From Candidatus Babelota bacterium (GTDB lineage Bacteria > Babelota > Babeliae > Babelales > Vermiphilaceae), in assembly GCA_003963225.1 (NCBI GenBank), contig RXKB01000001.1:105957-169956 (forward strand): DNA of 64,000 nucleotides, in the 5' to 3' direction. Under the pieces are notes generated by a model. It had not been told where the DNA came from and searched no databases. It saw nothing but the letters and a program-made list of their open reading frames with translations. Within the stretch, counting starts at the first letter, position 1, and every line of letters starts with the position of its first letter. Positions 1 through 64,000 of the stretch are shown here, in pieces. A program made the position numbers and the translations under genes.

Positions 1-57
1 GCAGGTTGATGGAGAAGTCGAACTTGAAATGGACACCAGGTTTGGTCTTCTGGTCAT
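1..57 (-). CDS. hypothetical protein, 5' end only (runs off the window)
   Basis: The ATG at 57..55 forms an ATGA junction with the stop of 54..311. The frame stays open to the window edge. Confidence 0.35.
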   Translation of the reverse strand, partial: MTRRPNLVSISSSTSPSTC

Positions 58-311
58 CCTCGTGAATTTCGGGCTTTAACGAAGGTTCGCTCATTTGCTT
101 CCTGTGCTGCTCGTTGTTTCTCGGAGGAACGGCGGGCCTGGCCCTCCTTGTAGCCGTTCATGTAGCATTTTTTTAGATGCCCGGCGTACTGGCCACCCCG
201 GCAACCCAAATTATGATAGGCATCGTTTTCACCGCGATGATAGACAGTTACACCATCATTGTCGGCCTTGTAATTCTGGAAGTTCTTTCCAGACTCACGT
301 TTCTTCTTCAT
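54..311 (-). CDS. hypothetical protein (85 aa)
   Basis: ORF on the track with an ATGA overlap to the upstream gene 308..916. Confidence 0.6.
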   Translation of the reverse strand: MKKKRESGKNFQNYKADNDGVTVYHRGENDAYHNLGCRGGQYAGHLKKCYMNGYKEGQARRSSEKQRAAQEANERTFVKARNSRG

Positions 312-916
312 TTCGGTGGAGTGCGAGTAAACGCGAAGTGCTCGTCGAGTCGGCCCTTGACGTATCGGATGTTGTGTTTCTTCACCCAGTCACGCAGCAT
401 GTCACCGGTCTCCTTGGCATAGTCCACATACGAAGGAGAAAGACACACGCCGATCGACGTGATGTTGTTGGTCAGCGCAGGCATCTTGATGCTGCGCCGG
501 TGGATTACATCGTTCCAACCGGACAATTGTCCACGTTCGAACCTTGGCCGTGGCCGGAAAAGGTTGACGTTGCCGGAACAATCGCCCCTGTAGGCGGTGT
601 ATCCGTGGTGCCAGACGTACCGCCCCTTCTTGCGCCACGAGACGTAGGAGACCCACGTACCGCAGGAGAACTCCGTCACGTCCGCCTCAGCCAGATCGGA
701 GTGCGTATCCACGTTCAACAAGGTGTCGCAACCAGAATCGTCCACAAACCGCAGCATCTGCTGATGGTTCATGACCGCCACGCACGGCACACCTCTCCTC
801 TTGACGAACTTGGCCACGCGATCGAGGTGCTCATCCACCAACCTGAGGAAGGTTGGGCGGTCACCTTCGCCGGCAGCGTTGAAGAAATCCAGATCCAACG
901 ACAAATAAGTCCCCAT
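308..916 (-). CDS. hypothetical protein, possibly arginase/deacetylase-fold (UPF0489-like)
   Basis: 202-aa ORF. The LDLDFF and DTHSD motifs resemble metal-binding motifs of that fold. The function is not verified. Confidence 0.65.
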   Translation of the reverse strand: MGTYLSLDLDFFNAAGEGDRPTFLRLVDEHLDRVAKFVKRRGVPCVAVMNHQQMLRFVDDSGCDTLLNVDTHSDLAEADVTEFSCGTWVSYVSWRKKGRYVWHHGYTAYRGDCSGNVNLFRPRPRFERGQLSGWNDVIHRRSIKMPALTNNITSIGVCLSPSYVDYAKETGDMLRDWVKKHNIRYVKGRLDEHFAFTRTPPK

Positions 917-940
917 TTTCGGAAGTTGTTTTGTTGTGTT

Positions 941-1228
941 TCAGGGTGCCGCAGGCTGGGCACCACTGGTTGTATCCTTTGGCGTCTCCGATCGGTCATC
1001 GACGACGATATCAATTATCGGTGCCACCTGGAACCTGATCCTCTTGACCTGCTCCGCCAGAAACGCCAAAGCGCCCTGTCGTTCAACAAGGCGCTGTGTT
1101 TCCTCCGGCACGGTCTCCTGATCAATGTCCTGGCGTATCTGTGAAGCCCTGATGCGGATCGCCGCGTCCAATTCGCCAAGCACCGTAGTGTTCGGGATAG
1201 GAACTACAGGGACACGTACTATATTCAT
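941..1228 (-). CDS. hypothetical protein (95 aa)
   Basis: ORF in the same orientation as the block, with no recognisable motif. Confidence 0.5.
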   Translation of the reverse strand: MNIVRVPVVPIPNTTVLGELDAAIRIRASQIRQDIDQETVPEETQRLVERQGALAFLAEQVKRIRFQVAPIIDIVVDDRSETPKDTTSGAQPAAP

Positions 1229-1328
1229 ATGGTAAACTCGTTCTCCTTGACCTTCTTCGGCTTTTCAGGAGGCGGTTCCGACGGAGCAGGCTTTACCGGC
1301 TCGTGTCGGCGTATTTGTCGTGCTCCCA

Positions 1329-1814
1329 TTACGGCCTCCATCGGATATTGCTCAACACATCGGAGTCAAAGTCCACCCGGGTGTTGTAGCCGTTCTCGGC
1401 ATTGAGATCATCGGTCAACCCGCAATCTCCAAACCGGGAGACCATTACAATTTTCAACGTCGTACCAGCCGGCACTTGCACCTTCTCCGTGTTCGCCTCC
1501 ACCGACGGATACTGATTTCCATTCCACTTGTGGAGGATTACTGGCTGGGTGATGGTGGCATAGGCGTGCGTCGGCTTAAACTCACCCTTGAGCCGATACA
1601 ACTCATTGATGATATTCACTTCCTCCACCGTACGGATGGATGGACCATCAGGCGGCGGGTCATCGGGGTCAGAGCGTTCATCCAGTTGACGCTGCAACTC
1701 CTTAATAGTGTTGCCGGCCCATACCGACCAGGCAATACCGCAGTCGGTGCACGTGTCACCGATCCATTGGTGGGACTCTTGCGAAAGCCCACACTTGTTA
1801 CCTCGTTTGCTCAT
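1329..1814 (-). CDS. hypothetical protein (161 aa)
   Basis: ORF with protein-like composition and a Cys pair near the N-terminus. Confidence 0.65.
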   Translation of the reverse strand: MSKRGNKCGLSQESHQWIGDTCTDCGIAWSVWAGNTIKELQRQLDERSDPDDPPPDGPSIRTVEEVNIINELYRLKGEFKPTHAYATITQPVILHKWNGNQYPSVEANTEKVQVPAGTTLKIVMVSRFGDCGLTDDLNAENGYNTRVDFDSDVLSNIRWRP

Positions 1815-1901
1815 TTCCTATTTTTGTTAGATTCTCGCTGTTATCGCTGACGGCAAGACCTGTTGCTCGCCCCAGCCGCCTCAGCCAAACAAAGCGCATA
1901 A

Positions 1902-2528
1902 TCAGCTCTTTTCTCCTGCCTTGTAGTTCTTGTAGTCCAGCGGATCCACTCCGCGTACAATGTCGCTCATTCTGGCGCTCATCAGATCGCTCTGATGAAG
2001 GAGCTGGGCCGATGGGGTCGCCGGAGATACCGGACTTCCCCACTCTCGGCACCCATGATGGGCCATAATGGCGTGTTGAACCGCCCCGGTAGGGTAGCTG
2101 AGCTTCTCATGCGCAACCATCTCCTCGAAGATCTTAACCCCAAGGTGGATGTGGTGGAACCAACGGCTGTCTTGGGTCTTGACCCATTTTCCGTCTGGTA
2201 GTTGAGTGTAGGCCTTGACCTTTCCGGCGTCGTGGTACAAGGCGGCAAGGAAGTATTCATCGTAGGGAATGACGTGCTGCAGATTCAACACCGCACGAGT
2301 CTGCAGGCCAATCTGGATGACCTCAGCTGTGTGTTGGGCCAGCCCGCACACCGTGTGATGGTGGCCAAATGACTGTGTGGCTGCCGGATATGTGAAGAAC
2401 GACGGATAATTGGCCTCAAGATATCCGACACCTTTCTCACAGGCTATGTGGCTATCCAGTGTGGGAGCCGCCTCTGCCAGTTTGTAGATGTAGTTAATCC
2501 AGGCTTTTGCTTCAGGTTGCTGACTCAT
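1902..2528 (-). CDS. HD-domain phosphohydrolase
   Basis: An H...HD pattern (HHHTVCG ... LAALYHDAGK ... AHHG) typical of the HD superfamily. Confidence 0.75.
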   Translation of the reverse strand: MSQQPEAKAWINYIYKLAEAAPTLDSHIACEKGVGYLEANYPSFFTYPAATQSFGHHHTVCGLAQHTAEVIQIGLQTRAVLNLQHVIPYDEYFLAALYHDAGKVKAYTQLPDGKWVKTQDSRWFHHIHLGVKIFEEMVAHEKLSYPTGAVQHAIMAHHGCREWGSPVSPATPSAQLLHQSDLMSARMSDIVRGVDPLDYKNYKAGEKS

Positions 2529-2863
2529 TTGTTGTCAGATGTCGACGCCGGAGGAATTCGAAGCTCCCGCCACAGCGCTGTCAGGTATTCAACTGCCTTG
2601 GGGTATCCCCAGGCGTGTACAAGCATCGGTTCCTTTGTGACGTTATCCTTAGTCACTTCAACGCTGCGCCCAGTATCGGACCAGTCGATCTCCACCACCC
2701 GTTTACGCCACCCAATACGGATAACGCCGTGCTGGGTCACAATGAGCCACCAAGGACCAGTGATGTCGTTCTTTCCTCCCCAATACTGGTTGGGTGTTTC
2801 GTAGATGCTCCGATATTGGATGCCGGACAAGGCCACCAACCCTTCAGCTTCTTTACGGTTCAT
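2525..2863 (-). CDS. hypothetical protein
   Basis: ORF 2525..2926 trimmed to the internal ATG (MNRKEAEG) to limit overlap with 2853..3230. Its stop makes an ATGA junction with the start of the next gene (1902..2528). Confidence 0.55.
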   Translation of the reverse strand: MNRKEAEGLVALSGIQYRSIYETPNQYWGGKNDITGPWWLIVTQHGVIRIGWRKRVVEIDWSDTGRSVEVTKDNVTKEPMLVHAWGYPKAVEYLTALWRELRIPPASTSDNK

Positions 2864-3230
2864 GGCTTTTTTTAGCTGCCAGTTCAGCCTCCTGCTTGAT
2901 GCGCTCCTCGCACAGAAGCATCTCACCGGTCATGTCTGCCACATCCATCGAGGGTCGTGTGCCTCCGTTGAATTTGACCGGCACATAAGCGCCCCAGCCA
3001 TTCATCGGATAGAAGTTCAGTGGAGCGTTCTGCAGGATGCAGACGCCTTCATACCCTGTGCCACGACGGTCGGAGTCGTAGTCCTTCACTCCCGCATCGG
3101 AGAATGCCGCCCAGACACCTTCACAGTCGGTTCCGTCGCAATAGATGTTGATCTTGCGAAGGTTCTTATCATTGATGGGAAACTCCTCGAAATCGAGGGT
3201 CTTGCCGTCCTTGAACTTGAATTGAGGCAT
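2853..3230 (-). CDS. hypothetical protein (125 aa)
   Basis: ORF with protein-like composition. Confidence 0.65.
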   Translation of the reverse strand: MPQFKFKDGKTLDFEEFPINDKNLRKINIYCDGTDCEGVWAAFSDAGVKDYDSDRRGTGYEGVCILQNAPLNFYPMNGWGAYVPVKFNGGTRPSMDVADMTGEMLLCEERIKQEAELAAKKSHEP

Positions 3231-3233
3231 ATG

Positions 3234-3476
3234 TCAGTTGCAGTTGATTGTAATGGTGCCCTCAAAGGGCTCCCACATAGATTTGCGGTCGTTGGGACTA
3301 GGCCACGCCTTTCGGTTTTCGGCATCAAGCCCGGTAGGTTTCAGTTCGATCCCTTCATCCTTGCTCAGAAACAGCACGACGACACGGTCGCCTTGCCCTT
3401 CCCAACGCATGATGCATGGATATTCGATCTTCGGTCTACGGATGTATTTCCGTGCCGGCTTTATGGTGACCTTCAT
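3234..3476 (-). CDS. hypothetical protein (80 aa)
   Basis: ORF in the operon orientation. Confidence 0.55.
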   Translation of the reverse strand: MKVTIKPARKYIRRPKIEYPCIMRWEGQGDRVVVLFLSKDEGIELKPTGLDAENRKAWPSPNDRKSMWEPFEGTITINCN

Positions 3477-3780
3477 TTGTCACAGTTCCATCAGTCTTGA
3501 AGGTGAGATGGGTGGGAAGAGACGGCATCTGGACAGGTTGCCAGACACCTACATATCCTTCCCGCCTTACTGAAGGGTCAAACGGCCTCATAGGCATGAA
3601 CCTGCCATTGGTGACCGCCATCATGCCGTTCGATATTGCCCGAACGGTTACGTAATGCAATTCCAACCTCGGAGGGATGCTGCCGGTGAAGTGTCCGCCC
3701 ATTGAGCCAAAACACTCGTCACCATAGAACCAATAGCTGCCTTTCTTGGTCGGAGCCGAAGAAGTCCAGTCGTCAGGCAT
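3436..3780 (-). CDS. hypothetical protein (114 aa)
   Basis: ORF in the operon orientation. Confidence 0.6.
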   Translation of the reverse strand: MPDDWTSSAPTKKGSYWFYGDECFGSMGGHFTGSIPPRLELHYVTVRAISNGMMAVTNGRFMPMRPFDPSVRREGYVGVWQPVQMPSLPTHLTFKTDGTVTNEGHHKAGTEIHP

Positions 3781-3783
3781 GAT

Positions 3784-3969
3784 TTAACCACCCACCAACG
3801 GCCCTGGCTGCCTCCTGGAGCGCTTTTGGCGCCTCAGACGGGTCAACACAGCGGTACCGGTGGGTGAAAGCGGCACAGAGGCCGCCAGCTGTTCGAGCGC
3901 CTGCAACCTGGAAGTAGGTGCGTGCGCCAGCCTACCTGCCAGGGTAGGCCATTTTGGGGATTCAGGCAT
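3784..3969 (-). CDS. hypothetical protein (61 aa), doubtful
   Basis: Short ORF rich in Arg and Pro. It fills the gap between neighbouring genes. Confidence 0.3.
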   Translation of the reverse strand: MPESPKWPTLAGRLAHAPTSRLQALEQLAASVPLSPTGTAVLTRLRRQKRSRRQPGPLVGG

Positions 3970-4222
3970 ATGAAGGGTTCAAGCCGTCCTCACAAACGTG
4001 CGTGAACAGGGCAGGACGAAATCCGGGAATGACGTTGGATGAATCAATGGCTTCCGGTACAAACCGGTACACAGGTTCAATACCATCACGCCACAATTCA
4101 AACACGCCGTTGTTTTCCCTCAGGATACCATCATAAGATGAGCGCAGTCCGGTTTCCCGGCTGCAACAAATCACCATGACTTCCCAATTGATCATCTTGC
4201 GGAGCTGTTCAAGTCTAGTCAT
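3962..4222 (-). CDS. hypothetical protein (86 aa)
   Basis: ORF in the operon orientation. Confidence 0.6.
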   Translation of the reverse strand: MTRLEQLRKMINWEVMVICCSRETGLRSSYDGILRENNGVFELWRDGIEPVYRFVPEAIDSSNVIPGFRPALFTHVCEDGLNPSYA

Positions 4223-4253
4223 GGCTTTATTTTAGCCATGAGCAGGCCTACAA

Positions 4254-4565
4254 TCACGTGAATTCTTCGTACTGCCCACGAGGCAAGGGCATGCGACGCA
4301 GTTGTATCTGTGGATACTTCATGCTATCGCTGTCATCCGGATACGCAATACGCTCGATGGCGCCGACAGAGAACAGCAAGGCCATGGCCTGGTCGTTGAA
4401 GCCCAACATCACCCTCCAACGGCCACTGTCTGCACGTTTAAGCTGACCGAACAACCCAATCTCGGAATCGGGAGCAAATATCGGTGCGTACAATGTAACC
4501 TTTTGCTCCACAAGTTCTTCCAGTCGGCGCGTAATGTCGTCTCTGGTTGTGTAGCTCGTGGCCAT
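4254..4565 (-). CDS. hypothetical protein (103 aa)
   Basis: ORF in the operon orientation. Confidence 0.65.
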   Translation of the reverse strand: MATSYTTRDDITRRLEELVEQKVTLYAPIFAPDSEIGLFGQLKRADSGRWRVMLGFNDQAMALLFSVGAIERIAYPDDSDSMKYPQIQLRRMPLPRGQYEEFT

Positions 4566-4972
4566 TACATCAAACCTTTATCTCGGCAGAAGTCCACCCA
4601 GGCGCTCAGCACACCCCGGGCAAGGCCCTTATTGTCAGACAGTTCGTAATCCGCCCGATTGTATCCTTCCACACTGGCAATTTCCTGAAGGCACCATTCA
4701 CGCTCATGAATGGTCATGGGGCGGCCGGTGCGTTCGTTGGCAAAGGCGAACAGGTCGTCTTCAGTAAGCACTCCTTGAGAGCCGTCTGGCAGGTCAGGGC
4801 TTGCACCCTCGGTACCTGGCACCACAAGTTGCACTCCATGGTCTGCACCATGGGTTACAATCCACTTTCCGACGGCCTCAGCCGTGGTTTTACCACAATC
4901 CCAGACGGCTGGGTTGCCTTCCAGGGCACAATGAATGTCCCCATTGCGGCGAGTGATGACTAATTTCAGCAT
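4565..4972 (-). CDS. hypothetical protein (135 aa)
   Basis: ORF that abuts the next gene. Confidence 0.65.
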   Translation of the reverse strand: MLKLVITRRNGDIHCALEGNPAVWDCGKTTAEAVGKWIVTHGADHGVQLVVPGTEGASPDLPDGSQGVLTEDDLFAFANERTGRPMTIHEREWCLQEIASVEGYNRADYELSDNKGLARGVLSAWVDFCRDKGLM

Positions 4973-4978
4973 AGGCTC

Positions 4979-5266
4979 TTACTGTTGAATGAGTTGTGAA
5001 AGTTCGGACACTGACATACCGCGAAGGTCTTCGATTTTGACCGTAGTTTTGGACCCACTGGTAGGTTCCACCCCGGACAAAACATCAATGGCTATCTGGA
5101 ACTGCTTGGCTGCCTGTCGAGCGTCGTCCCAGTGGGCTTGTTCGAAAGTCGCACCACAATCATCGCACTTGGCCCAGATTTGACCGTTTCCCAGTCTGGT
5201 ATCGGCATTCTCGTGGGCACAGGGGGTCTGCCGGCTCACAATACGTATGGCTTGGTCTTTTGTCAT
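4979..5266 (-). CDS. hypothetical protein with a possible Cys4 zinc site (95 aa)
   Basis: ORF with Cys spacing C..H...C..C. Confidence 0.6.
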   Translation of the reverse strand: MTKDQAIRIVSRQTPCAHENADTRLGNGQIWAKCDDCGATFEQAHWDDARQAAKQFQIAIDVLSGVEPTSGSKTTVKIEDLRGMSVSELSQLIQQ

Positions 5267-5269
5267 AGG

Positions 5270-5563
5270 TCAGCCAATGATAGGTATTTCCGGTGGACGA
5301 GTTTTACCCTTGGCAACGGCGTTGCGTGCTCTGGCCAGGCAACCATTGATGCTCTTGGAGTAGAAATGACACTTGGGCATTCCCATCCTGCCGATGGACA
5401 GGCACCAGCCGACGCCTCCACCCTGCTCCTCAGACAGCAATACCCTTGAAAGCGACGTTCCAGGTACGGCACCACTACCATAACCGATACCAAAAGAGTC
5501 TTCCAGCCTTGCGAGCTTGAGTTCCCAGCCTGAAGGGCCATTTGAGAATATTCTACGAGCCAT
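5270..5563 (-). CDS. hypothetical protein (97 aa)
   Basis: Preferred over the overlapping frame 5263..5595 because its composition looks more protein-like. Confidence 0.5.
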   Translation of the reverse strand: MARRIFSNGPSGWELKLARLEDSFGIGYGSGAVPGTSLSRVLLSEEQGGGVGWCLSIGRMGMPKCHFYSKSINGCLARARNAVAKGKTRPPEIPIIG

Positions 5564-5676
5564 ATTTCATATCGTTGTAAGTCGTTGGGAGGCAAGAGCC
5601 AATGTGGATAATGCCTAAAATAGGTAGGAAATGGGATTAAATCACGACAAATATCCCGACACGGTGTCGCGATCGT

Positions 5677-5706
5677 CGTAAGTCCTTGATAGCATTGAGG
5701 TCTACG
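5677..5706. repeat. 30-bp direct repeat, copy 1
   Basis: cgtaagtccttgatagcattgaggtctacg, identical to 5767..5796. Confidence 0.95.
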
Positions 5707-5766
5707 CAGATATTCCTCTAACTATATTGGAAATACATAAATGAAATGGAAATTCCACCCAATTTA

Positions 5767-5796
5767 CGTAAGTCCTTGATAGCATTGAGGTCTACG
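5767..5796. repeat. 30-bp direct repeat, copy 2
   Basis: Perfect copy 90 bp from copy 1. It contains the stop codon of 5792..6271. Confidence 0.95.
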
Positions 5797-6271
5797 AATG
5801 GGAATTACCCAGATACGCTTCGCTTTGCTCCATTTCCCAATCCAATTGTGGGACAGGAAGGGCTTCAAGGCTATTGGAGGCACTGATGGAGAAGGGGCAG
5901 ACATGGATGCTATGTGGCTCCTCCGAGAAATGGATGTACACGAATTGAATGGCCTTGGGGTGTTCGTGCCTGGCCATATGGTAGGCTCTCAAGAGGTAAA
6001 GGCTGTTGGTGACGATGATGTGGCAGTCACCCAAGAGCTGTCCTCTGGCGGCCTGTGGCATCTGTTGACCTGTCAGGGTGTTCTCAGGATACCACTCAGG
6101 GGTTTCCCCTGCCCTGAACAACCTCCAAGGTCTGGATTTGACCAGATCAGGCCTATTGGAATAGACGATCTTCAGCATCCCACGATAGGAATGCAAGGGA
6201 GGAAGACCCTCAAGAGAGGGATGTATCTCTTGTACTATAGGGGAAGAGGGGGAGACAGGGGTATCGGACAT
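5792..6271 (-). CDS. hypothetical protein (159 aa)
   Basis: ORF preferred over the antisense ORF 5798..6295. It is flanked by repeat motifs. Confidence 0.6.
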   Translation of the reverse strand: MSDTPVSPSSPIVQEIHPSLEGLPPLHSYRGMLKIVYSNRPDLVKSRPWRLFRAGETPEWYPENTLTGQQMPQAARGQLLGDCHIIVTNSLYLLRAYHMARHEHPKAIQFVYIHFSEEPHSIHVCPFSISASNSLEALPVPQLDWEMEQSEAYLGNSHS

Positions 6272-6399
6272 TTGAAATTGAATTTACGTAGGTAAACTGG
6301 AAATACCTGTATTTGTTCGGGGTAAGACCAGGACTACCTTTTTTTAGCCCTACACCAATAGGGCGTTTTCACTTCCTATAGAGCATCAACGCCTTAGCT

Positions 6400-6774
6400 T
6401 TATTCCGATTTGGGAACTTCAGCCGGCATAAGCTCCTTAGCTATGTCTAATATCTTGATTCTTACATATCTACCTGTATCAAGACAGGCTTGAAACGCTG
6501 CGCGTCTATCCTCGTCTGAACGCCAATACGAGGGGTCAATCGCTGTTCTCTCGGTCTTGTTCAGCAGTTCTTCCATCCTATTCATTACCCTCTCCTGAAG
6601 GTCTACCAGAAGCAACAGCTGCTCTGCCCTCAATCTATCGATGTTCTTCCGTATGGCTGCTGTTGTCTCTGACATTTCAGCTGCCTGTGCCACTGTAGCT
6701 ATTAGGCTTCTGACCGACCTCATCAACTCTTCGTCACAGGATTGATGTTCCTGCTGTCTGTCTTGCATGTTCAT
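6400..6774 (-). CDS. hypothetical protein (124 aa), helical/coiled-coil-like
   Basis: ORF only. Confidence 0.65.
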   Translation of the reverse strand: MNMQDRQQEHQSCDEELMRSVRSLIATVAQAAEMSETTAAIRKNIDRLRAEQLLLLVDLQERVMNRMEELLNKTERTAIDPSYWRSDEDRRAAFQACLDTGRYVRIKILDIAKELMPAEVPKSE

Positions 6775-6851
6775 GTATTGTGGTGCTGACTGTTGCCTGC
6801 TGACTGTTGGCTCAATGGCCGGACGTATCCGGCTGTTGTTCTACTATGATC

Positions 6852-7133
6852 TCAATGCAGATCTCTCCACCCATGTACCTCAGGTACTTGTCTGGCTTCC
6901 TCGTTGGGAATTACCGTCCAAGCCTTGGGTTGTGGTTGTGCTGCTCCGTTGTGAACGAACGCAATTGCCTCACGTATGCGATTTGGATTTACCCTGCCTT
7001 CCAGTCTCCTCATCACCTTGCCCACCAACAAGGTGTCATCAAAGTTGGAAGGCAACTCCTTCTGAAACAACTCGTTCATCGTCGTGAAGATGAGTGCGAA
7101 GTCGTTTATTTGATTTATTCCTGCCGTATTCAT
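6852..7133 (-). CDS. hypothetical protein (93 aa)
   Basis: ORF with an ATGA junction at 7133/7130. Confidence 0.6.
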   Translation of the reverse strand: MNTAGINQINDFALIFTTMNELFQKELPSNFDDTLLVGKVMRRLEGRVNPNRIREAIAFVHNGAAQPQPKAWTVIPNEEARQVPEVHGWRDLH

Positions 7134-7396
7134 TTGAACCTTGCCCTTTGCGTCTCGTTCATCCAGTTCACCAACGCCTGGCTGTTCTCGAACGGTCCGA
7201 TGAAGGTGTAGGAACTTACGATGATGACGTGTTGCTGTTCGCCTGGAGTCTTGGCTCCGACTCCCTTTCGTTCCTGTCCCTCCTTGATCGCATAATCCTG
7301 CACGGCCACCGTCCCATGGACCCAGTGGCCGCTTTCAACTTGGAACTCATATTGCACTCCAGGACGTACGTCGCTCTCTTCCCAGGTAATCTTCAT
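7130..7396 (-). CDS. hypothetical protein (88 aa)
   Basis: ORF that abuts 7397..7699. Confidence 0.65.
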   Translation of the reverse strand: MKITWEESDVRPGVQYEFQVESGHWVHGTVAVQDYAIKEGQERKGVGAKTPGEQQHVIIVSSYTFIGPFENSQALVNWMNETQRARFK

Positions 7397-7699
7397 TCAG
7401 TCTCCCTTGTCGTCTTCTCCCTTCGGATCCACTGGATCCTCCGGCGCCGGCTGCCTGGTCCTTGCGACCCGCTCCTGCCTGTGAAAATATCTGAGGATAA
7501 ACAATTCCCTCAGCCTTACTATCTTGGACGTGTCCTCCCTTGCGTCCTCGTCCCCGAGGAACATCTCCTCCACCAGGCGCATGTTGCCGTCCCTGGCGGC
7601 AATTCCCAGGCTCAGGAACTCCCGGCCGATCGACTCCAGGTCCACCGCCGTCGTTTCCTTGTGCTCGGCGAACGTCATCGGTCCGTTGATGTCGCTCAT
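7397..7699 (-). CDS. hypothetical protein (100 aa), acidic
   Basis: ORF with an ATGA junction to 7696..7971. Confidence 0.65.
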   Translation of the reverse strand: MSDINGPMTFAEHKETTAVDLESIGREFLSLGIAARDGNMRLVEEMFLGDEDAREDTSKIVRLRELFILRYFHRQERVARTRQPAPEDPVDPKGEDDKGD

Positions 7700-7971
7700 G
7701 CCTTGTTTGCCTCCTTCACCAGCGTCGCCGCCAGCTCCTCGGCATTTGGAAACAGGCCTGCCTGGTAGATTTCCTGCTCCTTCTCCGACGCCGGAAGGTA
7801 GCAGTCGTTGACCACCAGATAAATGACGTTCGTGACCACCTCAGGTTCCTGATCCCTGGTGTACTGCGTCGCACTGCTGGTCTTGACCATCTTGACCGTC
7901 GCCCTCTGGATCCGGTTGTTCTTCATGTACACGACCGAGTCGCCCAGGTTGTATTTGGTTTCGAGTTGCAT
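7696..7971 (-). CDS. hypothetical protein (91 aa)
   Basis: ORF only. Confidence 0.65.
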   Translation of the reverse strand: MQLETKYNLGDSVVYMKNNRIQRATVKMVKTSSATQYTRDQEPEVVTNVIYLVVNDCYLPASEKEQEIYQAGLFPNAEELAATLVKEANKA

Positions 7972-8190
7972 TCAGCTTCCGTTGAAGTCAGGCCAATCAC
8001 GGCCCATTTGTTCTGCTCGCTCCGCCAGTTCCAACAACGCCCTCGATATTTTGAGTGGCGTGCACTGGCATATTGAGTTCGTTCCCATCCCCTTTGGCGG
8101 GTTGATGCGACAGCCGTGGTTGCCACATCCGTATTTAAGCCGTCTCGCCAGGTTCTCCACGTCCTCCTGCAGCTCCAGCCGTCCGTTCAT
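7972..8190 (-). CDS. hypothetical Cys-rich protein (72 aa)
   Basis: ORF 7972..8328 trimmed to the internal ATG (MNGRLEL), which makes an ATGA junction with the stop of 8187..8615. Confidence 0.55.
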   Translation of the reverse strand: MNGRLELQEDVENLARRLKYGCGNHGCRINPPKGMGTNSICQCTPLKISRALLELAERAEQMGRDWPDFNGS

Positions 8191-8615
8191 GGCTGCAGGG
8201 ATTTCGCGTAGCTTTCCAGATACGACCTGATGTTCGCCGCACCCTCCGGATTCATGGAGTGCACAACGAACTCGGGAGGAGGCAGGCCGTTGGGCAGAAG
8301 ATGCGTCTCGACCAGCCATTTGGCACAATCAAGTCCCGTCTTCTCCGTCACGTTCCTGAACGCCTCCTCGTACGGAATGCCCGAACGCACCAGCATGTAA
8401 CCGCTGTAGTGCTCGTCGGCAAGGTCGTGGTCGAAGGCGATGAAGCCCGGAAGAACTCCCTTCCTTGCCTCATGATTGATCGTGCGCGTGAATTCCTCGT
8501 AATTCCTCACGATTATCCACGCCACGTTGGGAGGCATTTCCACCCAAGTCACCTGTCGCGGCTCCCTCTCGTCGTCCAGGAACAGGTGGAAGCCCCGGTT
8601 GAATTGCAGTTTCAT
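8187..8615 (-). CDS. hypothetical protein, receiver-like domain seen in phages (LFLDDER ... FDHDL)
   Basis: ORF 8187..8690 trimmed to MKLQFNRGF. The domain guess rests on motif memory only. Confidence 0.6.
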   Translation of the reverse strand: MKLQFNRGFHLFLDDEREPRQVTWVEMPPNVAWIIVRNYEEFTRTINHEARKGVLPGFIAFDHDLADEHYSGYMLVRSGIPYEEAFRNVTEKTGLDCAKWLVETHLLPNGLPPPEFVVHSMNPEGAANIRSYLESYAKSLQP

Positions 8616-8670
8616 TTGGATGCTAAAAAAGGGGGCAAGGATTTCTCCCTGCCCCCGGCACGGTCGGCGA

Positions 8671-9280
8671 TCATCGCCGAGGTGCGCCATTGTGGGTTGT
8701 TGCGTCCTGGATGGTGTTCACCACGTATTCGATGATGTACACCCTCGGGGCCGCGTAGATCTTCAGCATCGGATACAGGTTGGTCGTCACCCCGATGAGC
8801 AGGAGAAGCGACGTCGCCGCAACCAACACGTATTGAAGTGCGAGATACGCGAATTTGCCGTGGTCGTCGTGGGTCTTGTAATACCCCGCCCGTGTAGGTC
8901 GGCTCAGGACACTCCGCGGCCATCTTCTTGAATCGCCGGGACCAATAAAAGGCCACGCCAGCGAGAGCCACGGACACACCCATCCAGACGCCGTGGTGGA
9001 TCGCCCGCCACACCATGAATTCACGTATGACCTCGGGTGTTTCCTTCTTCACCGTCTCGTAGGCTGCACCAAGTGCCTCCTTCGTGCCAGCGTAGATCTT
9101 CCCACCCTCGTTCTTCACGCCGGTGAGAATTTCAACCATCAGCTGGTTGGCGTTGGTCGCGACCAGCTGCCTGGTCTCGGGGCTTATGAGTTCGATCTTG
9201 TTGGTCGCGCCGTCAGCCAGCGCCAATGGAGCGATCAGGATGGAAAGAATGAACAGTAGATGCAGTAGTTGTCGTTTCAT
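8671..9280 (-). pseudogene. secreted/membrane protein with its coding signal split over two frames
   Basis: A signal peptide (MKRQLLHLLFILSILIAPLALA) and one TM segment lie in the frame of 8612..9331. A second TM segment and the tail lie in the frame of 8671..9024. The frames switch at a G-run near 8885..8891. Confidence 0.5.
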
Positions 9281-9432
9281 TTGTCTGGTTGTCGGCACTT
9301 GGAGCAGTGCAGTTGTCCGGTGGGTGTCCACATGAGTTCACTGATGCCAAACCAATCGTGGCAGCAGTCGCATGTGTCCACCCACCTCATATTCGGATCG
9401 CAGATCGTAGCGTCGGGCGCTTCATTCTGCAA
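9277..9432 (-). CDS. small Cys-rich (Zn-ribbon-like) protein, start uncertain
   Basis: The 3' end is fixed by an ATGA junction at 9280/9277. A TTG at 9432 and an ATG at 9390 are both possible starts. Confidence 0.4.
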   Translation of the reverse strand: MQNEAPDATICDPNMRWVDTCDCCHDWFGISELMWTPTGQLHCSKCRQPDK

Positions 9433-9439
9433 ACACTTT

Positions 9440-9775
9440 TCAGCCCTCTGGTGTGAGCCCTCTGAACTCCTCGATGTTTTCGGGGAGATAAAATACTCGT
9501 CGTTCACGGATTTGAAAGACGACCTTCTCAGGCTTCGCCGCGCCATGGCGCTCCGGAGTCAGCCCGTTGATTGTCGTTTGAACGGCTTCGAGAATTGCCG
9601 CGGTTTGCAGCAACGCGTCAAAGGCGGCCTGCATTTCCTGCTCGATGACGGTCAGGTATTTATCGAGATCGCCATCGTAGATGTCGACGGTTTCACACCT
9701 TGCCCACTGATCGAGCAGGTGTGCTTGTAGGCGTGGAGACAGATGGGCGATCGCCGTGTGGATTGTTTTTGGCAT
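9440..9775 (-). CDS. hypothetical protein (111 aa)
   Basis: ORF only. Confidence 0.6.
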   Translation of the reverse strand: MPKTIHTAIAHLSPRLQAHLLDQWARCETVDIYDGDLDKYLTVIEQEMQAAFDALLQTAAILEAVQTTINGLTPERHGAAKPEKVVFQIRERRVFYLPENIEEFRGLTPEG

Positions 9776-9986
9776 TGGACTGCAAACGTTGAGGACCGGT
9801 CAGGGATACGATGCAGAATGACTCGCATTTGCCCGTATCGTAAAACATGTGGTAGTCATATCCCTCGGAGGTGCATTTCTTGCACATCTGGAGGATTGCG
9901 TTGTCCGGAAAACTCTTTCCAGGATGGCAATTGGGGCAGATCTTTGCCCGGAGTTTCTTCTTGAACAGCGATCTGAGCCAGCTCAT
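9693..9986 (-). CDS. Zn-ribbon protein (CPNC ... CKKC)
   Basis: Internal ATG (MSWLRSLF) of ORF 9693..10397, with an ATGA junction to the upstream small ORF. Confidence 0.5.
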   Translation of the reverse strand: MSWLRSLFKKKLRAKICPNCHPGKSFPDNAILQMCKKCTSEGYDYHMFYDTGKCESFCIVSLTGPQRLQSNAKNNPHGDRPSVSTPTSTPARSVGKV

Positions 9987-10156
9987 GCATTTCCTCCGCA
10001 GAATCCGAGGTTGTCGATTGCGAGTGAAGAGTCGGCCATGCCGCTGGGTGGCGGGTCCTTCGGTGGCTTCAGATATCGCCAGGCAATCCATCCAAGGAAA
10101 CCGAAGTAACCAAGGATGGAAAGGCACAGGTATGGATGTTCTTGAATGTAGTTCAT
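9983..10156 (-). CDS. small membrane protein (57 aa; too short for the ORF track)
   Basis: Read by hand as MNYIQEHPYLCLSILGYFGFLGWIAWRYLKPP... It has ATGA junctions at both ends. Confidence 0.5.
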   Translation of the reverse strand: MNYIQEHPYLCLSILGYFGFLGWIAWRYLKPPKDPPPSGMADSSLAIDNLGFCGGNA

Positions 10157-10397
10157 GGTTTGTTGGCCTGGCCTTTATGAATGGCGTTGGTGCAGTTTCC
10201 CTTGTGGCACATGCTGAACGAGTAGTTGTTTCCAATCCTCGCCCCGTTCTCGACCACAAGATACTGGCATCCATCGTGCACGATGGTTTGACTTCGCTCA
10301 CGCTGTGCTTTTCCATGTCGACCTGACTGCAACCCAACAGAATGCCTCCTAACAGAAGCAAGAGGCTGGAGAGCCAGAGAAGTGAACGGTATTTCAT
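10153..10397 (-). pseudogene. lipoprotein with its coding signal split over two frames
   Basis: The lipobox signal (MKYRSLLWLSSLLLLLGGILLGC) lies in one frame. A protein-like tail (IVHDGCQYLVVENG...) lies in the frame of 10153..10461. The frames switch at an AAA run near 10284..10292. Confidence 0.5.
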
Positions 10398-10630
10398 ATG
10401 AGCCTTTCAAGTTCGGCCACGAGGTCATCCCGTGGCATCGTTTTCTTTTGTGGGCGGACAACCTGCCTTGCGCTCATAGGTTTCCATTCACAAGTATTAC
10501 ACGTCACGATCGGCAGCCCGGTGTTGATGCTCAACCCGATTATCTTCCATCGGGCTGCCGTGATGTCTTTGTGGTCAATGAATGAAAGGGTTTTCTTCTC
10601 ACATTCACTGCACGTGACCTCCTGCTTCAT
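10394..10630 (-). CDS. Zn-ribbon protein (CSEC ... CNTC)
   Basis: ORF 10394..10675 trimmed to MKQEVTCSEC, which makes an ATGA junction with 10627..11799. Confidence 0.6.
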   Translation of the reverse strand: MKQEVTCSECEKKTLSFIDHKDITAARWKIIGLSINTGLPIVTCNTCEWKPMSARQVVRPQKKTMPRDDLVAELERLI

Positions 10631-11799
10631 GACAACTCCGGAGGCTTTACCTCGCCCAACCGGCCGTGGACCCACTTGAGCTGGCTTTCAAGCATTGGAC
10701 GGGAGACCATCCCGCCGGTGAGCAAGCGCAGGGTGGACAGCTCGTTGCTGCCGGCGATGAAGCCGTGGCCTCGAAGGTTGAGAACGAACGCCTCCTGGTC
10801 GGGTTCCGGGAAGTGTTCCCACACCTCGTTGGCTTCAAGCAACGCACCACAAGGCAAGACCGTCTCCGTGGTTGGAGCTTCCTTGATGTACACATGTCCG
10901 TGGATCATGTACCGGATATTCGGATACAACTCAAATATCCGAACTTGAATTGGTGCATCCACAGAAGGCTTGTGATCACCGCAGTACAGAAGCTTGCCGT
11001 CAGCCTCGCCGATGATTGGAACAAAGTCAGACATCGTGATGTCTTGCTTGTTCACGTTACGCCTGGACACGTATATCGCGCGGTCTTCCTTGACTGCCGG
11101 AAAGCCGTGCGAACAACGGAACGACGCATTTCCAACAAAGCGGTTGATAGCCTCCGGCGACGGTATCAGCTCGGCGAATTTATGAGCCGCGCTTCGTACA
11201 TACTTGATGAACTCCTCTTCTTGTGGCGGCGTCTCTGGACATGAGCCTATGGCCTTGACCGTGCCCATTCGGCGGATGGACAACAGATATGAAACACGCA
11301 GGTTCAAAACCGCACCGAGTTCATGAAACTCCGTCATGCTGGTTCCGTCCCAGAAGAGGTTGCCGAGAGGGTCGATGAGCTGCGCCCTGTATCTGCCCTT
11401 TGCCTGGCTGGGTATGGCAGTAAACAGGATTACCAGGTTCGAGTGCAGCTCCAGAGCGTGCTGAACAACCGCAGGAATTGAGTATCCTTTTTCCACCGAG
11501 CGCTTGGAGGTCACCAGCACGCAGGTCGGGTTAATGACTTTGATGGAGCGCACGCAGTTCTTCGGATGGTCATTCGGCACATTGGCCAACCATATGACGA
11601 CGTGGGCGGAAGCGGCTTTGTGGGCGGCGTGCTCCAGGTCAGCCAACGACCCACCGTTCATAAAGGTGCAATCAAATTCCTCCAGACCGGGGCATAGCGC
11701 CTTGGCCGTAAAACCAGCAAACAGTTCCTGTGCGATACTGGATGGCTTGCCACCAGCCGCATCGAACGTTCCGCAGACAAATACCACTTTCTTTTTCAA
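10627..11799 (-). CDS. protein with a C-terminal class II aldolase/adducin-like domain
   Basis: 390-aa ORF. KPSVDAPIQ ... MIHGHVY resembles the metal-binding core of class II aldolases. The N-terminal domain is unknown. Confidence 0.7.
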   Translation of the reverse strand: MKKKVVFVCGTFDAAGGKPSSIAQELFAGFTAKALCPGLEEFDCTFMNGGSLADLEHAAHKAASAHVVIWLANVPNDHPKNCVRSIKVINPTCVLVTSKRSVEKGYSIPAVVQHALELHSNLVILFTAIPSQAKGRYRAQLIDPLGNLFWDGTSMTEFHELGAVLNLRVSYLLSIRRMGTVKAIGSCPETPPQEEEFIKYVRSAAHKFAELIPSPEAINRFVGNASFRCSHGFPAVKEDRAIYVSRRNVNKQDITMSDFVPIIGEADGKLLYCGDHKPSVDAPIQVRIFELYPNIRYMIHGHVYIKEAPTTETVLPCGALLEANEVWEHFPEPDQEAFVLNLRGHGFIAGSNELSTLRLLTGGMVSRPMLESQLKWVHGRLGEVKPPELS

Positions 11800-12335
11800 G
11801 GTACGTTGATCTTTCTTGTTTCAGGCGGGTCAAGAGGCAGAAGCGCCCTCAATTCCTTGAGACGCGCATCCAGCGCCTCATTGACTTCCCTGTTGAATTT
11901 GATAGTCACCTTTTCAGCGACGAGGTTCGGAATGCGGGCGCGCAACTTCTCAAGCTCCTCCCTCAAGGCAGCCATAATTGTTTCGCCCTGCTTTGCGACT
12001 TCAGCGTTGATCACGCTGGTCAGTTGCGTGGCGACTTCGGTGCGTATCTTTTCCTTCATCGAAGGGGACAGCTCGAACGACGGCGACCAGGTGGGAGACT
12101 CCCTGGTCTTTTGAAGGCAGACCTTGTTGACCTCTTCGGCGACTGCTCGTTTCAGCTCTGCTTCTTTGTTGGCGAACTCACTGCGTACAAGGTCCACCAT
12201 GTAGTTGCGTGCAAACGCGGCCGCAACCGATTTACGAATTGATGTTGTCAGCTCGTTATCGCCGCCCAGGAGTCTTTCCAAGGCGGCAAGGCTGTTGATT
12301 TGGAGAGTGACTCCTGAGTCCGGCGGGTGGTTCAT
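11796..12335 (-). CDS. hypothetical protein (179 aa), coiled-coil-like
   Basis: ORF with an ATGA junction at 11799/11796. Confidence 0.7.
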   Translation of the reverse strand: MNHPPDSGVTLQINSLAALERLLGGDNELTTSIRKSVAAAFARNYMVDLVRSEFANKEAELKRAVAEEVNKVCLQKTRESPTWSPSFELSPSMKEKIRTEVATQLTSVINAEVAKQGETIMAALREELEKLRARIPNLVAEKVTIKFNREVNEALDARLKELRALLPLDPPETRKINVP

Positions 12336-12341
12336 TTCAGA

Positions 12342-12686
12342 TCAGTTTTCCCTGCTACCAGCGTAACCTGGAATAACGATGTAGTTGAAGATGCGATGAT
12401 CCTTGGGAAAGTTGTTGGCAAGAAAGGTTCCGATGTTGGAGTTTCTTGAGTAGGTGAGCGGCTGGCGCCACACCAACTCTCCTGGATTTCTCTGGTTCGC
12501 CCGATCATCAGTCCGACGCATGATGACGTCGATGAGAATCGAGGTCTGCCAGAGCGTGGTGTTTGTACGACCGGCGTAACTGATGTATTGTGCCTGACGT
12601 TCGAGCAGCTCCAACACGAGCGCTCGGTCATAGTCAGGTGAGATCGACGATATTTTCTCGGTGTACCGCGGTGTTCTCCGGGCCAT
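12342..12686 (-). CDS. hypothetical protein (114 aa)
   Basis: ORF only. Confidence 0.6.
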   Translation of the reverse strand: MARRTPRYTEKISSISPDYDRALVLELLERQAQYISYAGRTNTTLWQTSILIDVIMRRTDDRANQRNPGELVWRQPLTYSRNSNIGTFLANNFPKDHRIFNYIVIPGYAGSREN

Positions 12687-13371
12687 AAGTGGGTCTTCGT
12701 TCTAAGACGTAGGTCCAATATCTGGAGTCCGTCCTTTTTTGTTTCCTGTCCCAGTAGATGGCTCTGGCGACTGCACTCGGGACATGACGATCAAGACAAT
12801 GAGAGACCCAATGGCGCTCAAGAGCCTGATAGTGTCGAGCGTGCTTTGTTTGGTCCAATCCATAAAACTGAAACATGTGTGTGTCCAGACACACAACCTC
12901 GGCCGCGCAAGGATAGATCATTTCAAGGGCAAATGACACCTTTGCAAGTCCGAGACCTAGGATGCGTTTCACAAGACGATTGCGGTATTGCACCCACGCT
13001 TCGCCTTGAGCCAGATAAAACGCCTGAGGGTTCGCCCAATAATCATCGCAGAACTTGCCGATGAATTTGGTGCGGTTGATGTGCAGACCGATGCGGCTGT
13101 CCTCCAGTCGCTGCTTCAATCCTGCACTATCTTGATACCAATGCGCCCACGATCTGATGGCTTCAAATCCACGGACATTCGCTGCCCATGAAGTGTGAAC
13201 GGAGCAGAAGGCAAACAACCAGCGCTCGAAGGTTTCAAGATAATCCTCTGGAGTCAACGTACGCCAGTATTCCTGGTATCGTGTGATCTCGTCATCGGTT
13301 ATGGAAGTGAAGAAAGAATCAACAGCAGCCACATTGGGCCATTGAGTAACAGATACGACAGGCGAAGGCAT
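12634..13371 (-). CDS. HhH-GPD superfamily DNA glycosylase-like protein (Ogg2/AGOG-like)
   Basis: GLGLAKVSFALEMIY ... CLDTHMFQFYG matches the helix-hairpin-helix plus Asp layout of this superfamily. Confidence 0.65.
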   Translation of the reverse strand: MPSPVVSVTQWPNVAAVDSFFTSITDDEITRYQEYWRTLTPEDYLETFERWLFAFCSVHTSWAANVRGFEAIRSWAHWYQDSAGLKQRLEDSRIGLHINRTKFIGKFCDDYWANPQAFYLAQGEAWVQYRNRLVKRILGLGLAKVSFALEMIYPCAAEVVCLDTHMFQFYGLDQTKHARHYQALERHWVSHCLDRHVPSAVARAIYWDRKQKRTDSRYWTYVLERRPTYGPENTAVHRENIVDLT

Positions 13372-13664
13372 TAAATCTGCGGATTGTCGGGATGTTCAAC
13401 ATACGTCCAGAGGGCGTGCGTTCGTGGAAACTCCGCCTTCATCATCCGCAATGCGCGGTTGGTGTGGGCGAGTATGACGCGCTCTGACGTGACGTTCCGG
13501 CGGATGCGATCAAGCACCGCCGAAGTTATGTAGTTGATTGAATCAGACCCACTGCCTTGCTGGCAACGGACCACAAAGTCTACGAACTCCAGTATGAGCT
13601 GAGCGTTGTAGTTAGGAGGAAGAAAGGTTGGCGGTGCTGGAGGATAACGGAGTCTTTTACTCAT
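13371..13664 (-). CDS. hypothetical protein (97 aa)
   Basis: ORF 13371..13877 trimmed to MSKRLRYP, which makes an ATGA junction with 13661..13891. Confidence 0.55.
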   Translation of the reverse strand: MSKRLRYPPAPPTFLPPNYNAQLILEFVDFVVRCQQGSGSDSINYITSAVLDRIRRNVTSERVILAHTNRALRMMKAEFPRTHALWTYVEHPDNPQI

Positions 13665-13891
13665 GGTCGGCGTATTGCATCGATGATGGCGCGGATCAAG
13701 AGATACAGAAAGAACACCGGGAGCAACAAGCACAACAATGGCGCCAGCGCAATGAGACCTACGAGCAGAAAGGTCGCGACCGATACGAAGAATGATCCGA
13801 AGATACAGACTACGATGGCCACGATAAAAAGCGTAAAGCACGTCCAGATAAAATCCGACGTGCTCTTTGAGAACCATTCACGGAAAGGCAT
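13661..13891 (-). CDS. small multi-pass membrane protein (76 aa)
   Basis: Two long hydrophobic stretches. It is the first gene of the leftward block. Confidence 0.65.
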   Translation of the reverse strand: MPFREWFSKSTSDFIWTCFTLFIVAIVVCIFGSFFVSVATFLLVGLIALAPLLCLLLPVFFLYLLIRAIIDAIRRP

Positions 13892-14025
13892 GAGAGGAGA
13901 GCTGAGCCTGAAAATAGGGGTACAACCTACGCCCAGGATTTTTCCAAATCGATTTCTTGTATTTCTCTAACCTATTGATTTTAGGCTAGTTACACGAATA
14001 GCTCGTGCACGCAGCGTGTACAAGA

Positions 14026-14436
14026 TTACAAATATTCCAATGATCCTACAGTTATCTCACAAGTCGTAGATGGAACTGCTTGATTATCAAGGGCATCCAG
14101 ATTCCGGACTAGCAGCTGGATTTCTTCCTGCACCAAACGATAGATCTCATCCAGCGCAGCTTGGTTCATTCCTTGCACAGTAACTGAACTGACTCGGAAA
14201 TATGAAGTGTCTCCACCCGGCTCATTCACCGGAAGATCTTGCAATTGCTGCGCACTGGCCACAGCAGCAAAAACATCCTGCGTCCCGTCAGGGGAAATGC
14301 GTTGCTTGACAAATACCTCAGCTGGCATATCATACGCTGCTGTAACCGTCAAGGTCATGCCGTACGTTTGTGCGTACGTGTCTGTCACCTCTGGGTCAGG
14401 CGATTGGTCAACTCGTTGTAGTGTGATCTTCCGCAT
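14026..14436 (-). CDS. hypothetical protein (136 aa)
   Basis: ORF divergent from the plus-strand block. Confidence 0.7.
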   Translation of the reverse strand: MRKITLQRVDQSPDPEVTDTYAQTYGMTLTVTAAYDMPAEVFVKQRISPDGTQDVFAAVASAQQLQDLPVNEPGGDTSYFRVSSVTVQGMNQAALDEIYRLVQEEIQLLVRNLDALDNQAVPSTTCEITVGSLEYL

Positions 14437-14475
14437 GTAATTGACAGTTTACGAAACCCGAACCGAAAAAGCAAG

Positions 14476-15177
14476 ATGCCTTTACCAAGAGATACCGCAG
14501 GGCGCGAGACGCGCAACCCCGAGCTGGTCAACACCGGCCTGTATTCCACCGGAGACTACGTTGTGCCGCGTTATGGAGAGACAGGACGTAAGGAAGCCGC
14601 AGGACAGGTGCTTGGTGACTCCAAGGACGTCGTAGGCCTTGCACAGAAGATGGCGGCACACGCCCTGATGGGTGGTGCAGAGATGCTTCCGATGCTAAGT
14701 GACTCTGTCGCAACTAAAAAGAAAGGCAAGCGGGCAACGACACAACGCGTATCGAACGCGCCAGTCGTTGTGAATGAGACAGTTGTGCCGATTTTGCGTA
14801 CCGATGGCCTCGACCCCAATGTAGTCAAGATCGGCAGCACGGCACCAGACCCGGTAGTTAATACTATACTACAGCCATGTTCCCCTCCCACGCTTCGCGC
14901 CCAGGATCCTCTCCCTGACTCCTCAATTGAGGTTGTATTTTCCACTCAATTGGGTAGAATCAGACTAAATGCTGTAGCTGTCCTGGATTCAACCAGTGCC
15001 CTGACGTTAGTCTTTGCCAATGAAGGCGAAATACGTTATGAGCCTGCCCCTGGAACAAACGTACAGTTGATTGTGAATGGAAAGGTTGAGAACACCATGT
15101 ACCCTGGTTTCAAGTTTACCTGGGTGGACGACAAGAAAGTCCTTATGGTGTTTGTGAAGCTTTCCGAAGAGGATTAA
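14476..15177 (+). CDS. hypothetical protein (233 aa)
   Basis: First ORF of the plus-strand block. Confidence 0.7.
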   Translation: MPLPRDTAGRETRNPELVNTGLYSTGDYVVPRYGETGRKEAAGQVLGDSKDVVGLAQKMAAHALMGGAEMLPMLSDSVATKKKGKRATTQRVSNAPVVVNETVVPILRTDGLDPNVVKIGSTAPDPVVNTILQPCSPPTLRAQDPLPDSSIEVVFSTQLGRIRLNAVAVLDSTSALTLVFANEGEIRYEPAPGTNVQLIVNGKVENTMYPGFKFTWVDDKKVLMVFVKLSEED

Positions 15178-15191
15178 ACGCCAACCAACAT

Positions 15192-15908
15192 ATGACCAAC
15201 ACCGACAACGCCTTCGTACAGGGCATGCTGAAACAAGCAGCTGAAATTGATCGCACACTTCAAAAGCAGGCCTATGGCAAGCGCCTCACTGCCCTGTTGC
15301 AGCGCAAGGGCAAGCTGCCTATGGACTCCAAGCCCACTGTAGGCGTCTCCTCCTTCCCCAAGCAGGCAGACGAGATCATGGACGCACTTGCCCCATACCT
15401 TGAGCGCGCAGGACAGGGTGTCGACTCCATGAAGCAACATGCAGGTGCAGGCATGGATAAACTGAAAGAACTCTGGTCCACCGGTGTGGAAGGAGTCAAT
15501 GAGGCAGGCAGGGCTACTGGTCGAGGTGCCTTAAACGTCAACAATTTCCTCAAAGATAATCCTGTTACTGCTCCTGCCATCGGTGCAGGTGTGGGTGGAC
15601 TTGCTGGTGCTTTGTCTGGTAAGAGCGAAAATAAAGAAACAGGAGAGAAGGGCACACGAGGACGCAACGCCCTCATTGGTATGCTGCTTGGTGGTGGCGC
15701 GGGCGCAGGAGCCCACGCTCTTGCCTCTGGTCCTGGAGAACAGGCATTGATGCAATTGCGCACACAAGGCGTGACTCCGCGTCCAGAATATACCCCTGAG
15801 GCCAGTCAGGGTAATCCTCTTCAAATGCTCAAGCAGCTTGGTCTCGCTCCTCTCAACGTAGGACAGAACGCTCCTCCCTCAAGCTTGTCCGTCAAACCTC
15901 GCTTCTAA
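15192..15908 (+). CDS. Gly-zipper membrane-associated protein (238 aa)
   Basis: Contains AIGAGVGGLAGAL and LLGGGAGAGAHALA segments. Confidence 0.7.
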   Translation: MTNTDNAFVQGMLKQAAEIDRTLQKQAYGKRLTALLQRKGKLPMDSKPTVGVSSFPKQADEIMDALAPYLERAGQGVDSMKQHAGAGMDKLKELWSTGVEGVNEAGRATGRGALNVNNFLKDNPVTAPAIGAGVGGLAGALSGKSENKETGEKGTRGRNALIGMLLGGGAGAGAHALASGPGEQALMQLRTQGVTPRPEYTPEASQGNPLQMLKQLGLAPLNVGQNAPPSSLSVKPRF

Positions 15909-15913
15909 CGTCT

Positions 15914-16159
15914 ATGGAAAAGCTCGCACTATCTGAACTGGATGCTCTGCTAAAAAATGCAGCAGAAGTACCAGACAACGGCAGGGGGCAGATGGAGAAT
16001 CCACACCAGACCGGTGAGAACTCCTCCAAGCCTCCTCTGCTACGGGAACCCTTGGACAAGGCGATCGGGGCTGCAGGAGCCGTCCTAGGAGGCGCAGCAG
16101 GCCTTGCCGCAGGGTTGTCCAGGATCAAAACCAAAGTCCCCATGCAGGAAGTCAAATAG
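15914..16159 (+). CDS. small Gly-zipper protein (81 aa)
   Basis: Contains the segment AIGAAGAVLGGAAGLAAGL. Confidence 0.6.
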   Translation: MEKLALSELDALLKNAAEVPDNGRGQMENPHQTGENSSKPPLLREPLDKAIGAAGAVLGGAAGLAAGLSRIKTKVPMQEVK

Positions 16160-16241
16160 CCAAAGTCTCTCCTTCGGTTTTCTCAAGTTATTATACCATT
16201 TTTGACTGGGAGATACCGGGGAGGGGTAGCAAACAACCAAT

Positions 16242-16427
16242 ATGGAAAAACGAGGCGATCTGACAGAGGACTCCCACAGCGACTTTGACACTCGTAAGAA
16301 GGTCAAGTTTATCGACAAAGAGGGCTTTGCTGTTGCAGGAGAAGGAGAAAAAGAAAAGCTTGCTTCTCCTACTCGGTTTAAGCCACACTCCACGCCACCA
16401 GGCTATTCATGGCCCGTTCTAAACTAA
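16242..16427 (+). CDS. hypothetical protein (61 aa), doubtful
   Basis: Short ORF that overlaps the start of the HNH gene. Confidence 0.35.
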   Translation: MEKRGDLTEDSHSDFDTRKKVKFIDKEGFAVAGEGEKEKLASPTRFKPHSTPPGYSWPVLN

Positions 16428-16717
16428 CAGCCAAACAAAAGGAAGCGCGTGCCCTCAGGATGTCAGAAGAACATAAGGCGTGGTCTAACGCAGTACGAGG
16501 CAGAGACAAATTCACTTGCCAGCTCTGCGGTGGCAAGCCGAAACGACGCAAGTCCATTCACGCCCACCACATCGTCCCTTTTGCCGAGGACGCCTCGCTC
16601 CGCTTTGACGTCAATAACGGCGTCACCCTCTGTAGGATGTGTCACCGCAGGGTCCACCGGGAAAAACTCCACGTTGGGCTTCCTATGCACGCCAAAGGGC
16701 GTTCAGAAAATGCATAA
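16409..16717 (+). CDS. HNH endonuclease
   Basis: HNH motif CQLCG ... HAHHIVPF ... NGVTLCRMCHRRVH. Confidence 0.85.
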   Translation: MARSKLTAKQKEARALRMSEEHKAWSNAVRGRDKFTCQLCGGKPKRRKSIHAHHIVPFAEDASLRFDVNNGVTLCRMCHRRVHREKLHVGLPMHAKGRSENA

Positions 16718-16720
16718 TCT

Positions 16721-17422
16721 ATGACATTAAGCGATCAACTAAAGAACGCCGGAATCAAGTTCTATCACGCAAATTTTTTGTTGCCTGATGGTTCTCGGAC
16801 GGCTTTTACCGAAAACGGTGTTGACTCCGAGCCCTGGCGCCAATTCTGTTGCCTGGATCAAATTGACTACAAAAACAAATCTGTTCTGGATGTCGGCTGC
16901 TGGGATGGTGCTTGGGCTTTTCAAGCCGAAAGACTTGGTGCTACTCGTGTTGTAGGTTTGGATGACGCCAGCCGGCGTATGTGGGATATCAATGATAACT
17001 CCGCTTGGGAGGCTCTCCACAAGGCTTACAACAGCAAGGCCATGTATGTACACGGGCAGGTACAGAACCTCCCATTTGACGCTCAGTCATTTGACATTGT
17101 GTTGTGCCTTGGTTTATTGTATCACCTAACCGATCCTCTTACCGGACTAAACGAGTGCTTCCGCGTCGCCAAGGAATACGTGGTAGTGGAGACACACGCC
17201 GACAACAGCGCTTCGCCGACTTTGACGCTGTTGGCTCCTCGTGAAGCCAACCCGCACGATCCAACGAATGTCTATCGTCTTTCCAGCGGTTGGGTGAAAA
17301 AAGTAGCACAAATGAACGGGTTCGAACTTGTACGTGAAAACTGCTATTTAGGTCATCGCTACTCTTATCACTTTGTCAGAAAAACGTCGGTGACTAATTT
17401 ACACCCTGCTTCAGTGAAATAA
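16721..17422 (+). CDS. class I SAM-dependent methyltransferase
   Basis: Motif I VLDVGCWDGAWAF, followed by an acidic residue after beta-2 (VVGLD). Confidence 0.8.
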   Translation: MTLSDQLKNAGIKFYHANFLLPDGSRTAFTENGVDSEPWRQFCCLDQIDYKNKSVLDVGCWDGAWAFQAERLGATRVVGLDDASRRMWDINDNSAWEALHKAYNSKAMYVHGQVQNLPFDAQSFDIVLCLGLLYHLTDPLTGLNECFRVAKEYVVVETHADNSASPTLTLLAPREANPHDPTNVYRLSSGWVKKVAQMNGFELVRENCYLGHRYSYHFVRKTSVTNLHPASVK

Positions 17423-17425
17423 CTT

Positions 17426-19162
17426 ATGCTCCTCGATCTAGCCAACGCACAAAGTGGTCCAATGGGTTTCTTCCCCGGTGGAGGCATGCCCAAAGGTGAA
17501 AGATACGTCAATCCCTTCTACGGTGTTGCACACAAGTATCTTCCTTACACCAATATCGACCACATGTTGTGGTGGGCCAACCACTTTCTTCTTCGCTTTG
17601 GTTTCTACCGCGCAGCCCTCTTCCGTATTTCCAATTACTTCATCACCTCGCTGAATATCGAATGTGAAGACTCAGGAGCCAAGAAGAAATATGAAGAAGC
17701 CTTCGATGACATGCAGTGGAAACAAGTCCTTGCAATGTCAGGACTCAACCTCCTCGCCTACAGCAACCTCTTCGTCTCCATCAACCAAGGATTCGATCGA
17801 TTCCTCTCCTGCCCAAAGTGCTCCAAGGTTACAAACATCGACAAGGCTCCTGGTTACAAGTTCAGCGAAAAGGCTGAATACCTTTACAAGTGCCCTCACT
17901 GCAAGACTGAGTACAAGCACGCCATCATCGACAAGCCCTCCAAAGACCTCGACAAGGTCACGGTCACGTTCTGGCCACCACGCGAAATCATCACACGATA
18001 CGAAGAGACGACCGGCGAATCGGAATATTATTGGCGTATCCCGGAAGACTACAAGAAGAAGGTTCTGAAGAAAGACAACCGTTTCTTCAGCAAAAAGACT
18101 CCTCGTGTGGTTTACGATTCTATCCTGCAGGATCGCCTTCTTGCTTTTAATCCCAAGAATTTCATTCACGTCAAGATGCCTACGCCTGTTGGCATCAAGA
18201 CAGACGGCAAGTCCATCCCCCTGTGTATGTACTTGTTTGACGATTTCTTCATGTTGAAGGTGTTGCAACGCTTCAACGAAGCTATTTGCTTTGAAGACAT
18301 CGTACCATTTCGTGTGATCGCAATGGGTCAGGAAGGCAACTCGCAAGCCAACCCGATCCTGCATCAGTCGGCGCCTCAATGGCGAGGTGCAGTGGAGCGC
18401 ATGATTGAAGAACATCGCCGTGACCCTGGTGCCTATCACACTTTCCCTTTCCCTCTGGACTACAAGCAGCTTGGCGGAGAAGGCAAGACACTCGCTCCAG
18501 TTGAAATGATCAACGCGGCTGTCGCCAACATCCTCAATGCCTTCAATATCCCACAGGAACTCTACACCATGACGCTGCAGGTGCAGGCCCTCGGTCCTGC
18601 CCTTCGTCTATTTGAGAATTCCTGGTCGGTGCTTGTGGATACCTACAACCATATCCTCGATCATTGGGGGAGCGTGGTTGGAAAAATCCGTGGGCTGCCG
18701 AAGGCCAAGATCGGTCTTACCCCTGTCACCATTAGCGACGACATCGAGCGTAAGTCCATCATCGGCCAGTTGGTCAGCGCCAACGCCATCGCCCGTAGCG
18801 AGCTGCTCAATATGTACGGCTTCGATTATCGTGAGCAGGTGCGTAAGAAGATCCAGGAAGACCGCGATGCCAAGGAGCTTCAGGAAGAAGAACAGGCAAA
18901 GGATCAGCTCCGCCAGATGGCCGAGCAAGGCGGCAATGGTCAGCAGCAGGCCGTGTCTCCGCAAGACGTGCTGCAGCAGGCCCAACAAATCGCCCAGGAG
19001 CTGTTCCCAATGGACGCTGCTGGTCGTCGTCAGAAGCTTCAAGAGATCAAGCAGACCGACGCCACGCTCTACAGCGCCGTAAAACAGGCCTTGGAAGAGC
19101 TGACATCACAGGCACGCTCACAAGGCGCCTCGCAAGCACAACAGCAGCCAGCTCCGGCTTAA
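17426..19162 (+). CDS. putative portal protein
   Basis: 578 aa, with a Q/E-rich helical C-terminal tail and a position at the head of the fibre module. No motif-level proof. Confidence 0.55.
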   Translation: MLLDLANAQSGPMGFFPGGGMPKGERYVNPFYGVAHKYLPYTNIDHMLWWANHFLLRFGFYRAALFRISNYFITSLNIECEDSGAKKKYEEAFDDMQWKQVLAMSGLNLLAYSNLFVSINQGFDRFLSCPKCSKVTNIDKAPGYKFSEKAEYLYKCPHCKTEYKHAIIDKPSKDLDKVTVTFWPPREIITRYEETTGESEYYWRIPEDYKKKVLKKDNRFFSKKTPRVVYDSILQDRLLAFNPKNFIHVKMPTPVGIKTDGKSIPLCMYLFDDFFMLKVLQRFNEAICFEDIVPFRVIAMGQEGNSQANPILHQSAPQWRGAVERMIEEHRRDPGAYHTFPFPLDYKQLGGEGKTLAPVEMINAAVANILNAFNIPQELYTMTLQVQALGPALRLFENSWSVLVDTYNHILDHWGSVVGKIRGLPKAKIGLTPVTISDDIERKSIIGQLVSANAIARSELLNMYGFDYREQVRKKIQEDRDAKELQEEEQAKDQLRQMAEQGGNGQQQAVSPQDVLQQAQQIAQELFPMDAAGRRQKLQEIKQTDATLYSAVKQALEELTSQARSQGASQAQQQPAPA

Positions 19163-19165
19163 TAC

Positions 19166-19531
19166 ATGAAAACCGCCATTCGTACGAAGTCCTCTTCGCA
19201 AGCAAAGTCCGTGCGCACGGTTTCGGCCCAGGATATTCTTGGGTCGAACCGTGGCTTAGCCCGGCCACAATTTCCAGATCGTCCTGGTCCACGCGTTTGC
19301 TACGTGTGCCTCTCCAAGCTCTCAGCACAACGCATCGAGGCGCTTAAGGGGCTAGGCACTCCCATCGACAGTTGGATGTGTGTGAAATGCTCTTCCTCTG
19401 TTACTTCTCCAAGGTTGGGCATTTACATGGGAGAAGTAGGGACCAGTGAACTCAAGATAGTCGACAAGATTTACGATGACTCCGTTCGTGACATTTTCAT
19501 GGAAGGCGGAGATGATGAAGAGAAGGAGTAA
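19166..19531 (+). CDS. DksA/TraR-type C4 zinc-finger protein
   Basis: CYVC ... (21 aa) ... CVKC with the R-I-E-A-L spacer typical of TraR/DksA fingers, plus an acidic tail. Confidence 0.55.
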   Translation: MKTAIRTKSSSQAKSVRTVSAQDILGSNRGLARPQFPDRPGPRVCYVCLSKLSAQRIEALKGLGTPIDSWMCVKCSSSVTSPRLGIYMGEVGTSELKIVDKIYDDSVRDIFMEGGDDEEKE

Positions 19532-19536
19532 ATAAC

Positions 19537-21264
19537 ATGACCAAATCGACCCCGCTCGCAAAAATTCTTTCCCGCCTTCATTTGCGCGGAACGATCCTGA
19601 CGTCAGATAGCCCTGGCGTCGGTGAAACTTCCAAGTATGAGGGGTTTGCTCCATTGATTGGTCCCAACGGCAAGCTTGACCCGAGCGTGATCGGTGTGGG
19701 TAGTGTGGAAGTTGGCGCCGTGCAAGCTGAGCAGGTAACGTTCATTGATGCCCTGGATGGTGATCCTACCGCCGCAAACGTACGTATAGCGCTGAATAAC
19801 ATCACCAAGGATAATGGTCTGGCGTTGCTCCGTGCCAAAAATCTGGCTGACGTAGCTGACTCGGTAGCCGCGTTCAACATTCTCAAGAAGAACTCCACTG
19901 TTGCGTCTTCAGGCAGTGTAACCGCAGGTGTTGTTGGTATTGCAAGCCAGACGGAAGTAGAAGCTGGTACGGATACTGCCACAGAAATCTCTCTTACCAC
20001 TTCTCTTTTGGCTGTAAGCCCATCAACGGCAAAGGCCACGTATTTGAGCAAGATCGTAACGAGCGCTCAAACGATCAACAGTCAGATTGTTCTTCCAGGA
20101 AATCCAACAGCTAATCTCCAGGCCGCCACAAAGCAATATGTTGACGCTCAAGTTGCTGCGGCTCAGTCTTTTCCAACTGCCAATACCATCTGGGTTGATG
20201 CAGTGAATGGCAGTGACGCAACCGGTGAGCGTGGAAAAATGGCTAAGCCTGTCTTGACGCTTTCCTACGCCAAATCCATTGCTCTAGCCGGTGATCTTAT
20301 CTACGTACGCCCAGGCACCTACAACGAGAATGACCTCGCCAAGCACAATGTGACGTGGTGGTTCGAGGCGGGGGCCAAGGTGTATTACACAAGCGGAGGG
20401 GACTCAACTGTTGCCGTATTCAATGTGGCAACGAATGAAATCTGCAATGTGTTTGGAGAGGGTGAGTTCTACAACATGCATGGCAGCTCCAACTCCAGAT
20501 ATGTTCTGTACGTGCGCAATGGCTCCAAGTGCGTGTTCAAGGGCAAGCTAGTGCAGTCAGCCCGTTCAGCCATTTACGTGGACGCGAGCAGCACTGGATA
20601 TGCAACCATTATTCTCAGCGACTCCCTGCGCAGCGATGATTTGGCGGGTTCAGGTTCTTGCGCGGCGCGCCTTGTGAGCGGTGAAGTATCCTTGATTGTG
20701 GGTCGTGAGATCTATTCCAACGCCTCGCAATTCCAAGCAGGACTGGAATTTGGCACAGGCTCTGGTTCAGCCGGCGTCGGAACACAAATTGTTCAGTGTC
20801 CGAAGATTCACGGCAAGCACAACGCCATCCATTTTGCCAACACGGTACGTTCACACGTCGTCACCCAAATCTGCACGGCCACCGATGGCCCGGCAGTAAA
20901 GGTGGACGGCGGTGCGGCCAACGTAATCGAAGGTACCAGCGACCTGCACACCGATACTGGCAGTTATCCGGCGGTGATCATGACCAAGGGTCGTTTGTCG
21001 CTGGTCAACGTGGTTCTATACAACGCAAATGGCCAGGCTGGTGTGTATATGAACGGTACTCCATATGACCCAACGGCTCCGTATCTGGTTCTGAAAAACT
21101 CAGAGATCTGGTCGGCAGGTTCAATTTCAACTGCCATCTCGGCGAGCAGCTCTGGTTATTTCACCGTACGAATCGTAGGATCCGCTCAATCTGATTGTGT
21201 GGAACCTACAGCTGTTATCCGTGTTGGTGGTGCCTGGGACTATGTACCCGCCGGCGACGCCTAA
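19537..21264 (+). CDS. tailspike/fibre with a pectate-lyase-like beta-helix
   Basis: A-TKQYVD fibre motif, then WVDAVNGSDATG ... GDLIYVRPGTY, typical of right-handed beta-helix depolymerases. Confidence 0.75.
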   Translation: MTKSTPLAKILSRLHLRGTILTSDSPGVGETSKYEGFAPLIGPNGKLDPSVIGVGSVEVGAVQAEQVTFIDALDGDPTAANVRIALNNITKDNGLALLRAKNLADVADSVAAFNILKKNSTVASSGSVTAGVVGIASQTEVEAGTDTATEISLTTSLLAVSPSTAKATYLSKIVTSAQTINSQIVLPGNPTANLQAATKQYVDAQVAAAQSFPTANTIWVDAVNGSDATGERGKMAKPVLTLSYAKSIALAGDLIYVRPGTYNENDLAKHNVTWWFEAGAKVYYTSGGDSTVAVFNVATNEICNVFGEGEFYNMHGSSNSRYVLYVRNGSKCVFKGKLVQSARSAIYVDASSTGYATIILSDSLRSDDLAGSGSCAARLVSGEVSLIVGREIYSNASQFQAGLEFGTGSGSAGVGTQIVQCPKIHGKHNAIHFANTVRSHVVTQICTATDGPAVKVDGGAANVIEGTSDLHTDTGSYPAVIMTKGRLSLVNVVLYNANGQAGVYMNGTPYDPTAPYLVLKNSEIWSAGSISTAISASSSGYFTVRIVGSAQSDCVEPTAVIRVGGAWDYVPAGDA

Positions 21265-21273
21265 TACTCGTGA

Positions 21274-21909
21274 ATGAGTGATCCAAAATCGACAGTAACA
21301 TCATATCCAGTTGTACTTCCGGCCGATCCGACAAAGGATCCACAAGCCACAACAAAGAGGTACACTGATGCGGGAGACCAGCAGAGAATCAACCGTGACG
21401 GTGATTCCATGTCTGGTCCCTTGGTGCTTGCTGGCGACCCGGTTGCTAACAACGAAGCGGCTACAAAGGCGTACGTAGATTCCCTTGGTCGCCCCACTGC
21501 GGCTCAAGTAGTCTCCAACCCTACTGGAGATATCGCCAGCACCAATGTACAAGCTGCCCTTGGTGAGCTGGCTGATGAAAAAGTTGCCCGAGCTGGCGAC
21601 GCAATGACAGGACCGTTAATCCTCGAATCGGAGACACCCTCCTTGAGCCTGCAAGCTGCGCCGAAAAGCTATGTGGACAAAATGGGCAGTTTAGAATACT
21701 CTTTTTTGGTAGGGGATTTTACATACAACGCAGGGCTGCAAATGTATGAGATCGCAATAAACCACGACCTGAACCGTCGTCCCAAGGTAACCTTGTACGA
21801 TGATTCAGGGATTGAATTCGCCGGCGACATTGCCTACAATACTATTGGAGTCAATGGTTTGGCTGTCCGGCTAAAGTTCCCGGTACAAATGAAGGTATTG
21901 TTGACCTAA
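21274..21909 (+). CDS. tail fibre protein (211 aa)
   Basis: Three copies of the x-A-T/P-K-x-Y-V/T-D fibre motif. Confidence 0.7.
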   Translation: MSDPKSTVTSYPVVLPADPTKDPQATTKRYTDAGDQQRINRDGDSMSGPLVLAGDPVANNEAATKAYVDSLGRPTAAQVVSNPTGDIASTNVQAALGELADEKVARAGDAMTGPLILESETPSLSLQAAPKSYVDKMGSLEYSFLVGDFTYNAGLQMYEIAINHDLNRRPKVTLYDDSGIEFAGDIAYNTIGVNGLAVRLKFPVQMKVLLT

Positions 21910-21933
21910 CCAAACCCAGTCTCACAAATTGCC

Positions 21934-24900
21934 ATGAAATTTCTTAGCGATCTCGACCTGAACAAGCTGTGCCGTTTGAAGAACGCGCTGCTCGATAACG
22001 CGACTTCTGCGCCGGCCACCTATTTCAGCATCGCTGACAATAGTGCCAACGACAACTCAAGCGGTCTGATTTGCCATTACGACGGCAACGTCTGGTTCTT
22101 CAGTAAGACCCTTGCTGGCAGCAACAACGGCGTATGGAAGCGTCTTTTCCGGTCAGACGAAAGTTCCACCTACAGCACTGCCAATCGTGTCGTTGTAACC
22201 AATGGCAGTAACCAGCCGATTGCCTCTCCAGATTGGGGCGTGAGCAGCAACAACCTCGACATGGGTGCTGGCGGGACAAACCGTCGTATCGTAAACCTGG
22301 CTGATCCAATCAACGACTACGATGCGGCCAACAAACGCTACGTAGACAGCGTCGCCATGGGTCTTCGCGATTTCAAAGACTCTGTTGTATTTGCTTCTAC
22401 TGCGGCAACTGGCGGTACATTCAGCGCAGTTCCGGCACAAGCCACCATCACTGGTGCTTCGATTTCCAGCTTTGATAACCCTGGTGTAACGGTTACGGTC
22501 GGTATGCGTGTTCTTGTTAAAGACCAAGCAACCATCGACAAAGAACAGAATGGTATTTACGAGGTTACTGCAGTTAACGCTTACACCTACGATCTGCGTC
22601 GTACGCTTGACGCAAATGTGACTGGTGAATTGAGTGATGGTACGATTGTCTTTGTTGAAAAAGGTACTGCTTGGGATAAAAGTACCTGGGTTATCACGGA
22701 CTCTGGTACAACACCAGTTCTCAATACTGACGACATCAACTGGGTGCTGTTCTCGCAGGTAGCAGGTATCGTGGCTGGTGCAGGTTTGACGATGACTGGC
22801 TCGACGATTGATGTCAACCCAGATAACGTTCTCGTTCAAATTATCAGCGATCAGGTCACCCTCAAAGGCCCGACAGGCGGCACGAACCACAGGGTACTGA
22901 TTAACGCCACCGGTGGCGCGGCAGCTGTTCCCACATGGGGGCAGATTAACTTGGACACAACCACCGAGCAGTACGTCACTGGTATCACGCAAGTAGCAAA
23001 CGGTGGTACTGGACGAAACACGTTGACTGCCAACAACTTGTTGCTCGGTAACGGTACTTCTCAAGTTAGCTTCGTTGCACCATCCGCAAACAGCGTTCTA
23101 TGGTCCAACGCTGGCACTCCGAGCTTTACCAGCCAGCCGACACTTGGCACTGGTATCATCACGAAGGGCCAAGTCGCTGTTCGTATCGACCCCTTTAACA
23201 CCGCGGCTGGTAACACCGGTGAATTGCAGTTCCTTGAACTCGCCACAAACGGTGTTCACTACGTAGGCTTCAAAGCGCCAAATTCGATCGCAACAAACAG
23301 GGTTTGGGTTCTTCCTGCCGCAGACGGCAGCTCCAACCATTTCATGCGAACGGACGGTGCCGGTAACTTGTCTTTCGCTCAGGTGACAGCGTCGATGATC
23401 GGCTCAGGAGCTGCATTGACGAAAGTTGACGACACCAACGTCACACTTACTCTTGGTGGTACTCCAACAACGGCATTACTCGCGGCTACTTCAATTACGG
23501 TGGGTTGGTCTGGTCTGCTTTCAGTTGCTCGCGGTGGTACAGGTATTGGCACGGTCACACAGTACGCTGTCGCCATTGGCGGTGCTACAACTCATGGCTG
23601 GACAAACGTCGGCTCAGCAGGGCAAATTCTTATCGCGCAAAGCGCCGCTAATCCTGCTTTTACTTCAGTAACTGGCGATGTGACAATTACTGCCGCCGGT
23701 GTAACTGCCGTTGGTGCCAATAAAATCACCAACGCGATGTTCCGTCAATCCGTGGCGCTTTCAGTGGTTGGTAATGCAACCAATGCAACAGCAAACGTCG
23801 CAGACATCGCTGCCGGTGCAGACTTTCAGATTCTACGTCGCTCAGGTACGGCAATCGGCTTCGGTTCAATTGATTTGAGCCAATCTGGTGCGGTAGGTAC
23901 GAGTATCCTTTCCGTGGCAAACGGCGGTACGGGTGTCGCAACCTTGACCAGCAACGGTGTGCTGTACGGTAATGCGACCGGCGTTGTTCAGGTAACCCCG
24001 CAAGGCGGTGCGTACACCGTGCTTGTTGCAAATGGTGGCGCTCCATCTTTCTCAGGTCAACCAACCCTGGCAACTGGTATTATCACCAAAGGCCGGAACG
24101 CTGTTCAAATCGACCCGTTCAATACCCCAGTAGGCAGCACCGGTGAACTTCGCTTTATGGAGTTGGTCGCCAACGGATCTGCTTACGTAGGCTTCAAGGC
24201 TCCAGACGCAATTACTTCTTCAAGGATCTGGGTTCTTCCTGCCGCAGACGGAAGTGCGAACCATTTCCTCAAGACCGACGGTGCCGGCAATCTTGGCTTT
24301 GCTCAAGTCACGGCCGCCATGATCGGTTCTGGTGCAGCGCTGACCAAGACGGACGACACGAACGTGACGTTGACGCTTGGTGGCACACCAGCCTCTGCGC
24401 TGCTCACTGCTGCCTCGATCACTGTTGGCTGGACAGGCACACTCGCCGTAGGTCGTGGTGGTACAGGCTCCAACAGTATCACGCAATATGCTGTCGCTAT
24501 CGGTGGCTCCGGTGGATACACCTTCACCAACGTCGGTACGGCCGGTCAATTACTGATTGGCCAAGGTGCGTCATCAAACCCTGCCTTTACAACTGTTAGC
24601 GGCGACATCACAATCAACGGCTCTGGTGTAACAACAGTCAATCCGGCGGCTTCGCTTACGTTCAAGAAGCTGACGCTGACCTATGGCACGAACTCTGGTG
24701 CAAGTGATCCCGTATTCAGTGCTACACAGACCTGGAACAATGCAGCAACAACCTTCACAGGTGTAAGCTGGGCATTTACCACCACAGCTTCTCAATCAGC
24801 GAGCTTGTTGTTTAACCTGCTCTCTGGTGCATCTCCAGCGACAGTATTCTCCATTCGCCAAGACGGTTACACCAGTATTTCGTCTGGCCTGACTGTTCCG

Positions 24901-25431
24901 CTAATTCGTATCAGCTCCGGTACATCCAACGGCATCATTGACGTCACGAACGGTGGACCACTTATCACCTTTACCGGTGTTGCTTCGGCCGTTAACTACC
25001 TGACAGTAGTCAACGCCGTGTCTGGCAGCCCACTGCAATTGAATGTTGGCACCTCCTCAGCCAACAACGCCAACTTGCAGTTCTATCCTTCTCTTACTGG
25101 TTCTGTCCCATCTGCTTGGGGTGCAGTGGTTTGGAAGGATAATGCGGCTTCCAGCAGCACACTTCGCATGACCCGTGCCTGGTCAATGAACCTCACCACT
25201 GGTCAAGTTGATCGTGCTAACGCCTCGGTGACCGTAGGTGCCCTTACCTCCTTCACCATTTCGCATGAATTTGGTACTGCGAATATCCAAGTCATCTTCA
25301 ACGAAATATCGACTGGTGCGATGGTTATGACTGACTGGGTACGCACCCCAGGTCAGGAAACGCGACAGATCACCGTTTCATTCAAGACGGCTCCGGCAAG
25401 CGGTGTATATTGTTTGACTGTCATCGGTTAA
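21934..25431 (+). CDS. tail fibre protein (1165 aa)
   Basis: AANKRYVD motif, Gly/Thr/Ala/Asn-rich beta-type sequence and an internal duplication of about 240 aa. Confidence 0.8.
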   Translation: MKFLSDLDLNKLCRLKNALLDNATSAPATYFSIADNSANDNSSGLICHYDGNVWFFSKTLAGSNNGVWKRLFRSDESSTYSTANRVVVTNGSNQPIASPDWGVSSNNLDMGAGGTNRRIVNLADPINDYDAANKRYVDSVAMGLRDFKDSVVFASTAATGGTFSAVPAQATITGASISSFDNPGVTVTVGMRVLVKDQATIDKEQNGIYEVTAVNAYTYDLRRTLDANVTGELSDGTIVFVEKGTAWDKSTWVITDSGTTPVLNTDDINWVLFSQVAGIVAGAGLTMTGSTIDVNPDNVLVQIISDQVTLKGPTGGTNHRVLINATGGAAAVPTWGQINLDTTTEQYVTGITQVANGGTGRNTLTANNLLLGNGTSQVSFVAPSANSVLWSNAGTPSFTSQPTLGTGIITKGQVAVRIDPFNTAAGNTGELQFLELATNGVHYVGFKAPNSIATNRVWVLPAADGSSNHFMRTDGAGNLSFAQVTASMIGSGAALTKVDDTNVTLTLGGTPTTALLAATSITVGWSGLLSVARGGTGIGTVTQYAVAIGGATTHGWTNVGSAGQILIAQSAANPAFTSVTGDVTITAAGVTAVGANKITNAMFRQSVALSVVGNATNATANVADIAAGADFQILRRSGTAIGFGSIDLSQSGAVGTSILSVANGGTGVATLTSNGVLYGNATGVVQVTPQGGAYTVLVANGGAPSFSGQPTLATGIITKGRNAVQIDPFNTPVGSTGELRFMELVANGSAYVGFKAPDAITSSRIWVLPAADGSANHFLKTDGAGNLGFAQVTAAMIGSGAALTKTDDTNVTLTLGGTPASALLTAASITVGWTGTLAVGRGGTGSNSITQYAVAIGGSGGYTFTNVGTAGQLLIGQGASSNPAFTTVSGDITINGSGVTTVNPAASLTFKKLTLTYGTNSGASDPVFSATQTWNNAATTFTGVSWAFTTTASQSASLLFNLLSGASPATVFSIRQDGYTSISSGLTVPLIRISSGTSNGIIDVTNGGPLITFTGVASAVNYLTVVNAVSGSPLQLNVGTSSANNANLQFYPSLTGSVPSAWGAVVWKDNAASSSTLRMTRAWSMNLTTGQVDRANASVTVGALTSFTISHEFGTANIQVIFNEISTGAMVMTDWVRTPGQETRQITVSFKTAPASGVYCLTVIG
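22993..23709 (+). repeat. intragenic duplication, copy 1 (about 240 aa)
   Basis: VANGGTGRNTLT ... PSFTSQPTLGTGIITKG ... YAVAIGG ... NPAFTSVTGDVTI parallels 23914..24636. Confidence 0.85.
23914..24636 (+). repeat. intragenic duplication, copy 2
   Basis: VANGGTGVATLT ... PSFSGQPTLATGIITKG ... YAVAIGG ... NPAFTTVSGDITI. Confidence 0.85.
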
Positions 25432-25463
25432 AGCTCTACAAAGAGTCTGGTCAACCTCAAATA

Positions 25464-25512
25464 CCCCGTCTATAATGGTTGCAATCGACCATAAGACGGG
25501 GTATATTCTTTT
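25464..25512 (+). terminator. hairpin plus T-tract between the two large fibre genes
   Basis: ccccgtct..atggt / accat..agacgggg stem, followed by tatattctttt. Confidence 0.5.
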
Positions 25513-25515
25513 GCC

Positions 25516-28500
25516 ATGAATTTCCTGAACGACATTTCGGTCAGCAACAACATCACTGCAACTGGGACGATCCAGTCAGCCAACCTCACATTGACCGGAC
25601 TTTCGACTGGCGCCTACACATCGGTGCTAGTGGAAAACGCTGGTATTGTCTACAAGACAAACCTCTCCGCCTCGCTCACCGTATCCAACGACACGACGAG
25701 CAACTCAGTGGTTTACCCGTTGTGGAGCGCTGCGACTAGCGGTTCTCTTGCCGCCAAGGTGTCCAGCACCAAACTGTCGTTCAACCCTGCTGCGGCCAGC
25801 CTAGCGATCGATCTGACGGCACCGACAAGCTCCGTAGTAAGTTCATATGAATTGGCGCCGGCTCTTGCGGTTGGTAATTTGAACGGTGCCAACGGAAGAT
25901 GGAGCTATGTGGCAGGGTTGATCACAGGCATTCCGACGCACGCTACGTTGCATGAGACTGATGGGCACTCGGGAAACTTCTTGACGCACTGGACAAGCCG
26001 AAGCGGTACGTTGACGGTCACTTCTACAAACGCCGGTGTAACGGTTACCAGCCCAAACGCGGTACACACAGAATATGTTGATCTTGGCTCGAACGACCTG
26101 CCAGACCACGCTCCACAATTCAGCCAAGTCAATTCAAATGGTGTCTATTCTGGTGTTGTCGTGACATTCGCTTTTGACACTGGATTAAATGGTGTCAATT
26201 ACCAAAAGCTGCACACAAGAGCGACAGATTATGAAACATATCGTCCTGTGGTGGGGTGGAAAGCGCTCAATATTGGTTACCCCACAAACATCAAGGTAAC
26301 TGTCACATGTTCTTCGGACGGAACAGCTACCACTTCAACCGTCTACACCGACAACGTTATTTTCAACGGTGCCCCGGTGTTTTACGGAGAGCGTTGGGTA
26401 GGGCCTGCAGCCCCGTGCGGTGGTTCATCAAATAACTGGATCCGCCGTGTCAGCTTCGAGTTCACACTACCAAATACCACGAACTCCGTCGACCAGGCAC
26501 GAATTCTCTACCTTGGTCTGCTCACTAACCACCCTACGTCCCTGGATACTCCGGGGCTAGCTTGCCGTAATCGTTGGTGCGCCAGCCAAAACTTCAAGGA
26601 TCTCGCCGCGCTACGATGGGAGTCAACAGGGTCAGCCGGTCCGTGGACCGCGAAAGACCACATCTGGGGACAAGGCGGTAATTTACATATACGCGCACCT
26701 CATACCTCCGGGCGCGTGATCCTAGGTTGGGACAAGGCCGGCACAAGCACGGCAGTTGTCGCAGGCGTCTACGAGTCTTCGGTCCACAAGCTTCGACCTG
26801 AAAGTCTGACCGAAAATGTCCAACTAGGAGATACTAGCTACCTTTGGAATGGTGTTTTTACAAAAAACCGATTTACCTCAATTATCCCAACTGCCACTGA
26901 CTTTCATTTTGTTGGGTCAGTGACCGGAGATTCGTTTGCTCGGAGTACTATTGACTTCAGTGGCAAAATCGAATGGGGACCAGGTAATGGCGCCAGAGAC
27001 ACAAACCTCTATCGATCTTCTGCAAATCTACTGAAGACCGACGACAATTTTGAGGCGGTTGGTTACGGTAAGTTTGAAGGTGTGTCAATCAGCAATACTG
27101 CCAGCCTGAGCAATACGTACGGTGTTCGCGTCGATACTTCAGGAGCAGGCAGCTATTCACGAGCCTTCAGGCTTGCAAACCTCAATACAACGTATTCCTC
27201 AGCAGGCTTTGGTGCCTACGGCACAGGTAACACGCTGAACTACGCGTTCATCTATGCGTTGTCCGCTGAAGCAGCGGCTACGCCAGCGGCGGATTACACC
27301 TCTGCACAGTTCCAGTTTTACCCAAACGGAAGACTCACACTTCCTACAAACTCTGCGAGCGCAGGCCTCCAGATTGGTTCAGATGTCGTACTCTACAGAA
27401 GTGTGGCATATCAGGCGGTTTTTACCAATGACTTAGCTGTGATAGTTGGTGCATCAGGTACAAACAACTATGCGCTGAATGTAACAAAATCTTGGACGGC
27501 TAATCGCGCTGGTGAAAAATCAGCGATCAACGCGGCTCCTTCGTATCAATTTGCGAGCCCTACGAGCGGAGATATTCAGCAATGTGTCCGGGCTAATGGT
27601 GCATGGAGCTTCACGTCGGCGAGTTCAACCATCGCGTACGGCGTGTTGTCGTATTTGAACTTCTCAGGAAGTGGTGGGCAAACGTCAGTCCGTGGCTTCT
27701 ACTCAAGCGGCATCATTGGAGCCGGATTTACGGTTCCAATCTTCAGCCACTACGTTGTTCAAGCTGTTTCCAACTCAGGTACGTTGACAGACCATCGAGG
27801 ACTGGATATCGCTGATTTGAGTGGCGGAACCGTTTACGGCATAAAGCTGGCCGTCACCTCAGGTGCAAACAAGTACAGCATCTACACCGGTACAGCTGAA
27901 ACGTACCTCGGTGGAAAGACAACCATCGAAGGTGTGGCAAATACCTCGTTGGTACTGAAGAACTCTTCGTCCTCTCCGTGGGCGCTTCAGATCACACGTA
28001 CAGACTTGGCAAACACGATCAGCCTGTTCAACTCGTCTGGTGTGTGGTACTTCAACGAGAACGTCAGTGCGCCTGTGCTGGTTTCCCGTATTGCAACTGG
28101 TACTGCACCGTTGACGGTGGCTTCGACCACGCTTGTCACGAATCTAAATGCTGATTTGTTGGACGGACAACACGGTTCCTATTACACGACGTTTACTAGC
28201 AATTACGTTCAATCGCGCCTGGAGAATCTAATCACAAACGGTAGTGGGTTGTTAGGAAACAACACCAACTTCACCGGTTGGACCTATGACCAGATTGAGA
28301 CACATGGCGGGCTCGGAAGCTTCAAGTACACTGGTACAGCTACTAGATACAGTGATGAGTACGTGCCTGTTGACCCAGAAAAGTATTACAAGCTCGTCGT
28401 GTGGGCTAAGGCCGGCGACACTGGTGGAACAGGGTATGACGTAAATAACCGTCAATACGCTGGTGTTGTAGTGTACGATATTGACTACAATGTCATCTTG

Positions 28501-31362
28501 CCTTGGCACTTCATGAAGTACACTGGGGCTACCGACACGACCCTGGCTGTTGCACTTAACACGGGTGACGCAGTCATGGTGCTGACGAATGCTACCGGTT
28601 GGGACAGTGGTGGTGGAGTCAACTACTCCCGGCAATTTTCATGGTGGCCTTACGTTAATGCGAAAGGCTACACATACCCAGACTACACATACTCCAGGAA
28701 TGGTTCGTTCAACAACGCATCCTACAGCACAAACGGTACGTGGAACGCAAAGAGCACGAACACCCTGACGCTGACCCAGACTTGGCCTGGACCAAACCTC
28801 CCTGCCGGTACAAAGGTTAGAAACGTAAACAGCAGCGGCACCTTCAAATACTGCCTGCTGTCGAATGTCCAGGTCCCCAATGCATGGACAAGATACGAGG
28901 GGTACATTGGTGGCTACGATACTGCGGGAACAAACTCGGCAACAATGTTCCCGTACGGCACCGCGTTCCTCAAGTTGCTATTCCTGGCGAATTATGCCGG
29001 CGGCGTCTCTGCCATCATTCGTTACTCTGACATCACGCTCAACGAAATTGACCAGCGGTTGCCTGGGTCTGCGGCGCTTCCAGCGTATTCGTTCTACACA
29101 GATCTGGACTCCGGACTGTACTCTGTCGGTGCAAACCAACTGGGCTTCTCGGTTGGTGGAGCGAACGTCCTTACCATTGACTCGAATGGTTTGACTCTGG
29201 CTTCTGGTGATAAGCTGCGAATGCCGGACAATGGAGCTATTTACGACACAACCGGTGCAATAGATCGTTTCTCATACAGCACGAACTCGGTGTACAATAC
29301 ACGAGCCAGCGGGGTGCACGTATTCCAGGCGGCAGGCTCCACCAAGGTACAGATCGACGCGACTGGCATGATGAAAATTGCCGGATCAGTGGCTGCGTTT
29401 GGAACTGCTTATCTGGATTTTTCAAACGCCGCCTCACTGAATACCTCAAGCACGATCTATGGCGTTCTCGGTGAAATTGCAAACAGCGGTACTGGCATTA
29501 TTGTAGGTAGTCGAATGATGCCTCGCGCCGGACAAACCGGCACGATGACCTACATGGCCGGATACGAGGCAATTACTCGTACTTTGGCTGCTGGCACCGT
29601 CGTCACATCTTCATATTGCTATCGTGCATTGTCACCGGTTATCACCGCCGGGTCAATTGGTACCTCTTACGGTCTACACATTCAGCGGCAGAAGCTCGCA
29701 TCAGGTGTGACCACAGGTTACGGCGTCTACCAGGCCGATACAAACGATCTGAACTACTTTGCTGGAGCTACGACCTTTGTTGGAGCCGTCACCGCTGCCA
29801 GCTTCTCTGGTCCGTTGACAGGCAACGTCACCGGTAACTGCACTGGCTCATCTGGCTCTTGCACAGGTAACGCAGCCTCGGCCACAAATACGACGAACAT
29901 CGGTCTGACCGACGACACGACCACAAACGCTGCGATGTACCCGGTGTGGGTAACTGCCGCTACGGGTAATCTGCCTGCCAAGGTCAGCTCTTCCAAGTTC
30001 ACGTTCAACCCCTCGTTTGGAACTCTTGACATAAACGGTATCTCGACCTCGCTGCACGCAATTACCCTTTTTGCGGGCAGCTATCAGGTCAACGTCACCA
30101 GTGGCATGACCCACACGGGTATTTACACCAACAATATTGGTGGTAAGGCAATGGAGCTGAACCACGGTACCTCGAACTGGATCCAGTGGGGAACCGGTGG
30201 CAGTTCTGCTCCCACCTTTACGACTTCGTCAGCTGGTACCAAACTACTGATTCATCCGGAAGTCACCGGAGCGAGCGCCGACTATGCCATCGGTATGGAG
30301 TCAAACGCCATGTGGTTCGGGGTGTCGACAACCAGCACCACCTTCAAATGGTATGGTGGCACCACCAGCATGATGACGTTGTCGAACAGTGTTCTTGCTG
30401 TCGGTGGTAACACCGTGCTGCACGCCGGTAACTACAACACGTACGCCCCTACACTCACTGGTACTGGTGCTTCTGGTTCGTGGGGTATTTCAGTCACAGG
30501 ATCTGCCGGCAGCGCCACTACAGCAACGAATGCAACCAACTCTACAAACGCCGCCATTACCAACGACACGGCAACCAACGCCGCGATGTACCCGGTGTGG
30601 GTGACAGCCAACACTGGTAACTTGCCGCTGAAGGTGACCTCCACCAAGCTTTCATTCAACCCGGCCACAAGCATGCTTGCGGTGGCAGGCTCAGTCAGCG
30701 TAAGTGGCAGCAACGGCGGATTTCTGATCAACCGTCGCGATACCGGTGCCGCAGCTTGGCAGTGGTATTCCAACGCTGGTAACCTGGAACTTTACGACCA
30801 TGTTGCTGGCTCAAACAAGATATCCTGGACACAGGCTGGTACGTGCACCATTTCGGCCACCTCGACCGTGTTCAACGGTGCCTCAGGCATCACTGTAAGT
30901 GGTGGTGCCTCGACACTCAAAGCCTCAGCATTGGGTACAGCGGCCACCTATTTCGCGGTCTTCAACGGAGACCCTGCCACTTCAGGTACAGCGGTTGTCA
31001 CCCGTACGGCAACGCAGGTGCGCTCTGATATCAGCGCGGCCCTCACAGGTGCGGTTACCGGAAGCGGGCTGACCATGAGTACGGCAAGGTTGCTTGGACG
31101 TACTACGGCTTCGACCGGTGCGATTGAGGAAATCTCCCTGGCCAACGGTACGAACTGTGCTGCCACGCTGACCGCCACCACACTGACGGTCGCTATTTCA
31201 GCCACACCTACGTTCACGGACTGCACTGTGACCGGTCGCATGAACCTGCCGACGAGCCAGCCCGGCTCTCCGGTGAACGGTTCCTGCTATTGGGACGGTT
31301 CTACCAACAAGTTCTGGGTGTACAGCAGCACTTACGGCTGGAAGAGCGTGACACTGACGTAA
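25516..31362 (+). CDS. giant tail fibre protein (1948 aa)
   Basis: Uninterrupted 5.8-kb ORF with fibre-like composition and a motif of about 45 aa present three times. Confidence 0.85.
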   Translation: MNFLNDISVSNNITATGTIQSANLTLTGLSTGAYTSVLVENAGIVYKTNLSASLTVSNDTTSNSVVYPLWSAATSGSLAAKVSSTKLSFNPAAASLAIDLTAPTSSVVSSYELAPALAVGNLNGANGRWSYVAGLITGIPTHATLHETDGHSGNFLTHWTSRSGTLTVTSTNAGVTVTSPNAVHTEYVDLGSNDLPDHAPQFSQVNSNGVYSGVVVTFAFDTGLNGVNYQKLHTRATDYETYRPVVGWKALNIGYPTNIKVTVTCSSDGTATTSTVYTDNVIFNGAPVFYGERWVGPAAPCGGSSNNWIRRVSFEFTLPNTTNSVDQARILYLGLLTNHPTSLDTPGLACRNRWCASQNFKDLAALRWESTGSAGPWTAKDHIWGQGGNLHIRAPHTSGRVILGWDKAGTSTAVVAGVYESSVHKLRPESLTENVQLGDTSYLWNGVFTKNRFTSIIPTATDFHFVGSVTGDSFARSTIDFSGKIEWGPGNGARDTNLYRSSANLLKTDDNFEAVGYGKFEGVSISNTASLSNTYGVRVDTSGAGSYSRAFRLANLNTTYSSAGFGAYGTGNTLNYAFIYALSAEAAATPAADYTSAQFQFYPNGRLTLPTNSASAGLQIGSDVVLYRSVAYQAVFTNDLAVIVGASGTNNYALNVTKSWTANRAGEKSAINAAPSYQFASPTSGDIQQCVRANGAWSFTSASSTIAYGVLSYLNFSGSGGQTSVRGFYSSGIIGAGFTVPIFSHYVVQAVSNSGTLTDHRGLDIADLSGGTVYGIKLAVTSGANKYSIYTGTAETYLGGKTTIEGVANTSLVLKNSSSSPWALQITRTDLANTISLFNSSGVWYFNENVSAPVLVSRIATGTAPLTVASTTLVTNLNADLLDGQHGSYYTTFTSNYVQSRLENLITNGSGLLGNNTNFTGWTYDQIETHGGLGSFKYTGTATRYSDEYVPVDPEKYYKLVVWAKAGDTGGTGYDVNNRQYAGVVVYDIDYNVILPWHFMKYTGATDTTLAVALNTGDAVMVLTNATGWDSGGGVNYSRQFSWWPYVNAKGYTYPDYTYSRNGSFNNASYSTNGTWNAKSTNTLTLTQTWPGPNLPAGTKVRNVNSSGTFKYCLLSNVQVPNAWTRYEGYIGGYDTAGTNSATMFPYGTAFLKLLFLANYAGGVSAIIRYSDITLNEIDQRLPGSAALPAYSFYTDLDSGLYSVGANQLGFSVGGANVLTIDSNGLTLASGDKLRMPDNGAIYDTTGAIDRFSYSTNSVYNTRASGVHVFQAAGSTKVQIDATGMMKIAGSVAAFGTAYLDFSNAASLNTSSTIYGVLGEIANSGTGIIVGSRMMPRAGQTGTMTYMAGYEAITRTLAAGTVVTSSYCYRALSPVITAGSIGTSYGLHIQRQKLASGVTTGYGVYQADTNDLNYFAGATTFVGAVTAASFSGPLTGNVTGNCTGSSGSCTGNAASATNTTNIGLTDDTTTNAAMYPVWVTAATGNLPAKVSSSKFTFNPSFGTLDINGISTSLHAITLFAGSYQVNVTSGMTHTGIYTNNIGGKAMELNHGTSNWIQWGTGGSSAPTFTTSSAGTKLLIHPEVTGASADYAIGMESNAMWFGVSTTSTTFKWYGGTTSMMTLSNSVLAVGGNTVLHAGNYNTYAPTLTGTGASGSWGISVTGSAGSATTATNATNSTNAAITNDTATNAAMYPVWVTANTGNLPLKVTSTKLSFNPATSMLAVAGSVSVSGSNGGFLINRRDTGAAAWQWYSNAGNLELYDHVAGSNKISWTQAGTCTISATSTVFNGASGITVSGGASTLKASALGTAATYFAVFNGDPATSGTAVVTRTATQVRSDISAALTGAVTGSGLTMSTARLLGRTTASTGAIEEISLANGTNCAATLTATTLTVAISATPTFTDCTVTGRMNLPTSQPGSPVNGSCYWDGSTNKFWVYSSTYGWKSVTLT

Positions 31363-31383
31363 TCCTCAGGTATATTGTCCAGC

Positions 31384-32409
31384 ATGCGTAGCCTCTACAT
31401 GTGCTGTCATCTGGACAATATGACCGGATACGGACAGCAGAATTGTCAGTTTATAGCTGGGTTCAGGGAGGCCGGAATTAACGTTTCGGCCTTTGCCACA
31501 GGCTTGGCAGACAACCCTGAGCCACTTCCTAGTTATGTAAGGGATTCTCTTGTACCAAAGTCACAGCCTTATCCGGTATTCTTGGTACAACCACCCAGCT
31601 TCCGACCGGAGAGCAAGGTCATAAACCGAGTTTGGTTTATCGTCTGGGAATCTTCCAGGTTGGACCCTCGTTGGGTTAAAAGCATCGACCAAAGCAGTGC
31701 GATCGTAACGCCAAGCGATTGGAATGCGACTTGTTTTTCTGCTTGTGGAGTTGAAGCTCCGATTTATCGTGTACCGTTGTTCACATTACCAGGATACAGC
31801 TTTCACCCTCATACAGAGAGAAACAAGTTTGTGTATGGTTGCTCCGGTCATTTGAATGGTCAGGCCGGTCGAAAAAACCTTTCAGCCGCGATTACTGCCT
31901 TTGAAACGGCCTTCCCTCGTACAGCCGATGTCGAACTTCAGGTGAAGATAGGACAATACGACTACGTCGAGCTACCAGAAGACCCACGCATTGTAGTAAC
32001 GAGAAGACACCTATCAGCTGAAGAAATGCAGAAATGGTACGCCGACTTGGACGTATTCGTTCATCCTTCCAAATCTGAAGGCTGGGGGTTCCAACCCTTG
32101 CAGGCCATGGCAACTGGCAGACCAGTAATCGCTTGCAAATACGGTGGAGTCGCCGAGTATTTTGACGACCGTGTCGGACTAGAAGTCAGCTACAGCTATC
32201 AGCCTGCGCATGACATGTATCAGGACCACGGCCACTGGGCAGAACCAGATGTTGACAGCCTGGTCGAAAACATGCTATATGCTTACTCCCATCGAGATGA
32301 AATGATTCGTCTCGGATTAAATGGAAGCGAGCGGGCCAAGAAATACACCCTGAAAAATACGATGCAAAAGCTGATCCCGGTTTTGGAGAAGCACGGCGTG
32401 ATTTTTTGA
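31384..32409 (+). CDS. glycosyltransferase, GT1/GT4-like (GT-B fold)
   Basis: SEGWGFQPLQAMATGRPVIACKYGGVAEYF matches the E-x7-E region of retaining GT-B enzymes. The ATG at 31384 is preferred over the TTG at 31375. Confidence 0.8.
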   Translation: MRSLYMCCHLDNMTGYGQQNCQFIAGFREAGINVSAFATGLADNPEPLPSYVRDSLVPKSQPYPVFLVQPPSFRPESKVINRVWFIVWESSRLDPRWVKSIDQSSAIVTPSDWNATCFSACGVEAPIYRVPLFTLPGYSFHPHTERNKFVYGCSGHLNGQAGRKNLSAAITAFETAFPRTADVELQVKIGQYDYVELPEDPRIVVTRRHLSAEEMQKWYADLDVFVHPSKSEGWGFQPLQAMATGRPVIACKYGGVAEYFDDRVGLEVSYSYQPAHDMYQDHGHWAEPDVDSLVENMLYAYSHRDEMIRLGLNGSERAKKYTLKNTMQKLIPVLEKHGVIF

Positions 32410-32413
32410 CCCC

Positions 32414-32442
32414 TTGACAAGAAACCAACCTTGTAGTACATT
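32414..32442 (+). promoter_or_regulatory. sigma70-like promoter
   Basis: TTGACA, 17-nt spacer, TACATT, ending 10 nt upstream of the ATG at 32453. Confidence 0.45.
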
Positions 32443-32452
32443 GACCACCGAT

Positions 32453-32863
32453 ATGGCAAAAGTAAAACTGACCAACAAACAAATCCTCAACGTTTTCCAG
32501 GTTCTTGCGAAGCTTGACCCAGGCCTGGATCCTAATAGCCGGACCAAGTCCGCGTTCACTTTCAAGGCAAAGGTCGCTTACGCCCTTGCCCGTAATTTCA
32601 AGCGTCTCCGCGCCGTCGTGGACGATCTTGAAAAGGTTCGTGTCGACACATTCAAGAAGTATCGTACGAAGGAAGACGAAGAGCAGCTTACTGGCGATGC
32701 TGCCAAGAAGTTTACTGCTGAGTTCGGTGAAGTCCTCGACGAGGTTGTGGAACACGAGTTCTACACCATTGATGTTGCCGATCTTGAGCTGGACAAGAAC
32801 CACATCAATGTGGATGTCCTGTCCGAGCTGCTCGACACGATCATCACCGGTGAGGTCAGTTAA
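32453..32863 (+). CDS. hypothetical protein (136 aa)
   Basis: ORF 32414..32863 trimmed to the first ATG (MAKVKLTNKQ). Confidence 0.65.
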   Translation: MAKVKLTNKQILNVFQVLAKLDPGLDPNSRTKSAFTFKAKVAYALARNFKRLRAVVDDLEKVRVDTFKKYRTKEDEEQLTGDAAKKFTAEFGEVLDEVVEHEFYTIDVADLELDKNHINVDVLSELLDTIITGEVS

Positions 32864-32890
32864 CCGGTTCGGTGGGTTAGAATGATAGTG

Positions 32891-32918
32891 GGGCCTACAG
32901 AAATGTAGGCCCTTTTTT
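32891..32918. terminator. rho-independent terminator at the convergence point
   Basis: gggcctaca-gaaa-tgtaggccc followed by tttttt. Confidence 0.75.
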
Positions 32919-33204
32919 ATGTCGTTGCACTAGGATCCTCGTCATCTCCTTCTTCTGTGATTTCAATATCACTGTGTTGTTCTGGTACAGGGTTTGATAT
33001 GTTCTGCTCCAGGTTAGACTCCAGCGTATCGAGTACCATCCCCGTGAATTTCAGTACCCCCAGACGGGTTACTGGATTGTCAGCTTGAACAAAGGTCTCG
33101 AATTGCCCCTGTTCATTGACTGTGACGAGGAAGTAACCTGTCGTAAATTCTCCCAGTTGTGAGAGAAACGATTGTGGAAGCTTGAAAGAATTAGGGCGCT
33201 CCAT
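32917..33204 (-). CDS. hypothetical acidic protein (95 aa)
   Basis: ORF; last gene of the leftward block. Confidence 0.6.
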   Translation of the reverse strand: MERPNSFKLPQSFLSQLGEFTTGYFLVTVNEQGQFETFVQADNPVTRLGVLKFTGMVLDTLESNLEQNISNPVPEQHSDIEITEEGDDEDPSATT

Positions 33205-33230
33205 ACACCTATGTTATCAACCACCTATCT

Positions 33231-33267
33231 AAAAAAAAAGAGGAATGTGGCCGTAGCCACACCCCTC
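33231..33267 (-). terminator. rho-independent terminator
   Basis: Minus strand: GAGGGGTGTGGC-TACG-GCCACATTCCTC followed by T9. Confidence 0.8.
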
Positions 33268-33272
33268 TTGAT

Positions 33273-33704
33273 CTACTTCTTCTCCGGTTCGACGACCCGC
33301 ACCTCCTTCACGCGATAACGGGTATTGCCGTCAAGTGGGGAGGAAAACCCCTTCTCCTCGTAGACGACGCGCACGGTCCTGTTGTGGTCCATGGCGTTCT
33401 GGATGGCGTCGACCGGGTCTTTCCGATCCTTGTCGACCGTAAACTCCCACACATTGGCGGTGAGCTGGCTGCCTCCTTCGGAGGTGACGGTATTGCGCAT
33501 GCCGCCCATCAGCAATTCACCCTCCCAGGTCTTGAAGCTCACGCCTTTCAGGGAGAACTTGGTGATGACACCAACACGACTCCCTTCGGAGTAGGTGGAG
33601 CAGCCCCGGATGCCTCCGAGAACCATTGTGAGGAGAATGCCGACGATGGCGACACAGACGAGGAGTTCAATCAAGGTGAACCCGCGGTTAATTCGACGTT
33701 TCAT
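33273..33704 (-). CDS. prepilin-type N-terminal cleavage/methylation domain protein (pilin/pseudopilin-like)
   Basis: MKRRINRG|FTLIELLVCVAIVGILL is the class III signal peptide motif. The ORF is trimmed to that Met. Confidence 0.7.
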   Translation of the reverse strand: MKRRINRGFTLIELLVCVAIVGILLTMVLGGIRGCSTYSEGSRVGVITKFSLKGVSFKTWEGELLMGGMRNTVTSEGGSQLTANVWEFTVDKDRKDPVDAIQNAMDHNRTVRVVYEEKGFSSPLDGNTRYRVKEVRVVEPEKK

Positions 33705-35760
33705 GGATGAGTTGTGCTGCAATTGCGAGGCCGTCTTCTTTCGTATTGAATTCGCCGGCCAATTGTTTTTCCATGAGCGCGTCAAGTAGTTGCCCCATCT
33801 TAGGGCCACTGGGATACTTGAACCGCTCTATCAAGTCTCGCCCAAGAACAAGAGGCTTCGGCTTTTCGTGCTGAACACCCGCACGAGCTGCCTCGCTCTC
33901 GAACCAGGCTATCATCTGTTCGTCAGGTGGCATGGTAGGCCCACGCCCTCCTTGGTCGTATCGCAGCATTTTCACCAGCTGCTTGATAGGGACGCGTAGC
34001 GCCAACCTCCGGAAGGCCTGCAGATCTGCACCATTGCGATAGAACGAAGATGGTGTCATATGGGCCCGGCAAACTGCCAGAACCTTTTCCACCAGCTTTG
34101 TTTCATTCGTAAGGCGCGCCAGGAACCGTTCTGCCGGTCCGGTGTGATGCTCGTGATTGTGGTTGGTCCAGTGAGGCACTGGGTTCTTTTTCGTTGGGCC
34201 AAACACAGCCGTCTCAGGCTTACCCAAGTCGTGGCAAAGCGCAGCCAACCCAAGCACAAGCTTTTCCTCGTCGTCCTCGAATGTACCTTGCGTAAAGGCC
34301 TCCACCACCAACGCCGTGTGCTCGAAGACGTCACCTATTTTCACTTGATACTGCTGCGTGGAGGCGATACTATTGGGTAAATGAACGAACTGCTCGTCTC
34401 CTACGAGACCAAACTCGAAGAAACACAGTATCTTACCATCAACGGAGTAACGGCTAGAATCTATACCCATAACCGTTACCCCTATGTTTGCTGGCCAGGT
34501 AAGAAAGGCATTGGCATTCACCGGCTGATCATGGAACTCCACCTGGGACGAAAACTCAGCCGGGAAGAGCATGTCCATCACATAGACGGCAACAAAACCA
34601 ACAATGCTTTGAGCAACCTGGAAGTCGTTAACGGCCGTGCGCATAATGCTCTCCACACACGGCTTCGTAATCTCAAACATGACCCGTCCACCTTTTCGTG
34701 TCGGCATTGTTGCACCAGCGAGCGGCCACACAAAGCTCTTGGCTTGTGCGAAAACTGCTGGAGTAAACAACGCCGAAAGAAAAGAACGCAAAGACCCTGC
34801 CGTATCTGCGGCACCGAGACCGTGAAGAGGCAGATTTATGACGGCCTCTGTGCTTGTTGCGCTAGAGACAGGTTCCAGCGCTGTTTTGATTGTGGGCGTA
34901 CCGTCGACCAACTCCCCGGGCCACGAGAGACTAAGCTGTCTCCCGTCGGGTTGTGTCGTGCCTGTCGAGGAAAACGTCGACGTGGCACGCTTTAGCTCCC
35001 ATCCCTCAGGGTGCCATTTGTGATAATGCGGGCTGCCGATGAGCGCAAACAGCTCAGGATAGAAACGCTCCAACCAGCCGATGTCTCGGAGGAAATAAAG
35101 CGCCTTCCGGATATGCCGGCCCTTGAGCAGGAGCTTCTTCCACTCCTCGAACAGGCGTTCTTTCGGCAAGTTGTCTTGCGTCAGCTCTCGACACATTTCC
35201 AGACAGCGAGGTGTCGGGGTAAGATCGAAGCGTGCGATGAATTGCATGCCCCGTAGAACGCGCAACGAATCTTCCGCAAAGCGATCGGAAACGACATTGA
35301 GCACCTTGTCCCGAATATCTCGCCGGCCATTAAACGGATCGCTCCACTCCTCCGTTAGCGGATTGTATGAGATGGCGTTGATGGTGTAATCCCGCCTCGC
35401 CGCAGCCTCTTCCACCGTCATGGTGGGGTCAGCGTGAACAGCAAAGTCAGAATGCCCCACACCAGTCTTACGCTCACGTCTCGGCACCGATACATCGATC
35501 GGTAAGCCGTGTAATTTGATGATGCCGAAGGCTTTGCCGACGACATCAATTCGCCAACGCTGCGAAAGAACTGCTTCCAGGAAATTCGGCTCAATACCAA
35601 ACACCTCAATATCCACGTCTTTGAGATCAACGGGAATACCGGCGCGTTCAGCAATAAACAGATCCCGGGCGGCACCACCTACAACGTAAGCAGTACCGCC
35701 CAGGCGACGAATTTCCATGCACAGCTCAATCACGGTAGGCCACAACACCATAGTATCCAT
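33688..35760 (-). CDS. cca: CCA-adding enzyme (tRNA nucleotidyltransferase with HD domain) carrying a 223-codon in-frame insertion
   Basis: The head motif is GGAARD ... DVDIEV ... RRDYTINA. The HD-domain motif HPEG|DVFEHT is split by the insertion. LCHDLGKP lies downstream. Confidence 0.8.
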   Translation of the reverse strand: MDTMVLWPTVIELCMEIRRLGGTAYVVGGAARDLFIAERAGIPVDLKDVDIEVFGIEPNFLEAVLSQRWRIDVVGKAFGIIKLHGLPIDVSVPRRERKTGVGHSDFAVHADPTMTVEEAAARRDYTINAISYNPLTEEWSDPFNGRRDIRDKVLNVVSDRFAEDSLRVLRGMQFIARFDLTPTPRCLEMCRELTQDNLPKERLFEEWKKLLLKGRHIRKALYFLRDIGWLERFYPELFALIGSPHYHKWHPEGWELKRATSTFSSTGTTQPDGRQLSLSWPGELVDGTPTIKTALEPVSSATSTEAVINLPLHGLGAADTAGSLRSFLSALFTPAVFAQAKSFVWPLAGATMPTRKGGRVMFEITKPCVESIMRTAVNDFQVAQSIVGFVAVYVMDMLFPAEFSSQVEFHDQPVNANAFLTWPANIGVTVMGIDSSRYSVDGKILCFFEFGLVGDEQFVHLPNSIASTQQYQVKIGDVFEHTALVVEAFTQGTFEDDEEKLVLGLAALCHDLGKPETAVFGPTKKNPVPHWTNHNHEHHTGPAERFLARLTNETKLVEKVLAVCRAHMTPSSFYRNGADLQAFRRLALRVPIKQLVKMLRYDQGGRGPTMPPDEQMIAWFESEAARAGVQHEKPKPLVLGRDLIERFKYPSGPKMGQLLDALMEKQLAGEFNTKEDGLAIAAQLIHETSN
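34345..34373 (+). promoter_or_regulatory. sigma70-like promoter for the HNH gene (near-leaderless)
   Basis: TTGATA, 17-nt spacer, TACTAT, ending 7 nt before the ATG at 34381. Confidence 0.45.
34381..34995 (+). CDS. HNH homing endonuclease (HNH_3-like) with a Cys-rich C-terminal region
   Basis: HVHHIDGNKTNNALSNLEVVNGRAHN, followed by several CxxC pairs. Confidence 0.8.
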   Translation: MNELLVSYETKLEETQYLTINGVTARIYTHNRYPYVCWPGKKGIGIHRLIMELHLGRKLSREEHVHHIDGNKTNNALSNLEVVNGRAHNALHTRLRNLKHDPSTFSCRHCCTSERPHKALGLCENCWSKQRRKKRTQRPCRICGTETVKRQIYDGLCACCARDRFQRCFDCGRTVDQLPGPRETKLSPVGLCRACRGKRRRGTL

Positions 35761-35762
35761 GA

Positions 35763-50377: not shown

Positions 50378-51490
50378 TTATCGACCTTGAGCCAAGAACT
50401 TTCTTGCCTCTTCGATCGAATATCCACCACTGGCCGGAGCAGCCGCCATAGGATTACTGAGTGAAGGCGCAGTCACTTGAGGAACAGGCGCTTCCACGGG
50501 TGCCGAGATCGGCATGGATGGGACTACCGCTTTCGGAATCGATCCACCAACAATCGGCATAGGTTGAGCCACAGCCGTCGGCAAGCCGGCAGAAGGGTTC
50601 AATCCAGTACCTGGAATGTTCGCGGTGGGAATTCCGGCAGTCGGGATGCCGACCGAAGGAACCGGCACGGCGCTGGCAGACGGCAGAGCGACACCGGAGA
50701 CGGCCGAAGCCGCGCCAATGACGTGTCCGTTCGGAAGCTGATAACCCTGCATGCAGCGGTTAAAGATTTCCGTCGGAACGAAGCTCTGGAGCTTGTCCAG
50801 CAGGTAGTCGATTTCCGGATAGTGCACAACCTCGTCCAGGTTGTACAGGAAGCTGGCGTCGGCCAGTTCGACCGGCAGCTTGTAGGTCTTGGAGGCCTCA
50901 GGCGTTACGACCCAAGGTTGTCCGACCGCGTCCTTCTTCAACTGAATGAAGACGGGGATTGCCGCCTCAGGGTTGTTCAGAAGCGGAGCCTCCGAACCGT
51001 CCGGCATACGGCGACGATGCCAGGCCTCGATGTGCTCGCCTCCACCGAATTGGGGAAGGGTCAGCACGTGTGCACCCAATTGAAGGGCGCTCATGTAGGC
51101 AACGTTGAAGAGCACCTTGTTGGTCAGACGACCAAATGGTGGGTACCGCTTCACAGTACGCCCGGCTTGCTGGATCTGCTCAACCTTCGCGTAGTCAGGG
51201 TAGAATTGCTTCACCCGACCGGAGAAGTAAGCGATAGGGCAACGCTGAGGAACCGCGAAGGTTTCCTTCACGTCGATGCCGAAGTTGTCACGGATGGATA
51301 CAACCTTCCATGATACACCGCGCCCCATGGCGTCGGCCTTGTATGGGGGGAGGATGAAGAAGAAGTTGCCTTCTTTGTTCTTATCTTCGCGGAAGTTCAC
51401 GGTGCGGACACCGTCCTTGATGACTTTGCCGAAGACGTTAGTAGAGAGGTCGCTGCCGTCAAATGAGCGACTAGGTGCGATTACAGCCAT
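50378..51490 (-). CDS. hypothetical protein, possibly a gp32-like ssDNA-binding protein
   Basis: 370 aa with a low-complexity Pro/Ala/Gly C-terminal region. It sits next to the RecA-like gene. The function is a guess. Confidence 0.7.
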   Translation of the reverse strand: MAVIAPSRSFDGSDLSTNVFGKVIKDGVRTVNFREDKNKEGNFFFILPPYKADAMGRGVSWKVVSIRDNFGIDVKETFAVPQRCPIAYFSGRVKQFYPDYAKVEQIQQAGRTVKRYPPFGRLTNKVLFNVAYMSALQLGAHVLTLPQFGGGEHIEAWHRRRMPDGSEAPLLNNPEAAIPVFIQLKKDAVGQPWVVTPEASKTYKLPVELADASFLYNLDEVVHYPEIDYLLDKLQSFVPTEIFNRCMQGYQLPNGHVIGAASAVSGVALPSASAVPVPSVGIPTAGIPTANIPGTGLNPSAGLPTAVAQPMPIVGGSIPKAVVPSMPISAPVEAPVPQVTAPSLSNPMAAAPASGGYSIEEARKFLAQGR

Positions 51491-51589
51491 ATTAGTTTTT
51501 TGAGGTTATGAGTTTCTTCACTTACTATTGGACTACCCCGGCCGAAACCGGGGAAAGCTTAAAATTGCTAGGCCACTATTTGCACACCA

Positions 51590-52213
51590 TCAGACGACCA
51601 GCATGATCTGGTCTGTAGTATCGACGCCACGGATATGGTTCAGGAAAGTCTGGGCCATCATGCTTGCCACAATGACAGGCGTGATATGTGAGACCTTCTT
51701 TTCCTTGTCCACAGCAAGCAGACAGCCTCGGCGCTCGTCGGAGTCAGACAGACTCTTTCGCAGTACCTTTTCTCCGACCTTCGAATTGAAGAGGCCGATA
51801 TTCCGGCTGCTGCAGCGACCGTCCACCCAGTAAAATTCAGGGCGGCTGAAGCCGTAGTTGTAGAGTTCCCTGCGGAACGTCATACTGTCGACACACGAGA
51901 ACACGACGTCGTAGTTCGGAAAGTCCGCTGTCGTCATGAACCGGAGTTCCGGCTTGATGACACGTGCAGTGCGTTCCGACACGATTTCAGCCTTCGGGCG
52001 GCCGATGTCGTCCTCGGTGAAATTCTGATGCAGCAGGTTGGTGTGGTCTACAGTGTCGTCATCGAACAAAGTCCACTTCCATTTGGCGAAAGGGAACTGA
52101 GCCCGATTGACTCCGAGATCATACAGGAAACCTGCGAGATAGGCGCCGATGCCACCGGCACCTGCAATAGCGACGTTCTTGATGCGACTTGCGACTTCAG
52201 ATTCAGTATTCAT
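51590..52213 (-). CDS. ThiF/MoeB/E1-like adenylyltransferase
   Basis: VAIAGAGGIGAYLAGFLYDLGV ... LFDDDTVDHTNLLHQNF ... DIGRPKAE is the Rossmann/arginine-finger region of E1-like enzymes. Confidence 0.8.
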   Translation of the reverse strand: MNTESEVASRIKNVAIAGAGGIGAYLAGFLYDLGVNRAQFPFAKWKWTLFDDDTVDHTNLLHQNFTEDDIGRPKAEIVSERTARVIKPELRFMTTADFPNYDVVFSCVDSMTFRRELYNYGFSRPEFYWVDGRCSSRNIGLFNSKVGEKVLRKSLSDSDERRGCLLAVDKEKKVSHITPVIVASMMAQTFLNHIRGVDTTDQIMLVV

Positions 52214-52232
52214 TCAAACAAAACAAGATAGG

Positions 52233-52706
52233 TTATTCAACGAGACCAGTAAGGTCGATCTCATTTACCCGCCAAATCGTGTAGTCGTCATTGGCGCTTA
52301 GGAAAGTGTACTTCTTCAATTCGCGCAATGAAGGCGACCAGATGAAGTTGACGGGCTGCCCATTGAACAGCCGTGTAAGATCGGTGAAGCTCGGACGTGC
52401 CGGAAAATTCGTCGGATGCGTATGGAAGCTGCCATAGTTCTTGAAGCCTTGGCTGTAAGAACCGATGACCTTGTCCCCATACTCCTGACGCTCAGGCTCA
52501 TACAAGCCGACAGCAGTAGGAGTGCCGGTATGTGAATTGGTGATACGATGGAACTGGTATTCATCATCCTTGCGAACGATAAACCCACCTTCCTCTTCGT
52601 CTGCGCCAAGACACGTACTGACCGCCAACTTGAGAGCCGCGTGAAGCGAATCTCCCAAGTCGGCGGCCGTAAGCGGCCCTTCTACTTTGAGGGCGTATTT
52701 CATCAT
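52233..52706 (-). CDS. JAB/MPN (JAMM) metallopeptidase
   Basis: EEEGGFIV ... HTHPTNFPARPSFTD is a complete E ... HxH ... S..D JAMM motif. Confidence 0.85.
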   Translation of the reverse strand: MMKYALKVEGPLTAADLGDSLHAALKLAVSTCLGADEEEGGFIVRKDDEYQFHRITNSHTGTPTAVGLYEPERQEYGDKVIGSYSQGFKNYGSFHTHPTNFPARPSFTDLTRLFNGQPVNFIWSPSLRELKKYTFLSANDDYTIWRVNEIDLTGLVE

Positions 52707-54709
52707 CGTGCGGCAGCTTGTGCAGCTTGTGCTCCTTCACGAACGTGGTCGCGAAGGGTGGTGATGCGATCAACAACGAACGTATCGTTCCTCAAAGCCA
52801 ACAGACGGGCGACCAGAGCGTCGTATCCGACACCCATTTCGCCACGACCATCGACGATGCAGACGTACTGATCGGTGCCGGCCTTCCAGACACGGAACTG
52901 GCCTTCTTTCTCGACGCGATAACGCTGACCGCTGTTACCGGTGATTTCGTAGGCGGTGAGGCCTTTGTAGTTGATCTCCTGCGCGCCAGTTTCCTTGACG
53001 ACAGAGGCCAACAGCTGAGCCGACTTCTTCTCGGCTTCAGTGCGTGCTTCGAGCAACAATTCGACCAGAGGCTCAAGCTCTGCCTCGGTGACGAGAGGAA
53101 CGTCCTTGTCGTCGACTGCGTGTTCACGGATGATCCGCTTCAGCTTCCACTTGCACCAGTCGGTGTTGCGGTAATTGAAACCAGAATCGTCATGAACGTA
53201 ACCGTTGTTGGTTTGACTGTTCAGCTTCTTGAGCTTGTCCAGCAAACCGACAAACCGGCGGAGCGGCACGCGACGAGTCTTTTCCTTGTCGATCCACAGG
53301 AAGTATTTTCCACCTTCCGTGATGAACTGGATCTTCGGGTGTTTCATCGTCACGTCCTGATGGTAACCAGCACGTGCAGGCAGCCAGATCTTGATCGGCA
53401 CACCATTGGCGATGGCATCGTGCACCCGCAGGGATGCCTTCTCGATCTGCCGCAGGAAGCTGTTGTATGAGGCCGCATCCGTGTAGCAAGTCGCACGACG
53501 CAACACCCGTGGGAGTTCATCGTTGTTGATGAGGTGTCCATTCACGCGGCGGCGAGTATTCGTGGTACTCAGCGACAATGTGATAGGAATGTTGTTGATG
53601 TGGAAGGTCCACTGCTTGGCTTCGGCAAAGCCTTGGCCTGAAGCATTCAACGGCACGCGAGCCGCCTCTTCGAGGATGGATGCGATGAACGCGTCGACAA
53701 GCTGGTAGATGTCGAACACACCGTTCGGATCCAACTTATGGAGGATGACGTCGGTAAGTCCAGGAGTCTCGATGCTGATGGTTTCATACACCGCACGATT
53801 CTCAGACATCTTGATGTTGTTCAGCGTGACTTCACGGATCTCTCCGCGCTGGAATTTGGTCACGATGACATTCTGGGCGTTCGTGTCGAAGTCGGCACGA
53901 ATTGTCTGCTTGAGCTGGGCATAGGCCTGGGCATACTTCTCAGGCACTTCACGTTCAGCAGCCAGGAGGATGCGCTGTAGGTCGGCCGAAACCTGCGCTG
54001 GCAGGAACACCTCATTACGCAGAAGCGGCTTGAGGCGATCCGCAGCAATGGCGTACAAGGCCGCGAAGTAATAGACGTTCAGGCTGAGCTGATTCGCCAC
54101 GAAGATCGACGGATCTTCACCAGACTTGGACACGAAGAACACGATGTGTCCACGATCCATGTAGTTGTAGAGAGGACTGTCAGTGCTGACAGCGAAATAC
54201 ATGTCGCTCTTGACCGAAGCGTCGCGAACAAAGCCGTCGCCGTGAGTCACCAGCGCCTGGCCGGTCATGACACGAAAGGTCTTGCCGTGCGACGTGATCT
54301 CACGAGGAGCAACCGTAATGAGGACAGGGATGACGATACCGAAACCGGCCTTGGAGAAATGGCCGCAGGTATCGTAGAAATACTTGATCGGGCTCTGAAG
54401 GATCGAGGTGTGCTCCTTGTTTACTTGCACGAAGCCGTTGCGATCTTGGCCCAGAGACTGGATGAACGGAGACTGCTGGCAGGCAGCAGACATCATCCGG
54501 CCCGGCAGATACCACTGACACGTTTCGCAAACAAGAGCCAGCGAATTGATGTCATTGATGTTCCCGAACTTGGGAACGAGGTGCCACTCTTGGTTTGGTC
54601 CAGACCAGAAGTTCTCGGGTTCCACCTCAATGGTGACACCGGTGGCTTCTTTCTGGATATGAGCGAACTTGCGAATTGCGGTCGAGATAGTCTTTAGAGG
54701 AATAGGCAT
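52703..54709 (-). CDS. large protein of unknown function (668 aa), translationally coupled to JAB
   Basis: The ATG at 54709 is preferred over the TTG at 54727. The stop makes an ATGA junction with the JAB start. No motif was recognised. Confidence 0.8.
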   Translation of the reverse strand: MPIPLKTISTAIRKFAHIQKEATGVTIEVEPENFWSGPNQEWHLVPKFGNINDINSLALVCETCQWYLPGRMMSAACQQSPFIQSLGQDRNGFVQVNKEHTSILQSPIKYFYDTCGHFSKAGFGIVIPVLITVAPREITSHGKTFRVMTGQALVTHGDGFVRDASVKSDMYFAVSTDSPLYNYMDRGHIVFFVSKSGEDPSIFVANQLSLNVYYFAALYAIAADRLKPLLRNEVFLPAQVSADLQRILLAAEREVPEKYAQAYAQLKQTIRADFDTNAQNVIVTKFQRGEIREVTLNNIKMSENRAVYETISIETPGLTDVILHKLDPNGVFDIYQLVDAFIASILEEAARVPLNASGQGFAEAKQWTFHINNIPITLSLSTTNTRRRVNGHLINNDELPRVLRRATCYTDAASYNSFLRQIEKASLRVHDAIANGVPIKIWLPARAGYHQDVTMKHPKIQFITEGGKYFLWIDKEKTRRVPLRRFVGLLDKLKKLNSQTNNGYVHDDSGFNYRNTDWCKWKLKRIIREHAVDDKDVPLVTEAELEPLVELLLEARTEAEKKSAQLLASVVKETGAQEINYKGLTAYEITGNSGQRYRVEKEGQFRVWKAGTDQYVCIVDGRGEMGVGYDALVARLLALRNDTFVVDRITTLRDHVREGAQAAQAAAR

Positions 54710-54738
54710 AGAGCAAGAAACAGACAAAAGTTGAATGA

Positions 54739-54762
54739 GGGGAGGAGTAGAAACTCCTCCCC
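54739..54762 (-). terminator. hairpin between the di-Ubl gene and the 668-aa gene (weak U-tract)
   Basis: Minus strand: GGGGAGGAGT-TTCT-ACTCCTCCCC. Confidence 0.45.
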
Positions 54763-54784
54763 GTTACAAGGAATCAGGAAGCGA

Positions 54785-55345
54785 TTACTGAACGCCACCG
54801 GCGAGGTCGCCAGTGAGGGTAATCGTGACAGGTCCATTCTCGGCAGTGTCCTGCACGAGATTGAACAGACGCTGAGTTTCAGCGACGAAACCAGCGGGGT
54901 CGTTCAGCGCGTCCTCGTCGAACTGGAACACCTGAGAGTTCACATACGCCCACTTCTTGTTCTTGAGGTGTGCGTCGATGACCTTGGCGATGCCAGAGGC
55001 GAGTTCCTCCGTGCTCTCGGTATGACCGGAGGCATCAGTGATGCGGAGGGTGAAGGTCTTCGGAGCGTCGGCTCCACCAGCGAGATCGCCGGTGAGAGTC
55101 ACAACAATATCCTCGTCGGAGGACTCGATCATCTCACGGAGACGAGCGGCGTCCTGGAGGATCTGAGGATCCTCGGCAGAGGTAGCATTGAACTGGAAGA
55201 CTCGGGAGCCAACGTAGGCCCACTTCTTGTTCTTCAGATGCGCGTCGAGAACAGTCTGGATCGCGGTTGCGAGATCCTGTTCCAGGTCGGTGTGACCGGA
55301 CGCGTCAGTGATGCGGAGATGAACGAGGCGAGTAGAGGTAGCCAT
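54785..55345 (-). CDS. tandem di-ubiquitin-like precursor (two repeats of about 90 aa, each ending LTGDLAGG)
   Basis: Trimmed to MATSTRLVHL. Repeat 1 covers aa 1-91 and repeat 2 covers aa 99-184, followed by VQ. Confidence 0.65.
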   Translation of the reverse strand: MATSTRLVHLRITDASGHTDLEQDLATAIQTVLDAHLKNKKWAYVGSRVFQFNATSAEDPQILQDAARLREMIESSDEDIVVTLTGDLAGGADAPKTFTLRITDASGHTESTEELASGIAKVIDAHLKNKKWAYVNSQVFQFDEDALNDPAGFVAETQRLFNLVQDTAENGPVTITLTGDLAGGVQ

Positions 55346-55448
55346 ATATTTGATGATTTTTTCGGACACAAACAATCGACAATGAAAACAAAAATGTGCG
55401 GTTCTTACCGCTGTTTCCATTGTAGCAAATGGGGGCAAAACTGCAAGC

Positions 55449-56201
55449 TCAATGAACAGGAAACTGAATGTTTCTGAGCCGAATTTTGTCGTTGTAAGTC
55501 ATACATAGTCTGCACTTTGCACAAGCTCCTTGCGAACTGTCGTTCTTGAGCTTTCCAGAGACTTCCGGGCAAACGACCCATCGTTCTCCAGCTGGCTGAG
55601 TGCCTATGTTTCCCATGTAACAGATTCCTACATTCGGATGACCAAGGTGGCAGATGTCGTAGACCGCTTTGGCCTCCGCATAATTCACCGGGTCAGATGA
55701 AATGTAGATGGACAAATTCGGGCAATCCATCAGCAGAGGTATTGCCCAAAGACTTCTCGTGTATGTCCAGAACTGTACGTTGGGGTATTTAAGAATCGTC
55801 GCGGCCCATGCTCTGGCGTAGTCCTCCGAAAAGAAATCGCCTGATGTATGTAACCGGAAATACAGGTTGTTGCCCTTGTTATGCTTCACGAAGGCAGCAA
55901 CTGTTTCTGTGAGGACTACTTCCATCTCGGCTTGAGTTTTGCCGCGGAGTAGTTCGGTATTTCGTTGGAGGACCTTTCCAAAATTTGGGTAAGCCTTAAC
56001 CAGTTTATCTACGTAGCAAGTAGCGTTTACGCCACCCACACGTTTCAGGCTGAGACACCCACCTGCGCCAGACGTGGAACCAGGACAGGTACCACCGTTT
56101 TCTGGGCGACCGTGAAGCAATCCGAACGTGTTGTAATGGCCGGATTTGAACTTAACTTTGGAATTGTCAGTAAGCTTTAGCGTCGTTGTCGTTTCTGTCA
56201 T
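55449..56201 (-). CDS. Cys-rich protein, GP88-like (TCPG ... C ... CY motif)
   Basis: Trimmed to the ATG (MTETTTT). Contains GTCPGSTSGAGGC ... ATCYV and GACAKCRLC. Confidence 0.6.
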   Translation of the reverse strand: MTETTTTLKLTDNSKVKFKSGHYNTFGLLHGRPENGGTCPGSTSGAGGCLSLKRVGGVNATCYVDKLVKAYPNFGKVLQRNTELLRGKTQAEMEVVLTETVAAFVKHNKGNNLYFRLHTSGDFFSEDYARAWAATILKYPNVQFWTYTRSLWAIPLLMDCPNLSIYISSDPVNYAEAKAVYDICHLGHPNVGICYMGNIGTQPAGERWVVCPEVSGKLKNDSSQGACAKCRLCMTYNDKIRLRNIQFPVH

Positions 56202-56280
56202 TGTTTGCTGTTGCGTTGAGCGGACTCTTTGCAAAAACAAAACAAGATAGATCAAGACAAGATACGATAATCAGAAGTCA

Positions 56281-56324
56281 GACAAAACAAGATAGAAAGG
56301 CGTGCCAGGGGTTACCTGGCACGC
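56281..56324 (-). terminator. rho-independent terminator
   Basis: Minus strand: GCGTGCCAGG-TAACC-CCTGGCACGC followed by CTTTCTATCTTGTTTTG. Confidence 0.65.
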
Positions 56325-56337
56325 ATGAACAAATTGC

Positions 56338-57420
56338 TTAACAGGCCTCTACGGGCATGTTCGGTTGCTCGGTTGCTCCTTCGATACGGGCAACACGAGC
56401 TGCCACTCGGCTCAGGTATTGTTTGACCTGATAACGGAATGGAGGAGTAAGATTGGTCATGTTGTCCAATACTGGACCAGCCGTAGCAGCAGTGCGTCCA
56501 CGGGCCAACAGGGAGGTTCCAAGAACCGATGCAGCCAAACTGAGACGGCGTTTGATGCCGTTGAAGATACGCTCGATCGCCTGAACCGAGGTGAGTGTTG
56601 TCGAAGGCGAGCGTAGACCTGCGACAGCCTTGTTCAACCGTAGAGTTGCCTCACCAACGAACACACCAATTGGCGACGCGTTGGGGTTGAGGATACGATT
56701 GATATACCCGTCATTGACGAGAATCCGGGACGAGCCTGCCCAGGTCAACCCAACCTGCGCAACGAGTTCCAGTGCTTCCGCAAAAGCTTCGGCAGTGGAG
56801 AACCGAATGGCGCCAAAGTCACAATACGCCAGGCCAGCAAGCTGCTGAATGGTGGTGACGCCGTAACTGCGCAGGCTGTTAAGGAGCAGCCGTGCAGTGA
56901 GGTGAGGGTATTTCTTGCCGTCAACAGCTTCCAGCAAGGTAGCGCCGGTGTAATCTCGGTCTGTTCCGGGATGGTCCTCGGCGTTGACACCACCAGTACT
57001 GACAACAGCGGCGTTGATCGCGTCAGCCAGCTGTTTGATCTTCTCGGGATCGAGGTTGGCTTGCAATACACCTGAAGTCAACCGATGCGTTACAGTTGCC
57101 AAGCTGGCGGCCAGGACACCGAAGTTAATGGCTTCTGGTGTCTGGGTAACCGTAATCTCGACAGCAGGCTTTGCCGGTTGCTGAGGCTGCTCGACGGGTT
57201 GCTCGGCTGCCTTGGCTGCCGCACGACGAGACTGTTCAGCAAGCAAACCGTTCAGCACGTTAACCGGGACTGGAGATCCGTTCTCCTGCTCGCGCTGAAG
57301 TTTCTTGATTGCGTTGTCAAGGTGGTGTTGTTCCATTTCATGAATGGGAACATAGGTGCCTTTGGAGGCACTGTAGTATTGAGGTGTCGTAGTGACGATT
57401 GGAATGAAGGTTTCTGGCAT
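56338..57420 (-). CDS. hypothetical protein with a helix-hairpin-helix-like segment
   Basis: 360 aa. LLLNSLRSYGVTTIQQLAGL resembles an alpha-CTD-type HhH. Confidence 0.7.
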   Translation of the reverse strand: MPETFIPIVTTTPQYYSASKGTYVPIHEMEQHHLDNAIKKLQREQENGSPVPVNVLNGLLAEQSRRAAAKAAEQPVEQPQQPAKPAVEITVTQTPEAINFGVLAASLATVTHRLTSGVLQANLDPEKIKQLADAINAAVVSTGGVNAEDHPGTDRDYTGATLLEAVDGKKYPHLTARLLLNSLRSYGVTTIQQLAGLAYCDFGAIRFSTAEAFAEALELVAQVGLTWAGSSRILVNDGYINRILNPNASPIGVFVGEATLRLNKAVAGLRSPSTTLTSVQAIERIFNGIKRRLSLAASVLGTSLLARGRTAATAGPVLDNMTNLTPPFRYQVKQYLSRVAARVARIEGATEQPNMPVEAC

Positions 57421-57455
57421 AAGTGAAGTGAGTCGGTTTCCACCGGCTATTTGAA

Positions 57456-58421
57456 TTAAGATTGGGGAACGACTTCCTGCTCGATGGTGCCGATTACCGT
57501 AGTTGTATCCACGTTGATCATACGGCCATGGTTGAGATGTTGAATGGAGCCTTGAACAAGCGCAGACTCAAGGAGGTTAACCCGGGCAATACCAGCCGGA
57601 GTGCACAATACTGCGCAGTATTTGATCAGCGCAGCTTCGGTAGTAATCTTCGACAGATCGTGTCGAATGACATAGGGGATATCGAAAAACTCACGTCCTG
57701 AAGCAAGCCACGGCGCAAGCGCAGTGAGTAACATTTTTTCAAGACTCTCCAAGGTATATTTCTCTGGGCGCACTTCCATGATGGCCCTGGTGGGAGCAGG
57801 AGAGTTGCTTTGATGGTTGCTGCGCCGGCTTGTACGATTGCCGGTACGACCGGCCTTGATACGTTCAACCCCAGGAACAACAGAGAGGTCAAGACCGTTA
57901 CGGATGCAATAGATCATTGGGTTCGTACCATAAGAACCCTCCTGCCCAACCAGGCATGGGAAGAACGGAGCCTTTTTAGGAGCCATCAGACCTCCCAGGA
58001 AATAGCCGTTGATGTCAGCAAAACCAGAGGCTGAAGGGTAGCGAGGAAGTACGACTTGACCTGCAAGCCGGACTGCCGGGATTTCTTGCTTGGTGAACTG
58101 ATCGGCTACGAAAACATTCGTAGGTCCGCGGTAATCCTCACCAGGGTCAAATCCTGGAGATACGACATAGTCCGCCAACGAGGCGACATTACTGACACAG
58201 GAAGAAGCAGAGAAAGAAAAAACAGAGGACATAGGTTTTTGTTCGTTGTATTTTACGTATGCGAGATGGTCTAGTCGGTTAAAATAGCCAGGGAGATATT
58301 GATAGATGTACTCCCTACGATAGGAAAAATCCAGTGGCTCAGCTGTCGCCATCAGATCTTCCTGATCGTAGGGAAGTTCAGACATCTGATCATCTTCAAC
58401 ATCGTTGTACAAATCAGACAT
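57456..58421 (-). CDS. hypothetical protein (321 aa)
   Basis: ORF only. Confidence 0.7.
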   Translation of the reverse strand: MSDLYNDVEDDQMSELPYDQEDLMATAEPLDFSYRREYIYQYLPGYFNRLDHLAYVKYNEQKPMSSVFSFSASSCVSNVASLADYVVSPGFDPGEDYRGPTNVFVADQFTKQEIPAVRLAGQVVLPRYPSASGFADINGYFLGGLMAPKKAPFFPCLVGQEGSYGTNPMIYCIRNGLDLSVVPGVERIKAGRTGNRTSRRSNHQSNSPAPTRAIMEVRPEKYTLESLEKMLLTALAPWLASGREFFDIPYVIRHDLSKITTEAALIKYCAVLCTPAGIARVNLLESALVQGSIQHLNHGRMINVDTTTVIGTIEQEVVPQS

Positions 58422-58451
58422 GAAACAAGATAGATGATGAAAGAAGGTGCC

Positions 58452-64000: not shown

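What the first reader, a model, noticed from the sequence alone, without database searches (positions are those of the whole stretch)
34333..35004. cca is split exactly within HPEG-D by an antisense, promoter-bearing HNH cassette, yet its frame stays open through all 223 inserted codons
The CCA-adding enzyme reads ...HYHKWHPEG, then 223 codons of non-homologous sequence, then DVFEHTALV...LCHDLGKP. The two flanks together reconstitute the conserved HD-domain motif with no residue lost.

The insert (34333-35001) is almost entirely an HNH homing-endonuclease gene on the opposite strand (34381..34995). That gene has its own TTGATA-17 nt-TACTAT promoter ending 7 nt before its ATG.

- It cannot be an intein, because the endonuclease is antisense and there is no Cys/Ser ... 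HN-Cys/Ser/Thr boundary.
- It leaves only 48 + 6 nt of non-ORF sequence, too little for a classical group I intron core.
- The two reading frames are codon-aligned. The cca frame therefore stays open only because the HNH gene uses no TTA, CTA or TCA codon among its roughly 20 Leu and 8 Ser. My rough estimate is a few percent by chance.

Possible readings are that the enzyme tolerates a 223-aa loop, that the gene is freshly inactivated, that the two halves work as a split enzyme, or that the insert is removed by an unrecognised mechanism.
Basis: partly seen in the sequence, partly recalled or inferred. Interest (0 to 1): 0.75.

Follow-up and report, generated by a model that had tools for sequence, protein, structure and literature searches.

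The report
Backwards endonuclease gene read through by cca
A mobile endonuclease gene sits backwards inside a phage's tRNA-repair (CCA-adding) gene, and across dozens of relatives it avoids the three codons that would stop the host gene, so the host apparently translates straight through it without any intron or intein.

Summary
Compared with an empty allele, exactly 669 bp (34333-35001) are inserted between HPEG and DVFEHT of the cca HD domain. The insert holds an intact HNH_3 endonuclease ORF (34381-34995, + strand), codon-aligned antisense to cca, and the 690-aa cca frame stays open.

In this window alone the open frame is only mildly unlikely (P about 0.02-0.04). Sampling relatives through the HNH protein, independently of cca gene calls, changes that. 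At least 36 loci from large phage-like contigs and Pyrinomonadaceae/Blastocatellia chromosomes carry the cassette at the same site. All but one have zero TTA/CTA/TCA codons, even at 34% GC (P about 7e-9 per locus). A free-standing copy has three.

cca sequence on both sides is under purifying selection and the HD catalytic residues are invariant. No intron or intein feature is present. The inserted peptide shows no amino-acid-level constraint and no confident fold.

Best reading: a homing-type HNH cassette that persists because it is stop-free on its reverse strand, so cca is made as one protein with a tolerated ~223-aa excursion.

Closest precedents are the ShiLan "hidden HNH" (same strand, out of frame) and inteins with antisense endonucleases. 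I rate it a new variant of a known kind.

The parts
33688..35760 (-). Read-through cca (CCA-adding enzyme with HD domain), 690 aa including the insert
   Evidence: ORF list. Pfam PolyA_pol, PolyA_pol_RNAbd and HD. AF2 model has mean pLDDT 85, and its best PDB matches are CCA-adding enzymes.
35002..35760 (-). cca part 1: head, neck and first helix of the HD domain, ending ...HYHKWHPEG
   Evidence: Alignment with uninterrupted homologues. Purifying selection between occupied alleles: 28/18/88 differences at codon positions 1/2/3.
35002..35031 (-). 30-nt tract next to the insert that is shared by occupied alleles and differs from the empty allele (co-conversion-like)
   Evidence: 11 mismatches between L178 (empty) and L179 (occupied) in this bin, against 0-5 elsewhere. 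Occupied alleles differ by only 2 here.
34333..35001 (.). Inserted cassette, 669 bp = 223 codons in the cca frame
   Evidence: It is the gap in the alignment against empty allele L178. The same site and the same architecture recur in at least 36 loci.
34381..34995 (+). HNH_3 endonuclease ORF, 204 aa (I-HmuI-like HNH core plus C-terminal CxxC pairs), codon-aligned antisense to cca, with no TTA/CTA/TCA codon
   Evidence: Pfam and PHROGs hits. Invariant His, Asn and Cys columns. Nearest solved structure is 1U3E, I-HmuI. Codon counts.
34333..34380 (+). 48-nt leader of the cassette. Its length is conserved in most loci. In the cca frame it reads ...PNSIASTQQYQVKIG
   Evidence: Junction comparison across loci.
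34345..34373 (+). Promoter-like TTGATA-17-TACTAT ending 7 nt before the HNH ATG, which would give a leaderless or nearly leaderless mRNA
   Evidence: Scan hit with 9 of 12 consensus positions. A TTGAAA/TTGATA box lies at the same position in many relatives, and L111 has TTGAAA-17-TATAAT followed by 7 nt before the ATG. Function is inferred, not shown.
33688..34332 (-). cca part 2: DVFEHT..., the rest of the HD domain (LCHDLGKP) and the tail
   Evidence: Alignment. Purifying selection downstream of the insert: 17/10/86 differences at codon positions 1/2/3. H481, H510, D511, H536, H567 and D602 are invariant in 90 sequences.

Best explanation
**What it is**
A free-standing-type HNH homing-endonuclease cassette has been copied, in antisense orientation, into the codons for the HPEG|DV turn of the cca HD domain. 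The cassette is a 48-nt leader with its own promoter, followed by an ORF that runs to within 6 nt of the far junction.

**How the host copes**
- Nothing removes the insert at the RNA or the protein level.
- The cassette is a multiple of 3 nt long and sits codon-for-codon antisense to cca. In that register only the HNH codons TTA, CTA and TCA would create host stop codons.
- Those three codons can be replaced by synonymous ones at no cost to the endonuclease, and selection on the host gene removes any variant that carries them.
- cca is therefore translated as one polypeptide. It carries a roughly 223-aa excursion, largely disordered or poorly folded, that leaves and re-enters the HD domain at a surface turn. 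The enzyme stays functional.

**How the cassette behaves**
- The endonuclease is made from its own transcript on the opposite strand. It presumably cuts empty cca alleles at the conserved WHPEGDV-coding sequence, so that repair copies in the cassette plus a short flank.
- A side effect is that host selection against frameshifts protects the endonuclease ORF from decay by insertions and deletions.

**Shown versus inferred**
- Shown: the anatomy, the family-wide stop avoidance, purifying selection on both flanks and on the HNH, the sporadic distribution, and the absence of intron and intein features.
- Inferred: translation of the insert, retained CCA and HD activity, promoter use, and cleavage with homing.
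For: **1. Exact in-frame insertion**
The insert is exactly in frame relative to empty allele L178.

**2. Stop avoidance across the family**
- Loci were sampled with the HNH protein by tblastn, so the sample does not depend on how cca was called.
- All 33 full-length relatives nested in cca that were sampled this way have 0 TTA/CTA/TCA in about 200 codons, over a GC range of 0.34-0.62. That count includes L118, where cca is split. Partial contigs and loci reached through cca proteins bring the read-through total to at least 36.
- Per-locus chance values are 7e-9 (L112, L117, L121), 3e-5 (L102) and 2e-5 (L119).
- In L112 and L117 the HNH has the host's GC3 (0.25-0.27). It uses 0 of 15 and 0 of 12 Leu codons as TTA/CTA, while the flanking cca sequence uses 30 of 45 and 32 of 49.
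- The free-standing copy L019 has 3 such codons. Unrelated HNH_3 genes at GC below 0.5 typically have 2-18.
- The insert peptide is found in 41 clusters at 50% identity, most of them 636-788 aa and consistent in length and match position with read-through cca proteins.

**3. The host gene is alive**
- Third-position-dominated divergence on both sides of the insert.
- Catalytic residues invariant in occupied and empty alleles.
- The AF2 flanks have pLDDT above 90.

**4. The HNH is alive**
- It aligns as a single full-length match in every locus.
- His, Asn and Cys columns are invariant.
- Amino-acid identity is higher in the HNH frame (81-88%) than in the cca frame (65-74%).

**5. The inserted peptide is a passenger**
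- Divergence at 4-fold degenerate sites is 0.424 in the HNH against 0.412 in the flanking cca sequence, over 32 close pairs.
- No Pfam hit.
- Modelled alone it has pLDDT 46.7 and no PDB fold match.
- Residues 263-320 are disordered in the full model.

**6. Mobility**
- Empty alleles occur at 80-91% identity next to occupied ones, in both the phage clade and the Pyrinomonadaceae clade.
- L178 (empty) is closer to L179 (occupied) than L179 is to the window.
- There is a co-conversion-like 30-nt tract beside the insert.
- HNH identity is 0.72-0.74 where host identity is 0.38-0.43, for L101 against L100 and L108.

**7. No splicing signature**
Against: - There is no RNA or protein data. Translation of the insert and activity of the 690-aa enzyme are inferred from evolution only.
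- In the full-length AF2 model, insert residues 320-485 reach pLDDT 65-85. Some structure, or even a role, cannot be excluded.
- In the three closest phage alleles, divergence at HNH 4-fold sites is lower than in the flanking cca sequence (0.28-0.34 against 0.32-0.46, with n of about 60). Identical codons at conserved residues are 1.20 times expectation in distant pairs. Either could reflect weak dual constraint rather than transfer.
- Three relatives deviate.
  - L122 has one host-frame stop, 18 nt from a contig end.
  - The contig that carries P0276 has two cca ORFs in different frames; no DNA was available.
  - L118 is a true split gene with its own SD and ATG for the second half. This shows that read-through is not the only viable state.
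- The promoter match is weak (9 of 12) and is not conserved in the Pyrinomonadaceae copies, which have an AAGGAG-like box instead.
Confidence: 0.75

Rival explanations
1. The frame is open by chance and cca was recently inactivated, so the cassette is just a disruptive insertion in a dying gene.
For: For this window alone, P(open) is 0.02-0.04, which is not extreme. In high-GC relatives, codon-aligned antisense frames are often open by chance: P is 0.17-0.28 for L001, L002, L003, L005 and L009.
Against: - All 33 nested full-length relatives sampled through the HNH have zero host-frame stops, and a further partial copy has one. Five lineages with a local GC of about 0.34-0.48 have a chance of 1e-5 to 1e-8 each.
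- The cca sequence downstream of the insert shows strong purifying selection between occupied alleles.
- HD and nucleotidyltransferase residues are invariant.
- The free-standing copy does carry such codons.
Confidence: 0.02
2. The insert is an unrecognised self-splicing or host-spliced RNA element (an intron of a new kind) that carries an antisense endonuclease gene.
For: - The insertion lies in a highly conserved site.
- Its distribution is sporadic.
- It shows co-conversion-like flanks, as mobile introns do.
- No RNA data exist.
Against: - No Rfam family matches at E up to 10 in the window, or at gathering score in 18 related loci.
- Only 48 + 6 nt lie outside the ORF.
- The last nucleotide before the insert is A, C or G in every possible register, never U. 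There is no GUGYG at the 5' end.
- No terminal repeats or junction-spanning helices of note.
- Splicing would make the open host frame and the multiple-of-3 length unnecessary, yet both are strictly kept.
Confidence: 0.05
3. The inserted polypeptide is removed after translation, either as a non-canonical intein or by proteolytic excision with the two halves staying associated.
For: - The frame must be open for any protein-level removal.
- Inteins with antisense-encoded endonucleases exist (bioRxiv 10.1101/2025.01.02.630785).
- The first roughly 60 inserted residues are predicted to be disordered and would be accessible to proteases.
Against: - No Hint domain (Pfam E up to 0.1).
- The first insert residue is an invariant Trp, the last is Gly preceded by a variable residue, and the following host residue is Asp. 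So there is no Cys, Ser or Thr nucleophile and no His-Asn.
- The insert model matches no known fold.
Confidence: 0.05
4. cca works as two separately translated halves (genes in pieces). The second half starts inside or at the end of the insert, and the read-through product is irrelevant.
For: - Relative L118 is exactly this. Part 1 stops at WHPEESYP*, and part 2 has AAGGAAAG, then 6 nt, then ATG (MGNLEIHT...). The three segments are in three different frames.
- The HD turn is a plausible split point.
Against: - The window has no Met or SD near the second junction; the sequence there is ...QQYQVKIGDVFEHT.
- A split arrangement does not need an open frame or a multiple-of-3 length, yet both are kept in at least 36 loci.
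Confidence: 0.05
5. The cca-frame peptide has become a functional domain of the enzyme. The segment would then encode two selected proteins on complementary, codon-aligned strands.
For: - In the full-length AF2 model, residues 320-485 have pLDDT 65-85 with regular secondary structure.
- There is a same-codon excess of 1.20 times expectation in distant pairs.
- Divergence at HNH 4-fold sites is lower in the three closest phage alleles.
Against: - Over 32 close pairs, HNH 4-fold sites diverge as fast as those of the flanking cca sequence (0.424 against 0.412).
- Identity in the cca frame is always the lowest of the three measures, 0.27-0.60.
- Modelled alone, the insert has pLDDT 46.7, with no fold match and no Pfam hit.
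- AF2 confidence here can be inflated, because covariation within the HNH protein is mirrored into the antisense alignment (my inference).
Confidence: 0.08

Closest known systems
ShiLan domain: the 'hidden HNH endonuclease' insertion in mycobacteriophage DNA methylase gp65 (Arsenault, Gosselin & Gogarten 2025, PMC11855218)
   Same: - In-frame insertion of about 200 aa at a conserved site of a phage gene.
- No stop codons in the host frame.
- No intron or intein features.
- The insert is almost entirely an HNH ORF with zinc-finger-like flanks, read in another frame.
- Sporadic, homing-like distribution.
- Predicted to loop out of the host protein.
- Leaderless expression has been proposed.
   Different: - There the HNH is on the same strand, in the +3 frame. 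Here it is on the opposite strand, codon-aligned, with its own promoter-like leader.
- The host gene is cca, not a methylase.
- The family spans phages and bacterial chromosomes over 34-62% GC, which allows a direct statistical demonstration of stop avoidance.
- No sequence match to Mycobacterium phages at E up to 1e-6.
Non-canonical inteins with the homing endonuclease on the antisense strand (Gorbalenya 1998 and Gogarten 2002, as cited in bioRxiv 10.1101/2025.01.02.630785)
   Same: - An in-frame element in a conserved host gene.
- Its endonuclease is encoded antisense, so the host frame has to stay open across an antisense ORF.
   Different: - Those elements have a Hint splicing domain and are removed from the protein.
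- Their endonucleases are of the LAGLIDADG or VSR-like type.
- Here there is no splicing domain and no nucleophile at the junctions, and the endonuclease is HNH_3.
Free-standing phage homing endonucleases that split host genes, such as mobE in Aeromonas phage Aeh1 nrdA ('genes in pieces'; my own knowledge of Friedrich et al. 2007), and intronless homing of T4 seg and mob genes (review PMC2988022, listed)
   Same: - A promoter-bearing HNH or GIY-YIG cassette without an intron or intein.
- It targets a conserved gene.
- Flanking markers are co-converted.
- Relative L118 is a true split cca, and L019 is a free-standing copy.
   Different: - In those cases the host gene is either left intact (intergenic cassette) or broken into two ORFs.
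- Here the host ORF stays continuous and is read through the cassette.
I-HmuI, the group I intron-encoded HNH nicking endonuclease of Bacillus phage SPO1 (PDB 1U3E)
   Same: It is the nearest solved relative of the HNH core (profile E = 0.007). Both belong to Pfam family HNH_3.
   Different: - I-HmuI is sense-encoded inside a self-splicing intron.
- The similarity is weak and limited to about 50 residues.
- The C-terminal DNA-binding part differs; here it consists of CxxC pairs.
Rickettsia palindromic elements and other small repeats inserted in frame into protein genes (my own knowledge of Ogata et al. 2000). Also engineered 'overlapping, alternate-frame insertion' (bioRxiv 10.1101/2024.11.07.622342, abstract seen).
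   Same: - Selfish or foreign DNA is carried as a translated, tolerated insertion in a host protein.
- In the engineered case, nesting ties the inserted gene's fate to selection on the host gene.
   Different: - RPEs are non-coding repeats of 100-150 bp without an endonuclease gene.
- The engineered case is synthetic.

Membership tests
HNH_3 / I-HmuI-like HNH endonuclease | Sequence match to the family profile above the curated threshold | tested here: met
   PF13392 scores 40.8 bits against a cutoff of 24.8, E = 1.7e-10. Eleven PHROG families hit, ten of them annotated as HNH.
HNH_3 / I-HmuI-like HNH endonuclease | Conserved catalytic His...Asn...His/Asn of the beta-beta-alpha-metal motif | tested here: met
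   H66, H67, D69, G70, N74, N75, N79, H88, N89 and H92 are invariant in the family alignment, together with paired Cys columns. The motif aligns to I-HmuI residues 46-94.
HNH_3 / I-HmuI-like HNH endonuclease | DNA nicking or cleavage activity | not testable with these tools
   Needs purified protein and an empty-site substrate.
Homing endonuclease gene (mobile by homing) | Sporadic presence or absence at one conserved site among close relatives, with intact empty alleles | tested here: met
   Empty alleles occur at 80-91% identity next to occupied ones in the phage and Pyrinomonadaceae clades.
Homing endonuclease gene (mobile by homing) | Element phylogeny incongruent with the host gene, or co-conversion of flanks | tested here: met
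   HNH identity is 0.72-0.74 where host identity is 0.38-0.43. The 30-nt flank has 11 mismatches between empty and occupied alleles against a background of 0-5. Overall, HNH and host identities are correlated (r = 0.845), so much of the inheritance is vertical.
Homing endonuclease gene (mobile by homing) | The enzyme cleaves the empty allele at or near the insertion site | not testable with these tools
   Biochemical assay needed.
Intein | Hint splicing domain (blocks A, B, F, G) | tested here: not met
   No Pfam family matches at E up to 0.1 for the 223-aa insert. The insert model has no PDB fold match.
Intein | Cys/Ser (or Ala) as the first residue, His-Asn at the C-terminal end, and Cys/Ser/Thr as the next host residue | tested here: not met
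   The insert starts with an invariant Trp, ends x-Gly, and the next residue is Asp, in all loci examined.
Group I intron | Conserved catalytic core (P3-P9) detectable by covariance model | tested here: not met
   Rfam finds nothing at E up to 10 over 33500-36000 on both strands, and nothing at gathering score in 18 related loci. Only 54 nt lie outside the antisense ORF.
Group I intron | U as the last upstream exon nucleotide (U-G pair in P1) and a terminal G | tested here: not met
   The upstream host sequence ends GAR GGN with N = A, C or G. In all four possible registers the last nucleotide before the insert is A, C or G.
Group II intron | 5' GUGYG, 3' AY, domain V, usually a reverse-transcriptase ORF | tested here: not met
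   The insert begins UGGGAG or UGGUCA. No Rfam hit, and the ORF is an HNH, not a reverse transcriptase.
ShiLan-type hidden-HNH in-frame insertion element | Insertion at a conserved site, length a multiple of 3, no stops in the host frame, no splicing domain | tested here: met
ShiLan-type hidden-HNH in-frame insertion element | HNH encoded on the same strand in the +3 frame, starting about 18 nt into the insert | tested here: not met
   The HNH is on the opposite strand, codon-aligned, and starts 48 nt in from the other end.
ShiLan-type hidden-HNH in-frame insertion element | Sequence relationship to the ShiLan HNH | tested here: inconclusive
   tblastn of the HNH against 50,697 GenBank phage records gives no Mycobacterium phage hit at E up to 1e-6. 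The ShiLan sequence itself was not compared directly.

The most novel reading that the evidence does not exclude
The 669-bp segment would be a natural case of bidirectional, codon-aligned coding of two functional polypeptides. One strand encodes an active HNH endonuclease. The complementary strand encodes a structured insertion domain that the CCA-adding enzyme now uses, for example to modulate the HD phosphohydrolase site or tRNA binding. That would make it an extant Rodin-Ohno-type sense/antisense gene pair.
Probability: 0.08. Interest if true: 0.9.

Novelty: new variant of a known kind. Interest (0 to 1): 0.7.

Why it matters
Homing endonuclease genes are thought to survive inside conserved genes by hiding in self-splicing introns or inteins. 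This family shows a third route that needs no splicing chemistry. The cassette sits codon-aligned on the antisense strand, drops three codons, and lets the host translate through.

**What this family adds**
- It spans 34-62% GC in both phages and bacterial chromosomes. That gives unusually clean statistical proof that the host frame is kept open by selection. The one published intein-less precedent (ShiLan, same strand) could only suggest this.
- It explains why the codon-aligned antisense phase is used: stops there can be avoided by synonymous changes alone.
- It predicts that host selection shields the selfish gene from frameshift decay.

**Practical consequences**
- Gene callers suppress the nested HNH ORF. 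Only 5 close relatives of the HNH protein were found in 5.8 billion predicted proteins, although tblastn on contigs found dozens of copies. Such elements are therefore systematically missed, and the host proteins are annotated about 220 aa too long.
- Other HNH_3 genes were seen nested antisense in polyvalent-protein and terminase ORFs, so the arrangement may be common.
- It gives a natural test bed for how large an insertion an HD domain tolerates, and for engineered overlapping-gene designs.

Tried and rejected
- **megablast of 33000-37500 against GenBank phages:** no match.
- **Rfam permissive scan of the window, and gathering scan of 18 loci:** no intron family. The only hits were tRNAs in L112 and one tmRNA family match in L018.
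- **Inverted and direct repeat search over 34200-35150:** only short, chance-like pairs. No terminal repeats and no target-site duplication beyond the shared GGN codon.
- **Per-pair MAFFT identity script:** timed out. Redone from single multiple alignments.
- **Same-codon excess test:** 1.20 times expectation for the HNH against 1.03 for the flanking cca sequence. The result is ambiguous between horizontal transfer and dual constraint. The 4-fold-site test then showed no general extra constraint.
- **AF2 of the insert alone:** low confidence, and the Foldseek PDB search gave a best E of 1.1. No Pfam hit.
- **Apparent 'fragment' proteins that start inside the insert (P0277, P0281, P0286):** suspected to be broken alleles, but they are contig-truncated and the frame is open to the contig start. 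The contig that carries P0276 could not be read because no DNA is held.
- **Looking for insert-free homologues of the other nested hosts:** a tblastn with the L157 host segment against GenBank phages and a viral-contig scan with the L082 host segment found nothing but the query itself. Whether the wider examples are insertions is therefore only partly followed up.
- **Rejected idea, HNH codon usage inherited from a high-GC donor:** in L112 and L117 the HNH GC3 equals the host's.


Full report
**1. The observation**

The window carries a 690-aa ORF on the minus strand (33688..35760) with PolyA_pol head, RNA-binding and HD domains. On the plus strand it carries a 204-aa ORF (34381..34995) that matches Pfam HNH_3 (E = 1.7e-10) and ten PHROG families annotated as HNH.

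A homologue search returned two length classes of cca: about 460-470 aa and about 680-720 aa. In the alignment, the long class has an insert between WHPEG and DVxxHT.

The DNA of an uninterrupted allele (L178, 91% aa identity) aligns as CACCCGGAAGGA|GATGTGTTCGAG. The window and two close relatives (L179, L180) carry exactly 669 extra bases there. That fixes the insert at 34333..35001, apart from a 1-3 nt ambiguity caused by a GGN codon before both junctions.

Other points checked:
- The HNH and cca frames are codon-aligned.
- The promoter-like TTGATA-17-TACTAT ends 7 nt before the ATG.
- The HNH ORF has 20 Leu and 8 Ser codons and none is TTA, CTA or TCA.
- With the window's own codon usage, the chance of this is 0.022, or 0.038 conditioned on the Leu and Ser counts.

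**2. Is the open frame chance?**

Read-through genes are the ones a gene caller reports, so I sampled relatives through the endonuclease protein by tblastn instead. I used one scan each of GTDB genomes, IMG/VR and JGI metagenomes. This gave about 38 loci with full-length relatives (41-54% aa identity).

In all of them except the free-standing L019, the roughly 200 HNH codons contain no TTA, CTA or TCA. L122, a partial copy at a contig end, has one. In 12 of the first 13 loci the antisense frame is a 679-769-aa cca frame with HPEG and GDV flanking the insert.

Local GC ranges from 0.34 to 0.62. Per-locus chance values, from the codon usage of flanking genes:

| Locus | Chance of an open frame |
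|---|---|
| L112, L117, L121 | about 7e-9 each |
| L102 | 3e-5 |
| L119 | 2e-5 |
| Several high-GC loci | 0.17-0.28 |

In L112 and L117 the HNH has the same GC3 as the host gene (0.25-0.27). It uses 0 of 15 and 0 of 12 Leu codons as TTA/CTA, whereas the flanking cca sequence uses 30 of 45 and 32 of 49. Recent import from a GC-rich donor is therefore excluded.

Two natural controls agree:
- L019 is a free-standing copy between an RNA-ligase-like gene and an HD/kinase gene on the same strand. It has three such codons.
- Unrelated HNH_3 genes at GC below 0.5 usually have 2-18.

The translated insert is found in 41 clusters (at 50% identity) of the 1.84-billion-protein library. Most are 636-788 aa long, the length expected for read-through cca. 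Short proteins that seemed to begin inside the insert are contig-truncated; their frame is open to the contig start, including L184 at GC 0.36.

The deviations are:
- L122, with one stop 18 nt from a contig end.
- The contig that carries P0276, with two ORFs in different frames and no DNA available.
- L118, described in section 6.

**3. Which strand is selected, and for what?**

Between the window, L179 and L180, the cca sequence on each side of the insert differs mostly at third positions. The counts are 28/18/88 upstream and 17/10/86 downstream, so the part after the insert is still translated in frame and is constrained.

Inside the insert the most variable position is the HNH third position (52, against 30 and 19). 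Amino-acid identity is higher in the HNH frame (81-88%) than in the cca frame (65-74%).

The HNH aligns as a single uninterrupted match in every locus, with invariant His, Asn and Cys columns. The nucleotidyltransferase and HD residues (H250, H481, H510, D511, H536, H567, D602 and others) are invariant across 90 occupied and empty sequences.

Over 32 close pairs, divergence at 4-fold degenerate sites is 0.424 in the HNH and 0.412 in the flanking cca sequence (Leu and Ser excluded). The cca-frame peptide therefore carries no detectable amino-acid-level constraint. Selection only keeps it free of stops and in phase.

Two weaker signals point the other way and remain unexplained:
- A 1.20-fold excess of identical codons in distant pairs.
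- Lower 4-fold divergence in the three closest phage alleles.

They may reflect transfer history.

**4. Structure**

AF2 on a 90-sequence alignment gives a confident CCA-enzyme model (mean pLDDT 85, flanks above 90; the best PDB matches are CCA-adding enzymes).

In that model, insert residues 263-320 are below 50 and residues 320-485 reach 65-85. Modelled alone, the insert has mean pLDDT 46.7, matches no PDB fold (best E = 1.1) and no Pfam family.

I read this as a long flexible linker plus a poorly defined unit that leaves and re-enters the HD domain at the HPEG/DV turn. One caution, which is my inference: covariation within the HNH protein is mirrored into the antisense alignment and can raise AF2 confidence.

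**5. Not an intron, not an intein**

- Rfam gives nothing at E up to 10 in the window, and no intron family in 18 related loci.
- Only 54 nt lie outside the ORF.
- In several bacterial copies the HNH ORF even runs on into the antisense of the upstream cca sequence.
- The last nucleotide before the insert is never U, and the insert does not start with GUGYG.
- The insert starts with an invariant Trp, ends x-Gly, and is followed by Asp.
- No terminal repeats.

**6. Mobility and variants**

Empty alleles occur at 80-91% identity beside occupied ones, in the phage clade and in Pyrinomonadaceae chromosomes. The empty L178 is closer to the occupied L179 (92% nt) than L179 is to the window (82%).

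The 30 nt of cca next to the insert carry 11 mismatches between L178 and L179, against 0-5 elsewhere. Occupied alleles share this tract, as expected for co-conversion.

HNH and host identities correlate (r = 0.845). However, at 30-45% host identity the HNH stays at about 53%, and it reaches 0.72-0.74 for L101 against L100 and L108, where hosts are 0.38-0.43 identical. That is transfer between divergent cca genes.

The 48-nt leader is conserved in length. Phage-like copies keep a TTGAAA/TTGATA box, a 17-nt spacer and a TAnnnT box 6-7 nt before the ATG (L111 has TATAAT). Pyrinomonadaceae copies show an AAGGAG-like box instead.

L118 is a different solution. cca part 1 ends WHPEESYP*. Part 2 has its own SD and ATG (MGNLEIHT...). 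The three segments lie in three different frames, making it a true split gene.

**7. Mechanism proposed**

See the best explanation. The codon-aligned antisense phase is the only overlapping phase in which every host stop corresponds to a single HNH codon with synonymous alternatives. This follows from the genetic code. It explains why all cca copies, and four other nested cases, use that phase.

**8. Comparison with what is known**

The closest precedent is the ShiLan domain: an intein-less, intron-less in-frame insertion in a mycobacteriophage methylase that hides an HNH in the +3 frame of the same strand (PMC11855218). That paper does not mention antisense cases.

Antisense endonucleases are known inside inteins, which do splice (bioRxiv 10.1101/2025.01.02.630785). 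Further literature searches found no description of an antisense, splicing-free HNH nested in cca or elsewhere.

The nearest solved HNH is I-HmuI. GenBank phages hold only partial matches to free-standing HNH genes such as phiKZ gp296.

I therefore rate it a new variant of a known kind. It comes with the first strong statistical evidence that the host frame of such an element is maintained by selection.

**9. Verdict**

Interest 0.7. All functional steps (translation of the insert, enzyme activity, promoter use, cleavage) remain inferred and are directly testable.

Noticed in passing
L082 2857-3330 (+); L093 2731-3339 (+); L012 2869-3582 (+); L157 1647-2438 (+): Other HNH_3 genes (Pfam E from 4e-7 to 2e-10) lie codon-aligned antisense inside very long open host frames that span the whole locus (at least 1713-2065 aa). 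Pfam hits on these host frames are ddrB-ParB (L093, L157), helicase domains (L093), ART-PolyVal and PBECR5 (L012) and GGDEF (L082). L093, L012 and L157 therefore look like polyvalent proteins. Read-through antisense nesting is not confined to cca.
   Followed up: partly
L066 2833-3504 (+) and L075 2830-3486 (+): HNH_3 plus HTH genes lie antisense inside terminase large-subunit ORFs (809 and 833 aa), in a different antisense phase. The L066 host has a Hint_2 hit, so that one is probably an intein with an antisense HNH.
   Followed up: partly
L118 2900-5471: This relative has a real intein in the nucleotidyltransferase motif of cca (RDFTFN|C...HN|S). In addition, its cca is split at the HNH cassette into two ORFs, and the second has its own SD and ATG.
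   Followed up: partly
L019 2143-4802: A free-standing copy of the same HNH (47% identity) sits between an RNA-ligase-like gene and an HD-domain/kinase gene. The start of the HD gene contains YHAEGSVGVHT, which resembles the cca target motif. This may be the ancestral or an alternative lifestyle of the element.
   Followed up: partly
L179 2100-2225 (P0001 C-terminus) versus window 33273-33809 (-): In L179 the cca ORF is 721 aa. Its end is fused to the last roughly 30 residues of the downstream pilin-like gene (...SSPLDGNTRYRVKEVRVIEPEKK), which implies a deletion of most of that gene. In the window that neighbour (178-aa ORF, N_methyl prepilin motif, E = 2e-9) is intact.
   Followed up: no
window 35002-35031: Occupied alleles encode PHYHKW just before HPEG, where empty relatives encode QQHPQW or PQHPQW. 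This could be a co-converted marker or a change that protects the site from cleavage.
   Followed up: partly
window 17426-62823: The context looks like a large phage: PHROG hits to a DNA polymerase family, DnaB-like helicase, a head-decoration family and an 'RNA-binding protein' family (phrog_850), plus a 1948-aa ORF without matches. No tRNA gene was found in the 64 kb although the window encodes cca. Relatives lie on contigs of 211-436 kb.
   Followed up: partly
L112 580-4371; L018 5731-5873: Three tRNA genes flank the occupied cca in the low-GC locus L112. A match to the Rfam tmRNA family lies near cca in the 436-kb viral contig L018.
   Followed up: no
(protein database): Only 5 close relatives of the HNH protein exist among 5.8 billion predicted proteins, although tblastn on contigs finds dozens of copies. 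Gene callers drop the nested ORF in favour of the long host ORF, so these elements are largely invisible in protein databases.
   Followed up: yes

What the first reader, a model, noticed from the sequence alone, without database searches (positions are those of the whole stretch)
51590..55345. Phage-borne ubiquitin-like conjugation/processing cluster: di-Ubl, 668-aa unknown, JAB, E1-like
Four co-oriented genes make up the cluster:
- a tandem Ubl-like precursor ending in GG (54785..55345);
- a 668-aa protein with no recognisable motif (52703..54709);
- a JAMM/JAB metallopeptidase with a complete E ... HxH ... S..D motif (52233..52706), coupled to the previous gene by an ATGA overlap;
- a short ThiF/E1-like adenylyltransferase (51590..52213).

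Ubl + E1 + JAB is the core of bacterial ubiquitin-like systems: Bil/Bub-type antiphage conjugation, the Cap2/Cap3 logic of CBASS, and ThiS/MoaD/CysO-type sulfur carriers with JAB maturation. Known conjugating versions are host defence systems. Here the module sits in a phage replication/recombination block.

No obvious E2 is visible, so the 668-aa protein is the candidate for a divergent E2/ligase, or for the target.
Basis: partly seen in the sequence, partly recalled or inferred. Interest (0 to 1): 0.75.

Follow-up and report, generated by a model that had tools for sequence, protein, structure and literature searches.

The report
Phage ubiquitin-like module with unknown partner
A large uncultivated phage carries, inside its DNA-replication genes, a complete-looking ubiquitin-like tagging kit (tag precursor, activating enzyme, trimming protease) plus a big unknown protein with two invariant cysteines. 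The same four-gene kit recurs in dozens of other uncultured phages and appears undescribed.

Summary
Four co-oriented minus-strand genes encode:
- a tandem two-domain ubiquitin-like (Ubl) precursor; each repeat ends LTGDLAGG, and the protein ends GG-VQ, not GG;
- a 668-aa protein with no family or fold match;
- a JAB/JAMM peptidase with an intact E…HxH…S..D motif;
- a minimal 207-aa ThiF-type E1.

The set is not a chance neighbourhood. All four genes were found in 57 of 60 related metagenomic phage loci; two of the others are cut contigs. The set almost always lies within 7 kb of a family-A DNA polymerase.

All 43 distinct Ubls carry GG at or near the C-terminus. Twenty stop exactly at GG, and the rest have variable tails or, once, a 158-aa extension.

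The large protein defines a family of at least 537 clusters, with universally conserved Cys408 and Cys617. No E2/UBC signal was found by HMM, profile-profile or fold search.

Best reading: a phage-encoded Ubl processing and activation pathway in which the large protein is the downstream cysteine acceptor or transferase, or the first target. A sulfur-carrier role is not excluded. No isolated phage in GenBank carries it, and no paper in the searched library describes it. I rate it a new variant of a known kind.

The parts
54785..55345 (-). Tandem ubiquitin-like precursor, 186 aa. Repeat 1 is residues 1-91 (55073-55345) and ends LTGDLAGG. Repeat 2 is residues 92-184 (54794-55072) and ends LTGDLAGG. 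A 2-residue tail VQ plus the stop codon follow (54785-54793).
   Evidence: - ORF present.
- The repeats are 53% identical, E 8e-31.
- 19 homologues keep both GG motifs, with variable residues after the second.
- The AF2 model has pLDDT 76. Each repeat is beta-beta-alpha-beta-beta-alpha-beta, and the GDLAGG tails are disordered.
- Foldseek PDB top hit is the chicken OASL tandem di-Ubl (E 3.9e-3, probability 0.72). SUMO, PB1, FERM F0/F1 and PLIC-2 Ubl follow.
52703..54709 (-). 668-aa obligatory partner protein of unknown fold. It has three conserved regions:
1. A beta-rich N-terminal region with E137, R146 and YNYxDxG (D185).
2. A central region with N390, N395, E398 and Cys408.
3. A C-terminal region, about residues 540-652, with Y597, Cys617 (CIV), D630, R635, N641-D642 and T651-L652.
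   Evidence: - No family hit in four HMM libraries.
- No PDB sequence hit.
- AF2 pLDDT 85, but Foldseek PDB gave nothing below E 0.07.
- BFVD returned only three unnamed viral proteins.
- The family has 537 representative clusters at E<=1e-3.
- C408 is kept in 174/176 and C617 in 182/182 sequences, and no lysine is conserved at >=85%.
- The C-terminal domain recurrently hits Pfam DUF7737 below threshold.
52233..52706 (-). JAB/JAMM zinc metallopeptidase, 157 aa. Its start overlaps the stop of the 668-aa gene (ATGA).
   Evidence: - Prok-JAB 3e-4.
- PADLOC JAB models down to 1.3e-4.
- Alignment to solved JAMM 2kcq.
- E38, H95, H97, S106 and D109 conserved in 20-21 of 21 relatives.
- The ATGA overlap was read directly from the sequence.
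51590..52213 (-). Minimal E1-like adenylyltransferase, 207 aa, consisting of a single ThiF/MoeB-type Rossmann domain. It has no rhodanese domain, no E2 domain, no CxxC zinc site and no N-terminal Arg-finger helix.
   Evidence: - Pfam ThiF 1.5e-16.
- The best NCBIfam hit is PRTRC_ThiF at 46.7 bits, far below its cut-off of 144.75.
- Alignment to ThiF 1zud.
- Residues invariant in 22 relatives: AGAGGIG, D51, D53, NLLHQN, K74, D109, R114, DGRCxSR (C134) and C164.
- 232 homologues of about 200 aa, on contigs up to 239 kb.
54739..54762 (-). Perfect 10-bp G+C-rich hairpin (GGGGAGGAGU-UUCU-ACUCCUCCCC) in the 75-nt gap between the Ubl stop and the start of the 668-aa gene. It may be an attenuator or an RNA-stability element that lets the Ubl be made in excess.
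   Evidence: Sequence read. Folded: -23 kcal/mol, z = -3.8, and 0 of 200 shuffles fold as well. No function has been tested, and the U-rich run starts only 8 nt after the stem.
55449..56255 (-). Cysteine-rich GP88-family gene directly upstream of the Ubl gene. It is a conserved neighbour in the large-phage clade but has not been shown to belong to the system.
   Evidence: - Pfam GP88 (PF17338) 1.2e-29.
- phrog_1392, unknown function.
- Upstream of the Ubl gene in 22 of the 27 loci L001-L027.
- Not detected near the module in the small-phage loci L007, L027 and L028-L060.
- Duplicated in tandem in L003.

Best explanation
The four genes form a phage-encoded ubiquitin-like (Ubl) processing and activation pathway that operates alongside the phage replisome genes.

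**Shown from sequence:**
- a two-domain beta-grasp-like precursor whose repeats each end in GG;
- a JAB metallopeptidase with a complete catalytic motif;
- a minimal ThiF-class E1 with an intact nucleotide-binding and Mg site and two invariant cysteines;
- a large partner protein that always travels with them and has two universally conserved cysteines.

**Inferred steps:**
1. JAB cuts after Gly91 and Gly184. This releases two mature Ubls and removes the VQ tail.
2. The E1, probably a homodimer like ThiF/MoeB, adenylates the exposed C-terminal glycine. It may then hold the Ubl on Cys164 or Cys134.
3. The activated Ubl passes to the 668-aa protein. That protein acts as a non-UBC, cysteine-dependent acceptor or transferase (Cys617 and/or Cys408). 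Its poorly conserved N-terminal part would choose the substrate.
4. JAB also reverses the linkage. This would explain why JAB is kept in phages whose Ubl is already born ending in GG.

Likely substrates are phage or host proteins that act at DNA replication, because the module is welded to the polymerase, primase, SSB and RecA genes in every clade. The chemistry of step 3 and the identity of the targets are unknown.
For: **Module integrity**
- Ubl, large protein, JAB and E1 are co-oriented and adjacent in the window and in 57 of 60 related loci.
- These loci span about 25-100% identity of the large protein and show two gene orders: Ubl-big-JAB-E1 and big-Ubl-JAB-E1.
- Of the other three loci, L006 is cut at the contig end, and L058/L059, which share one sequence, lack JAB. 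L025 is also cut at a contig end, within the large-protein gene, so its Ubl gene was not seen.

**Ubl**
- All 43 distinct Ubls have GG at the C-terminus.
- 20 end GG-stop, 22 have non-conserved tails of 1-9 residues, and one has a 158-aa extension.
- This is the hallmark of a processed, C-terminally activated modifier.
- Predicted beta-grasp topology, with only ubiquitin-like folds as top matches.

**JAB**
- Catalytic residues are conserved.
- The only loci lacking JAB (L058/L059) have a Ubl that ends exactly at GG.

**E1**
- ThiF match, with an invariant adenylation site and invariant C134 and C164.

**Large protein**
- C408 and C617 are conserved in 174/176 and 182/182 diverse members.
- Y597, D630, R635, N641 and D642 are also conserved, while no lysine is.
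- This pattern fits an enzyme better than a passive lysine acceptor.

**Replication linkage**
- A family-A polymerase or another replisome gene lies within 7 kb in 57 of 61 loci, counting the window.
Against: - No E2/UBC, RWD, HECT or RING similarity was found for the large protein by any test. A transferase role therefore rests only on invariant cysteines and synteny.
- The AF2 model is weakest exactly around Cys617: pLDDT is below 50 at residues 619-627.
- The E1 lacks the canonical N-terminal arginine finger and the zinc site, and has His for the Arg of NLxRQ. Its adenylation competence is therefore assumed, not shown.
- Ubl + E1 + JAB without an E2 is equally the make-up of sulfur-carrier systems, where JAB releases a product from the carrier.
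- Nothing here has experimental support, and no cultured phage carries the module.
Confidence: 0.5

Rival explanations
1. Sulfur-carrier pathway.
- The mature Ubl is adenylated by the E1 and converted to a C-terminal thiocarboxylate, using a host persulfide donor.
- The 668-aa protein is a sulfurtransferase. Its two conserved cysteines relay or resolve persulfide to make a thiolated nucleotide, nucleic-acid base or cofactor needed during replication.
- JAB matures the carrier and/or releases a product left amide-linked to its C-terminus, as Mec+ does for CysO.
For: - The composition Ubl-GG + single-domain ThiF-like E1 + JAB with no E2 is the composition of ThiS/MoaD/CysO/QbsE-type systems (own knowledge; Iyer 2006).
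- After PRTRC_ThiF, the next NCBIfam hits of the E1 are ThiF and MoeB.
- There are two invariant cysteines in the partner protein and an invariant cysteine in the E1 crossover region.
- Neighbours are nucleotide-metabolism genes: ThyX, dUTPase, RNR, NUDIX and GP88.
Against: - There is no rhodanese domain on the E1.
- No cysteine desulfurase, rhodanese, PP-loop ATPase or known sulfur-acceptor enzyme appears in any precomputed gene list within 6-9 kb of the module.
- The Ubl has no ThiS/MoaD HMM match.
- Its fold matches are to ubiquitin, SUMO and PB1 rather than ThiS.
- The partner has no recognisable nucleotide-binding motif.
- Poly-Ubl precursors and Ubl-fusion precursors (L005) are typical of conjugated modifiers.
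Confidence: 0.2
2. E1-only conjugation, as with archaeal SAMP/UbaA or Thermus TtuB/TtuC, in which the 668-aa protein is the main substrate rather than an enzyme. The Ubl would be attached reversibly to this replication-associated protein to switch its activity, and JAB would remove it.
For: - No E2 is present in any locus.
- The Ubl gene is always immediately next to the large gene, on either side.
- JAB is retained even when the Ubl needs no trimming, as expected for a reversible mark.
- Archaeal SAMP1/HvJAMM1 is a precedent for reversible Ubl regulation of an enzyme without E2 or E3 (abstract of PMC4443979).
Against: - No lysine is conserved at >=85% across 186 family members, whereas two cysteines and several polar residues are near-invariant.
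- A pure substrate would not need these.
- The E1 is not an orthologue of UbaA: the NCBIfam SAMP-activating E1 model gives 21 bits against a cut-off of 450.
Confidence: 0.2
3. A captured bacterial anti-phage system of the Bil, Bub or CBASS-Cap2/Cap3 type, carried by the phage for superinfection exclusion. Alternatively, a counter-defence device in which JAB strips host Ubl or cGAS conjugates.
For: - The known bacterial Ubl-conjugating operons are defence systems (PMC11601596).
- PADLOC E1-E2 and JAB models give weak hits to the E1 (5e-8) and to JAB (1.3e-4).
Against: - None of the defining architectures is present: no UBC E2, no E1-E2 or JAB-E1 fusion, no IAD-AAD-CYS E1, no DUF6527 and no CD-NTase.
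- A scan of 185,579 species genomes for close relatives of the large protein found only two MAG contigs. One is a 211-kb phage-sized contig with the same module.
- The module sits at a fixed place inside the core replication operon across very divergent phages, not in a variable accessory island.
Confidence: 0.07

Closest known systems
Bil (bacterial ISG15-like) anti-phage operons: BilA Ubl, BilB E2, BilC JAB, BilD E1
   Same: Separate genes for a Ubl with a C-terminal glycine, a JAB/JAMM peptidase and an E1. Bil Ubls can also have more than one beta-grasp domain (PMC11601596).
   Different: - No UBC-type E2 here.
- The E1 is a single 207-aa adenylation domain, not the IAD-AAD-CYS architecture.
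- A ~670-aa protein of unknown fold takes the remaining place.
- The system is encoded by phages inside replication operons, not by bacteria in defence islands.
Bub (6E/DUF6527) operons
   Same: Ubl with 1-3 beta-grasp domains, a JAB peptidase that cleaves a precursor to create the mature Ubl, and an E1 without a canonical catalytic-cysteine domain (and the abstract).
   Different: - Bub has Ubl-E2 and JAB-E1 (or E2-E1) fusions and a DUF6527 serine protease; none is present here.
- Bub works through oxyesters, whereas here invariant cysteines are present on both the E1 and the partner.
E2-independent Ubl systems: archaeal SAMP/UbaA/HvJAMM1 and Thermus TtuB/TtuC (own knowledge; abstracts)
   Same: Ubl-GG + MoeB-like E1 + JAMM protease with no E2 or E3. 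Their dual potential for conjugation and sulfur transfer is exactly the ambiguity met here.
   Different: - The E1 is much shorter, without a zinc site or Arg finger, and is not orthologous (21 bits against a cut-off of 450).
- The Ubl is not ThiS/MoaD-like by HMM.
- An obligatory large partner is present.
- The system is viral.
Sulfur carriers matured or unloaded by JAB: CysO/MoeZ/Mec+ and QbsE/QbsC/QbsD (own knowledge; gene-neighbourhood class in Iyer 2006)
   Same: A carrier ending in GG, sometimes with a short tail removed by the JAB enzyme, together with a ThiF-family E1.
   Different: Those E1s carry a rhodanese domain, and the operons encode the sulfur-accepting enzyme (CysM, ThiG, MoaE). 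Neither is seen here.
PRTRC (ParB-related, ThiF-related cassette) of plasmids and ICEs
   Same: The best-scoring NCBIfam model for the E1. PRTRC_ThiF likewise starts at the Rossmann strand (query 4-135 aligns to model 4-143). PRTRC is also a mobile-element system tied to DNA maintenance genes.
   Different: The score is far below the cut-off (46.7 against 144.75). None of the other PRTRC proteins (A-F, ParB) matches the Ubl, JAB or large protein at E<=0.1.
Lambda/T1 tail-assembly pair TAPI (Ubl) + TAPK (JAB-NlpC/P60)
   Same: The only previously noted phage-borne Ubl + JAB pairing, with JAB predicted to cut after the C-terminal glycine (Iyer 2006).
   Different: That pair has no E1, lies in the tail module and has no large cysteine-bearing partner. 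The module here lies in the replication module and includes an E1.

Membership tests
ThiF/MoeB/E1 adenylyltransferase superfamily (the 207-aa protein) | Rossmann fold with a GxGxxG nucleotide loop and a significant match to the ThiF model | tested here: met
   Pfam ThiF 1.5e-16, 60.7 bits against a cut-off of 28.1, covering model positions 22-207 of 238. AGAGGIG is invariant in 22 relatives.
ThiF/MoeB/E1 adenylyltransferase superfamily (the 207-aa protein) | ATP/Mg site residues: the Asp of the xxDxxxxR motif, the Lys of GxxK, and the Arg of NLxRQ | tested here: inconclusive
   D109/R114 (VDSMxFR) and K74 (GRPK) are invariant and align with ThiF. The Arg of NLxRQ is His (NLLHQN), invariant in the large-phage clade. 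In L007 the motif is NIRYQ.
ThiF/MoeB/E1 adenylyltransferase superfamily (the 207-aa protein) | N-terminal arginine finger (RYxRQ helix preceding the glycine loop) | tested here: not met
   - Only 13 residues precede the glycine loop.
- Model positions 1-21 are unmatched.
- The N-terminus is variable or absent in relatives, and L007 starts MKILLIGAGGIG.
- Invariant R133, R137 and R195 might substitute; this was not testable.
ThiF/MoeB/E1 adenylyltransferase superfamily (the 207-aa protein) | Cysteine in or after the crossover loop, able to accept the activated C-terminus | tested here: met
   C164 (GCLL) and C134 (DGRCxSR) are invariant in 22 relatives. L007 has a cysteine (GSGSCQ) at a similar distance from its C-terminus; this was judged by eye, not aligned. 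Catalytic use is not testable here.
JAB/JAMM/MPN+ metallopeptidases (the 157-aa protein) | E…HxH…S..D zinc/catalytic motif on an MPN fold | tested here: met
   - E38, H95, H97, S106 and D109 are conserved in 20-21 of 21 relatives.
- The motif aligns with solved JAMM 2kcq.
- Divergent members missed by the HMM still show E..HxHP..S..D.
- The Pfam Prok-JAB score is below its cut-off (21.1 against 25).
Ubiquitin-like beta-grasp modifiers (the 186-aa protein) | Beta-grasp fold | tested here: met
   - The AF2 model (pLDDT 76) gives beta-beta-alpha-beta-beta-alpha-beta for each repeat.
- Foldseek PDB top hits are all ubiquitin-like: OASL di-Ubl (E 3.9e-3, probability 0.72), SUMO, PB1, FERM F0F1 and PLIC-2.
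- E-values are weak and there is no sequence-level Ubl HMM hit, so this is a prediction only.
Ubiquitin-like beta-grasp modifiers (the 186-aa protein) | Conserved C-terminal (di)glycine, exposed directly or after removal of a non-conserved tail | tested here: met
   43 of 43 distinct family members have it: 20 end GG-stop, 22 have GG + 1-9 variable residues, and 1 has GG + 158 aa. In the di-Ubl forms both repeats end in GG.
UBC/E2 (including Prok-E2, RWD) for the 668-aa protein | UBC fold (helix, four-strand meander, active-site cysteine loop, helices) detectable by profile or structure | tested here: not met
   - No UQ_con, Prok-E2 or RWD hit in Pfam, even at E<=10 on isolated C-terminal domains.
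- No PADLOC E1-E2 hit.
- Foldseek PDB showed no E2 among the 50 matches listed (E up to 3.5).
- The order of secondary-structure elements around Cys617 (helix 543-574, four strands 577-609, Cys loop, helices 629-667) resembles a UBC fold. That is an impression only, in a low-confidence region.
Bil operon | Ubl + UBC-like E2 (BilB) + JAB + multi-domain E1 (IAD-AAD-CYS) | tested here: not met
   Ubl and JAB are present. No E2 is found and the E1 is a single 207-aa domain. The definition is taken from PMC11601596.
Bub operon | Ubl-E2 or E2-E1 fusion, JAB-E1 fusion, and a DUF6527 protease | tested here: not met
   All four proteins are separate genes, and no DUF6527 or E2 hit appears in Pfam or PADLOC.
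CBASS Cap2/Cap3 | E1-E2 fusion (Cap2), JAB (Cap3) and a CD-NTase whose C-terminus is conjugated | tested here: not met
   There are only weak partial hits of the E1 to PADLOC E1-E2 models (best 5e-8, Rossmann part only) and of JAB to Cap3 (0.032). No CD-NTase is present in the module.
PRTRC system | ThiF-family protein scoring above the TIGR03736 cut-off, together with PRTRC proteins A-F and ParB | tested here: not met
   46.7 bits against a cut-off of 144.75. No PRTRC_A-F or ParB hit for the neighbouring proteins.
ThiS/MoaD/CysO sulfur-carrier systems | ThiS/MoaD-family carrier, E1 with a rhodanese domain or a linked sulfur donor, and a linked sulfur-accepting enzyme | tested here: not met
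   - No ThiS/MoaD HMM hit for the Ubl.
- No rhodanese on the E1.
- No desulfurase, rhodanese or acceptor genes in the neighbourhood lists.
- Formation of a thiocarboxylate itself is not testable with these tools.
Pfam DUF7737 (C-terminal domain of the 668-aa protein) | Score at or above the gathering threshold of 27 bits | tested here: inconclusive
   15 of 30 diverse C-terminal domains match. The match is always domain-fragment residues ~32-91 to profile positions 5-64 of 103. The best is 26.4 bits (E 7.3e-6), so all are below 27. The window's own domain does not match. No paper in the searched library mentions DUF7737.

The most novel reading that the evidence does not exclude
Tailed phages encode their own ubiquitin-like protein-conjugation pathway. 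It has a minimal E1 and a new, non-UBC class of cysteine-dependent Ubl transferase: the ~670-aa family, with Cys617 in a DUF7737-like C-terminal domain about 35 residues from the conserved end of the protein. The pathway would reversibly tag replisome or host proteins during genome replication. If so, it would be the first Ubl conjugation system of viral (phage) origin and a third solution to the E2 step, besides UBC thioesters and Bub oxyesters.
Probability: 0.3. Interest if true: 0.9.

Novelty: new variant of a known kind. Interest (0 to 1): 0.74.

Why it matters
- Bacterial Ubl-conjugating systems (Bil, Bub, CBASS Cap2/3) have so far been described as host defences against phages.
- Here the same logic, precursor Ubl + JAB + E1, is a fixed part of the replication operon of many uncultivated phages, from about 25 kb contigs to about 240 kb jumbo genomes.
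- It comes with an obligatory large protein whose fold matches nothing known and which carries two invariant cysteines.
- If it conjugates, phages use ubiquitin-like tagging for their own replication or host takeover, and a new type of Ubl transferase exists.
- If instead it carries sulfur, that points to an unknown sulfur-containing nucleotide or nucleic-acid modification in phages.
- Either outcome is directly testable with four small recombinant proteins.

Tried and rejected
**Searches against isolated phages**
- Megablast of the locus and tblastn of the Ubl, the 668-aa protein, the E1 and two distant large proteins against 50,697 GenBank phage records all returned nothing. No annotated or cultured relative could be used.

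**E2 hypothesis for the large protein**
- Pfam, NCBIfam, PADLOC and PHROGs on the full-length protein gave nothing.
- Ten distant family members gave nothing.
- Isolated C-terminal domains searched at E<=10 gave nothing.
- PDB sequence profiles gave nothing.
- Foldseek against PDB gave nothing.
- hhalign against E2s gave 0.5%. Its best local alignment fell on the N-terminus, putting Cys61 opposite the E2 cysteine, but Cys61 is missing in distant members.
- I therefore rejected E2 as a membership claim.

**Other leads on the large protein**
- Weak OB-fold (SSB/PriB) Foldseek hits, at probability 0.1-0.3, were too weak to use.
- The three BFVD structural relatives are unnamed, so they give no functional lead.

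**Extra genes inside the module**
- Genes lying between the large protein and JAB in other clades were examined as possible hidden E2s.
- One is a DnaQ/PolB-like 3'-5' exonuclease. The others (187-193 aa and 115-132 aa) have no family hit.

**Neighbours and weak hits**
- GP88 has no PDB relative and no literature under PF17338.
- The Pfam FhaA_N hit of the Ubl (25.5 bits at a cut-off of 25, with no single stretch passing) was treated as uninformative.

**Technical limits**
- A split-gene idea for the large protein could not be checked, because the 331-aa 'C-half' P0198 lies on a 1.5-kb contig.

Full report
**What is in the window**

Between 51590 and 55345 the minus strand carries four consecutive ORFs:
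- a 186-aa protein (54785-55345);
- a 668-aa protein (52703-54709; ATG start, as in the identical database protein P0001);
- a 157-aa protein (52233-52706);
- a 207-aa protein (51590-52213).

The 668-aa stop and the 157-aa start overlap as ATGA. Immediately upstream lies a GP88-family gene (55449-56255). Further upstream are a family-A DNA polymerase and a DnaB-like helicase. Downstream are a 370-aa protein with a long low-complexity tail and a RecA/UvsX-like recombinase.

**The three recognisable components**

*E1 (207 aa).*
- It is a ThiF-family protein: Pfam 1.5e-16, above threshold.
- Its best NCBIfam model is PRTRC_ThiF, then ThiF and MoeB. All are far below their cut-offs.
- Aligned with E. 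coli ThiF and with 21 relatives, these residues are invariant: the glycine loop AGAGGIG, D51/D53, K74, D109/R114, a DGRCxSR motif (C134) and C164.
- The protein is a bare adenylation domain. It has no rhodanese domain, no E2 domain, no CxxC zinc site and no N-terminal RYxRQ helix. The usual Arg of NLxRQ is His.

*JAB (157 aa).*
- It has the JAMM motif. It aligns with the solved JAMM protein 2kcq.
- E38, H95, H97, S106 and D109 are conserved in 20-21 of 21 relatives.

*Ubl (186 aa).*
- It is a tandem repeat, 53% identical, E 8e-31.
- Each copy ends LTGDLAGG, and two residues (VQ) follow the second copy.
- An AlphaFold2 model built on 19 homologues (pLDDT 76) gives each repeat the order beta-beta-alpha-beta-beta-alpha-beta, with a disordered GDLAGG tail.
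- The best PDB fold matches are the chicken OASL tandem di-ubiquitin-like domain (E 3.9e-3, probability 0.72), then SUMO fusions, PB1 domains, FERM F0/F1 and the PLIC-2 Ubl. All are beta-grasp folds.
- The scores are weak and no sequence HMM recognises the protein. The fold assignment is therefore a consistent prediction, not a proof.

**The module is conserved, which is the main new result**

*Family sizes.*
- The large protein has 20 close relatives in the 5.8-billion-protein collection, on contigs of up to 226 kb.
- A profile search of 1.84 billion cluster representatives found 537 at E<=1e-3 and 376 at E<=1e-10, mostly 600-750 aa.
- The E1 has 232 relatives of about 200 aa.

*Co-occurrence.*
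- I fetched 60 related loci.
- I searched their six-frame ORFs with HMMs built from the window's proteins and a few relatives. I then inspected the gaps by eye.
- Ubl, large protein, JAB and E1 are adjacent and co-oriented in 57 of the 60 loci.
- L006 is cut at a contig end. L025 is also cut, but still holds the large protein, JAB and E1. L058/L059, which share one sequence, lack JAB.

*Gene order.*
- Large phages, including the window, have Ubl-big-(0-2 extra genes)-JAB-E1.
- A distant clade on contigs of about 25-90 kb has big-Ubl-JAB-E1.

*Replication linkage.*
- In 57 of 61 loci, counting the window, a family-A DNA polymerase or another replisome gene lies within 7 kb.
- In L007 and L027 the module sits exactly between a DnaG-type primase and the polymerase.
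- In one JGI contig it sits between ribonucleotide reductase/HD and ThyX.

*Not cellular, not cultured.*
- A scan of one genome per bacterial and archaeal species for close relatives found only two MAG contigs. One is a 211-kb contig with the same module.
- No record in the GenBank phage collection matches any component.

**What the Ubl family says**

- All 43 distinct Ubls end in GG or have GG close to the end.
- 20 stop exactly at GG. 22 have 1-9 non-conserved residues after it. One (L005) has a 158-aa extension after LTGDMTGG. The window's clade has two Ubl domains, each ending in GG.
- A conserved di-glycine followed by unconserved sequence marks a modifier that is proteolytically matured and then activated at its C-terminus.
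- JAB is retained in the many phages whose Ubl needs no trimming. It is missing only in one lineage whose Ubl ends GG-stop. Maturation therefore cannot be its only job. Reversal of a linkage, or release of a product from the carrier, is implied.

**The large protein**

*No known relatives.*
- It matches nothing in Pfam, NCBIfam, PHROGs or PADLOC, and nothing in PDB by sequence profile.
- Its AF2 model is confident overall (pLDDT 85, pTM 0.54), yet Foldseek finds no PDB match below E 0.07.
- BFVD returns only three unnamed viral proteins of 416-452 aa.

*Conservation across 186 diverse members.*
- Near-invariant: Cys408 (174/176), Cys617 (182/182), Y597, G591, D630, R635, N641, D642, T651-L652, N390, E398 and G436.
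- No lysine reaches 85%.
- The distant subfamily also keeps an N-terminal YNYxDxG motif (D185), E137 and R146.
- Conservation falls off towards the N-terminus, which also varies in length (600-950 aa).
- This pattern suggests an enzyme with a variable recognition part and a conserved catalytic core, rather than a passive substrate.

*E2 tests.*
- I tested the obvious idea that it hides an E2. All tests were negative.
- The order of predicted elements around Cys617 (long helix, four strands, Cys loop, helices) recalls a UBC fold. It lies in the least confident part of the model, so I give it no weight.

*DUF7737.*
- Half of a set of 30 diverse C-terminal domains match Pfam DUF7737, in one fixed register. 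All are just below threshold; the best is 26.4 bits against 27.
- That family is uncharacterised, and no paper in the searched library mentions it.

**Mechanism**

*Shown:* the parts list, its conservation, the intact catalytic motifs and the GG rule.

*Inferred:*
1. JAB releases two Ubls from the precursor.
2. The E1 adenylates the terminal glycine.
3. The activated Ubl goes to a cysteine of the E1 and then of the large protein, or directly to a target.
4. JAB reverses the product.

I put 0.5 on this pathway with the large protein as the downstream acceptor or transferase.

Two rivals remain serious:
- A sulfur-carrier pathway with the large protein as sulfurtransferase (0.2). Its composition fits, but no sulfur donor, rhodanese, PP-loop or acceptor enzyme is linked, and the Ubl is not ThiS/MoaD-like.
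- SAMP-like E1-only conjugation with the large protein as the regulated substrate (0.2). The lack of any conserved lysine speaks against it.

A captured defence system or a counter-defence device is unlikely (0.07). None of the Bil, Bub or Cap2/3 architectures is present (for their definitions), and the module is a fixed part of the core replication operon.

**Comparison with known systems**

- It works like the Ubl-E1-JAB cores described by Iyer et al. 2006 and like Bil/Bub.
- It fails the membership tests for Bil, Bub, CBASS Cap2/3, PRTRC and the ThiS/MoaD/CysO carriers.
- In composition it is nearest to the E2-less SAMP/UbaA/JAMM and TtuB/TtuC systems, but its E1 is not orthologous to theirs.
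- The only phage Ubl + JAB pair noted before, lambda TAPI/TAPK, has no E1 and belongs to tail assembly.
- Searches of the paper library for phage-encoded E1/JAB/Ubl systems found no description of this module.

**Caveats**

- Everything is computational.
- The phage nature of the window's contig is inferred. It rests on IMG/VR relatives, a terminase in L007, tail-fibre and head-decoration PHROG hits in the window, and contig sizes of 180-240 kb. NCBI labels the contig as a Dependentiae MAG.
- Only 64 kb of about 226 kb could be read, so an E2 or a sulfur donor elsewhere in the genome is not excluded.
- Many fetched loci are near-duplicates, so the locus counts overstate the number of independent observations. 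The 43 distinct Ubl sequences are a better measure.

Noticed in passing
window 54739-54762 (minus strand): A perfect 10-bp G+C-rich hairpin lies between the Ubl stop and the start of the 668-aa gene (-23 kcal/mol, z -3.8). A U-rich stretch begins 8 nt later. It may be a partial terminator or stabiliser that gives more Ubl than enzymes.
   Followed up: partly
window 55449-56255 (minus strand); L003 3548-5275: A GP88-family (PF17338) protein rich in conserved cysteines (GGTCPGxxxGxGGC…C, CPExSG…GxCxKCRLC). It sits directly upstream of the Ubl gene in 22 of the 27 loci L001-L027 and is duplicated in tandem in L003. It has no PDB relative and its function is unknown. It looks like an Fe-S or Zn enzyme.
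   Followed up: partly
window 56300-56324 (minus strand): A strong terminator-like hairpin (10 pairs, 8 of them G-C, followed by a T-rich tail) lies between the 360-aa gene and GP88. It suggests that GP88-Ubl-big-JAB-E1 begins a new transcription unit. No sigma-70-like promoter was found anywhere in 51300-56500 (0 found against 3.4 expected).
   Followed up: no
window 50378-51490 (minus strand): A 370-aa protein lies between the E1 and RecA, with a long Pro/Ala/Gly/Val-rich low-complexity region followed by a short charged C-terminal end (…YSIEEARKFLAQGR). It has no family hit, but it holds the same position (E1, this gene, RecA) in all large-phage relatives. It may be a single-strand DNA-binding protein.
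   Followed up: partly
L005 5758-6492: In one relative the Ubl (ending LTGDMTGG) is fused to a 158-aa C-terminal extension with no family hit. This is a Ubl-fusion precursor reminiscent of eukaryotic ubiquitin-ribosomal-protein fusions.
   Followed up: partly
L058/L059 8134-8343: This is the only lineage without a JAB gene. The order is big, a 69-aa Ubl ending …TLGG-stop, then E1 directly. Its Ubl needs no trimming.
   Followed up: partly
L001 10033-10952; L003 7740-8664; L014/L016/L020/L022/L024 between big and JAB: Other clades have extra genes inserted between the large protein and JAB. These are either a pair of unknown proteins (187-193 aa and 115-132 aa) or a DnaQ/PolB-like 3'-5' exonuclease. 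The module is interleaved with replication genes.
   Followed up: partly
whole window; L025, L026: The identical proteins are deposited as 'Candidatus Dependentiae bacterium' (226,528-bp contig). Close relatives are binned as 'uncultured Sediminibacterium sp.' (211,238-bp contig) and 'uncultured Azospirillum sp.'. These look like phage genomes mis-binned into MAGs.
   Followed up: partly
window 58452-61316 (minus strand) and relatives: The family-A DNA polymerase homologues in related loci carry an N-terminal uracil-DNA-glycosylase-like (PF03167) domain. Only the PHROG polymerase hit was checked for the window's own copy.
   Followed up: no
window 37496-38398, 33688-35760, 31375-32409, 25516-31362: Other notable genes in the window are a PP2C-type protein phosphatase, a 690-aa tRNA-nucleotidyltransferase-like protein and a GT4 glycosyltransferase. 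There is also a 1948-aa ORF with no Pfam or PHROG hit.
   Followed up: no
window 54785-55345 and all Ubl relatives: The Ubl family has a strongly conserved motif in the predicted beta1-beta2 turn: ITDASGHT, with variants VSSRGHDE and IADRTGHS, and His sometimes replaced by Asp. This is unusual for ubiquitin-like proteins and unexplained. There is also a borderline Pfam FhaA_N hit (25.5 bits against a cut-off of 25).
   Followed up: no
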